Assembly (NCBI GenBank): GCA_903902315.1
Contig: CAIUUK010000038.1
Span: forward strand, 1 to 43,820
Length of the DNA stretch: 43,820 nucleotides
Source: an uncultured bacterium
GTDB taxonomy: Bacteria > Patescibacteriota > Minisyncoccia > Phycocordibacterales > PALSA-1337
Direction: 5' to 3'
The notes beneath the pieces were generated by a model, which searched no databases, was not told the DNA's origin, and saw only the letters and a list, made by a program, of their open reading frames with translations. A program made the position numbers and the translations under genes. Below are positions 1-43,820 of this stretch, piece after piece; the stretch's first letter is position 1; each line of letters opens with the position of its first letter.

Positions 1-159
1 ATGGCTATCACAAGTGATGGAAGTAGTGACAAATACAGGATTATGAAGATGATTCCTCTCCTCGTAGATCTGTCGAAAATATCAAAAAAGGCGCTGGATG
101 ATGAGTACGATGCCATAGCCGTGGCACTTACCCACTCGGCGAACACCCGTTTAAAGTAA
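1..159 (+). CDS. ruvC: Holliday-junction resolvase RuvC, C-terminal fragment (5' end lies outside the window)
   Basis: Frame 1 is open from base 1 to TAA at 157-159. The tail ...LDDEYDAIAVALTHSANTRLK resembles the conserved RuvC C-terminal D-A-x-A-x-A-x-x-H motif. Confidence 0.5.
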   Translation: MAITSDGSSDKYRIMKMIPLLVDLSKISKKALDDEYDAIAVALTHSANTRLK

Positions 160-258
160 AACTTGAGGCAGAAATAATAGTTTTCCACAGCCCTATCTTA
201 TTGCAAAAATAAGTCCATTTTGTTACAAATGAGAACACTTATAATTCACAGTAATATT

Positions 259-612
259 ATGGCAAGCAAAAAAGAAAAAAAATCAAAACAAATACCTAAA
301 GCGAGTGTAAAAAAAGACGCCCAAAAAACTCCTGTAAAATCTGCAAAAAAGATTGTTTCAAAACCTGTCTCAAAACCCGTTGTTGCAGAAATAGAAGAGC
401 ATGATGAGGAGGAAATGATCGCTATAGAAGGTAAAGGAAAAACCAAAAAACCTTTGGAGATAGACGCTGCGGACATACTCCCAGAAGTTGAAGAAAAAGC
501 TGTAATTGACGAAGAAAATCCCCTTCTTTCTGCTGAGGATGAGGAATCTGAAGATGCTCCGAGCCTTGATGATGAAGATCTAAACCCTTTTGGAGATAAA
601 TGGGAACAGTAG
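259..612 (+). CDS. Hypothetical Lys-rich/acidic low-complexity protein
   Basis: ORF 220-612; ATG at 259 gives MASKKEKKSKQ.... It has a basic N-terminal half and an acidic C-terminal half, with no recognisable family. The start is uncertain (TTG 220, ATG 229, ATG 259). Confidence 0.45.
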   Translation: MASKKEKKSKQIPKASVKKDAQKTPVKSAKKIVSKPVSKPVVAEIEEHDEEEMIAIEGKGKTKKPLEIDAADILPEVEEKAVIDEENPLLSAEDEESEDAPSLDDEDLNPFGDKWEQ

Positions 613-3205
613 AAGCTTCCATGAACCCTCGCTTGACGCTATACTTAGCATCATCGTGACACATCGCCATAAAGTAAAAGGAAAATACAACAAACACATC
701 CGTCGTATAAAAACGGTTATTATTCTTGGTTTTTCTATACTATTAATTTTAATTGGTTTGAGCGCTCTGTGGATGTCTAGCTTGAAAATGCCAGATCTCA
801 ATTCCTTTGAAACCAGGCAAGTTGATGAGTCAACAAAAATCTACGATCGCACAGGAACGGTTCTACTCTACGATACTGGTGGAAATTCAAAGAGAACAGT
901 CGTTCCGCTCTCAAATATATCTTCATATATTCAAAAAGGTACCATTGCCATTGAGGATTCAAATTTTTATAACAACATAGGAATAGAACCAACTTCTATT
1001 ATTCGAGCGGCATTGGCAAACCTTGCCACAGGTAGTTTTGGCCAAGGAGCATCAACTATCACTCAACAAGTTGTAAAAAATGCTTTACTCACACAAGACA
1101 AAACAATTTCTCGAAAACTTGAGGAGTGGATCCTTTCAATTAAACTAACCAAAATACTGTCAAAAGATCAAATTTTAGAAGCTTATCTAAATGAGACACC
1201 ATATGGTGGTACAGTGTATGGTGTTGAGGAAGCAGCTCAAACATTCTTTGGTAAACAAGCAAAAGATGTAACTCTAGCGGAAGCAGCTTATATTTCAGCT
1301 ATTCCTCAGGCTCCAACCTACTTTTCACCATACGGAACACATCGTTCTGATTTGGACGCTCGTCAAAAGCTCGTCCTGAATCGAATGAAAGATCTTGGAA
1401 TGATTACTGTTAACGAATACAATTCCGCACTAAAAGAAAAAGTTGTTTTCTTGGCCAAAAACTCTCAAAGCATCCGTGCTCCCCATTTTGTAATGTTCGT
1501 TCTTGATTATTTAACCCAGAAATATGGCGATGACGCAGTTACCGTTGGTGGTTTGAAAGTTACAACAACCCTTGATTTCGATATGCAACAAAAGGCTGAA
1601 GATGTTATAAACCACTTCGGTCCAACCCTACAATCAAACTTCAATGCAAGTAACACTTCTATGGTTGCTATAGATCCAAAAACTGGAGATATTTTGACTA
1701 TGGTCGGTTCAAGAGATTATTTTGATAACTCTATAGATGGCAATTTCAATATAGCCTTGGCACAGCGCCAGCCAGGATCAACATTCAAACCATTCGTTTA
1801 TGCAACATTGTTTGAAAAAGGATATACACCAGACACTGTTCTCTATGATGTACCAATGGAATTTTCCTCAGAATGTACTCCTGATAATAAACCGAAAGAT
1901 CCGGGAGTAGCTTCTACTACAGACTGCTATTCCCCTGTTGAATACGACAATGTTTATCCTGGACCAACAACCATTCGTGACGCTCTTCCTCATTCTCGAA
2001 ATATACCAGCTATTCAAGCTCTTTATCTAGCTGGTATACCAGCTTCTATTAAAACAGCGACTGATATGGGTATAACCAGCCTAACCACGCCAGATAGATA
2101 TGGCCTGACTCTAGTTCTAGGTGGTGGCGAGGTTAGTCTACTTGAATTAACTAGTGCTTATGGAGTTTTTGCAAACGACGGAGTTAGAAATCCATATCGT
2201 TCAATCCTAGAAGTTGATGACAATAAAGGAAATGTTCTAGAAAAAGGCACAACAAACCCTAGTCAGGTTCTTTCACCTAATATTGCGGAAGAAATAAACC
2301 AGATTTTGTCTGATAATAATCACCGAATGGAAAGTATCAAACCTATAGCTGACAGTGTTGGTCGTGAGGTCGCCATAAAAACTGGTACAACAAACAACTA
2401 TAAAGATGTGTGGACTCTGGGTTACACACCGGATCTAGTAGTTGGAGCGTGGGCTGGTAATAACGACAACCACCCCATGAATGATGCCATATCTGCACTT
2501 ATCATCACGCCTGTTTGGGGGGCTTTCATGTCTCAAGTAGCAAAGGATTTTCCTCCAGAAGATTTCAAAACCCCTCCACCAGTACCAACTGAGATAAAAC
2601 CTGTTCTCCGTGGAGTTTGGCAAGGTGGCGTATCATATTTCATTGATACAGTTTCTGGTAAAGTTGCTACACAATACACTCCTGCAGAAACAAAGAAGGA
2701 AGTGGTCTTTCCAAACATACACTCAATATTACAATGGGTTGATAAAAGTGATCCTCTTGGACCAATTCCGACTCATCCTGAACAAGATTCACAATTTACA
2801 AACTGGGAATACTCAGTTCGTAAATGGTTTACTGAAACCTATCAAAAACAAAACCCGAGTTTCAAAGAAGTTACTGATTTTACTGTTCCAACAGTAGTAG
2901 ATGATGTTCACATACCTCAAAACATGCCGCAAGTATCTGTCTCTGCGCCTGCACAAGATTCTGTTATAGATCCAAGTAAACTTTTGACAATCAATCTAAA
3001 AGAAACTGGTAGATATCCAATCCTAAAATCAGAACTGTATCTGAATGGAAAATATATCTTCACCAACACAACAAACCCCCTCAATCTTTCCTTTGTTCCA
3101 AACGATGTGGGTGGTCTAACATCACTTAACACTATTTCTATCAATATATACGACACTATTTACGATCAAGCCACTACTTCCCTAGATTTTTCGACTAATC
3201 AATAG
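590..3205 (+). CDS. Class A penicillin-binding protein (bifunctional glycosyltransferase/transpeptidase, PBP1A-like)
   Basis: An N-terminal TM helix is followed by GT51 motifs (IAIEDSNFY, GASTITQQVVKN, RKLEEWILSIKL). Transpeptidase motifs are STFK, SRN and KTGTT. The start is uncertain: TTG at 590 overlaps the previous ORF, and an in-frame GTG lies at 656. Confidence 0.9.
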   Translation: MEINGNSRSFHEPSLDAILSIIVTHRHKVKGKYNKHIRRIKTVIILGFSILLILIGLSALWMSSLKMPDLNSFETRQVDESTKIYDRTGTVLLYDTGGNSKRTVVPLSNISSYIQKGTIAIEDSNFYNNIGIEPTSIIRAALANLATGSFGQGASTITQQVVKNALLTQDKTISRKLEEWILSIKLTKILSKDQILEAYLNETPYGGTVYGVEEAAQTFFGKQAKDVTLAEAAYISAIPQAPTYFSPYGTHRSDLDARQKLVLNRMKDLGMITVNEYNSALKEKVVFLAKNSQSIRAPHFVMFVLDYLTQKYGDDAVTVGGLKVTTTLDFDMQQKAEDVINHFGPTLQSNFNASNTSMVAIDPKTGDILTMVGSRDYFDNSIDGNFNIALAQRQPGSTFKPFVYATLFEKGYTPDTVLYDVPMEFSSECTPDNKPKDPGVASTTDCYSPVEYDNVYPGPTTIRDALPHSRNIPAIQALYLAGIPASIKTATDMGITSLTTPDRYGLTLVLGGGEVSLLELTSAYGVFANDGVRNPYRSILEVDDNKGNVLEKGTTNPSQVLSPNIAEEINQILSDNNHRMESIKPIADSVGREVAIKTGTTNNYKDVWTLGYTPDLVVGAWAGNNDNHPMNDAISALIITPVWGAFMSQVAKDFPPEDFKTPPPVPTEIKPVLRGVWQGGVSYFIDTVSGKVATQYTPAETKKEVVFPNIHSILQWVDKSDPLGPIPTHPEQDSQFTNWEYSVRKWFTETYQKQNPSFKEVTDFTVPTVVDDVHIPQNMPQVSVSAPAQDSVIDPSKLLTINLKETGRYPILKSELYLNGKYIFTNTTNPLNLSFVPNDVGGLTSLNTISINIYDTIYDQATTSLDFSTNQ

Positions 3206-3222
3206 AGATTATCAACGAAAAA

Positions 3223-3465
3223 CTACCTTATATCCTTAAAATCTTTTAAATGATTGAGTATTTTTTGCTTATTAACAAATATACTTGAGCGGGCACTGTG
3301 AGATATCCCTTTTAATGTCACTACACCTGATTTAAACGTAATCGACCCGATTGGTACTTCAATATCCACAAATTCTTTGATAACGGACTGTATAGAGCCT
3401 CTTAAGGCTATTTCCTTAGCCTGTACTCCACCAATACGTTTAAAGAATTCGCTTATGTTTTTCAT
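3223..3465 (-). CDS. DUF721/DciA-like small protein
   Basis: 80-aa ORF immediately downstream of dnaN. The segment ITFKSGVVTLKGISHSARSSIFVNKQKILNHL resembles the DUF721 core, and the dnaA-dnaN-DUF721 synteny is common. Confidence 0.5.
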   Translation of the reverse strand: MKNISEFFKRIGGVQAKEIALRGSIQSVIKEFVDIEVPIGSITFKSGVVTLKGISHSARSSIFVNKQKILNHLKDFKDIR

Positions 3466-3497
3466 TATTTTTTACACTCGGTATTGCACTATCAAGT

Positions 3498-4604
3498 CTA
3501 TCGGTTCATTGGCATAACTAAGTACATAAAAGTACCATCACCAGAAGCTGGCCTTATAACCATGGGTTTATTCATACCTCCAAGTTGGAACGAGACACTA
3601 TCGGCATCAATAGACTGAAAACAGTCCGCTATATATTTACCATTGAAGTTAATTTCTATTCTTTCCCCTGTCAAAGCAGAGTCGACTTTTGTTGCATTCT
3701 CACCGATATCAGCATTTTTTGTTTGAATTTCAAAATATCCTTCTTTTGGATCAACTATGAATTTAACTTGATTAAATTTATCGGTAAAAACGTTTGAAAC
3801 TTTAAGTGCATTGATGACGTCTTGTTTAAGAGTGATAGCCTCTGTTGCATACCCCTTTGGTACAATCTGTTTGTAATCAGGAAAAGTTCCGTCAATGATT
3901 CGTGAAGCTAGATATACATCCTGTCCCTCAAAAGAAATAAGGTTTTTGTTTGAACTCATATCTATATCTCCCCCAATATCTTCAAGGACGCGAATGATGT
4001 CACTGATATTTTTGAGTGGAATAAGTATGTCATCAAAAGCTACTGAATGATCTACTTTTACTTTTTTTTCTGCCAAACGGAATGAGTCTGTAGCTGCAAA
4101 TACTACATAATCTCCGTTCTTATACATGTAAACGCTTGAGAGTTCTGGTTTTACACTTGAAATAGAGGCACTATACCAGACAGATTTAAGGCCTTTTATC
4201 AACGCTTCTGATGAAATAGTTGTTTTTTGTCCTTCAGTAACTCGTGGAATGGTTGGAAAGTCTTCTGCTGGAACGGTTTTGATGATAACCTTTGATCTAG
4301 CTGATGATAGATGTAGATTTCCTGAGACTAATTCCATTTTTACTATTCCATCCTGATCATTTAACTGAGAAACGAAGGCTGATATTGTTTGTGCTGGTAC
4401 CGCTATTACACCCTCTGTGTCAGATTTAGCAGGAATCATAACTTCAACACCAACATCAAGGTTCGTCGCTTTTATATTCAAATTATTCTTTCCAACTTCA
4501 AACAAGAGACACGATAACACAGGAAGTGTCATGTTTTTCTTAGCTATCTTTTCAGATAAACTAATCATTTTTTTGAACTGTGATAAGTGTACTTCGATTT
4601 TCAT
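3498..4604 (-). CDS. dnaN: DNA polymerase III beta sliding clamp
   Basis: 368 aa, typical clamp length. The N-terminus (MKIEVHLSQFKKMISLSEKIAKKNMTLPVLSCLLFEV) and the C-terminal PMVIRP...YLVMPM motif fit, as does the position downstream of dnaA. Confidence 0.95.
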   Translation of the reverse strand: MKIEVHLSQFKKMISLSEKIAKKNMTLPVLSCLLFEVGKNNLNIKATNLDVGVEVMIPAKSDTEGVIAVPAQTISAFVSQLNDQDGIVKMELVSGNLHLSSARSKVIIKTVPAEDFPTIPRVTEGQKTTISSEALIKGLKSVWYSASISSVKPELSSVYMYKNGDYVVFAATDSFRLAEKKVKVDHSVAFDDILIPLKNISDIIRVLEDIGGDIDMSSNKNLISFEGQDVYLASRIIDGTFPDYKQIVPKGYATEAITLKQDVINALKVSNVFTDKFNQVKFIVDPKEGYFEIQTKNADIGENATKVDSALTGERIEINFNGKYIADCFQSIDADSVSFQLGGMNKPMVIRPASGDGTFMYLVMPMNR

Positions 4605-4863
4605 GTGAGTTTTTTATTTATATAGTTATCCTTTTTATTTAAAATAATTTGTCGCTAATAGTCTTGTGGATATGGGGAGAAGTTAATTAATGTTGTGATT
4701 AAGCCTTCTTTTATAGTTTAAGTTTTTTCTTCCTGTTAGTAACTTTGTATTTCTTTTAACCTTTAAAACTTAATCTTCAGAATTTCTTAACTTTCCCACA
4801 AGCTCTTCCCTCTTTATCCTACACTTATCTACAGACTTATAAACACTTTTTAAGTTTTTATAT
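4605..4863. promoter_or_regulatory. Candidate oriC (dnaA-dnaN intergenic region with AT-rich tract and DnaA-box-like 9-mers)
   Basis: 259-bp ORF-free spacer with a very AT-rich tract at about 4610-4655. DnaA-box-like sites versus TTATCCACA: TGTGGATAT 4665-4673 (8/9, reverse), TTTCCCACA 4792-4800 (7/9), TTATCTACA 4825-4833 (8/9). Confidence 0.5.
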
Positions 4864-6213
4864 TTATAACATCGTTCGGAGCTGACTGATTTCCTGAGCC
4901 AATAATGTGTTTGTTTTAATATCCTCTTTTATCTTTTCATAAGAGTGAATAACTGTAGTATGGTCTCGACCACCCATTTTCTCTCCAATTGAAGGAAAAG
5001 ATATATTAAAATCCTCTCTCAAAATATACATAGCAACCTGTCTTGGTTTAACAACCTCTTTTCTACGAGTTTTGTTATATATACTATCTTCATCAATTGT
5101 GTAAAAGTCAGAAACGATCTTCACAACCTCTTTTACGGATATGTTTTTCTTTGGTTTAGCACTATTTTTAAGAAGATATTTAATTTCATTGAGGTTTAGG
5201 TCACGGTTTTTGAGTTGAACCTGACAAGCTATAACATTCACAATACCCTCAATTTCCCTTATATTATCCTCTATTTCTGATGAAAGAAACTCCACAATTT
5301 CATCAGTTAGACTGATGTTGTGCATACGAGACTTTGATCTGACTATTGCAGTGCGCGATTCGTGGTCAGGCTCTGGTATATCCACAGTCATACCCATGTT
5401 AAATCTGCCACGTATACGGTCCTCTAGGCCAGGGATGACGTTTGGATGGCGATCTGAGGAGAAGATGAGTTGACGACCTGTGTCATGGAAGGTATTGAAG
5501 AGATGAAAGAGTTCTTCCTGAAATTTTTCTTTGCCAGAGAAGAATTGGACGTCATCGATAATCATCGTGTCATACTTGCGATACTTTTCCTTGAATTGCT
5601 GAGTCTTATTCTCTTGAAATGAATTTAATAAATCAGAACCGAACTTTTCTGAGGTTAAGTAAAAGACTTTTTTATTTGGATGTTGGCGTTTTATCTCATT
5701 TCCTATTGCTTGGATAAGGTGAGTTTTTCCACGACCAGGCGATCCATAGATGAAAAACGGGTTATATGTTTGTCCAGGATTTTTTATTACGGTTTGAGAA
5801 GCGGCATGAGCGAGTTCATTGAATGGTCCAATGATGAAGTTCTCAAATGTATAACGAGGATTGAGATTATCTTCTTTGTTTATATAGAAATCCTGCAGCG
5901 GCATGGCTATAGTTGGCGATGAAATCGTTTTTTTACTACTACCCTCTTTACGTTCGCCATCTTTGATGATGACATACTCCAAAGCACGAACATTTCCGTT
6001 AATTTGGCGCAATATCTTCAAAATTGAGTTGTGACATTTCTTTGCAAGCCATTCCTTTGTAAATTCGTTTGGTACGCCTAAATGAATAACCCCTTCACTT
6101 TCACGAATTATTTTGGTTGTTGAAAGCCATGTCGAGTAATTAGCAGGAGAAACCATACCTTTAATCTCTATAAGTGCAGTCTGCCAAATTTGTGAGAAGT
6201 CGTTCATAGGCAT
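4864..6213 (-). CDS. dnaA: Chromosomal replication initiator DnaA
   Basis: 449 aa with Walker [11 protein letters not shown] and Walker B IIDDVQFF. The C-terminal DNA-binding domain reads [11 protein letters not shown]...[15 protein letters not shown]. Confidence 0.97.
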
Positions 6214-6328
6214 AAGTATATACTTGTTTATAATTCTGCAAACTTGTGGAGAGTCAAAAAAACTGTTGATATGTTGTGGACAAGAATTTCACTTTACTTT
6301 TTTCTGTTTATCATCTATAGTAGTGCGT
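6214..6328. promoter_or_regulatory. Divergent dnaA / rpmH control region with DnaA-box-like sites
   Basis: TGTGGAGAG 6245-6253 (7/9) and TGTGGACAA 6275-6283 (8/9) lie between the divergent dnaA and rpmH starts. Confidence 0.4.
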
Positions 6329-6475
6329 ATGTCATTTACGTATCAACCAAACAAACGCAAGCGTGCAAAGACCCACGGTTTTCGCATTCGTATGAAAACT
6401 CCTACTGGACGCAAAGTTCTTGCAAAACGTCGTGCGAAAGGACGAGCAAAACTCACTGTAAGCAAAAGTAAGTAA
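6329..6475 (+). CDS. rpmH: 50S ribosomal protein L34
   Basis: ATG at 6329 gives [48 protein letters not shown], a canonical L34. The longer 6224 start is spurious. Confidence 0.95.
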
Positions 6476-6477
6476 GT

Positions 6478-6864
6478 TTGTTTAATATTCACATGCTTAA
6501 AAGCATTCATAGGCTCTCCACAAAGCAGTTTATGGAAGTCATGGAAAAAGGAAGGATTTACACCTCTCCCCTTTTTGTTATACGCGTACTTGTAAAAACT
6601 GATTCAAGATTCAAAATTCAAGATTCAAAAAAAACACAAAATGCCGGTATTTCAGCTGTAGCACCAAAGAAGGTTGCTGTAACAGCAGTTTTGCGCAACA
6701 AACTTCGTAGACAAATTTATGAAGCAGCCTCTCCTCTTCAAGCCAGCCTAGTATCAGGTGTATCTGTTATTATCTTCGCAAAAAATGAGACCGTTAAGGC
6801 TAATTTCAAAGATCTTGCTCCAGATTTGAAAAATCTTTTCTCAAAAGCCAAAATTAGTGTATAG
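6478..6864 (+). CDS. rnpA: RNase P protein component
   Basis: It sits immediately after rpmH (classic rpmH-rnpA-yidC order) and contains the basic motif VLRNKLRRQIYEA. The start is TTG 6478 or ATG 6493. Confidence 0.8.
   Translation: MFNIHMLKSIHRLSTKQFMEVMEKGRIYTSPLFVIRVLVKTDSRFKIQDSKKTQNAGISAVAPKKVAVTAVLRNKLRRQIYEAASPLQASLVSGVSVIIFAKNETVKANFKDLAPDLKNLFSKAKISV
6601..6628 (+). repeat. Four tandem heptamers (GATTCAA GATTCAA AATTCAA GATTCAA) inside rnpA
   Basis: Read directly from the sequence. It is followed by an A8 run and encodes the DSRFKIQDSKK insertion. Confidence 0.9.
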
Positions 6865-6874
6865 TTAGCCTACT

Positions 6875-7624
6875 ATGTATCATGAATTTATCTTTGTACC
6901 ACTCTATAATGGTTTGGTAGGGTTAATGGATCTGCTTCCTTGGATCGATGTTGGTATTGCTGTCATACTTTTTACTATAATTGTTCGTTTAATCATATTT
7001 CCTCTCTCAAAGAACGCTCTTCTTACTCAGGTTCGCATGAAAGAAGTTGAACCAGAAGCTAATAAAATTAAAGCTGAATATGCAAAAGATCGTAAAACAC
7101 AAGGTCTAAAGATTATGGAATTGTATAGATCTAAAAATATAAAGCCATTTTCTGGAGTTTTACTTATAATTGTTCAGTTGCCGATACTTTTGGCTCTTAT
7201 TTCCGTATTTTATAAAATTATTCCATCAATTGACCCGACTTTGCTCTATAGTTTTGTTCATGTTCCAGACCCAAAGCCGTTTTTGCTCGGTTTGGATTTA
7301 ACTAAGCCAAATTTAATCCTTTCAGCCATCACGGCTATCATTCAGTTCTTTCAGATGCACTATTCTCTGGCTTCAAGACAACACAGAGCAATGGTTGCTC
7401 AGAATGGAGGAAAGGTTGGGGCTGATTTCTCTTCAAATATGGCCAATACCATGAATACACAGATGAAGTTCATGTTGCCACTCATCGCTTTTGCTTCAAC
7501 ATATTGGCTCATTCCAGCCAGATTCCCCCAGGCGGCATCCATTATCGCTATCTATTGGTCAGTTAGTTCTCTATTTACTCTCGGTCAAGAGCTCTACATT
7601 CGCAAAAAACATATTGAAAAATAG
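6875..7624 (+). CDS. yidC: Membrane protein insertase YidC (short, Gram-positive/Oxa1-like form)
   Basis: 249 aa and polytopic. It contains ILFTIIVRLIIFPLSKNALLTQVRMKEVEPE...ELYRSKNIKPFSG, typical of the YidC/Oxa1 core. Synteny after rnpA also fits. Confidence 0.85.
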   Translation: MYHEFIFVPLYNGLVGLMDLLPWIDVGIAVILFTIIVRLIIFPLSKNALLTQVRMKEVEPEANKIKAEYAKDRKTQGLKIMELYRSKNIKPFSGVLLIIVQLPILLALISVFYKIIPSIDPTLLYSFVHVPDPKPFLLGLDLTKPNLILSAITAIIQFFQMHYSLASRQHRAMVAQNGGKVGADFSSNMANTMNTQMKFMLPLIAFASTYWLIPARFPQAASIIAIYWSVSSLFTLGQELYIRKKHIEK

Positions 7625-7643
7625 TAATCAGTAAATAGATATC

Positions 7644-7687
7644 AGTAAATAGAAAATCGCAAGATGTCTTGCGATTTTCTATTTACT
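7644..7687. terminator. Bidirectional intrinsic terminator (perfect 20-bp stem, 4-nt loop) between convergent yidC and the last gene of the T4SS-like operon
   Basis: AGTAAATAGAAAATCGCAAG (7644-7663), loop ATGT, CTTGCGATTTTCTATTTACT (7668-7687) form an exact reverse complement. A/T-rich flanks are present on both strands. The left arm is part of a 14-bp tandem duplication (7627-7640 / 7641-7654). Confidence 0.7.
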
Positions 7688-8942
7688 ATTTACCTTGTGC
7701 CGTTACTAGATCGAGTGACCAGAATGATAGGTCGTTTTTATTCATAAAGAATAGATAGTTGTCTTTGTTATCTAGACCTAGGTTGAAAGCGTCTATACTG
7801 CGCTTTGCGTCAATAAATACAGAAGATACGAGATGTACCTCACCCGTCTGTGCATTGACCTGCCAAATCTTGTCTATCGTTGATAGTGTACCCTTATACC
7901 AATCATCAGGATATGTTCCAGAAACAGGCTGGAATGGAACCGCACAGTAAACCATTTCTTTATAGAAATTACCCCAGACACATTTATCAGCGAGTGTGCG
8001 AATGATGGCATCGTTCGAAGTTGATGAGGCCACAGAATAAATGCCTGTTAATACACCATCAGCTTTATCTGAAGCTGAAACAAGAACATATTTTGCATCA
8101 TGACTTACACGAGTAGATAAACCAGCAATAGGACCAAGTACTTTCTTCCATGTACCCGTTTTTGGATTAATAAAATATAGGTAGCCACTAGCGTCTGCAG
8201 ATCCGGCTGTTGTAATGGCAATGGTATTATCCTCTGGCCACTCAACATTTACTTGAGTTACTGGAGTTGTGAAGATTTGTGTAGCAGTTCCACCACTAAA
8301 TGGAGCGGTATAACCTATACCCTGTCCGTTTTGGACTACATAGAGGAAGATCCTATCTTTTTTAGGTGATGACGCATAAGCAACGATTCCGTCTGGAAGG
8401 TTTTTACCTTGAAGATTGTATGGCGCACTCGATGAGGTTGATGTTGATTGAGCTGAAAGAGAAGCGAATAGAGTTGTCACTGTCTGATCATCATCACCAA
8501 GTATTGAACCCATGAAACTAGTCAAGTCTTTATTCCAAGTGCTTTCATAAGTGCGAGGCAAAAGTGTATTAGAAAGGGTTGTGATGTTTATAGAATCTTC
8601 TCTCGCTTCCAAGATATTTCCACGACCTCTATCGATCCATCTCACAAATGTCGTACTAGCAGTAGTTGAAGCTCCGTAGCCACCTATAGGTGTTGATGAT
8701 AGTAAGCGTAATGATGGAATAGTAACTTCGGTTGGCACGTTGTTACCAGGAGTGTTGTTTGTACTAGTTCCCTGTTGGTTAGTTCCTGTTTGTCCAAATG
8801 GATTAAATCCAGTCGAGGGATTGTTTGTTGAACTGCCATTATTTGTCGTTGAATGCATAAATAAGAACCAGAAAACAAAACCCGCAATGAGGATTATTAT
8901 GATTATGACTGCAATTATAATGTTGGATGTTTTGTGTTGCAT
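7686..8942 (-). CDS. Membrane-anchored extracytoplasmic protein, possibly beta-propeller-like; last gene of the T4SS-like operon
   Basis: 418 aa with an N-terminal TM helix (IIIAVIIIIILIAGFVFWFLF) and a T/N/S/G-rich linker. The remainder is a beta-rich domain with repeated hydrophobic-G-x patterns. No family was recognised. Confidence 0.6.
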   Translation of the reverse strand: MQHKTSNIIIAVIIIIILIAGFVFWFLFMHSTTNNGSSTNNPSTGFNPFGQTGTNQQGTSTNNTPGNNVPTEVTIPSLRLLSSTPIGGYGASTTASTTFVRWIDRGRGNILEAREDSINITTLSNTLLPRTYESTWNKDLTSFMGSILGDDDQTVTTLFASLSAQSTSTSSSAPYNLQGKNLPDGIVAYASSPKKDRIFLYVVQNGQGIGYTAPFSGGTATQIFTTPVTQVNVEWPEDNTIAITTAGSADASGYLYFINPKTGTWKKVLGPIAGLSTRVSHDAKYVLVSASDKADGVLTGIYSVASSTSNDAIIRTLADKCVWGNFYKEMVYCAVPFQPVSGTYPDDWYKGTLSTIDKIWQVNAQTGEVHLVSSVFIDAKRSIDAFNLGLDNKDNYLFFMNKNDLSFWSLDLVTAQGK

Positions 8943-8969
8943 GGGGATTTTATTGGCAGTATAAGCTAA

Positions 8970-10205
8970 TTACATCGAAATATTAAGTGAACTTATTTGA
9001 GATTTCAATGAAGTGCCATTTGAAACAAGTTGTTGGTACATGGTTTGATCAGTTACAGTTGTTTGTGCAGATTCCAAAGCCTGATCAATATTACTAAGCG
9101 ACAAAGTTTGGGCATATTGAACATCCGCTTCTCTGCTACCGAAACTTAATGGTGTGGCCAACCAAGTATTAAAGGCAGTTAAAGCACCCCAAACAAAGCT
9201 TGAACTACTAGCTCCAGGGTTATTGTAGTTAGTAACCACGGCATCGTAATAACTTAGCCAACTGTCCATGATCAAGTTTACTCTTGCTGCTTGAGCGTAA
9301 TTTTGCAGTGTAGATTGATCACCAGGGGTCAAGCCGGCAGAGTTTCGTGCGTAGTAGGAGTTTATATTTGCTAAATTTGTTGTATAACAACTTTGTGCTC
9401 CAGTACTTGCTGTTGTTCCGCAAGCCGCAACATAGCCGTCTAGTACCCCTTCTCTAGCTAAAAGAGTTGTACTACTTTGTAGGTTCGTTTGTTGGTTTTG
9501 AACATTATAATAGGAATTACAAGCATCAGTTAAAGCTGGATCTGGATCAACACCTATATCAGCCTGACTCGAACTATTATCTGCACATATAGTATCAATA
9601 CTATCAGAGTCACTTGCTCCAACTAGTTCACGAATTGTTGCTGCATTAGAGTCGGTTTGTGTTTGAAGTTGAGCGATTTGAGCATTATTAGCTGCCAAAG
9701 TATCTCTTACTGCTGATTGATCAGTATTATATGAAGTTATTTCACTTGATGCTCTTGATGCCAAATCAGCGATTTGATTTGATGCTGTCAACCCCAAAGG
9801 TGCCACTAAACTAGCTGGAATATTTACAAACCTTGGATCTATTGTTTTTAATATGAGATAGGACGAAAGAACTAAAAGTAGTCCATATATGGCATTTTGT
9901 ATTCTCTTTAAACCCTCAGTCTTGCCTTGTACTGCATCACTGGTCATATATTCAAAACCACCCCAAGTTATTTCAAAGACTGCAGCCACTGCACCAAGTG
10001 CTATGAGTAGATTGAAAATATACTGGACATAATCTTTAAAAGATACGCTTTTTGCTATAGTAAGACTCGTTCCACTGATATTTGGTAGAGGTGCAAGCGG
10101 TGTATAGTTATCTGAAATAGCTGCGTGAGCCCCAAGTATGCCACCTGAAGTAATGATAACAAAGAGTGCAACTGAGACGATTATTTTTTTATAGGATAAT
10201 TTCAT
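8970..10205 (-). CDS. VirB2/TrbC-like T4SS pilin domain fused to a ~270-aa A/S/T/Q/N-rich C-terminal extension
   Basis: A signal/TM segment is followed by a YTPLAPLP motif and two hydrophobic helices flanking FEITWGGFEYMTSDAVQGKTEGLKRIQNAIYGLLLVLSSYLILKTIDPRF. This is the pattern of the CPR/Gram-positive T4SS pilin family. Confidence 0.65.
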   Translation of the reverse strand: MKLSYKKIIVSVALFVIITSGGILGAHAAISDNYTPLAPLPNISGTSLTIAKSVSFKDYVQYIFNLLIALGAVAAVFEITWGGFEYMTSDAVQGKTEGLKRIQNAIYGLLLVLSSYLILKTIDPRFVNIPASLVAPLGLTASNQIADLASRASSEITSYNTDQSAVRDTLAANNAQIAQLQTQTDSNAATIRELVGASDSDSIDTICADNSSSQADIGVDPDPALTDACNSYYNVQNQQTNLQSSTTLLAREGVLDGYVAACGTTASTGAQSCYTTNLANINSYYARNSAGLTPGDQSTLQNYAQAARVNLIMDSWLSYYDAVVTNYNNPGASSSSFVWGALTAFNTWLATPLSFGSREADVQYAQTLSLSNIDQALESAQTTVTDQTMYQQLVSNGTSLKSQISSLNISM

Positions 10206-10208
10206 ATA

Positions 10209-11267
10209 TTATAGTGTTACTGGTGTTGAGGATGACACTGAACTGACTGCGTCAAAATTAACATTAAAACTTGCATCACCACCTTGGAGAATATTATCAA
10301 TTCCTTGGGCATTTAACTCAACATTCGCTGTTCCTGCTACCCCATCAGGTGAGCGTAGAACAATTGATGAATTATTTGCGAGTTCTGGATGAGATGAGCC
10401 ATTAATCATCCAATCTAATGTTAAAACTTTTGAAATATCATTGGAGAAATTAAAACCAAAAAGCGATGCAAATATTTTTGCTTCTTTTTGTGATCCTATA
10501 TGGAGTGTGCCAGTTGTCGCTCTGTTGAAGTATGGCCCATATAAAGGATCGTTGTTATAAAAAGTAATCGAGGGTGATGTTGGACTTACTTGTATGAGAC
10601 TTTGACCCTGAGCAGAGCCGTCACGAGTACTAGCGGTCACGATGATGTTGTATGGTCTAGGTATGATGTCCCCAGTTAATGATAAAGACTGTTTTCCGTA
10701 TCCAGATTGATCCTGAAATACAGTTCCGTCATCTTTTTTCCATTGGTATATGAGTGATGTCGGATCATATTCCTTACCAGAAGTGTTTGAAAGATGAGGA
10801 AGCGCAATAATTTTTACAGTGTTTTGAACTACGAAAGGTATTTTTCCATTGAAAAAAGGAGGAGTATAACCGTCTGTTTCAATAATTGTATCAATTGAGC
10901 CAGAACCAATAACTATTGAGCTATTGTAATGTTGTCCATTTGTGGTGATAACATTTACATCAATCGTCTTTTTTATTCCAAGTGAAGGAGCTTTTACATC
11001 TAATGTAGTTAAACCTATACCCTTTTGTACTTGGTTACCATCAAAACTCCAGATGATAGTTGCTGAATCAATGTTGAAGCTATAGCTCGCAAGCGTAATC
11101 GTAACGGTTTGGCCAGGAACTGGATTATTGGATGATGCAGAAAGTGTGAGAGCACTAGTGCCACTAGGCATGGACTGCGCATGAACAAGGTCAGAAGGAA
11201 GCAAGAAGAAAGGAGTAAGGAAAATTACAAAGGCAACACTATAAATTACAAAACCAGATAATTTCAT
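10209..11267 (-). CDS. Secreted protein with repeated beta-sandwich (Ig-like) appearance; T4SS-like operon member
   Basis: ATG at 11267 gives the signal peptide MKLSGFVIYSVAFVIFLTPFFLLPSDLVHAQS. The rest is beta-rich and S/T/N/G-rich, with no family recognised. Confidence 0.6.
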   Translation of the reverse strand: MKLSGFVIYSVAFVIFLTPFFLLPSDLVHAQSMPSGTSALTLSASSNNPVPGQTVTITLASYSFNIDSATIIWSFDGNQVQKGIGLTTLDVKAPSLGIKKTIDVNVITTNGQHYNSSIVIGSGSIDTIIETDGYTPPFFNGKIPFVVQNTVKIIALPHLSNTSGKEYDPTSLIYQWKKDDGTVFQDQSGYGKQSLSLTGDIIPRPYNIIVTASTRDGSAQGQSLIQVSPTSPSITFYNNDPLYGPYFNRATTGTLHIGSQKEAKIFASLFGFNFSNDISKVLTLDWMINGSSHPELANNSSIVLRSPDGVAGTANVELNAQGIDNILQGGDASFNVNFDAVSSVSSSTPVTL

Positions 11268-11326
11268 TACATGTATTGTATCAATATTATGCAATGTTTG
11301 CGATGTGAGTTATTCACTAAATTGGA

Positions 11327-11803
11327 TTATACAGAACTAGGTCTACGACTATTGCCAGTATTGAGAGGTGTTTCAGCAACAGTGTTCACTTTCGAGCGTT
11401 CCATTTCTGAAGCACGCCTTCCATTTTCATTGTATTGTTGTCTCATAACTGAAATTTCTTGAGCCCGTTGATTTTTTAGTTGAGCTTCCTCCATTTTTAC
11501 TGTTCTGTGAATATACCAGATATCTACTACCCAAAATGAAGCTATACCACCAGTTAATTCATCTAAACCACCAATACCAACTAGAGATAGGATTCTTTTT
11601 GGTTGATGTATCATATCTACCCCACGAAATTGAAAATAGCCACCTATTAGAGTTCCAATAACTGGATCCGCAGCAGCGCTTATTATTTCAGGTGCTGCGT
11701 AAGCTTCAGTTAATAATAAATCACCTAAAATTTGAATTAAATCAATAATTCCAGTAATAGCATAAAGTGCAACCCATTCTTTTTTACTGATTTTTGAAGC
11801 CAT
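11327..11803 (-). CDS. Small membrane protein with basic/coiled C-terminal tail; T4SS-like operon member
   Basis: ATG at 11803 lies 4 nt after the VirB4 stop and gives MASKISKKEWVALYAITGIIDLIQILG.... It has 2-3 hydrophobic segments. The longer 11923 start overlaps virB4 and is unlikely. Confidence 0.55.
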   Translation of the reverse strand: MASKISKKEWVALYAITGIIDLIQILGDLLLTEAYAAPEIISAAADPVIGTLIGGYFQFRGVDMIHQPKRILSLVGIGGLDELTGGIASFWVVDIWYIHRTVKMEEAQLKNQRAQEISVMRQQYNENGRRASEMERSKVNTVAETPLNTGNSRRPSSV

Positions 11804-11807
11804 AATT

Positions 11808-13622
11808 TTAATTACCAGCTTGCTCCAACTGCCTCTTTGCGTCTTTGATATTGAGAACCTGTTGGGGATTGGTTGTGATGATTTGATCTTCTGTGTATGA
11901 ACCAATGACTTTGATGGCCACATGTTTCAAACCGACAAAGAATATTCCCTCTCCAACATCTGATTCAAGCAAAAGGTATTTTTCTTCATCTGTTAGGTTA
12001 AAGACTTTCTGAATATGGTCAATAACGGTTGGTGATTGTTTCAAAAGAATCTGAATAGATGAGTTTGTCACAATTGGCATACCATAAGGTGAGTTCAAGA
12101 AATCATCCACATCCTGAGTAATCGTTGAAAGACCAAGGAAATACTTGCGTCCTCTTTTTGCCAAACCAAATAGAAATGAAGCCGTATCTTCTGATTTCAT
12201 CATCCACCATGCTTCATCGATGACGAGGAGACGCTTCTTTAAATCTTTTCTGATGGAGTTCCAGATATAGTGTGTTACAAGATACATGGCAACTGGTTTG
12301 AGTTCATCCTCCATGTCGCGAAGTGAAAAGACAATGAATTTATTGTTGATATCAACATTTGAAGGCTTGTTGATAAATCCCGACCATGTTCCTTTGGTGT
12401 ATTTGCTGAGGCGTTGTACGAGACTATCCGCACCTTCCATACCCGCCAGAACAAGCTCAAAGTCAGACAAAAGAGGAGCGTCAACATTTCTAAAATCAGA
12501 GTCAGCCGTAATATCTTTTAAAGCGTAGGTTTCAGTAATAGCACGATCGATGATAGCGTCTTCTTCTTGTGATAAACCACCAAGCATAATACGGAAAAGT
12601 CCGACTAGGTTGATGATGTTTGATCGTAGAACATCAGCACTAGACTCATCTTCTCGAGCAATAGGTAAATCAAAAGGGTTGATATGGTGTTCAGAGTTGA
12701 GTGAAATGTTGAAATACTTACCACCCGTTGTTTCGGACATGTATTCGTATTCTTTTTCAGGGTCGATAACGATAACATCCACATCGAACATCAGTGTTCG
12801 AAGTATCTCTAGTTTGGTACAGTATGATTTTCCGGCACCAGCTGTAGCGAATGTGACAGAGTTATAGTTTGAAAGTGAAAAACGATCAAATAGAACAAGT
12901 GAAGAGTTATGGCGATTTATACCATAAAGAATACCTTTGTCTGAGGTTAGATCGAATGAAACAAATGGAAAAAGGCTTGAAAGTGGTGAAGAATTTAGCT
13001 TCGAATGGACTCCTAACTGGTCATCTGCTATTGGAATGACACTTTTGAAACCTTGTTCCTGTTGGAATAAAGCCGGCTTTAGGTATATAAGCTTTGCCTC
13101 TAGAATAGAACGGATTTCTGATTCAAGCTTATCAAGCTCATTCTCAGAATCGCCAAAGATAGTGATATAAACACCAACATCGAAAAGGTGCTCCTGAGCC
13201 TGCATGAGTTGGTCACGGAGCTGTTCGAGGTCTTGGTAGGCTGTATCTAGAGCTGGATCACGAACTAGGCCTTTATCTTCCCTGCGTGAAATCTGACTCT
13301 GGATTTCGGCTACTTTTTTTTGGAAATGGCGTAGAATTTTGGCTGTATCAACAGGATGAATAAATATAGAAATATCAAAAACTTTATCAAGGTTAATGAT
13401 CGGTGCAAACCAACTTTCATCTAAGAAGCGAGGATATGATATGACAAAAAGAGTTCGTCCAACCTTTTCACCCAAGTTTAATTCCTTTGGACTGACTTTG
13501 AGAGCTGAAGGAGCTATAACATCTTTGAGTTCAAGTACGCCAGCCTGATATATCTCTTCTGGAAGGATAGAGATAATTGGTGACTCATTTTTCTTTTTAA
13601 ATGGATTGCTGAAAATACTCAT
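11808..13622 (-). CDS. virB4: VirB4/TrbE/ConE-family T4SS ATPase (ATPase-containing part)
   Basis: 604 aa with Walker A FATAGAGKSY and Walker B RLLVIDEAWWMM. The N-terminal YPRFLDESWFAPIINLD segment is typical of VirB4 proteins. Confidence 0.85.
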   Translation of the reverse strand: MSIFSNPFKKKNESPIISILPEEIYQAGVLELKDVIAPSALKVSPKELNLGEKVGRTLFVISYPRFLDESWFAPIINLDKVFDISIFIHPVDTAKILRHFQKKVAEIQSQISRREDKGLVRDPALDTAYQDLEQLRDQLMQAQEHLFDVGVYITIFGDSENELDKLESEIRSILEAKLIYLKPALFQQEQGFKSVIPIADDQLGVHSKLNSSPLSSLFPFVSFDLTSDKGILYGINRHNSSLVLFDRFSLSNYNSVTFATAGAGKSYCTKLEILRTLMFDVDVIVIDPEKEYEYMSETTGGKYFNISLNSEHHINPFDLPIAREDESSADVLRSNIINLVGLFRIMLGGLSQEEDAIIDRAITETYALKDITADSDFRNVDAPLLSDFELVLAGMEGADSLVQRLSKYTKGTWSGFINKPSNVDINNKFIVFSLRDMEDELKPVAMYLVTHYIWNSIRKDLKKRLLVIDEAWWMMKSEDTASFLFGLAKRGRKYFLGLSTITQDVDDFLNSPYGMPIVTNSSIQILLKQSPTVIDHIQKVFNLTDEEKYLLLESDVGEGIFFVGLKHVAIKVIGSYTEDQIITTNPQQVLNIKDAKRQLEQAGN

Positions 13623-13625
13623 ATA

Positions 13626-14267
13626 TTATATTTGGATTGGTTTTTCTGTATCTCCGGGGTTAAAGATCTTGTAGAACAATTCTACCACTTCTTCGGTCCC
13701 AAGTTCAGCTGCTCTGATACCACAGCGCACTAATCCTTGTTCTACAACTGCCACTCTTTGCTCAATCTGACTACGATATTCTGCAAAACTTGAATCAGCT
13801 GATGCAGTCTTTCCTGCTTTTGATTTATCTCGTCCTGGCATCATGTTGGCGAGAGGGTTTTTACTACTACCTATGATTGGTGGATCATACGGTACAACTA
13901 CAAAGAAACTTTTTGACATAATGTTGGTGCTTTCCACAAATGACCTAACGAATTCAACATATTCCCTCACCTGTATCTTCATGAGGTCTGTCGTTTGTTC
14001 TTTGTAACGATTTTCCAAGAGAGCAAGATACGGTCTAATGTCGAGTTTTTTTGATTGAGCAAAGATTTGGATTGAGAAATCAAGAGAGTTTAGGAAGTTT
14101 TGGAATTCACTCAGAATAGCATTTTGTTCATCACCAGATTTTAGGGCAAAGTTGAGAGATGTGGCCAAAACAATAGAACGCATCGCTCCACTTTTTAGGA
14201 TGATGATACCATCACGAATTTCCTGTATTGGTATGAAGTCTTGAGTTGTTTGTTGTTTTTGAGCCAT
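13626..14267 (-). CDS. Protein resembling the N-terminal domain of Gram-positive VirB4 (ConE/Orf16-type); separated from virB4 by one in-frame TAA
   Basis: 213 aa. FIPIQEIRDGIIILKSGAMRSIVLATSLNFALKSGDEQNAILSEFQNFLNSLDFSIQIF matches my recollection of the N-terminal region of long VirB4 homologues. 213+604 aa equals a typical full-length VirB4. Confidence 0.4.
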   Translation of the reverse strand: MAQKQQTTQDFIPIQEIRDGIIILKSGAMRSIVLATSLNFALKSGDEQNAILSEFQNFLNSLDFSIQIFAQSKKLDIRPYLALLENRYKEQTTDLMKIQVREYVEFVRSFVESTNIMSKSFFVVVPYDPPIIGSSKNPLANMMPGRDKSKAGKTASADSSFAEYRSQIEQRVAVVEQGLVRCGIRAAELGTEEVVELFYKIFNPGDTEKPIQI

Positions 14268-14288
14268 TTTTTAATTTCTGTTTACGGG

Positions 14289-14723
14289 TTATTTTTGTTT
14301 CTTGCTTGAATATATACTCTCTTTTATGTCCAAACTCCATGCCAAGTCTTTGAGTTTACTGTCTGCTATCTTTGGTACTCCTAGAGAAGTATAGTTTTTT
14401 GCATCTTTTACAGCGGAACTCGTATCAACAGGTCTTGGTTTGTCAACTTTTTTCCAAATGTATAGTTTATTACCAAAATAATATTTGAATGCCGCTTCAA
14501 CCGCGTTAATTAGGGGTCTGTTATTGATTCTATAGAATGCTAGGGCTGATGATGCACTCATTATGACGATAATAGGTATAGCTGAAATCAATAAATTATT
14601 GAAGAAGGCATAGACAACAAAGGAAAGACCTGCTCCACCGGCAATAAAAATGAATTGCTTCAGAGTGAGTGGTCCGAAGATTTTGTCCTCAACTTCGATA
14701 AATTGCGGAACTTGAAAGCGCAT
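14289..14723 (-). CDS. PrgI-family (VirB3-like) T4SS membrane protein
   Basis: MRFQVPQFIEVEDKIFGPLTLKQFIFIAGGAGLSFVVYAFF followed by a second TM helix is the characteristic PrgI-family N-terminus. It sits directly upstream of virB4, as VirB3 analogues do. Confidence 0.7.
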   Translation of the reverse strand: MRFQVPQFIEVEDKIFGPLTLKQFIFIAGGAGLSFVVYAFFNNLLISAIPIIVIMSASSALAFYRINNRPLINAVEAAFKYYFGNKLYIWKKVDKPRPVDTSSAVKDAKNYTSLGVPKIADSKLKDLAWSLDIKESIYSSKKQK

Positions 14724-14742
14724 CGGTATTATTATACATCAC

Positions 14743-15321
14743 TTACTCAATTGGTTCACGGTACAAGTCTGAGGTCCTCGTTTTCTTTTCTACTGTAATT
14801 ACTGGACCAGACAGAAGGCGGTCAACCAAAGGTTCTGTGTTATTTGTCGCTTTAGCTGGTACAGGGTTTTCTATGTTCGATATTATGTCTTTTTTACTTT
14901 CAAGTCTGGAATTTGATCCATTGTTATCAACGTTTTCTTCTGATTCAACAGTGAAGTTCCCTGCTTGTTCCAATGATGATATAGCCTCATCTGTACGGTC
15001 TTTCTCCTCGAGTTGTCTCATCGAGGTGCGGATTTTTCCAAACACCTCTTTGTTCACATCTTCAGCGATAAGTTTTGCATTCGCCGCATCTATGCCGGTT
15101 TCACTTGAGAAATTCCTTACAAAATCTTTCGAAGGAGAAAGCCCAAGCATCACCTGTCCAACCAGATCAACCAATATGCCCTCTTGATCAACATGCAAAC
15201 CCCTATTATTTGCAATAGTGATGATACTATCGTGAATTTCTGCAGAAGTTACAGCATCTTTTACCTCTTGTGGAAGTTTTTCAAATTGAGCTTGTATTTG
15301 TTCAGCAGTAAATTTAAGCAT
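14743..15321 (-). CDS. Acidic cytoplasmic hypothetical protein; T4SS-like operon member
   Basis: 192 aa with no TM segment, helical N-terminal half and acidic tail. No family was recognised. Confidence 0.55.
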   Translation of the reverse strand: MLKFTAEQIQAQFEKLPQEVKDAVTSAEIHDSIITIANNRGLHVDQEGILVDLVGQVMLGLSPSKDFVRNFSSETGIDAANAKLIAEDVNKEVFGKIRTSMRQLEEKDRTDEAISSLEQAGNFTVESEENVDNNGSNSRLESKKDIISNIENPVPAKATNNTEPLVDRLLSGPVITVEKKTRTSDLYREPIE

Positions 15322-15337
15322 GTTAATGTTTGTTTAA

Positions 15338-17626
15338 TTAATGAGCATCTGGTGCTGGTTTAGGAGCACCTCCACCTCCGCTATTTCCAGCACCTTTGTC
15401 AAAATCAGCTTTAAACTTCTTGACCTCGTCGATGACTGCATTTTGTGCTCGAGCATCTTTTATTGCTTTGCCTGGAGATATTTGCTGTTGTAATTTCATT
15501 GATTTTTCCGCAAATTGTCTTTTTTGTTCAGCTAGCATTTCATTTTGATCATGTTTATCCTCTTCGAGTTTAACTTTATCAGCCTTCATCTTTTCAAGTT
15601 GAGTATTAAGAGTCTTTAATGTTGCTTCTTTTGTGGCGGTACTTGCACCATTCATTGCACCACCAGCTGTCTTTATTTCCTCAGAAACTTTAGCAATTTC
15701 TTTTTCATGGTTATTCATTGCACTAGCCAATGTATCGATTGAAGTGTTTAACCCACTTAGAGTCCTTTCAATATCATTTTTAATATTCAAGTTATTCAAA
15801 TTTTCTTTGTTAAGTTCAGTCGTTGCATCTTCCGAAGTCTTTATTGCCTTATCATCTTTTTTTTGCTTCGCTATAATTTCTGCTGCCTTACGGCCACCAA
15901 GATTCATTCCAAGTGTTCCTGGAGCAGATGCAACATTTCCTGCTGTAACACCTGCAAAGTTACCTATCACCGAATCCTTACCCATTTTCTTTTGAACAAT
16001 TTCAAGCGGTTTTGCTGCCAACTTCGAGGCCCCACTCATCATCTTACTCATAATTGTATCAGTTGTATTTGCGTGATATTTTTCAGCCTCAATTTTTGCC
16101 GCCGCCATTGCTCGATCAAGTGCAGTATTGCCATCCTTATCTTTTATCGTATTGTCATAACGAGTCTTATCAACATTTGAAATTCTCTTATATCCCTCTT
16201 CGTACTGTTTCTGACTAGCTGCTGCAACATCAGTAAATCCGCCTTTCTTTACTCCAAAGCCAAAGTTCGCGGCTTTACCAAGTTGTTTATCCAAAGCGTT
16301 TCCAATCGAAGGAGACCAAGCTGTAATCTTATTCATTACAGCACTGTTTTTGGCAATATGTGCCAATCTTCCTCCGGTATTTCTTCCGGCATAGCTACCG
16401 ACATTTTTCCAGATTCCATGGGCACCGTATTTCTTTGTATCAATCCACTCTGAAGCTAAGCCACCCATACTCATTGCAACTACTAATGGTACATTGAGCA
16501 AGAAAATGATAAAGAAATCATTTATAGCGAGAATAATGTAATTTTTTAGAAAATTTGGTGACAGTGCACCACTTGCTCCTGCTGTTGATAAACTTGTTCC
16601 AGCATTTGTAAAAACTGTACTTGATGAGAGAATTTCCAACGCCGCATATAAAAGCAAGAGATAAACAGGCATGAATATCAGCTGAGCCTTTAGTTGTTTG
16701 GTGAATTCCTTTGCTTTGTCATCAAGACCTGGCACAACCCACGAAGCAAACCATATTGGCGAAAACGCAAGTAGCAAGATCAAGATAATTAATCTCGCCA
16801 TAAATGCTAAAGATGCAAGCAGGAATGAGAGACCAATAACGAACATGATAATACATCCAACTAATCCTTGAACGATTATTTCCAATGGCTTTGAGGATGG
16901 TGTTGATGGAGATGCTGCTGTTGCTGGATTGTAAATTGCTTGGGGCTTTAATAATGTAAGAAATATGTCTGACATACCACCTTGTTTACCATCAAGCATT
17001 TGATTTGTTATGACACAACTGTTTACACTACCAGGCGCCTTACCATTCTGGCTGCAGTCTGTTTGGTATTGATTGGTTGACGATTTTGTTGGTTGAGAAG
17101 TATCAACAATACCGTGATATAGAGCAAGTGAGACCACATTTGAAGCATCTATGAGCATGCTCGTTATAAAGAAACTAAAATTAATCAGCACACCCGCTAT
17201 CACAATATTTTTTATGAGCGTCCCGGCTCCTCCAACAGTGTCAAAACCTAGGATGATTTTAAATGAAGCGTAGAGCAACATGAATATGATAAATATTCCT
17301 GAAATATCACGAATAGTTTGCCAGACTAAGTAAACTCCAGATGTACTGTCCACGAAATTTTTTATCTCAAGCGTCATCGTTATGGATACATTCAATAGGG
17401 CGCCAGTTAAAGTTACCCAGAGAGAGGTTATCGATAACGCCATGTTAGCTACCCAAGCTGCAACCAGAGCGAGAAAATCATTCATAGATTTTCCAAAAAT
17501 TGTATCAATCGCAGTACTCATAATACTACCGAAAATACTCGCATGTGCAAAATGCGCAGTCATGATCCACCCTACAATCGAGAGTGACGAGAGTTTTATG
17601 AAATTTGGTAAATATCTTTTAAACAT
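15338..17626 (-). CDS. VirB6/TrbL-like polytopic membrane protein with ~350-aa charged coiled-coil C-terminal tail
   Basis: 762 aa. The first ~400 aa contain at least 6 hydrophobic helices in a TrbL/VirB6-like arrangement. The C-terminal half is K/E/A-rich, coiled-coil-like, and ends GAGNSGGGGAPKPAPDAH. Confidence 0.6.
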   Translation of the reverse strand: MFKRYLPNFIKLSSLSIVGWIMTAHFAHASIFGSIMSTAIDTIFGKSMNDFLALVAAWVANMALSITSLWVTLTGALLNVSITMTLEIKNFVDSTSGVYLVWQTIRDISGIFIIFMLLYASFKIILGFDTVGGAGTLIKNIVIAGVLINFSFFITSMLIDASNVVSLALYHGIVDTSQPTKSSTNQYQTDCSQNGKAPGSVNSCVITNQMLDGKQGGMSDIFLTLLKPQAIYNPATAASPSTPSSKPLEIIVQGLVGCIIMFVIGLSFLLASLAFMARLIILILLLAFSPIWFASWVVPGLDDKAKEFTKQLKAQLIFMPVYLLLLYAALEILSSSTVFTNAGTSLSTAGASGALSPNFLKNYIILAINDFFIIFLLNVPLVVAMSMGGLASEWIDTKKYGAHGIWKNVGSYAGRNTGGRLAHIAKNSAVMNKITAWSPSIGNALDKQLGKAANFGFGVKKGGFTDVAAASQKQYEEGYKRISNVDKTRYDNTIKDKDGNTALDRAMAAAKIEAEKYHANTTDTIMSKMMSGASKLAAKPLEIVQKKMGKDSVIGNFAGVTAGNVASAPGTLGMNLGGRKAAEIIAKQKKDDKAIKTSEDATTELNKENLNNLNIKNDIERTLSGLNTSIDTLASAMNNHEKEIAKVSEEIKTAGGAMNGASTATKEATLKTLNTQLEKMKADKVKLEEDKHDQNEMLAEQKRQFAEKSMKLQQQISPGKAIKDARAQNAVIDEVKKFKADFDKGAGNSGGGGAPKPAPDAH

Positions 17627-17641
17627 CTGTATAATTATAAC

Positions 17642-19147
17642 CTAGTTTGTTGTAGTTTTTCCGCACATGCTTGCTGATTGATATGGTATAGCCTGATTCT
17701 GTATGCCTAACAAAGTTTTATCAACTGACGCTACATCGCTTTTTGCATTCTGAACATCTACAGCTGTTGGAACTGAATTGCTACTGAGCAGGTCTGTATA
17801 CTGTTGAGTCGCAGCATTGACTGCATCTGTACTCGTGGCAGCATTTGTTGTTGCTTGAATTTGAGTAAGAGTGTTAAGAGTAGATGAAGCAGTGGCGTCT
17901 TTGTATTGATATGTTGAAAGTAGAGGGGTGATTTGAGTATCTATGATTGACTGAACACCTGTAATAGCGGCAGGATCATTGGTTTGGCATTGAGCCAATA
18001 AGGTTTGGTATGTAGAGCTAGCGTTTTCTATATCAGCAACAGCCTTATCGTATTGTGCTTTGATCTGTGTTGCACTACCAATATATTTACCAGCATCTGC
18101 TGTGGCATGTGAAGCGGCTTTTTGTGAGGTATTTGCACTTTGGTCAGCAGCCATTCTAGCAATGAAAGATTGTTCACCATTTGCGCCAGGTTGAGTTGAT
18201 GAATATAGTCCACCAGACAAAACTTGTTGCATTGTCTGTGCTACGAGTGCACCGATAACCTCATCTATCATACTTGCTTGCACTAGAGTATCAGTCGGAT
18301 TGCCAAGCTCTTTGTTTAATGAGGCTGAAATAACTGATCCAGGAGTTTCATTCTGACATACATGTGTAACTGTTTCATTAAAATTTTCATCTACAGATGG
18401 TATATCGTCGCACTTTTGGAATGTTAAGAAACCATTTCCCTGCGCAAGCTGTTGCTGGTATTCACCTTGTTTATTGGCAATACTTAAAGAAAGATCACTC
18501 TGTGCTTGGAGATAAGCCCCACTCTCATTGTTTTGTGGCTGACTGATGGCGATAAATGCCGGCCATCCTCCTTGAGAGAAATCACCTTTTGTAAATCCAT
18601 CTATTGTTGCAACCTTTTTTCCATTAACAGAAACACTGGAATTTTTTACATTGTTTATAACTGAGCTCAGGGTACATGAGTATTTGTTATTTGCACCAGC
18701 GCCATTTCCAGCCTGTTGATATGCTAACTGTAAACGCAAATTAACACTGAAAGGTGAACATAGATTAGACAGAGGACCTGTAGTACTTGAAAGAAATTGA
18801 CCAGTGAGTTGATCTGCGGCATTTGTAAAGAAAGCTGTGGGGTTAGTTAGAAAAGCTGGGCTTCCTTTGAATCCAGAGTTAATCCACTTAACAGTATCCG
18901 ATGTCATCGTTTGTAAAAGGGATTTCGCCATTGACCATGCAAGTGGATCCAGAACCTCTTCTTTGATCTTTTGCCAATCAAATAGCGTACTTGTTAAGCT
19001 TGTAACCGTTGCCGTCAAACCGGTTTCAATTTCTGTTGCTATATCTGTTGTTATTTGAGCATGAGCTTGAGGTGGAGTTACAGTCTCAAATACAAATAGA
19101 GCGGTAGAAAGGAGAAGAAGACCTTTGATTGTTTTTGTAATTTTCAT
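17642..19147 (-). CDS. Secreted T/A/Q/S-rich protein; T4SS-like operon member
   Basis: 501 aa with signal peptide MKITKTIKGLLLLSTALFVFETVTPPQAHAQ. A conserved-looking N-terminal block reads LDPLAWSMAKSLLQTMTSDTVKWINSGFKGSPAF. No family was recognised. Confidence 0.6.
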   Translation of the reverse strand: MKITKTIKGLLLLSTALFVFETVTPPQAHAQITTDIATEIETGLTATVTSLTSTLFDWQKIKEEVLDPLAWSMAKSLLQTMTSDTVKWINSGFKGSPAFLTNPTAFFTNAADQLTGQFLSSTTGPLSNLCSPFSVNLRLQLAYQQAGNGAGANNKYSCTLSSVINNVKNSSVSVNGKKVATIDGFTKGDFSQGGWPAFIAISQPQNNESGAYLQAQSDLSLSIANKQGEYQQQLAQGNGFLTFQKCDDIPSVDENFNETVTHVCQNETPGSVISASLNKELGNPTDTLVQASMIDEVIGALVAQTMQQVLSGGLYSSTQPGANGEQSFIARMAADQSANTSQKAASHATADAGKYIGSATQIKAQYDKAVADIENASSTYQTLLAQCQTNDPAAITGVQSIIDTQITPLLSTYQYKDATASSTLNTLTQIQATTNAATSTDAVNAATQQYTDLLSSNSVPTAVDVQNAKSDVASVDKTLLGIQNQAIPYQSASMCGKTTTN

Positions 19148-19152
19148 AATAT

Positions 19153-20022
19153 TTAAATATTAAGGTATGAACCACTTTCAGTTGGTGCATATTTTATACC
19201 AGCATCGGTTAAAGCCTTTCTTATACCAATTAATCCGCCAAGTATTTCTGTATACGAATTCTGATACATCTGTAAACTATTCATTGAGAGTAGAGGATCT
19301 GTTTGAACTAAACCTAGAGAGGTTGAGATGAATTGCATATTGCTTATACCGTTTATTAAACTAACATGGCTACTAGATATTGCAGGTGGAACCGGGGTTT
19401 TTAAGAGATTTTTCAAAATTTTCTGATAATTTTTTGCATTCGCGTTTAATTCATCTATATACGAAGTGTCTTTTCCTTGTATCCCAGCAAAAGCTATTGA
19501 GGCGCTACTTTTTTGAGGAGAGTATGTTTCCAAAATTTGGCCTAGAGTATTGCCGTAAGATTTTAATGATGCGGTATCGTTAGTTAAAGAAAATGTAACA
19601 TCATCTGTGCTGTATTCGCGAGGCGCATTAAAAGAAGAGCTTTCTTTAGAAAGAATCGTTGCTACTGTACTACTAACAACAGCAGTGTTTCCTGTTAGAC
19701 CTGCTTGATTTAAAAGTGCGAATTCAGCAAATGTGTCTCGACTGAATTGATCAGTAAGTGTCAGTGGTCCTTCATCAGCAGAATCGTTCGAGTTGCCTGA
19801 TTTCAAATTAATTGCTGTTGAACTACTATTCAAAAAAAGTTTTTTCCAATCAGCATTATCAGCGATAATAGTGTTTGTGCTAGTTGTAGCGTCGTCTACA
19901 GCAATGTTCTGTGGTTCTATGGGCGCAGGTTGCCAATAGGTATAGCCAGCTGTTGCACCTACAGCCAAGAAACAGACGATAGCAATAACAAATGTTTGTT
20001 TGTGTAGGTAGAATTTGGCCAT
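19153..20022 (-). CDS. Membrane-anchored extracytoplasmic protein; first gene of the T4SS-like operon
   Basis: ATG at 20022 gives MAKFYLHKQTFVIAIVCFLAVGATAGY (a TM anchor). The GTG start at 20073 would add 17 aa. No family was recognised. Confidence 0.55.
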   Translation of the reverse strand: MAKFYLHKQTFVIAIVCFLAVGATAGYTYWQPAPIEPQNIAVDDATTSTNTIIADNADWKKLFLNSSSTAINLKSGNSNDSADEGPLTLTDQFSRDTFAEFALLNQAGLTGNTAVVSSTVATILSKESSSFNAPREYSTDDVTFSLTNDTASLKSYGNTLGQILETYSPQKSSASIAFAGIQGKDTSYIDELNANAKNYQKILKNLLKTPVPPAISSSHVSLINGISNMQFISTSLGLVQTDPLLSMNSLQMYQNSYTEILGGLIGIRKALTDAGIKYAPTESGSYLNI

Positions 20023-20087
20023 GCTAGGCTCAATTATAGCAGAGAAACTGTGATTATTCTGTGGATAAACCACTTAAATTAAGCGTT

Positions 20088-20924
20088 TTACAACAATTGA
20101 GCTTGAATCGCCACCCACTCATCTGGAGATAGATCTTCTGCACGGACTTTTTCATTCAGATTTAAATTTTTCCAAACAAGATCAGTTTTTTCTTTAGGTA
20201 GAATTTCCTCCAAATTTCTTTTCAAAAATTTTCGTTTATGTGCAAAACCAGTTTTTACTATTTTGAAAAATAATGATATGGCATCAGGGTTTTTCGGTAA
20301 TATTTGATTGAAATTATCTGCAGAAATATTGTTTATGGCTAAAATAGCCGAATCAACTGTTGGTGGTGGAGTAAAAGCCCCTGGTGGAACTTTGGCTATC
20401 ACTTTTGGTTTCCCAAAGACTTTTACTGAAATTGAAAGTACGCTTTCTTTACTCTTCCCTGTTGATTGTTCTGGTCTAGCAACAATTCGGTCCGCCACTT
20501 CTTTTTGGACAAGGAGAACCATTCTATTTGGTCTAGGTTCATGCTCTAGGAATTTTTCTAGGATTGCACCAGTGATGTAATAAGGAATATTGGCAATTAA
20601 TGCATAGGAAGAAGGAATGAAGGAATTTGGAGCAGAAAGTTTTTCGTCTAAAATGTCGCCCTGAATCAATTTTAATTGACTGGAGTTTATCTCATTTGCA
20701 AATTTTTCGTTCAAAAGTGCAAATGCACGAGCATCTTTTTCAACCGCTGTGACAATTGCGCCGGTTTTTAGTAAGCTTTCTGTCAAAATTCCTGTACCAG
20801 GACCAATTTCCAGTATATTTTCACCAGATTTTAAATTTCCTGCAGTTATGATCTGCTCCAAAACATGTTTTGAATTTAGAAAATGTTGCCCAAGTGATTT
20901 TTTTGCAAATAGTTTCATGTTCAC
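20088..20924 (-). CDS. rsmA: 16S rRNA (adenine1518/1519-N6)-dimethyltransferase
   Basis: KKSLGQHFLNSKHVLEQII and the SAM motif ILEIGPGTGILTESLL. The 278-aa length is typical of KsgA/RsmA. Confidence 0.9.
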   Translation of the reverse strand: MNMKLFAKKSLGQHFLNSKHVLEQIITAGNLKSGENILEIGPGTGILTESLLKTGAIVTAVEKDARAFALLNEKFANEINSSQLKLIQGDILDEKLSAPNSFIPSSYALIANIPYYITGAILEKFLEHEPRPNRMVLLVQKEVADRIVARPEQSTGKSKESVLSISVKVFGKPKVIAKVPPGAFTPPPTVDSAILAINNISADNFNQILPKNPDAISLFFKIVKTGFAHKRKFLKRNLEEILPKEKTDLVWKNLNLNEKVRAEDLSPDEWVAIQAQLL

Positions 20925-20959
20925 ATAATCGCTTATGCTTGATAATTGTGCAAGTCAAA

Positions 20960-22915
20960 TTAGAAATCAATAAAAAGTGCTTTTGCACCACTCGGTCTCT
21001 CTGGTGGAGCTTGATCCTCTATTAAATTTTTTGCAATATCATCGATAAATTCTGAAGGAAGACTAACTCTCTGTGTACCATATATTGTGCGAAGCATGGT
21101 GTAACTAAAATAAACCTTTTTCTTTGCACGAGTGATGGCTACATAGAATAAACGACGCTCTTCTTCCTCTTCAGCTTGGTCTATGTCACCTTCATCCATC
21201 CGTTTAAACGGAAATAGATCCTGCTCCAAGCCTGCGATGAAGACGTGGTCAAACTCCAAACCTTTCGATGCGTGAACCGTCATCAGTCTGACCGCGTCTT
21301 TGTTTTCTGAGAGCTCGTCTTGGTCAGTGGCGAGGGCGGCATTGCTCAAAAAGGCCTCAATACCTTGAGTTTTCGAGTCTTCGGTGTTTTCTACACCATC
21401 ATACTGCGCAGCCACAGAAACGACTTCACGAATGTTCAGAAGGCGTTCCTCGTCCTCAGTGTCACCTTGTCTGAGCAGTTGCTCCATACCAGTTTCTTGA
21501 ATAATAAACTTTATCGCTTCCGAAGGTTTTTTTTCTTCAATTTCTTTTTTTATATCATCAAGCAATTTCCAGAATTGAGTGATTTTTGTGCGCATGTTGG
21601 CTGGTAACAGATCTTCTCTACCAGAAAGAATTTTTGCAACAGTGACTTTACCAATACCGCGCACTGGAACATTGATAATTCGTGCCACATCACCAGCACT
21701 CTCACGATTGAGTGCAGCTTTTACATATGAGAGAACATCTTTGACCTCTTTTCTCTCAAAGAATCTTACTCCGACGAGTTGGTATGGAATATTTTTCTTT
21801 ATGAAAGCGTCTTCGAGGGCTCGCGATTGAAAATTTGCACGATAAAGCACCGCAATTTCGCGAGGCGAAGTACCTTTTTCTATGAGTGTACGAGCTGTAT
21901 CTGCGATTGCACGAGCTTCCTCGTTTTCTGTATATGAAACAATGAGAGAAATTTTTTCGCCTTCTGCATTGTCGGTGTAAAGTGTCTTTTTTTTGCGCAT
22001 CAAATTGCGTTCAATAACATTATTAGCTGCTGCGAGGATGTTTTTCGTCGATCTATAGTTTTTTTCAAGTGTAATAACCGTAGATAATGGATAATCTTTT
22101 TCAAAATTAAGGATATTTTCTATAGTTGCTCCGCGCCAGCTGTAAATATTTTGATCGGCATCGCCCACAACGCAGATGTTTCGTGAATTTTCATCAGTTA
22201 AATATTTCGCTATGCGATATTGAACTTTGTTCGTATCCTGGTACTCGTCTATATGTATGTATTTCCAAATCTGATGATAATGAGTTCTAACAGCAGGATA
22301 TTTCTCTAGTATTTGAGCCGTTTTTAGGAGAAGGTCATCAAAGTCGAGCGATTTTTCTTTTGCTAGGATAGCGTCGTATTTTTCCCAGACATTGGCAACG
22401 GTTTCCTGGGCGTAATCCTTTGCTCCGTCGAAATACTCCAGACGACTGAAGCCATCCCCCTTCGCACGAGAGATCATGTTGAGTACTGTACCAGGCTCAA
22501 ATTTTTTTGGGTCGACTGAACACTGAATCATGGCCTCTTTGATTGCACGACGAGAATCACTTCTGTCATAAATAGTGAAATGTCTGGTTAGACCGAGCAA
22601 AGTAGCGTTTTCTCTAATAATATGGACGCCAAGCGAGTGAAAAGTACTCATGAAAGGTCTTTCATTCATGGAAATTGGCCTGTTAATACTTTTTTCTTCA
22701 GCTATGAGGTGATTTACACGCTCACGCATCTCTTTTGCCGCTTTGTTGGTGAATGTGATAGCTAGAATTTGGTGAGGCGGTATGCCTTTTTTGATTAGAT
22801 TGAGGATGCGATGAGTGATTACACCTGTTTTACCTGCTCCGGCACCAGCGATGATGAGGACTGGTCCATCTGTAGTTTCAACAGCTCGTTTTTGTTCAGC
22901 GTTTAGAGTGGTCAT
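20960..22915 (-). CDS. pcrA: UvrD/PcrA-family ATP-dependent DNA helicase
   Basis: ATG at 22915 gives MTTLNAEQKRAVETTDGPVLIIAGAGAGKTGVITHRI. Other motifs are FTNKAAKEM, IHIDEYQDTN, VGDADQNIYSWRGA and VHASKGLEF. The 707-aa extended start is unlikely. Confidence 0.9.
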   Translation of the reverse strand: MTTLNAEQKRAVETTDGPVLIIAGAGAGKTGVITHRILNLIKKGIPPHQILAITFTNKAAKEMRERVNHLIAEEKSINRPISMNERPFMSTFHSLGVHIIRENATLLGLTRHFTIYDRSDSRRAIKEAMIQCSVDPKKFEPGTVLNMISRAKGDGFSRLEYFDGAKDYAQETVANVWEKYDAILAKEKSLDFDDLLLKTAQILEKYPAVRTHYHQIWKYIHIDEYQDTNKVQYRIAKYLTDENSRNICVVGDADQNIYSWRGATIENILNFEKDYPLSTVITLEKNYRSTKNILAAANNVIERNLMRKKKTLYTDNAEGEKISLIVSYTENEEARAIADTARTLIEKGTSPREIAVLYRANFQSRALEDAFIKKNIPYQLVGVRFFERKEVKDVLSYVKAALNRESAGDVARIINVPVRGIGKVTVAKILSGREDLLPANMRTKITQFWKLLDDIKKEIEEKKPSEAIKFIIQETGMEQLLRQGDTEDEERLLNIREVVSVAAQYDGVENTEDSKTQGIEAFLSNAALATDQDELSENKDAVRLMTVHASKGLEFDHVFIAGLEQDLFPFKRMDEGDIDQAEEEEERRLFYVAITRAKKKVYFSYTMLRTIYGTQRVSLPSEFIDDIAKNLIEDQAPPERPSGAKALFIDF

Positions 22916-23053
22916 GGCGGTTATCTTAACACAAGATTGCACTGTGCATATCATTGTTGACTTTGTGGCCATGCCTGCTACTCTGAATAGGTATTCAAGA
23001 GGATACATAGAAAACTCTGGCTCTGTTGAGCCATTTGTCATCTTATTCTGTAA

Positions 23054-24247
23054 ATGAACGACTCCAATAAAGGTATAAATCAAAAAACATATTTTTCCAA
23101 GAATCTAAGCGCATGGTTGGTGGTTTTTGTCATGACATCTACATCGCTGTTCGTTCACTCACAGACCACAAATGCCGGTCTGTTTTCTTTCTTCTCAAAT
23201 TTATTTAGTGCAGGTCAAGTTTCTGCTGATACACCAGATTCTAGTGGGAATTTTGTAACTGACTCCTCGACAACATTGCCGAAAAATCTGCAGGACATGT
23301 CTATTTTATCTGCTGCATCAAACCCAAACCCAAATCCAAACAATTGTGGAGACACTTCCCCTGTAAATGGAAATATTCTAGATCCGGGTATAGCTTCAAG
23401 TTTGGCTAGTAGTTGTGGCACATCAAATACACAGATCAGTACATACATTGTAAATTCTGGAGACACTATTTCGTCCGTCGCTCACATGTTCAATGTGTCT
23501 GTTAATACGGTTCTTTGGGCAAACAATCTAACCGGCAGATCAGTTCTTCAGCCTGGACAAAACCTAGTCATTCTTCCTATTACCGGTATCAATTACACAG
23601 TTAAAAAGAACGATACATTGCAAAGTATTGCAAAAAAATATGGTGGAGATCATGTTTCGGATACTCTTTCGGATATTTTGGATTATAACGACCTGACTTC
23701 AACTTCCGCACTTATTATTGGACAAACTGTCATCATTCCTTCCGCTGAAATATCGACAACTGATATAGGTCCAATACCTTCGCCTACAAATTCCAGATCA
23801 TATTCAACAGATGAACCTTTGCTCGATAATATAAAAAACTGGCCAGCTTATCCAAGTTGTAATTATGCTACTACCGGTTGTTATTATCTCCGTCCAATTC
23901 AAGGTGGCCATATCAGTCAAAAATTGCATGGTCATAATGCTGTGGATCTAGCTGCTCCAGTCGGTACTCACATTGTCGCTTCTGCTGAAGGAACGGTTAT
24001 AATTAGCCGTATAAACGGTGGATGGAATGGAGGATATGGTAATTTCATTGTTATCTCACATCCAAATGGTACTCAAACCTTATATGCACATATGTTATCT
24101 AAATCCGCAGGATTAGTATCTCCTGGAGAACATGTTAATCAGGGTCAGTTGATTGGATATATCGGCATGACTGGTCACACAACTGGTCCACACATACACT
24201 TTGAAATTCGTGGTGCACAAAATCTCTTTTGGAATTCTAATTTGTAG
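23054..24247 (+). CDS. Secreted LysM-domain M23 family metallopeptidase (peptidoglycan hydrolase)
   Basis: It has a TM/signal segment and two LysM-like repeats (YIVNSGDTISSVAHMFNVSVNTVLWANNL; YTVKKNDTLQSIAKKYG). M23 motifs are HNAVDLAAPVGT and GHTTGPHIHFEIR. Confidence 0.85.
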   Translation: MNDSNKGINQKTYFSKNLSAWLVVFVMTSTSLFVHSQTTNAGLFSFFSNLFSAGQVSADTPDSSGNFVTDSSTTLPKNLQDMSILSAASNPNPNPNNCGDTSPVNGNILDPGIASSLASSCGTSNTQISTYIVNSGDTISSVAHMFNVSVNTVLWANNLTGRSVLQPGQNLVILPITGINYTVKKNDTLQSIAKKYGGDHVSDTLSDILDYNDLTSTSALIIGQTVIIPSAEISTTDIGPIPSPTNSRSYSTDEPLLDNIKNWPAYPSCNYATTGCYYLRPIQGGHISQKLHGHNAVDLAAPVGTHIVASAEGTVIISRINGGWNGGYGNFIVISHPNGTQTLYAHMLSKSAGLVSPGEHVNQGQLIGYIGMTGHTTGPHIHFEIRGAQNLFWNSNL

Positions 24248-24268
24248 TTTTTGTATGAGAAATTGATA

Positions 24269-25852
24269 TTAGCCAATTCTTTGACGGTATTGCAGTGCTT
24301 CAAGTATGTGTTGCCTTGTAATGTAATCAGAATTTGCGAGATCAGCTATGGTTCGAGCCACTTTTATTATCCTATGATATGCACGAGCAGAAAGACCCAG
24401 TTTCTCTGCTGACAATTTAAGTATTTGGCGAGCTTCTTTTTCTAGTTTCGCATATTTTTCTAGGTCGCTAGGGTTCATTTCGCTGTTGAAGTATTTAATA
24501 TCTAGTCTTTCACCTTGATTTGTGTGTAGGTTATGTAAATTGCTTAAGTTCTGGCTCGCTCCAAATCTTTTTTCTTGAATTTTTCTCGCCTCGATTACTC
24601 GTTTACGAATTTCTACGGATTTTTCTCCAGTTGATTGCGTCAAAGACAATTTTTCGTAATCAACTTTACTAACAAGAATCCACATATCTATTCTATCTAA
24701 TATTGGAGCTGATATTTTTCGTTTGTATGCAGTAATGTCACTAGGTGTGCATATACAACCATTGTCTTTACCTTTGCCGCACCTACACGGATTCATAGAA
24801 GCAATAAATAAGCATTGAGCTGGAAATGTTATCGATCCTCTGGCACGAGACACTGTAACTTCTTTGTCTTCAAGCGGTTGTCGTAATGCCTCTAGAACCT
24901 CCCTATCAAATTCAGGAAATTCATCTAGAAATAATATGCCTCTATGTGCCAAAGTTATCTCTCCAGGGTGCGGATGAGTTCCACCGCCAAGTATAGCTAT
25001 GGCAGAAGCGGTGTGATGTGGATTTCTACATGGTGGCGTATCAATCAACCCTAGAGGCAATGTGTGCGCAACTGAATGTATACAAGTGACTTCCACAGCT
25101 TGCTCATAATCTAGTGCTGGCATAATAGAAACAAGACTTTTTGCCAACATAGTTTTACCAGTTCCAGGAGGTCCATAAAGTATTATGTTGTGACAACCTG
25201 CAGCAGCTATTTCCATAGCTCTTTTGGCAGTTTCATTGCCACGAATCAAAGAAAAATCATTAATTTCTGTTTGATGAACTAAAATATTATTATTTGGCTC
25301 ATAAGGTTTGATTGGCTCAAGCTTTTTTATTCTAGAAACATGATCGATTATTTCTCTTAGAGAAGAAACAGCATAAACCAAAATATTTTGTGCCAAGGAT
25401 GCTTCCAGAGCATTTTCTTTTGGTACAAATGCCGTAGTGAAACCGTGTTGGCTGGACTGAATTAATATTGGTAAAAGCCCCTGAACTTTTCGGATCGTTC
25501 CTTCTAATGATAATTCACCCAGAAAAATTATGTTTTCATATTCAAAATCAATGTCGCCAACACCTTTGAGGTATGCCATAGCCATAGCTAGATCAAAAGT
25601 CGTTCCCTCCTTACGAATATGGGCTGGCGCCAGAGAAATAACCACTTTTTGATTTTTCTGCTTAGGTGATATGTAGCCTGTATTTTTTATTGCAGCAGAA
25701 ATACGATCTTTTGCTTCATCTACTGATCTATCACCAAGACCAACAACAGAAAAAGAATGTAAACCGTTTGAAATATCTACTTCAACCGTTATTTTTTCCA
25801 TGGTAAGACCAACAACATGTGCCGTGTATGTTTTTGCTATGTTCATCAACAC
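24269..25852 (-). CDS. comM: YifB/ComM-family Mg-chelatase-like AAA+ ATPase
   Basis: 527 aa with an N-terminal Lon-protease-like domain. It carries Walker A YGPPGTGKTMLAKS, Walker B GILFLDEFPEF, and a Cys cluster CRCGKGKDNGCIC. Confidence 0.85.
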   Translation of the reverse strand: MLMNIAKTYTAHVVGLTMEKITVEVDISNGLHSFSVVGLGDRSVDEAKDRISAAIKNTGYISPKQKNQKVVISLAPAHIRKEGTTFDLAMAMAYLKGVGDIDFEYENIIFLGELSLEGTIRKVQGLLPILIQSSQHGFTTAFVPKENALEASLAQNILVYAVSSLREIIDHVSRIKKLEPIKPYEPNNNILVHQTEINDFSLIRGNETAKRAMEIAAAGCHNIILYGPPGTGKTMLAKSLVSIMPALDYEQAVEVTCIHSVAHTLPLGLIDTPPCRNPHHTASAIAILGGGTHPHPGEITLAHRGILFLDEFPEFDREVLEALRQPLEDKEVTVSRARGSITFPAQCLFIASMNPCRCGKGKDNGCICTPSDITAYKRKISAPILDRIDMWILVSKVDYEKLSLTQSTGEKSVEIRKRVIEARKIQEKRFGASQNLSNLHNLHTNQGERLDIKYFNSEMNPSDLEKYAKLEKEARQILKLSAEKLGLSARAYHRIIKVARTIADLANSDYITRQHILEALQYRQRIG

Positions 25853-25953
25853 ATCTTACAAAAGAGGTGTTCAAATTCTGATAAAAATCTGCTAAAAAAT
25901 CGATAAAATAATGATCAAGAAACGATAAAATTTTCTACGGCTTGGAGTATGGC

Positions 25954-26316
25954 TTAGTGACCGTGTTTGATAGATATACGAGCACTTGGGTTTGCTTCCA
26001 GACGACCAATTTCGATAGGTTTAGCACATTTTTCACATAATCCATAAGTTCCTTTTTCAATTCGTTCAAGGGCTGATTTAACTTCCTGAAGTTGTCCTTC
26101 AAGTTTGTTTGCAATACCAGTGTTTTCTTCAAGTTCTCCAAATCTGTCAGCAACTTCGTTATCATCAGCTGTATCAACTTTCATATCACTTGCCGTAACA
26201 TCCCAACCACCAGGAGCACTTGGGTCTTTTTTACCAATACCACTAAGTTCTTCCTCGAGTTGTGTCGCTTCTGCTAGTAGAAGCTTTTTGAATTTTTCGG
26301 TGTCTTTTTTATTCAT
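25954..26316 (-). CDS. DksA/TraR-family protein with a 2-Cys (incomplete) zinc-finger
   Basis: 120 aa with an acidic coiled-coil N-terminus. The C-terminus CEKCAKPIEIGRLEANPSARISIKHGH has the first CxxC, but the second pair is replaced (S...H). Confidence 0.65.
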   Translation of the reverse strand: MNKKDTEKFKKLLLAEATQLEEELSGIGKKDPSAPGGWDVTASDMKVDTADDNEVADRFGELEENTGIANKLEGQLQEVKSALERIEKGTYGLCEKCAKPIEIGRLEANPSARISIKHGH

Positions 26317-26327
26317 ATGTCTACATT

Positions 26328-27260
26328 TTAACGCATAAATGCCTTTTGTTCAAGATGAACCAAAACATCAGATAATGCTGATTCTGAGCTTGTAATTATG
26401 AGGTGTGAATTGTCTATAAATGAGTATAGGAATAGTGTTTGACCATCAGATGTTACAAATTCACGAACATCTTTATTTTTTACAATTCTATCTGTAAATG
26501 AACCGTGGATTATTGTGTTATTGCCTGGGAAATATGATTTTAAATCATCAGTCATGGTACTTTCCCACTGCAACATACCAGCAAATGCGTTTTGGAAGTA
26601 ATTGACAGTAACATCGACGAAGATATTTTTATTTCCTTGGCTATCAGCATCAACGCCTAACATCCAATCGTTTGAAAGTGAACGAACAAGCATATCTGGT
26701 GGATTTATTCCCATTTTACTCAACATGTCTGTTATGTTTACTCGGAATTTTTGATTATTTAAAGTCTGGGTCAAGATAATTTCTTTAATTGTGGATGCTG
26801 ATTGGGGCTTTGCAAATTCACTTTGAATTGCACCAAGTATGTTTGATGCTGTAATTGTGCTTAGAACCATGTTTAGATTTATTTTTGAATCTGATGGAAC
26901 TATAGATGTGACAATTGGAGTCGTTGGTTGCGAAGCTGGTTGTCCGGCAAGTGGACTAAGTGTGTATAAATAATAAGCACCACCAATGCCTAGAATAATA
27001 ATTAGAAGACTGGCCAAAGCAGTTGAGATTTTTTTTAGCAGGCTTGAATTTGAGCCATCTACTGACTCATCTCTAAATATTTTACTTGAACCTATACTCT
27101 CTTTACCGGTCTGTCTGACTTTTTCAGCTATTGCAATCTTCGTTGTTGAAATGTTTTTGTGTGCCAAAACATCAGCAACATCGCTTTCGTATGTGCGTAA
27201 AGCTTTTTGAGGTACTTCATTTTGAGGAGTCTCAGGATTTTTCTTTTCATCTTCGTTCAT
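26328..27260 (-). CDS. Hypothetical single-pass membrane protein
   Basis: 310 aa with a charged N-terminus and one TM helix (LASLLIIILGIGGAYYLYTL), then an extracytoplasmic domain. No family was recognised. Confidence 0.55.
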   Translation of the reverse strand: MNEDEKKNPETPQNEVPQKALRTYESDVADVLAHKNISTTKIAIAEKVRQTGKESIGSSKIFRDESVDGSNSSLLKKISTALASLLIIILGIGGAYYLYTLSPLAGQPASQPTTPIVTSIVPSDSKINLNMVLSTITASNILGAIQSEFAKPQSASTIKEIILTQTLNNQKFRVNITDMLSKMGINPPDMLVRSLSNDWMLGVDADSQGNKNIFVDVTVNYFQNAFAGMLQWESTMTDDLKSYFPGNNTIIHGSFTDRIVKNKDVREFVTSDGQTLFLYSFIDNSHLIITSSESALSDVLVHLEQKAFMR

Positions 27261-27297
27261 GAGAGATATTGTATCATAGGTTAATTATTCAATAACA

Positions 27298-27333
27298 CAA
27301 TAACGCAATGCTCAATTGAACATTGCGTTATTG
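27298..27333 (-). terminator. Hairpin (13-bp perfect stem) downstream of pnp
   Basis: CAATAACGCAATG (27298-27310), 10-nt loop CTCAATTGAA, CATTGCGTTATTG (27321-27333). It lies between the pnp stop (27350) and the next gene start (27260). Confidence 0.5.
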
Positions 27334-27349
27334 ATAATGGATTACTTCC

Positions 27350-29563
27350 CTAGTATCTCTTTTTAAATTCTGGCTTTGGAGGTCTTGGAGCCTCTTCTTT
27401 TTTGGTGAACTGCGTAGGATTTGCTTGTTTGATTGAGAGGTTTATACGGCCTTTTTCGTCAACTTCTTTTACAACAACTGGAACTTTATCACCTTCCTTT
27501 AGATATGTCTCAACGCGCTCAACGCGGAATGGGGCTATTTCAGATACATGAACAAGGCCTTCTGAATTTGGTCCTATTTTTACGAAAGCACCAAAATCCA
27601 TAAGACGAGTCACTTCCCCGTCGAATCTCTCACCTGGCTTGTATTCACGAGTCATTCCATAGATGATATCTTTTGCTTTTTGAGCCGTTTCATTCTTTCC
27701 AGTGATAAATATAGAACCGTCATCTTCTATAGTAATATCTTCGACGCCAGTATTCTCGCGGATTTCATTGATTGTCTTGCCTCCTGAACCGATGACGAGA
27801 CCGATTTGATCAGGTTTTATCTTCATGACAATGATTTCAGGTGCGTTCGGATTTATCTTTGTGCGAGGTGCTGGAATAGCCTTCTCTATGACATCTAGGA
27901 TTGTGAAACGAGCGATTTTTGCTTTTTCAAAAGCCTCAGCGAGAATTTGCAAAGGAATACCGCCAACTTTCACATCCATTTGAACTGCGGTAATGCCTGT
28001 GCGTGTGCCAGCTACTTTGAAATCCATGTCGCCGTGGTGATCTTCTGGTCCTTGGATATCGGTGAGGACTTTGTATTCATAATTTGCAACGTCTCCTAAC
28101 TCCTGACTCCTAACTCCTGATTTCTTTTCTCTCATCATAAGTCCTGAAGCGATGCCAGCAACTGGGGCCTTTATAGGAACGCCTGCATCCATGAGAGCGA
28201 GAGTTGATCCACAAACTGAACCCATAGAGGTGGAACCATTTGAAGCCATGGCTTCAGAAACGATGCGGATAGTATAAGGAAAAACATCTTTGGCTGGGAT
28301 AATCGGAATTAGAGCCTTCTCTGCTAGAGCACCGTGGCCAATCATGCGGCGATTCGTACTACCGACGCGGCCTGTTTCACCAGTTGAAAATGGTGGGAAG
28401 TTGTAATGGTGCATGAAACGCTTGTTTGATTCAGCTGTCATGCCATCTATGACGAGAGCATCGCCAGGACTGCCGAGTGTTAGGGCTGAAAGTATGTGCG
28501 TACCTCCGCGATAAAAAATGCCGGATCCGTGCAACATAGTTGATACTCCACCAGCTTGAGCAAAGAGGGGGCGAATCTGGTCCATGGTGCGACCGTCAGC
28601 GCGCTTGCCATTGTTTATGGCCTCGCTGTGGAGCAACTCATTGACCGCTTCCTCGAAGACTTCTTGGGCCATGGCTTTGTTACCGGCAACGCCGTTCGAT
28701 TTAATGAATTCTGGTGAGCACATTTTTTCTGCAAACAAAGTTGACCAAATACCGTTGATTTCATTGATATGGTCATGGCCTGGAGTGCCACTCATTATAT
28801 ATTGTGCGAGTTTTGGTTTTATTTCCGCATCAAAAAGTTCTTTCGTACCTGGAGTTGGTTCTGGCAAAACCACTTCAGCTTTTGGTTTTCCAATTTCAGC
28901 GATGATTTGCTTTTGCCATGCTTGGATTTTTTCGATTTCCGTACTTGCGCGAGTGAGGGCTTCGTTCACGAGATCCTCACCAACTTCATGACTGGCAACT
29001 TCTATCATGTTTATCATGCCATCTTTACCACAAGCCACGAGTTCGAGGTCTATCTTTGCTTCGTCGCGAGTTGCATAGTCGGGATTGATGAACCAGTTAT
29101 GGTCTTTGGCGATACGGATAGCTGAAGCCGGTCCGTTCCAAGGAATTCGTGAAACACCGAGAGCAAGCGAAGCTGCTATTACTGAGATAACATCAGGATC
29201 AAATTCATCGATAGCGAGCGTGGTGACGATAACTTGCACCTCGTTACGCATTTTCTGATTGAAAAGAGGACGGATAGTGCGATCAACAATACGACCAGCG
29301 AGTATAGCTTCAGTAGATGGTTTTCCCTCGCGACGAACGAAACGTGAGCCGAGAATTCTGCCAGTCGCATAAAAACGCTCTTCAAAATCAACTGTTAAAG
29401 GAAAGAAATCCCCATCTTTGAGATTCCCCATCACTGCCGTTGCTAGCACCGCCGTATTTCCATATCGAACGATTACCGATCCATCTGCCTGGTCCGCCAA
29501 GTCGTTGAACTCCGCTGATAATATCTTGCCACCGATCTCGAGAGAGTATTGTTTTGAAATCAT
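27350..29563 (-). CDS. pnp: Polyribonucleotide nucleotidyltransferase (PNPase)
   Basis: 737 aa with two RNase PH domains (GDMDFKVAGT), a KH domain (IGLVIGSGGKTINEI) and an S1 domain (GEVTRLMDFGAFVKI). Confidence 0.95.
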   Translation of the reverse strand: MISKQYSLEIGGKILSAEFNDLADQADGSVIVRYGNTAVLATAVMGNLKDGDFFPLTVDFEERFYATGRILGSRFVRREGKPSTEAILAGRIVDRTIRPLFNQKMRNEVQVIVTTLAIDEFDPDVISVIAASLALGVSRIPWNGPASAIRIAKDHNWFINPDYATRDEAKIDLELVACGKDGMINMIEVASHEVGEDLVNEALTRASTEIEKIQAWQKQIIAEIGKPKAEVVLPEPTPGTKELFDAEIKPKLAQYIMSGTPGHDHINEINGIWSTLFAEKMCSPEFIKSNGVAGNKAMAQEVFEEAVNELLHSEAINNGKRADGRTMDQIRPLFAQAGGVSTMLHGSGIFYRGGTHILSALTLGSPGDALVIDGMTAESNKRFMHHYNFPPFSTGETGRVGSTNRRMIGHGALAEKALIPIIPAKDVFPYTIRIVSEAMASNGSTSMGSVCGSTLALMDAGVPIKAPVAGIASGLMMREKKSGVRSQELGDVANYEYKVLTDIQGPEDHHGDMDFKVAGTRTGITAVQMDVKVGGIPLQILAEAFEKAKIARFTILDVIEKAIPAPRTKINPNAPEIIVMKIKPDQIGLVIGSGGKTINEIRENTGVEDITIEDDGSIFITGKNETAQKAKDIIYGMTREYKPGERFDGEVTRLMDFGAFVKIGPNSEGLVHVSEIAPFRVERVETYLKEGDKVPVVVKEVDEKGRINLSIKQANPTQFTKKEEAPRPPKPEFKKRY
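28093..28120. repeat. Tandem 14-bp x2 (heptamers CTCCTAA CTCCTGA CTCCTAA CTCCTGA) inside pnp
   Basis: Read directly from the sequence. On the coding (minus) strand it is TCAGGAG TTAGGAG x2, encoding part of the KKSGVRSQELGD insertion. Confidence 0.9.
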
Positions 29564-29628
29564 AGTAACTATAATGTAGCAAGAAAAGAGGTGTAGTGCA
29601 TCTTGTGTTGTGATACCATAACTACATT

Positions 29629-30126
29629 ATGACCACCCCCAAAGTCCTCGGCGTCGACATCGGCAACGTGATTATCAACAATCGTTTGAACGACCCTGAA
29701 GTTGTGAAGGTTGATGAAGCAGTGTACGCATCATTCCCTCCTTCGGAAGGTGTATTTGAGTCACTGAAGACATTAAACGATTATTTTGACGGTGAGGTCT
29801 ATTTGATTTCAAAATGCACAGAGTGGGCACAAATACAGATATTGGCATGGCTCAAAGCACATGATTTTTATACAAAAACAGGTATCAAGCCAGAACACGT
29901 GAATTTTGTGAGACAGCGCAATGAAAAAGACGCAGTTTGTATAAAATTAGGAGTCACACACTTCGTCGATGACCGCTTGGAAGTTCTAGGTTATATGGTT
30001 GAATCAACATCGAATCTCATCTTGTTCCAGCCAGATCAAGAAGAAGTGAAAGAATTCAAGCAATTTCTACCGAAAGTCACGGTGGCTAATGATTGGAATG
30101 AGGTGGTGAAACAAATAGTGCGATAA
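29629..30126 (+). CDS. HAD-fold-like small protein with degenerate motif I
   Basis: 165 aa. LGVDIGNVII occupies the place of the HAD DxDxT/V motif (second Asp replaced by Gly). Later ISK, NEK and FVDDR segments fit HAD motifs II-IV. Assignment is tentative. Confidence 0.35.
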   Translation: MTTPKVLGVDIGNVIINNRLNDPEVVKVDEAVYASFPPSEGVFESLKTLNDYFDGEVYLISKCTEWAQIQILAWLKAHDFYTKTGIKPEHVNFVRQRNEKDAVCIKLGVTHFVDDRLEVLGYMVESTSNLILFQPDQEEVKEFKQFLPKVTVANDWNEVVKQIVR

Positions 30127-30141
30127 AACTTTATATTAGCC

Positions 30142-31065
30142 ATGAAACCAGAATCAATACATACATATGATAATTTGCCAGAGGAAGATTATTTGGTAGA
30201 AAAATATCAACCAAAATTTTTGGCTCGTGGCGGGGATCATTTGGTCTATGAAGTTCAAGATCACCCAGATGTGGTAATCAAGGCCTCAACTTTCCGTGTA
30301 AAAGATATATTGGCTAATAATGTTGAGCACGGCATTCCCCTAGATTCTATGTCTGATGATATGAGAGCGCAGATTGAGACCGAATTAAAGGAAAAAGATG
30401 AGCAGTCCAAAGCACTTAGGAATTATTTTGGTAATGAACATACGCTTGCCGAGCGTCGTTATCTCATGAAAGTTCCTGTAACTGGCGAGATACTAACTGA
30501 TATTTTTAAAGGAGATTGGAAAGGTCGTATACCACCGGCTAGTTCCTTGGAAATGAAAAAAGCTTGGTCATCTGTCATTGTTCAACAGCGAGCGGAGGCA
30601 ATAAGTGACACCACTCATTTGAGCCTTAATTTTGAAGGTTTTCTTGAAGATGGCAAATACGATGAGACAGCAATACAAAATATCTTAGCCCTCTCAGAAA
30701 TAGATCCTGCACTTAGGGATTCTTTGAAAGAATTCGTCAGTAAGGCTGTGTCATATGCCAATGACACTGGAAATATCCTCGCCATGGCTGGAAAAGATAA
30801 TGTTATTTTCTATAAAGAAGCTAATAACAGCGATAATGTGAATGAAGAAAAGTGGAATTACCTACTCGTCGATGCTCTCCCTATTCATAATGAACCAGTT
30901 TTCAAGATGTCACAGGAAATCGCACGAAAAATCATGGATGATCAGAAAATTACTGAACATGAGAAAACTTTACTAAAGAAAGGCTTGAATTTTACTAGGA
31001 CGATCAATGGTCTGGCGGAAAAACTTGGTATGATGGAACGTTCGAGTTTGCAAGTTGAGAAATAG
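30142..31065 (+). CDS. Hypothetical protein, possibly an atypical protein-kinase-like fold
   Basis: 307 aa. FLARGGDHLVYEVQDHPDVVIKAS resembles a glycine-rich loop plus VxK. Later GKDNVIFY and LLVDALP could be degenerate catalytic/DFG elements. Weak, motif-level only. Confidence 0.3.
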   Translation: MKPESIHTYDNLPEEDYLVEKYQPKFLARGGDHLVYEVQDHPDVVIKASTFRVKDILANNVEHGIPLDSMSDDMRAQIETELKEKDEQSKALRNYFGNEHTLAERRYLMKVPVTGEILTDIFKGDWKGRIPPASSLEMKKAWSSVIVQQRAEAISDTTHLSLNFEGFLEDGKYDETAIQNILALSEIDPALRDSLKEFVSKAVSYANDTGNILAMAGKDNVIFYKEANNSDNVNEEKWNYLLVDALPIHNEPVFKMSQEIARKIMDDQKITEHEKTLLKKGLNFTRTINGLAEKLGMMERSSLQVEK

Positions 31066-31069
31066 TCGA

Positions 31070-31831
31070 CTAATCCTTACTCCACAGCTTCTTTGCAAAG
31101 TTTCTCATACTGTCAGCGAGGACTTTGTCACGAATCTGCACGAGGTACTGCAGTTTTTCTCTAGTAACAATTGATACAATATATTCTCCTATGATCCATT
31201 GGGTTGAAGTGAAGCTATCACCGGTCCATAATTTTAACTGTCTGCGAGAAAGTTTCTCTGCCTTCATTTCTTCTTCTATTTCAGATTGGTTGGTAAATAG
31301 TTTCAGGTCAATATCTCCTTTGTTTTGTTTCCAATACCAGAGAATGTATTTCAAATACGCAGGATTTTCGACGAAAGTATGATCTTGGAATCCCCACCAA
31401 GTCTTTTCGTTCATGTCACGCATACTCTGCTCCCAAATAGGAGTTTTTTTGTATAGAAATTCCTCGATATCTGCCCCATCGATAAATTGAACCTTTGGAA
31501 TTGAGTATGAACCAGATCTTGGCAACATTTCCAATTCAGGAATGATGCTTTTCACCAGATTTTCCTGACGTTTCAACTCAATCACCTTCTTTTCAATATA
31601 GTCAGTTAGTCGTTCTGGTGGCAAAGCGATGAGAAATTTGGTCTTACCAGATAGATCTTCCTCGATGATGCCCTTTTTCTTTAACTCATCTGCCGCAGCA
31701 TATGTAGTACTTCTATTGATACCAGTAATTCTACTGATATTTGATGGGGTTATCTTGCCATGTTCCAAAAGGGCCAGGTATATGTCTATTTCTGTCGAAT
31801 TGAGGCCTATTTGTTGAAGTTTTTCCTTCAT
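31070..31831 (-). CDS. TrmB-family winged-helix transcriptional regulator
   Basis: ATG at 31831 gives MKEKLQQIGLNSTEIDIYLALLEHGKITPSNISRITGINRSTTYAAADELKKKGIIEE, a TrmB-type HTH. A C-terminal effector-like domain follows. Confidence 0.65.
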   Translation of the reverse strand: MKEKLQQIGLNSTEIDIYLALLEHGKITPSNISRITGINRSTTYAAADELKKKGIIEEDLSGKTKFLIALPPERLTDYIEKKVIELKRQENLVKSIIPELEMLPRSGSYSIPKVQFIDGADIEEFLYKKTPIWEQSMRDMNEKTWWGFQDHTFVENPAYLKYILWYWKQNKGDIDLKLFTNQSEIEEEMKAEKLSRRQLKLWTGDSFTSTQWIIGEYIVSIVTREKLQYLVQIRDKVLADSMRNFAKKLWSKD

Positions 31832-32101
31832 AGCTATAACCCTAGCAAATTCACTACATTTTGTCAACTTATCGTCAACAGAATATTACGGCTAACTATA
31901 GCCAAATTACAACATATTTATCTCACTTTGTTTGACCAAGTATCAAAATAATGATACACTTATACCAGATAGTCAAGATAAAGAACATTGGCGGATTCAA
32001 GCTTCTAATGCAACACTGTCTCGGAATGTGTTATTCCGACTGATGAGTCTGAAAAGACGAAACAGAAACATTAACGTAAGTAGTTCTTTACAACAAAATA
32101 T

Positions 32102-32863
32102 ATGAAAACAAAACAAACAACACTGGACGGGCGTTTCGCCGTCATCCTCGGCAGCGAATATGAGAAACTTCTTCGTGCAATGCCGCATTATCCTCAATTG
32201 CAAGATGCGATTGCGCGGCACGCAGTAGAAGCACTTCCCTCGCCTGTTGGCACGGGGAAGCTTCGGATGATTCTCGACCTCGGATGCGGAACTGGTCTGA
32301 CGACGCTCGCATTAGCCGCACACGCAAATTATGGTGTGATCATCGGAGTCGACAAGGAGATGACAATGCTCAAACAATACATGAACAATGTCATTGAAGG
32401 ACGTAAGTCTGCTCTCGAGAACGGTGTGGCCATCAAAGCATATCAAAGTGATATTCTTGCCTTCCTCAAGAGGTGGAAGAATCATAGCTTTGATGCAGTC
32501 GTGTCCGGCTTCGTTCTGCATAATTTGCCAAAGGTGATGCGTGCAGAAATCCTCAAGGAAGTCGGTCGCGTCCTTACGCCCAAAGGAGTGTTCGTGAATG
32601 GCGACAAGATTGCTCCAGACGAAATCAACCTGCACAACAAGTATATGATGCAGCAGCTCACCAAGTTCACGCAGACCTACACTGCTCCCGAAGATGCCGC
32701 CTATTGCATCGGTTGGATCGAACACTACGCAGTCGATAATCAGCCTGAGCTTCGTTACACCGAAGCCGAAGTCCACAGTTCACTCAAAGCTGCCGGATTC
32801 AGGAACGTAAAGATTGTCGAAAGACATTGTATGGATGCTGTGGTTGTTGCAACCAAAAAGTGA
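32102..32863 (+). CDS. Class I SAM-dependent methyltransferase (GC-rich gene)
   Basis: Motif I ILDLGCGTGLTTLALA, with post-I VDKE and a motif II-like AVVSGFVLHNL. G+C is visibly higher than in the flanks. Confidence 0.75.
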   Translation: MKTKQTTLDGRFAVILGSEYEKLLRAMPHYPQLQDAIARHAVEALPSPVGTGKLRMILDLGCGTGLTTLALAAHANYGVIIGVDKEMTMLKQYMNNVIEGRKSALENGVAIKAYQSDILAFLKRWKNHSFDAVVSGFVLHNLPKVMRAEILKEVGRVLTPKGVFVNGDKIAPDEINLHNKYMMQQLTKFTQTYTAPEDAAYCIGWIEHYAVDNQPELRYTEAEVHSSLKAAGFRNVKIVERHCMDAVVVATKK

Positions 32864-32882
32864 GTTGCTTTCATATATTTAA

Positions 32883-32907
32883 TCGAGGATGCTCAACACA
32901 TCCTCGA
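32883..32907 (+). terminator. Hairpin after the methyltransferase gene
   Basis: TCGAGGATG, loop CTCAACA, CATCCTCGA form a perfect 9-bp stem. The downstream T tract (CTTTA) is weak. Confidence 0.4.
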
Positions 32908-33037
32908 CTTTACTGGATCTACGACGAAAGTCGCGGATCCACAGAGTTCAGTTCATTTAAAACTACATATAACTGGTTGGCTTTTTGAAAGGAAGCCTTG
33001 GTGTCCAGTAACAATACACCTAAACGTAAGTTCGAAT

Positions 33038-33787
33038 ATGAAATCCATCATCACCCTGGTCACCTTTGCTGCTGCCATCCTGTTCTCGAGCTTTACGGTT
33101 CAAGCACAAGATAGTCAGTGGCCGAGTGTCACCGTCAGTTCACTTGTTGCAGATAAATACATCGCTTTTGGCACGGGTTCTCTGCTCAGCAAAGACCCCG
33201 CAGTCCAATCCGATGTAAATATCTCCTTCAAGAACGGTCTGTATATCGACTTATGGAATTCTCGGAGTCTCAAAGGCTCCTGGAATGATGGTAGCTTCGG
33301 AAACGAAGTTGACTATCAGGTCGGTTGGAGAGGCGCTGTCGCCACTAACTTGAGTCTCGATATCGGAGTGACCTACTTCGACGAGCCCAAGGCGTTCACA
33401 TTCGGCGCTGGTGACATTCTCTATACTCACGCATTCTTGACCAAAGATTTCAAACATCTTTCGGCCACGATGGGTTACGAGAATTACACAGCAATGCCTA
33501 ATAGTGGTTTCCAGGGCGGTAATCTCTTGAGTCTTGGAGTGAGTAAACATGAATCTTTCTGCAAAGATAAGATTGGTTTACGCGCTTCAGTCACTGGGGT
33601 TTACGACACTGGCACTATCGGGACACGCGCAGGTTTCATCCTCCGGGGTGGCGCTGGTGCAGACTGGAACATTTCAAAACGTCTAACGTTCAATGTTCTC
33701 GCGGTTAACTGGTATGCGCCAGTGACCCCACACGACAGACGGGTTGTAGAAGTTGTGTGGAGTAGTGGTTTCACGCTTCGCTTGTAG
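33038..33787 (+). CDS. Signal-peptide protein resembling proteobacterial TIGR02001-type outer-membrane beta-barrel proteins (GC-rich gene)
   Basis: It has the signal peptide MKSIITLVTFAAAILFSSFTVQAQ and alternating amphipathic beta-strand pattern. Blocks DKYIAFGTG...DPAVQSDV...GLYIDLWNS...EVDYQVGW...DIGVTYFDEP parallel the SDYvFRG...PAvQg...GfYaGtW...ElDlY.Gy...dvGviyY pattern of that family. Confidence 0.45.
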   Translation: MKSIITLVTFAAAILFSSFTVQAQDSQWPSVTVSSLVADKYIAFGTGSLLSKDPAVQSDVNISFKNGLYIDLWNSRSLKGSWNDGSFGNEVDYQVGWRGAVATNLSLDIGVTYFDEPKAFTFGAGDILYTHAFLTKDFKHLSATMGYENYTAMPNSGFQGGNLLSLGVSKHESFCKDKIGLRASVTGVYDTGTIGTRAGFILRGGAGADWNISKRLTFNVLAVNWYAPVTPHDRRVVEVVWSSGFTLRL

Positions 33788-33810
33788 GAAGCGGTTCGAG
33801 TTAGATCACG

Positions 33811-33841
33811 CCGGTAATCAGAAATGGTTACCGGTTTTTTA
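33811..33841 (+). terminator. Intrinsic terminator after the beta-barrel gene
   Basis: CCGGTAA (33811-17), 10-nt loop, TTACCGG (33828-34), followed by TTTTTTATTTT. Confidence 0.55.
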
Positions 33842-33851
33842 TTTTACAAAC

Positions 33852-33877
33852 AAAAAACTGCCATCTGGCAGTTTTTC
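33852..33877. terminator. Second, bidirectional terminator-like hairpin (serves the minus-strand NYN gene)
   Basis: AAAAAACTGCC ATCT GGCAGTTTTT is a short GC stem flanked by an A tract and a T tract. It lies 7 nt from the NYN gene stop. Confidence 0.5.
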
Positions 33878-33883
33878 AATTCC

Positions 33884-34420
33884 CTATTGATTTCCCCTTC
33901 TGTTATTTCCTCCTGCCCTGAGCAAATATTTTGCTGCATTCTCATCGAGGTCAGTGAAATGATCAGCGACTTCGATAAGTTTTCCCGAGGTAGATTTGCC
34001 GAATGAAACGACTTCAACTTGGCAACCCTGACTCATTTGGAGATATTGGACGAGTGGAATAAAGTCACCGTCACCGGCAACTATGATAACTACGTCGAGC
34101 TTTGGGGCCATAACGACAGCGTCGATAGCGAGACCGACGTCCCAGTCAGCTTTCTTGGCACCAGAACTGAAAATCTGGAGGTCTTTGACCTTTGTTTCGA
34201 TACCAACCTTGGTGAGTGCATCGAAAAAGCCTGATTCCTCACCTGATTCGGTAGAGATAACGTAGGCAACTGCGCGGATAAGTTTGCGGCCGTCGAGGAC
34301 ATCTTTGACGATGGCTCCGAAATTGACCTTTGAATGATAGAGATTTTTGGCACTATGATAGAGATTTTGTGCATCGATATAGATACCGACGCGTTGTTCT
34401 TTGTGTTTGATTATTGACAT
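33884..34420 (-). CDS. NYN/LabA-like (DUF88) predicted RNase domain protein
   Basis: VGIYIDAQNLYHSAK...AVAYV...KKADWDVGLAIDAV...VVIIVAGDGDFIPLVQYL are the conserved acidic motifs of the NYN/LabA family. It contains an internal NLYHS(A)K duplication. Confidence 0.75.
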   Translation of the reverse strand: MSIIKHKEQRVGIYIDAQNLYHSAKNLYHSKVNFGAIVKDVLDGRKLIRAVAYVISTESGEESGFFDALTKVGIETKVKDLQIFSSGAKKADWDVGLAIDAVVMAPKLDVVIIVAGDGDFIPLVQYLQMSQGCQVEVVSFGKSTSGKLIEVADHFTDLDENAAKYLLRAGGNNRRGNQ

Positions 34421-34523
34421 AAAAAATGTGAGTTACTAATTTGTATAAAAATGATATGCGATTGTTAATGACCTACTATGTAAGTATAAACGAAAATTGG
34501 CTTGTCGCCAATTTGTCAGACTG

Positions 34524-34790
34524 CTATTTCTTGAGATCGAGTTTCTTCAGGATTGCTGCGTAACGCTTTGGGTTACTCTTCTTCAAATAGACGAGATGAG
34601 ATTGGCGATCAGCAACCATACCGAGGAGGCCACGGCGTGAGTGATTATCTTTCTTGTGTTTACGGAGGTGTGAAGTGAGTTCATCGATACGCTTACTCAA
34701 AATTGCAACCTGAACCTCTGGAGAACCAGTGTCCTTGTCGTGAATAGCGATTTCCTTGATGATTTTGGTCTTTTGACGTGTACTTAACAT
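34524..34790 (-). CDS. rpsO: 30S ribosomal protein S15
   Basis: ATG at 34790 gives MLSTRQKTKIIKEIAIHDKDTGSPEVQVAILSKRIDELTSHLRKHKKDNHSRRGLLGMV..., a canonical S15. The 124-aa extension is spurious. Confidence 0.93.
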   Translation of the reverse strand: MLSTRQKTKIIKEIAIHDKDTGSPEVQVAILSKRIDELTSHLRKHKKDNHSRRGLLGMVADRQSHLVYLKKSNPKRYAAILKKLDLKK

Positions 34791-34948
34791 AGTTGAAACA
34801 TCATAGCATGAACGGTGGAGAGGCGCAAGTTTGATGTAAAGTTTAAAGGACCGGCCAAGCTTTTGCTTGAACCGGTCCCGCAGATATTGTGACGCCATCC
34901 CTGACGACCTACCATGCGCGTTGTGGGTAGGATTTACTTTAATGTTCG

Positions 34949-35128
34949 CTAGCCTCTGCTATTATTGGCCCATGATTCCTCGTAAGTATTAGTCAAGCAG
35001 CACTCGCTATGAGTACCACCATTTTCCGTATACACACGATTCACCAGTGCTTCTTTTGATCGGATTTCTCCAATACTAGCCAATACATAGGGGTGTAAGA
35101 CAACTTCTCCTTTCTTGGTTGGTGCCAT
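34949..35128 (-). CDS. Possible 59-aa small ORF (below the ORF-track cutoff)
   Basis: My translation: MAPTKKGEVVLHPYVLASIGEIRSKEALVNRVYTENGGTHSECCLTNTYEESWANNSRG. No clear RBS and no family recognised. Confidence 0.2.
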   Translation of the reverse strand: MAPTKKGEVVLHPYVLASIGEIRSKEALVNRVYTENGGTHSECCLTNTYEESWANNSRG

Positions 35129-35151
35129 GTGCTTTGGCCGGCGGTCGCGCG

Positions 35152-35268
35152 CTATTTGTTGGCGCCGACTGCCGAGCCGACGGCGGCGCGGATGGTGAGA
35201 TTTTGGTGAATCAATTGGCCGATGCCGGAATTCAGGGTCGTGGTGTTATTAAAGGACGGATCTTTCAT
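35152..35268 (-). CDS. Possible 38-aa small ORF (or 65 aa from ATG 35349) in a GC-rich patch
   Basis: ATG at 35268 is preceded by GAAAGG 8 nt upstream and gives MKDPSFNNTTTLNSGIGQLIHQNLTIRAAVGSAVGANK. No family recognised. Confidence 0.2.
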   Translation of the reverse strand: MKDPSFNNTTTLNSGIGQLIHQNLTIRAAVGSAVGANK

Positions 35269-35433
35269 TAGAGGCCTTTCGTTTGTGTTGACTGAATGAC
35301 CAACAATTTCACCACTCCTAAGGAGTGCGCAAAATAGTTCAAAGATCATTCGACAAGTATTATAGCACCCCACCCAATATTTGTCAAGTACTCTGAAATA
35401 TGTCGTTATAATTGGCTATGTTACAATTAAAAC

Positions 35434-36372
35434 ATGTCGCACAATATTTCGAATAACCTCCATGAATGGAAACAGCAATTTCTCGAATATATTGAGATAG
35501 AACGTGGTCGTTCAGTCAAAACCGTTGAGAACTATGATCGTTATCTCACTCGTTTCCTCAATTATTCAAAGGCAAAATCTCCTGCCGACATCACCGAAAA
35601 CACTATTCGTGAGTTTCGTCTGTGGCTTAACCGCCAGTTAGCGAGTGAAAATGGTAAATCAAAGGAAACGTTGAAGAAAAAGACACAGAACTATTACCTC
35701 ATTTCCCTACGTGCATTCCTCAAGTACCTCGCAAAGCGTGGCGTCAAAGCGGTTTCACCAGAATACATTGAATTGGCAAAAGTTGGAGATAGACATTTAG
35801 ATTTGATTACTAAGGAAGAGCTCTCTCGCCTCCTCAAAGCAACTGATGGTGCTGATCTCAAGTCGATGCGTGACAAAGCAATCCTCGAAACCCTCTTCTC
35901 AACAGGTCTACGTGTCTCTGAACTCTGTTCCCTCACCCGCGAGATCGATCTTACAAGTGATGAACTCTCTGTTCGTGGTAAAGGTGAAAAGATTCGTGTT
36001 GTATTTATTTCTGATGAAGCTAGAAAAGCAATTAAAAAATATCTCGACAAACGTCCCGACATGGACGGCGCCCTCTTCGTCAAAATCTCTGGCGAAGAAC
36101 GCAAAATGAAAGATGATGAGATTGGTCTATCTACTCGTCAAATAGAGCGAATCATCAAGTTGTACGCCATTAAAGCGGGCATCTCAAAGAAAGTCACTCC
36201 TCACGTTATCCGCCATATGTTTGCCACTGATCTTCTCGGTAACGGTGCTGATCTTCGTTCAGTTCAGATGCTGTTGGGCCACTCAAATATAAGTACCACG
36301 CAGATTTATACTCACGTCACTGACAGTGAGCTTAAGAGAGTGCATAAACAGTTTCATAATAGGAACAAGTAG
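35434..36372 (+). CDS. Tyrosine site-specific recombinase, XerC/XerD-like
   Basis: 312 aa with an N-terminal SAM-like domain (RGRSVKTVENYDRYLTRFLNY). Catalytic-domain motifs are TGLRVSEL and HVIRHMFATDLLGNGADLRSVQMLLGHSNISTTQIYTHV. Confidence 0.85.
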   Translation: MSHNISNNLHEWKQQFLEYIEIERGRSVKTVENYDRYLTRFLNYSKAKSPADITENTIREFRLWLNRQLASENGKSKETLKKKTQNYYLISLRAFLKYLAKRGVKAVSPEYIELAKVGDRHLDLITKEELSRLLKATDGADLKSMRDKAILETLFSTGLRVSELCSLTREIDLTSDELSVRGKGEKIRVVFISDEARKAIKKYLDKRPDMDGALFVKISGEERKMKDDEIGLSTRQIERIIKLYAIKAGISKKVTPHVIRHMFATDLLGNGADLRSVQMLLGHSNISTTQIYTHVTDSELKRVHKQFHNRNK

Positions 36373-36376
36373 TATC

Positions 36377-36988
36377 CTAATAAATATGGAAGAAACTGGT
36401 TACGATATCTAGAATTATAATTAGTAAGGCTAAAGATGGAAGTATTATTTGAATATATTTTCTAGGCATCCCATCGATTTTTTCATTTACATAACTAACT
36501 ACGAATAGAATACAAGCAAGGAGAGAAGCGATTGGAAGTATTGGATAGGTAAATCCTTTAAGTGAGCTTGCTACAGAGAATCCGTTTAAGGCTGAACCCG
36601 TTGTTATTCCTGAGACTATTCCAACAATAAGGAATATTACCCCAAGACAGGCGCTAATGGATACAATCGTTGCGGCCGTGTCTGTTAATCGATTTATTTT
36701 TGCTTTACCGCGCAGGACCAAAAGAGGAATGAAAGCGATAATGCCATAGTAAATAGGATCTTTTAGTAGATTAGAAAACCAAAGGAGGTCAGATGTTATT
36801 GAATTTGTCGAAAGTACTTTTGAAAGCTCAATTCCTTGGGCTGGGTACAATACTTTAAAAACTACAACAATCGAAATTGCAGAAAATATGAGGCAAAATA
36901 TTCCATACCAAAACGAAATTTTGTATAAGAGTTTTGTTTTATTGATATAAACAAGAAACGCGTTTGCGGCACCATTTGGATTATTCAT
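36377..36988 (-). CDS. Hypothetical polytopic membrane protein
   Basis: 203 aa with about 5 hydrophobic helices. No family recognised. Confidence 0.5.
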   Translation of the reverse strand: MNNPNGAANAFLVYINKTKLLYKISFWYGIFCLIFSAISIVVVFKVLYPAQGIELSKVLSTNSITSDLLWFSNLLKDPIYYGIIAFIPLLVLRGKAKINRLTDTAATIVSISACLGVIFLIVGIVSGITTGSALNGFSVASSLKGFTYPILPIASLLACILFVVSYVNEKIDGMPRKYIQIILPSLALLIIILDIVTSFFHIY

Positions 36989-37060
36989 ATATTTGATATT
37001 AACAGTTCCGGATTTAAATTACTATTTCCCTAATTCCCCACTTCCCTTTATACTTACCCC

Positions 37061-37855
37061 ATGCGCATCATCTCATGGAACGTCAACGGCATCCGTGCCA
37101 ATGTTAAGAAAGGTGGTTTTGATCAGATGATCAACGAATCCCCTGATATTTTCTGTTTTCAGGAGACAAAGGCTCATCCGGAGCAATTGGAAGAAGGAAT
37201 TCGCAATCCAGCGGGCTATTTTTCTTATTTTGATCATTCAAAGGGCCGTAAAGGCTACAGTGGCGTGGCTGTGTATACAAAAGTGAAGCCAGAAAACGTG
37301 GAATATGGCTTGGGCGTATCAGAACTTGATCAAGAGGGCCGTTTTCTTGCCCTTTACTTCCCTCGCAATTCTTTCAAGGACATTTCGAGTAAATTCGTCT
37401 TCATAAACACCTACTTCCCTAACGGCGGAGGCGGTCCGGAGCGTCTAGACTACAAATTGCGCTTTTATGATGCTTTTCTCAAATACATTAATCAAGCCAA
37501 GAAACGCGGTTACGAAGTCATCTTCTGTGGTGACGTAAATACTGCTCATACCGAGATCGATTTGGCTCGTCCAAAAGAGAATGAAAAGAACACCGGCTTC
37601 CTCCCTGTCGAACGTGCCTGGATTGATCAAGTTATTGATGAAGGTTATATCGACGTGTTCCGATATTTGAACCCGAATGCGCATGAAAAGTACTCGTATT
37701 GGGACATGAAAACATTTGCCAGAGAGCGAAATGTGGGTTGGCGTATTGACTACTTTTTTACTACCCCCGGGATGACTAGACTAGTGACAAAGGCTAGAAT
37801 TCTTGATCAAATAATGGGTTCTGACCATTGCCCTATTGATATCGTTGTTGGGTAA
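37061..37855 (+). CDS. xth: Exodeoxyribonuclease III (AP endonuclease)
   Basis: MRIISWNVNGIRA, FCFQETK, GDVNTAHTEIDL and the C-terminal GSDHCPI are classic Xth/ExoIII motifs. Confidence 0.93.
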   Translation: MRIISWNVNGIRANVKKGGFDQMINESPDIFCFQETKAHPEQLEEGIRNPAGYFSYFDHSKGRKGYSGVAVYTKVKPENVEYGLGVSELDQEGRFLALYFPRNSFKDISSKFVFINTYFPNGGGGPERLDYKLRFYDAFLKYINQAKKRGYEVIFCGDVNTAHTEIDLARPKENEKNTGFLPVERAWIDQVIDEGYIDVFRYLNPNAHEKYSYWDMKTFARERNVGWRIDYFFTTPGMTRLVTKARILDQIMGSDHCPIDIVVG

Positions 37856-37901
37856 TTCTGGCTTTATATACAAGCATATTTAATAAAAAATGTATGAAAA
37901 T

Positions 37902-37925
37902 GCCCTCAAAATGAGGGTGTTTTAG
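37902..37925 (+). terminator. Intrinsic terminator after xth
   Basis: CCCTCA (37903-08), loop AAA, TGAGGG (37912-17), followed by TGTTTT. Confidence 0.55.
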
Positions 37926-38358
37926 TGTGTGGTGCCGTGAGGTCTGACCTCTCAGAGGTTGGACCTCTAGATATGACAAAGCGCACAGTGCGCCTCGAGA
38001 AAAGAGAGTGAAGCGATGTGCGCTTTTAAAATGAAGATTGCTTATTTTCGGGTCCACAGACCGGAATGTTTCAGGGTGTTCTAATAGATAGAATTCCTTT
38101 AAACTTTTTGCATTGTCAGGACTGTTCCTCGATACTTTTGTCTGCCGATGATGGCTTGAAAAGGATCGTATTAGGTGGCGGTGTGCACTGCCAATAAATG
38201 TTAGGTGCTTTCCACGGAGGGAAGCTAAATTGTTTTTTAAGACAAGATGCACCACCATTTTTCCTAAGCAACAGAACGATATGCCTATTTTTGCATTCCT
38301 CAAAGATTTTGTAGCCTACCCAGACTACTATGATTTGAAAGAGCGGATCTTGTCCTTG

Positions 38359-38427
38359 TTGAATTCGCAGTACAATTTGCAATCATTTTATAATCTGTTT
38401 TGATTACAATCTGTATTGCGAATTCAA
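38359..38427. repeat. Imperfect 26-bp inverted repeat (22/26) with 17-nt spacer
   Basis: TTGAATTCGCAGTACAATTTGCAATC (38359-38384) matches the reverse complement of GATTACAATCTGTATTGCGAATTCAA (38402-38427). Confidence 0.8.
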
Positions 38428-38504
38428 TTCCTCGGATGACAAAATTTAATCTGGGATAATTATATTCTCGTAAAGGACAAGTGTAAAGGACACACTGGGG
38501 ATAA

Positions 38505-39986
38505 CTATGATACACGATGTTTCTTTTTGATTTCTTCAATTAATTCCGCGTCCTTTTCTTCTTTCTTTTCTTTGCCGGCCTCACCGAGCTTTTTCAGCTC
38601 CGATTCCGTTTCACGTGAAAGCTCGAGAGCCTTATTTTCCAAATATTCCGGAGTATTAAGCTTTGGATCATCTAGGACTTCATTAAATAGGGCATGCAGA
38701 ATAAAACCAATCTTTGCGCTTGGTGGAATGTTACACACTTCCATAACTCTTTTGCCATCGATTTTGAGCATCGCTAGGGAAATAGGGTCTCTGAGAGCCT
38801 CCTCAATCATGGCGTGATATTTGCGTAGGCGATAAGGGTCTTCTTTGGGTCTACCGGTTCCTATACGGTCGCAGATACGTAGATTCATCAACTCCCATAT
38901 GTTTTCACGCCCAACATTAACAATCATGCGCCTGACGGCTGATAGAGTGATTTGCTCCGTATCTGAGAAGAACATGTGCCAACGTATTAGTTTTGTTACT
39001 TTTTCGATTGTTTTCACGGGAAACTTCATTCTGGTGAGGATTTTGCGTGTTTCACGTGAACCAATTACTTCATGGCCGTAAAACGTTATTATACCTGTTT
39101 CACGTGAAAGGCCTTTGGTTTTAGGCTTAGAAATGTCGTGGAATAGGGCAGAAAGACGTATATCCAGGTCCCAGCCTTTGTCTGCAGCATGTTGCAGGCT
39201 ACGCAAAAGGTGCTCCCAAACATCGAAAGCGTGAGCTTGGTTCTGTCCAACACCTATGGCAATTTGAAGTTCAGGTACGATGTATGTTAGAAGCCCTGTT
39301 TCATTAAGGATCTCAATGCCGAGTTTTGGGTTAGGAGACATAAGTATCTTGGAGAATTCGTCACGAACGCGCTCTGCCGAGATATTCTTGATATTGGTGT
39401 GAAGGCTTTGTATGGCCTTGCGGGTATCTTTTTCTATTGTGAAACCAAGTTCTACTGACAAACGGACAGCACGCATCATGCGTAGGGCGTCTTCGTTGAA
39501 ACGATCCTCAGGTTTACCAACTGTCCTTATAGTTTTGTCCTTTATGTCAGCAAAGCCGGCAAACATATCAACTATGTCTTTTATGGCTCCATTGGACAGA
39601 GACAGGGCTATGGCATTGACTGTAAAGTCACGTCTCTGTAGATCGTCCTCGAGTTTGTCGCTGAACTTCACACTATCTGGGTGGCGACGGTCAGTATAGT
39701 CAGATTCTAGGCGGTAAGGGGTAACTTCTACATTGCGGAGCATAGGATCTTCCGTGGTTTCGTTTATGACAGCTACTGTGCCATATATATTCTCATAGAC
39801 TGTTTTGGGGAAAAGGGACTGGATCTGGTCCGGCTTGGCATTTGTCGTTATATCCCAGTCTTTTGGGCTCCTGCCGAGGAAAATGTCACGTGCACAACCA
39901 CCGACTAGGTATGCTTGAAAGCCTCCTTTTTCGAGGGCTTCAATGATTTGTATTATTTCCTGGGGGATTGCGTGTCCTTTTGTCAT
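38505..39986 (-). CDS. cca: CCA-adding tRNA nucleotidyltransferase with HD domain
   Basis: GGCARDIFLGRSPKDWDITT (polymerase-beta nucleotidyltransferase motif), RDFTVNA, and the HD region LFHDISKP...GHEVIG. 493 aa. Confidence 0.85.
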   Translation of the reverse strand: MTKGHAIPQEIIQIIEALEKGGFQAYLVGGCARDIFLGRSPKDWDITTNAKPDQIQSLFPKTVYENIYGTVAVINETTEDPMLRNVEVTPYRLESDYTDRRHPDSVKFSDKLEDDLQRRDFTVNAIALSLSNGAIKDIVDMFAGFADIKDKTIRTVGKPEDRFNEDALRMMRAVRLSVELGFTIEKDTRKAIQSLHTNIKNISAERVRDEFSKILMSPNPKLGIEILNETGLLTYIVPELQIAIGVGQNQAHAFDVWEHLLRSLQHAADKGWDLDIRLSALFHDISKPKTKGLSRETGIITFYGHEVIGSRETRKILTRMKFPVKTIEKVTKLIRWHMFFSDTEQITLSAVRRMIVNVGRENIWELMNLRICDRIGTGRPKEDPYRLRKYHAMIEEALRDPISLAMLKIDGKRVMEVCNIPPSAKIGFILHALFNEVLDDPKLNTPEYLENKALELSRETESELKKLGEAGKEKKEEKDAELIEEIKKKHRVS

Positions 39987-40048
39987 TTTTTTATACTACA
40001 ACAATATCATATTTAAATAAATAGAACTATGTAGTATAGTTATGTAAT

Positions 40049-40723
40049 ATGAAAGCCAGGTTAGAAGATAAGAAACTTGCCATTCAACTGCGGAAAAGTG
40101 GCTTAAGTTATAAAGAAATTCAACAAAAAGTTCACGTTTCAAAGAGCTTGCTTTCTGGCTGGTTTAAATATCTTGAATTAACAGAGAATGAGGAGGAAAT
40201 TTTGAAGTCAAGAATTAAAGGTAGGGTTGATAAAGGGCGAATTAGTTCAACATTATCAAATAGGGCTAGAAGGATCGGTAGGGAGACAGTAGCTTTTGAT
40301 GATGCGAAGAAACTGTTTGATGCGCATAAAGCCCAATCTGAATTTCTAGCTGGTGTCGCGTTATATTGGGCAGAAGGTTCAAAAAGGACGTGTGAGTTTC
40401 AGTTTATTAATTCAGATGCAGATATGATTGTGTTTATGTGTAGATGGGTTACAAAATATATGAATATAAGTAAAGATAAAATGAAATTTCGTTTATTTAT
40501 ACATAAGATTGAAGGGTATGAGCAGTCTCACCAGTTTTGGGCAAAAAAGCTAGGAATAGAGCCGTTAAAATTTGAAAAGACTATCTATAAACCTACACAG
40601 CATGCAATAAAGAAAAACCCGAATTATAATGGTTGTTTGCGTATTTCTATAGGAGGAATCTATCATTTGAGGATCGTAAAAGCTTGGCAAAAGCTTTTAA
40701 TCCAGTATTATGGTATCGTTTAA
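40049..40723 (+). CDS. HTH + LAGLIDADG-like (homing-endonuclease-like) protein, free-standing
   Basis: It has an N-terminal resolvase-type HTH (LRKSGLSYKEIQQKVHVSKSLLSGW). FLAGVALYWAEGSK resembles a LAGLIDADG/LLGLWIGDG motif with Glu as the acidic residue. It is followed by FQFINSDADMIVFMCRWV, typical of the fold. Confidence 0.45.
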   Translation: MKARLEDKKLAIQLRKSGLSYKEIQQKVHVSKSLLSGWFKYLELTENEEEILKSRIKGRVDKGRISSTLSNRARRIGRETVAFDDAKKLFDAHKAQSEFLAGVALYWAEGSKRTCEFQFINSDADMIVFMCRWVTKYMNISKDKMKFRLFIHKIEGYEQSHQFWAKKLGIEPLKFEKTIYKPTQHAIKKNPNYNGCLRISIGGIYHLRIVKAWQKLLIQYYGIV

Positions 40724-40736
40724 CGTGTTAGTAATT

Positions 40737-40808
40737 GCACCCGTGGTGAAATGGATATCATTATTGACTTCGGATCAATCGTTGGGGGTTCGAGTCCCTC
40801 CGGGTGCA
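40737..40808 (+). tRNA. tRNA-Arg (anticodon TCG)
   Basis: Hand-folded cloverleaf, 72 nt, no encoded CCA. Acceptor GCACCCG/CGGGTGC, anticodon stem ATTGA/TCAAT with loop CTTCGGA, T-loop TTCGAGT. Confidence 0.85.
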
Positions 40809-40871
40809 CAAGGTTTTGAGTTTATTTATCAGATAAGGTATACTCATTTCCGTAGTAAATTTTAGAAAAAT

Positions 40872-40942
40872 GCGGGTATAGTTTAATGGTAGGACGCGTC
40901 CTTGCCAAGGACGAGTTGGGAGTTCGATTCTCCCTACCCGCA
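40872..40942 (+). tRNA. tRNA-Gly (anticodon GCC)
   Basis: 71 nt. Acceptor GCGGGTA/TACCCGC, anticodon stem CGTCC/GGACG with loop TTGCCAA, T-arm GGGAG-TTCGATT-CTCCC. Confidence 0.9.
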
Positions 40943-41274
40943 CTGGAAGTTTCGAGTATCATCCAGAAGTATCGGTGTAAATAGTCTGATTAAGGGCAAA
41001 ATAGTAAAAGGAAGTTATCCTCTGTCCGTTTCCTTTTGATTAAATAGAAAATGGCTCAAAACCTAGGGTTTTACGTGAAAACTGTGGATAACTATGGGGA
41101 AGGTGTACATAAAAGACAAGAAAGACGGCTCTAAATCGTTAATTTGGCAAAGTTATCCACGTCTTTGACCAGATATGCCTGTATAGAGCCATATCAAATG
41201 CTCATTCATTTAAAAGTCAGCTAAAATGTGCCATAAAATATTATTCTGACGTTAGTTAATAGATTATAAGATCC

Positions 41275-41694
41275 ATGACAGACACTAGAGAAAAAGGAAA
41301 TGCTGGCGAAGAGATTGCCTGTAAATTTTTGATTAAAAATGGCTTCAAAATTGAGGATAGAAATTATTACAAGAAATGGGGTGAGCTGGACATCATTGCC
41401 ACAAAAGAAAATCAGTTGGGGAATAAGTTAAAGAAAGAGTTGCACTTTTTTGAGGTGAAGAGTGTTGTCAGGAATTTCACGGAAAAGTCCTTTAAAAATC
41501 GATCCGGTTTTCATGATCCAGAAGAAAATGTTCATGACTTCAAAGTGAAGCAATTACGTAAAATTATTCAAACTTATCTGGTTGATAAAGGTTATGGATT
41601 GAATCATATATTTAATTTCCATATTTTGTGCGTATATATGAATGAAAAAACGCGCAAAGCACGAGTAAAATGGGTAAATAATGTTATTTTGTAA
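41275..41694 (+). CDS. yraN: YraN-family (UPF0102) predicted endonuclease
   Basis: GNAGEEIACKFLIKNGFKIEDRNY...GELDIIA...HFFEVKS is the PD-(D/E)xK-like YraN signature. Confidence 0.75.
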   Translation: MTDTREKGNAGEEIACKFLIKNGFKIEDRNYYKKWGELDIIATKENQLGNKLKKELHFFEVKSVVRNFTEKSFKNRSGFHDPEENVHDFKVKQLRKIIQTYLVDKGYGLNHIFNFHILCVYMNEKTRKARVKWVNNVIL

Positions 41695-41761
41695 AGAATA
41701 TGCTAGGATATTCTCACGCAAAGCAAGTGTCGTGCGTATATATTTGATAAGTTGCTGATAA

Positions 41762-41837
41762 CGGAGCGTGGTGTAACGGCTAACATGCCTCTTTTGGGAA
41801 GAGGTGACTCCGGGTTCGAATCCCGGCGCTCCGACCA
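41762..41837 (+). tRNA. tRNA-Pro (anticodon TGG), 3' CCA encoded
   Basis: 73 nt plus CCA. Acceptor CGGAGCG/CGCTCCG, anticodon stem CCTCT/AGAGG with loop TTTGGGA, T-arm CCGGG-TTCGAAT-CCCGG. Confidence 0.9.
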
Positions 41838-42271
41838 TGAATCAAGATCATCCAGGTTTGATAAAAAAGGTAATAGTATTCTTTGATAAGCTCGAAGATA
41901 ATGTTCGTGGCCATTTGAGTCACTATCCTGTGGTCTATACTATCATCGGTGGTACAGCGATCGTGCTTTTTTGGAGAGGTGTTTGGCATACTGCTGACAT
42001 CCTACAAGGACAGGGAGGTGTGATCGGTTTCATATTCTCTCCGGTGGTTAACATGATTATCGTTGCTGTTGTGTTGCTCATGACTGGACTGTTCGTCTCA
42101 TATTTCATCGGTGATACTATACTCATGAGTGGTATAAAAGGTGAAAAGAAAGTTGCTGACAGAACCCAAAAAGATGTCAAAGAGGAAGAGACAAGGATCG
42201 GTGAGCTCCGCACAACTATAAAGGAGATGAAGAAAGAGGTTGATGAGATAAGGGATAATCTGGTAGGATAG
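41837..42271 (+). CDS. Small two-TM membrane protein with charged coiled-coil C-terminus
   Basis: ATG at 41837-41839 gives MNQDHPGLIKK.... The TM segments are VVYTIIGGTAIVLFW and MIIVAVVLLMTGLFVSYFI. The longer 41804 start would lie inside tRNA-Pro. Confidence 0.55.
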   Translation: MNQDHPGLIKKVIVFFDKLEDNVRGHLSHYPVVYTIIGGTAIVLFWRGVWHTADILQGQGGVIGFIFSPVVNMIIVAVVLLMTGLFVSYFIGDTILMSGIKGEKKVADRTQKDVKEEETRIGELRTTIKEMKKEVDEIRDNLVG

Positions 42272-42301
42272 CAGAGCACTGTAAATGCTTCGCAATTACA
42301 T

Positions 42302-42372
42302 GCGGGACTAGTTAATCGGTATAACAACAGTTTTCCAAACTGTGGTGGGGAGTTCGATTCTCCCGTCCCGCA
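42302..42372 (+). tRNA. tRNA-Gly (anticodon TCC)
   Basis: 71 nt. Acceptor GCGGGAC/GTCCCGC, anticodon stem ACAGT/ACTGT with loop TTTCCAA, T-arm GGGAG-TTCGATT-CTCCC. Confidence 0.9.
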
Positions 42373-42403
42373 CCGAATTAGTATAGATTAATTTATACAT
42401 ATT

Positions 42404-42976
42404 ATGAGCAAAAGACTTTTTGTAGTTCATGGTTGGGAGGGAAGTTCAAGTGAGCCGATGATCGCTTGGTTCGGTAAGGTTGGTTCTGAATTTGGTTTTG
42501 AAACAGTTGTCTTGGATATGCCAAATCCTAGTGTGCCTACTATAGATGCTTGGACAAAGCATTTAGAAGACAACGTTTATTACGTTGATCAGGAAACTTA
42601 TTTTGTAGGTCACAGTCTCGGTTGCCAGGCTATCTTACGCTACCTAGAAATGAATAAAGGTTCACAGCTTGGTGGAGTAATACTTGTTGCACCAGCTTTA
42701 CGTATTTCTGGACTTGAAAATCAAGTTGAAGAGGACATAGCTCGACCATGGGTCGATAGACCGATAGATTTTGCTGGGATTCGAAGTATGAATGGAAAGT
42801 TCGCTACATTTTTTTCAGATAATGACAAATTTGTGCACGTAGATGAGAATAAGGAAATAATTGAAAAGAGCTTAGGTGGACAAATTATTATTGAACATGC
42901 AAAAGGTCATTTCACGAGAGATGATGGTGTGACAGATTTGCCAGTTGCAAAGGAGATTTTGGAAGGGTGGAAGTAG
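42404..42976 (+). CDS. Alpha/beta serine hydrolase (YdeN/RBBP9-like)
   Basis: 190 aa with LFVVHGWEGSS, the nucleophile elbow FVGHSLGCQ, and a C-terminal GHF. Size and motif order fit the small Ser_hydrolase family. Confidence 0.6.
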   Translation: MSKRLFVVHGWEGSSSEPMIAWFGKVGSEFGFETVVLDMPNPSVPTIDAWTKHLEDNVYYVDQETYFVGHSLGCQAILRYLEMNKGSQLGGVILVAPALRISGLENQVEEDIARPWVDRPIDFAGIRSMNGKFATFFSDNDKFVHVDENKEIIEKSLGGQIIIEHAKGHFTRDDGVTDLPVAKEILEGWK

Positions 42977-43003
42977 GAATAATTGTTATTACCGATTACT
43001 TAT

Positions 43004-43636
43004 ATGCCTTACTACGTCAAAAGTTTTGATAGTGATTACACGACCAAGACTCTAGTTGGTGAGGAGAAAGTTGTGTGCCAGACACTCGATGAGGTTTTGA
43101 AAGAAAAAGTGTTGAAGCCAAACACTTGCAGTTTCAAACAAGAGAAACGTTTGAGTACAACAATCCTCCATCAACAGTATACAAAGACGTATCGTCCTCA
43201 AGGAATCATTTTTACTACTGACGAGATTCCAGAATATGTATTGCCTTTTGATCTAATCCTGGTTACTCAGAGTGAAAAGATCTTGGTTCACTATTATCGT
43301 ATGCGTGATAATCTGCACGAGTTCTATAATCATTCACTCATTCCAGGGTACGAACAGTTCATCTTCAAAGATTTGGATAGTTTGATTAAAAAATTTAATT
43401 CACCTGAAGAAGCGTGGAAAGCTGTAAATAACTTTCGTGTTGCCAATGGTCAAAAGAAATTACCTCGTACCAAGTCCCGCTTGTGTTCATATAACGAAGC
43501 CGTTTTCCTGAAAGAAATAAAAATACAACCAGTTGCTGTCTTTGGTTATACTAAACCCGCTAAAACTATTGCTGATAAGTTCGGTCTACCTCATTTCAAG
43601 TCAGCGGGGGATTTTTGGAGTAAGACGGCTATATAG
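43004..43636 (+). CDS. Hypothetical protein
   Basis: ORF 42983-43636, with the first ATG at 43004 (MPYYVKSF...). No family recognised. Confidence 0.45.
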   Translation: MPYYVKSFDSDYTTKTLVGEEKVVCQTLDEVLKEKVLKPNTCSFKQEKRLSTTILHQQYTKTYRPQGIIFTTDEIPEYVLPFDLILVTQSEKILVHYYRMRDNLHEFYNHSLIPGYEQFIFKDLDSLIKKFNSPEEAWKAVNNFRVANGQKKLPRTKSRLCSYNEAVFLKEIKIQPVAVFGYTKPAKTIADKFGLPHFKSAGDFWSKTAI

Positions 43637-43652
43637 GGACGTTTTGGTCTAA

Positions 43653-43682
43653 TTGACAATGTGGCGTATTATATGCTATAAT
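43653..43682 (+). promoter_or_regulatory. Sigma70-type promoter (-35 TTGACA, 18-nt spacer, -10 TATAAT)
   Basis: TTGACA 43653-43658 and TATAAT 43677-43682 are both consensus hexamers. They lie about 48 nt upstream of a GTG start preceded by GGAGG. Confidence 0.5.
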
Positions 43683-43729
43683 TGTACTCAGCAGTTAAAC
43701 AATAACCTTTAACAATACGGAGGTACAAA

Positions 43730-43820
43730 GTGAATACAATCCTGAATCTACTCGGGAGCGCTTCACTATGTGTCGCTCCCGTTCTTTTCATCATTGGCTC
43801 GCTCAAAAAAGAGGGCGACC
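43730..43820 (+). CDS. 5' end of a hydrophobic (membrane) protein, truncated by the window end
   Basis: GTG at 43730 with GGAGG 7 nt upstream gives VNTILNLLGSASLCVAPVLFIIGSLKKEGD.... The frame is open to the end of the window. Confidence 0.35.
   Translation, partial: MNTILNLLGSASLCVAPVLFIIGSLKKEGD

Follow-up and report, generated by a model that had tools for sequence, protein, structure and literature searches.

The window, meaning the whole 43.8-kb stretch of DNA analysed, carries eleven minus-strand ORFs between positions 7686 and 20073, at the coordinates given in a preliminary description and separated in its ORF listing by gaps of 3-32 nt; they are numbered here g1 to g11 by coordinate, g11 being the first gene of the cluster and g1 the last. 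The cluster is flanked by rpmH-rnpA-yidC/dnaA-dnaN on one side and ksgA-pcrA on the other, and its base composition equals that of the flanks, without a compositional break. Of the neighbours named earlier, dnaA/dnaN, comM, pcrA and a LysM-M23 gene were all confirmed, while the proposed ruvC (29629-30126) has no Pfam match. A tyrosine recombinase is encoded at 35434-36372, 15 kb from the cluster and behind housekeeping genes. A candidate extended -10 element, TGCTATAAT (20033-20041, minus strand), precedes the g11 ATG by 10 nt and may act as a promoter; of 48 relatives, 16 have the pattern TGnTAnAAT close behind ksgA, among them 9 of the 14 in which g11 comes directly next. A perfect 20-bp hairpin (7643-7688) between the convergent yidC and g1 is likely a bidirectional terminator ending the cluster, inside which a terminator scan found weak terminator-like sites only (5-12 bp stems).

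The motor of the system is g5 (11808-13622), a VirB4 ATPase of the MPF_FATA/CD1110 type without the N-terminal domain. Its score against NCBIfam NF045971 ('VirB4-like conjugal transfer ATPase, CD1110 family') is 366.6 bits, where the cut-off is 325 (E 2.6e-109; profile positions 180-732 of 752); it also matches Pfam P-loop_TraG and aligns by BLASTP with residues 225-772 of pCF10 PrgJ (24% identity, E 1e-42), and both Walker motifs, A (GAGKS) and B (LLVIDEAW), are intact, which bears out the original VirB4 assignment. A weak match to CedB (2.4e-9) falls far below cut-off. The VirB4 N-terminal domain is encoded by a gene of its own, the TrsD-like g6 (13626-14267), found as an independent ORF in 79 of 80 loci: it matches NF045975 (positions 99-233, 3.6e-11) and NF041427 TrsD (2.4e-8), both below curated cut-offs, and also aligns to NF045971 positions 1-115, in line with its earlier reading as a VirB4-N-terminal-like protein. 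The small protein g7 (14289-14723), with two predicted transmembrane helices, matches PrgI (PF12666, 42.8 bits, cut-off 27, E 7.9e-11) as had been proposed and is the predicted membrane anchor for VirB4; its median identity is 56% (79 loci).

The sole pilin-like ORF in the window is g2 (8970-10205), a VirB2/TrbC-type pilin in which a signal peptide and a two-helix hairpin (aa 61-125) are followed by a C-terminal extension of 290 aa rich in Ser, Ala, Thr, Asn and Gln; its match to Pfam T4SS_pilin (PF18895) reaches 32.3 bits against a cut-off of 26.6 (E 1.1e-7), substantiating the proposed identity. The hairpin is 51% identical to that of orthologues and the hypervariable extension only 7-13%, with lengths of 281-628 aa in all 50 of 50 orthologues. 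[quoted passage not shown]

In the 762-aa polytopic membrane protein g9 (15338-17626), residues 1-390 hold approximately 6-7 transmembrane helices, with a variable loop at 176-245, and the C-terminus forms a long hydrophilic tail of poor conservation. Neither Pfam nor NCBIfam matches g9 directly, but Pfam TrbL (PF04610) is reached sub-threshold by 7 of 41 orthologues (best 6e-5), covering profile positions 4-212 of 215 in two relatives, and hhalign against PrgH, TrbL and VirB6 selects the same stretch, aa 255-330 (E 0.029, 0.13 and 0.017). In Foldseek searches with the AF2 model (pLDDT 76.8), TrwI/VirB6 chains fit best, without significance (E>=0.7, TMt 0.37-0.42). Thus, of the four T4SS hallmarks initially claimed, VirB2, VirB3 and VirB4 exceed curated profile cut-offs, whereas for VirB6/TrbL the polytopic topology and sub-threshold similarities stand and a direct profile match and structural significance do not; g9 is probably an extended VirB6/TrbL-like translocon subunit, weakly supported by evidence that is sub-threshold throughout.

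Directly upstream of g9 lies g10 (17642-19147), encoding a secreted 501-aa protein in which a Cys-containing conserved core (aa 66-320) is followed by a helical C-terminal part of variable sequence. Its mature N-terminus, QITTDIATEIETGL, resembles that of Agrobacterium tumefaciens VirB5, QFVVSDPATEAETL, and hhalign against VirB5 chooses exactly this stretch (E 0.046). TrbJ NF010448 is matched by 4 of 81 family members (best 1.5e-6), others match Pfam DUF4141 (two above cut-off), and some relatives carry Ig-like or Fib_succ_major C-terminal modules; the AF2 model (pLDDT 69) consists mostly of long helices and gave no PDB match in Foldseek. g10 is therefore a candidate VirB5/TrbJ-like minor pilin or tip protein by a weak, sub-threshold match, which renders doubtful the earlier statement that none of the seven unassigned proteins resembles VirB5. 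Comparison of these proteins with pCF10, Tn916 and Ti components gave no matches.

The remaining members are mostly extracytoplasmic. The first gene, g11 (19153-20022), encodes 289 aa counted from M18, a residue invariant in the orthologue alignment that makes the ATG at 20022 the most likely start; one predicted N-terminal transmembrane helix is followed by an extracytoplasmic domain of roughly 250 residues. Sequence searches of Pfam, NCBIfam and PDB gave no match, and hhalign against PrgL and PrgD was negative. Position and topology make g11 a candidate for the missing VirB8-like part; the position is conserved, with divergent homologues filling the slot where tblastn had missed it. g3 (10209-11294), found in 75 of 80 loci and probably starting at M10 (11267), is anchored by a predicted N-terminal transmembrane helix and carries putative Ig-like beta-sandwich domains, its orthologues giving sub-threshold matches to BiPBP_C (10 of 44), Ig_3 (6), MG4, PKD, TIG and Big_2. 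The last gene product, g1 (7686-8942), is likewise N-terminally anchored and combines a low-complexity linker with a TolB-like beta-propeller: when 43 orthologues were searched as a profile, TolB made up 12 of 13 PDB matches (best E 0.0047), DPPIV_N is sub-threshold in three members, and median identity is 33% (56 loci). The fast-evolving membrane protein g4, listed as a 198-aa ORF (11327-11923) overlapping virB4, probably begins with the ATG at 11806, a single nucleotide past the virB4 stop codon, giving about 159 aa (11327-11806); a hydrophobic ORF of 110-190 aa occupies this place between virB4 and g3 in most loci, and g4 is not pilin-like by HMM and has no family match. g8 (14743-15321), detected in 44 of 80 loci, is an acidic cytoplasmic protein of 192 aa whose C-terminus carries a conserved DPYREPI motif; it has no predicted transmembrane helix and no significant Pfam or NCBIfam match.

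Within the cluster, neither a VirB8-like nor a VirB1-like protein was recognised. Some 3 kb upstream on the plus strand (23054-24247), a peptidoglycan hydrolase with Peptidase_M23 and two LysM domains, located in the same place in all nine relatives whose flank extends far enough, may supply a VirB1-like wall-opening function. PMC12102498 reports VirB1 homologues bearing M23/LysM and names Paceibacteria as the class with VirB1 homologues associated with virB4.

Pfam scans of the 43.8-kb window, including 31 further ORFs, and Pfam and NCBIfam searches of the cluster ORFs found no relaxase, VirD4/TcpA or VirB11, in agreement with the preliminary description. Close VirB4 relatives occur in more than 591 species genomes, and nearly all of 80 related Paceibacteria loci share, colinearly, the order dnaN-dnaA-rnpA-yidC-[g1..g11]-ksgA-pcrA. 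VirB4 is 76-95% identical across these 80 species, with a median of 80% versus 59% for DnaA, and is the more conserved of the two in 44 of 44 loci compared. This shared order and the conservation of VirB4 beyond that of DnaA identify the cluster as a vertically inherited core apparatus beside dnaA in a monoderm ultra-small bacterium rather than a mobile element, as had been suggested in place of a conventional conjugation module.

Among known systems, the closest is the Patescibacteria-clade T4SS, which according to PMC12102498 comprises VirB4 with adjacent TrsD, PrgI/VirB3, a VirB6-like protein and a VirB2-like pilin, is chromosomal and origin-proximal, and lacks a nearby relaxase or T4CP; on that account there is no essential difference, and the window cluster is a member with the Paceibacteria arrangement. 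The Southlakia epibionticum T4SS (SEML1_0006-0019, PMC10633639), the only relative tested by experiment, likewise lies beside dnaA/dnaN, shows the order VirB4 - TrsD-like - PrgI - X - ... - VirB6-like, has PF18895 pilins and contains no relaxase or T4CP within the cluster. It differs in its array of six short pilins in place of one extended pilin, its PrgK-like lysozyme and peptidase adjoining virB4 (no hydrolase lies inside the window cluster), its NTF2-like (VirB8-like) protein, unmatched by any recognised counterpart here, and its accessory ectodomain proteins. Monoderm MPF_FATA systems (pCF10 prg/pcf; pGO1/pSK41 trs) share a CD1110-family VirB4, PrgI, a polytopic PrgH/VirB6-like gene upstream of PrgI-VirB4 and a TrsC-TrsD-TrsE-like order of VirB3 followed by split VirB4; in contrast, they are plasmid- or ICE-borne, lack VirB2 pilins and possess a T4CP (PcfC), a relaxase (PcfG), the PrgK hydrolase, VirB8-like PrgL/PrgD and surface adhesins.

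Taken together, the cluster is very probably the Paceibacteria version of the Patescibacteria-clade T4SS, descended from monoderm (MPF_FATA) conjugation machinery, deprived of relaxase and coupling protein and inherited vertically beside dnaA; it would serve as a conduit for host contact, whether for import or export. In the proposed mechanism, a VirB4/TrsD hexamer would dock on PrgI and the extended VirB6-like g9 at the cytoplasmic membrane and pull pilin from the membrane to polymerise into a pilus or tube, with the hypervariable pilin extension facing outward. Secreted g10 would be placed, through its VirB5/TrbJ-like N-terminus, on VirB6 and at the pilus tip, and the anchored propeller protein g1, Ig-like g3, g11 and g4 could form or stabilise the wall-spanning part. 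Such a machine would conduct macromolecules in host-cell contact rather than perform plasmid conjugation, and bringing in nucleic acid or other material from the host appears about as likely as effector export. The uses suggested initially (attachment, effector delivery, DNA uptake) coincide with those proposed in the literature.

More specific readings fare less well. Export of effector proteins or toxins to the surface or interior of the host cell, by a T4CP-less translocator like Bordetella Ptl or Brucella VirB, is possible though somewhat doubtful: T4CP-less effector systems are known (PMC12857230, PMC12102498), Wang 2023 (PMC10633639) took the absence of relaxase and T4CP to suggest protein export, and g8, with its conserved C-terminal motif, might act as substrate or adaptor, but the window yielded no candidate for an effector, a chaperone or a secretion signal, and the sequence does not tell export from import. 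A dedicated competence machine resembling Helicobacter pylori ComB or archaeal Ced, possibly feeding ComM and nearby-encoded recombination proteins, seems unlikely. Both are VirB4-centred, lack relaxase and T4CP and move nucleic acid inward; ComB keeps VirB2/3/4/6 analogues and is resembled by the set here, which lacks T4CP, VirB11 and relaxase, there is a weak CedB match, comM and pcrA lie nearby, and a phylum auxotrophic for nucleotides (PMC12102498) would profit from importing nucleic acid. However, the comM/pcrA neighbourhood is origin-proximal housekeeping synteny, ComB works with ComEC and with VirB7-10 for the outer membrane, ComB7-10 analogues being absent here, and Ced has CedA/A1/A2 and resembles the cluster at the VirB4 ATPase level only, through the weak CedB match. 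Moreover, S. epibionticum competence relies on type IV pili together with comEC, a gene dispensable for epibiotic growth, for which the T4SS cluster and its pilins are essential (Wang 2023, PMC10633639; PMC12857230). Less likely still is an adhesive pilus for host attachment that transports nothing: the variable pilin surface, the adhesin-type modules on g10 relatives and the Ig-like and propeller ectodomains would suit it, but adhesion in cultured Patescibacteria already comes from type IV pili (PMC10633639, PMC12857230), and the extreme conservation of VirB4, TrsD and PrgI with a retained VirB6-like translocon suggests something beyond a fibre. An ordinary integrated conjugative element or its remnant, passing DNA to recipients via a relaxase and coupling protein encoded elsewhere, is highly improbable and already largely refuted: the membership of its VirB4 in the conjugative CD1110/MPF_FATA family, the tyrosine recombinase and the VirD4 homologues reported far from virB4 in many Patescibacteria (PMC12102498), by which a T4CP could sit outside the window, are outweighed by 43.8 kb without relaxase, T4CP or oriT-type genes, colinearity between rnpA-yidC and ksgA-pcrA, unbroken composition, the distance of the recombinase and the occurrence of relaxases in only 103 of 3035 genomes (same paper).

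The Paceibacteria T4SS described here is not "essentially uncharacterised", as first stated: composition, phylum-wide distribution, origin-proximal position and essentiality have all been published (PMC10633639, PMC12102498, PMC12857230). Quinonero-Coronel 2025 (PMC12102498) places it phylum-wide next to dnaA, dnaN, rnpA, ksgA and rpmH, the Saccharibacteria cluster beside dnaA has the same VirB4-TrsD-PrgI-...-VirB6 order (PMC10633639), and a 2026 preprint (10.64898/2026.06.21.733656) reports host-RNA uptake in a cultured Minisyncoccota/Patescibacteriota representative and tentatively interprets tubular structures as T4SS pili. The window adds a new member of a published system, the novelty claimed earlier being overstated, and a few details that are new relative to the available text of PMC12102498: a single pilin always bearing a hypervariable C-terminal extension of 150-500 aa, the weakly matching TrbJ/VirB5-like N-terminus of g10, and the TolB-like propeller of g1 and Ig-like g3 as fixed members of the cluster. 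The system itself, described in 2023-2025 and carried by most ultra-small Patescibacteria beside the replication origin, is biologically important.

The eleven closely packed minus-strand ORFs at 7686-20073, of which g11 is the first (5') and g1 the last, are present in the ORF listing of the window as the preliminary description had reported, and they constitute a confirmed, well-delimited member of a type IV secretion system (T4SS) already described in Patescibacteria. The identity of the motor, of the motor's anchor and of the pilin is established. The claimed VirB4 ATPase, g5, passes the curated threshold of NCBIfam NF045971, "VirB4-like conjugal transfer ATPase, CD1110 family" (366.6 bits against a cut-off of 325, E 2.6e-109), aligns with residues 225-772 of pCF10 PrgJ (E 1e-42) and has both Walker A and Walker B intact. 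VirB4 is split, since g5 lacks the VirB4 N-terminal domain and the TrsD-like g6 supplies it; the trsD-trsE arrangement of pGO1 likewise splits VirB4. Against VirB4 models g6 covers the first ~115-230 positions, its values for NF045975 (3.6e-11) and for the TrsD family NF041427 (2.4e-8) both lie below the curated cut-offs, and it adjoins virB4 as a separate gene in 79 of 80 relatives' loci. By coordinates, the g6 stop and the g5 start share one frame with a single codon between them (13620-13628); programmed stop-codon read-through fusing g6 to g5 is unlikely, given that L001, the closest relative, has a different spacing and that the two genes are split universally. The PrgI/VirB3-like protein g7 and the VirB2/TrbC-type pilin g2 are upheld by Pfam PrgI PF12666 (42.8 bits, cut-off 27) and T4SS_pilin PF18895 (32.3 bits, cut-off 26.6). 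Three of the four T4SS hallmarks originally proposed thus pass curated thresholds, while for the fourth, the VirB6-like g9, the matches come from orthologues and profile comparisons and stay below threshold.

The pilin combines a two-helix hairpin (aa 61-125) that is 51% identical to orthologues with a C-terminal extension of 290 aa, rich in Ser, Ala, Thr, Asn and Gln, that is only 7-13% identical to them; the orthologues are 281-628 aa long (50/50). An HMM scan of the ORFs finds one pilin gene in the window and rules out the small g4 product as a second pilin, so that the single extended pilin here differs from the arrays of short pilins carried by Saccharimonadia. In F/VirB2 pili the termini point outward and, by analogy, the g2 extension would sit on the pilus surface and decorate it.

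About 6-7 TM helices within aa 1-390 precede a long hydrophilic tail in the polytopic g9 protein, which has no direct Pfam or NCBIfam match. TrbL is matched below threshold by 7 of 41 orthologues (best 6e-5), two further relatives span TrbL profile positions 4-212 of 215, and hhalign aligns the same stretch of g9 each time with PrgH, Ti TrbL and Ti VirB6 (E 0.029, 0.13 and 0.017, respectively). PF19590, a precomputed label on some g9 homologues, was not reproduced in the Pfam scan, and the g9 profile retrieved from the PDB coiled-coil proteins only, via the C-terminal tail. With the membrane part modelled by AF2 (pLDDT 76.8, pTM 0.69), Foldseek gave no significant match in the PDB (all E at least 0.29): the best-fitting chains are those of R388 TrwI/VirB6 (probability 0.6-0.72, TMt 0.37-0.42, rmsd 10-12 A, E at least 0.7, non-significant), and the remaining top matches are mostly GPCR and transporter chains at rmsd 23-68 A. 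Topology and gene position agree with a VirB6/TrbL role, and g9 is probably an "extended VirB6".

Immediately upstream of g9, as virB5 precedes virB6, lies the gene for g10, a secreted protein of 501 aa whose homologues are all annotated "hypothetical". Its Cys-containing core (aa 66-320) is 47% identical among homologues and its C-terminus is variable. The window protein has no TrbJ/VirB5 family match of its own; within its family, NCBIfam TrbJ is matched by 4-5 of 81 members (best 1.5e-6) and Pfam DUF4141, which we take to be the CTnDOT TraI family, by four, two of them above the cut-off, the TrbJ/VirB5-like stretch directly following the signal peptide. CTnDOT TraI is homologous to VirB5 (Guglielmini 2014, PMC4027160). 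Read directly, the g10 motif QITTDIATEIETGL resembles QFVVSDPATEAETL of A. tumefaciens VirB5, and hhalign of g10 against VirB5 selects exactly the QITTDIATEIETGL stretch (E 0.046, a short alignment of 20 columns). Comparison with Ti TrbJ by hhalign was negative, as were searches of g10 profiles, including an N-terminal one, against PDB sequences; the AF2 model (pLDDT 69) consists of helices, its C-terminal bundle confident but its conserved core at only pLDDT 55-65, and Foldseek against the PDB returned coiled-coil and axoneme noise and no VirB5. A VirB5-like nature of g10 is possible, though somewhat less likely than not. The C-terminal third of the family is modular, two surface Ig-like domains (PF16403) or a Fibrobacter Fib_succ_major domain replacing, in different lineages (homologues P0069, P0083 and P0096), the helical bundle of the window protein. 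The pairing of conserved membrane cores with hypervariable outward parts in g2, g9 and g10 fits host-facing surfaces.

For the remaining proteins without an assigned family, remote similarity suggests folds for two. The profile of g1 against the PDB returned TolB in 12 of 13 matches (best E 0.0047) and DPPIV_N occurs below threshold in three family members, which points to an anchored TolB-like beta-propeller; orthologues of g3 match BiPBP_C (10/44) as well as Ig_3, MG4, PKD and TIG, all below threshold, which points to an anchored Ig-like beta-sandwich protein. The g4 slot holds a small hydrophobic ORF in most loci, its sequence rarely alignable. At least two unalignable sequence types occupy this slot (e.g., "...ADLLSLIPFVGD..." versus "...IDLIQI...TGGIAPFW..."), both often ending in a Gly-Val-Arg-x-Pro motif. 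For g11, a word-indexed search found seven homologues, and the PDB gave no match. Sought as VirB8-like (NTF2-fold) or VirB1-like hydrolase subunits of the cluster, none of the orphans matched PrgL, PrgD, PrgK or Tn916 Orf13/14 by hhalign or PDB profiles, and the best of 168 local hhalign comparisons of g1, g3, g4, g8, g11 and the pilin with 28 pCF10, Tn916 and Ti VirB/Trb proteins (E 0.006) is not significant after multiple testing.

Both ends of the cluster can be defined. Between g1 and the convergent yidC lies a perfect 20-bp inverted repeat with a 4-6-nt loop (7643-7688), the strongest hairpin of the 17.6 kb scanned and likely a bidirectional terminator closing the cluster; the same scan found only weak terminator-like sites, with stems of 5-12 bp, inside it. 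At the other end, the likeliest g11 start is the minus-strand ATG at 20022, corresponding to M18, invariant among 39 orthologues. The ksgA-g11 spacer (within 20020-20090) contains an extended -10 element, TGCTATAAT (20041-20033, minus strand), also present behind ksgA in 16 of 48 relatives; 20033-20041 is a candidate promoter of the cluster, and its position only 10 nt 5' of the g11 ATG implies a near-leaderless transcript. A perfect DnaA box in the same spacer, TTATCCACA (20060-20068), was rejected as a regulatory site and is probably a chance occurrence, because it is kept in 0 of 48 relatives. In 34 relatives, 0.7-2.8 kb separates ksgA from the nearest cluster gene detected. Where g11 is detected, the gap is filled by unrelated genes on either strand, such as, in L001, one encoding a polytopic membrane protein of 539 aa, and in nine loci without a tblastn match to g11 a divergent g11 homologue occupies the slot; the cluster boundary is therefore g11. 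Within the cluster, the 198-aa ORF call for g4 runs 116 nt into virB4, and its likeliest start is at 11806 on the minus strand, 1 nt past the virB4 stop. The window thus provides a complete, clean eleven-gene Paceibacteria example with both boundaries defined.

Housekeeping genes directly flank the cluster on both sides: PBP1, dnaN and dnaA, then rpmH, rnpA and yidC on one, and ksgA, pcrA, a divergent LysM-M23 hydrolase, comM, a DksA-like protein, PNPase and S15 on the other, with a Xer-like recombinase 15 kb away, a CCA enzyme and four tRNAs further out. The proposed position beside the replication origin holds insofar as dnaA and dnaN, with rnpA, rpmH and ksgA, adjoin the cluster; the location of oriC itself is deduced from dnaA/dnaN, because DnaA boxes show no enrichment. 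Pfam recovers comM and pcrA as neighbours, as well as the LysM-M23 wall hydrolase at 23054-24247, 3 kb outside the cluster, all three named in the preliminary description, but the "ruvC" named with them (29629-30126) yields no match in Pfam at E<=0.01, and neither do the adjoining 307-aa and 310-aa ORFs. Read from its TTG start, the longest pcrA ORF (20960-23083) runs 30 nt into the divergent LysM-M23 gene; since the helicase domain begins at residue 60, the true start is probably an ATG near residue 56, and the two genes would then have a divergent promoter region in common. Farther along, GC reaches 0.44-0.47 at 32000-35000, against about 0.38 elsewhere, over genes for a Gcw_chp-family protein (33038-33787) and an NYN-domain protein (33884-34420), and this stretch may have been acquired horizontally. 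At 39000-43800 the GC skew is strongly positive (0.17-0.24), and tRNAs Arg-TCG, Gly-GCC, Pro-TGG and Gly-TCC are interleaved with small plus-strand ORFs.

Comparison with relatives bears on whether the cluster is a resident or a mobile element. A close VirB4 occurs in at least 591 genomes, searched with one genome per GTDB species, and the best 80 of these loci, at 76-95% VirB4 identity, were analysed; those with informative labels belong to Paceibacteria (Taylorbacteria, Zambryskibacteria, Campbellbacteria, "Paceibacterota"). By tblastn with all window proteins, the order dnaN-dnaA-rnpA-yidC-[g1...g11]-ksgA-pcrA is colinear in nearly all of the best 80 loci that are long enough, and synteny is thus conserved across this set. 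Across the best 80 of at least 591 loci, median identity is highest for VirB4 (80%), followed by TrsD (62%), PcrA (61%), DnaA (59%), PrgI (56%), DnaN and KsgA (50% each), YidC (42%), g10 (34%), g1 (33%), g3 (32%), g9 (31%), g8 (30%) and g11 (27%), and VirB4 identity exceeds that of DnaA in 44 of 44 loci compared. It is unusual for a secretion ATPase to surpass DnaA, DnaN, PcrA, KsgA and YidC in conservation. Pfam scans of 41 window ORFs, 31 of them beyond the cluster, detected no relaxase, VirD4/TcpA or VirB11 in the 43.8 kb, in agreement with the absences first noted from the sequence. An integrative conjugative element (ICE) or other conjugation module is rejected on this absence of relaxase and coupling protein (T4CP) from the window, the conserved core synteny, the lack of a compositional break (GC uniform at 0.37-0.40 over cluster and flanks) and the distance of the nearest recombinase. 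The cluster is a chromosomal core-genome apparatus, vertically inherited and strongly constrained, as had been proposed. By proxy of NF045971 and the identities, its VirB4 would group with Patescibacteria VirB4s of MPF_FATA ancestry.

The description of such a machine as essentially uncharacterised does not hold, the system having been published already. In a Saccharibacterium, Tn-seq showed an "apparent T4SS" (SEML1_0006-0019) and a pilin array to be essential for epibiotic growth, and relaxase and T4CP were noted as missing (Wang et al. 2023, PMC10633639); Table S2 of that work lists VirB4 - TrsD-like - PrgI - X - NTF2-like - VirB6-like - pilins directly adjoining dnaA/dnaN, the order from VirB4 through TrsD-like, PrgI and X to VirB6-like being the same as here. 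According to Quinonero-Coronel et al. 2025 (PMC12102498), VirB4 is present in 2417 of 3035 Patescibacteria genomes, where it makes up a single monophyletic clade within MPF_FATA. TrsD, PrgI/VirB3, VirB6 and VirB2-like pilins are encoded close to it, relaxases hardly ever, and in Paceibacteria it adjoins dnaA, dnaN, rnpA, ksgA and rpmH. The system was thus correctly recognised and its novelty overstated, because it had been described. What is new here is suggestive and not demonstrated: the hypervariable extension of the pilin, the possible resemblance of g10 to VirB5, the fixed propeller and Ig-like partners and the conservation of VirB4 above DnaA.

A working scheme can be proposed in which VirB4/TrsD, seated on PrgI and g9, would pull out and polymerise the pilin, g10 would seed or cap the pilus, g1, g3, g4 and g11 would form a scaffold spanning the wall, possibly opened by the nearby M23-LysM hydrolase, and the resulting structure would mediate macromolecule exchange with the host. 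As to direction, uptake of host material and export of effectors carry roughly equal weight, as sequence cannot separate import from export. A 2025 review (PMC12857230) considers the system as a route by which material might be taken up from the host. In a 2026 preprint (10.64898/2026.06.21.733656), host RNA is reported to enter a cultured member of the phylum (Minisyncoccota/Patescibacteriota), and the tubular structures described there are suggested to be T4SS pili. An adhesion-only role deserves little weight, and so does conjugation, the parts specific to which have been lost from the neighbourhood of a core-genome locus. Within the exchange scheme, it is tempting to speculate, as a rather unlikely possibility, that the pilus is unlike characterised T4SS pili: a monoderm machine polymerising a VirB2 pilin with a 150-500-aa hypervariable outer domain, bearing a VirB5-like cap with swappable adhesin modules and a propeller/Ig-like wall scaffold, and acting "in reverse", a feeding tube through which the epibiont would draw in RNA, DNA or cytoplasm of the host. 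If true, this would account for VirB4 being more conserved than DnaA.

The system is of a kind now much discussed and its biology is important and unsolved, but the finding in its original form had been published before. Patescibacteria, which account for a large part of bacterial diversity, live on other microbes, and the T4SS is one of only a handful of machines with demonstrated essentiality for this epibiotic lifestyle. To this the window adds a list of lineage-fixed accessory proteins and several testable features, namely the pilin with its hypervariable extension, a tip protein that may be VirB5-like although the machine is monoderm, and VirB4 conservation exceeding that of DnaA, details that could steer structural work and genetics in newly cultured relatives.
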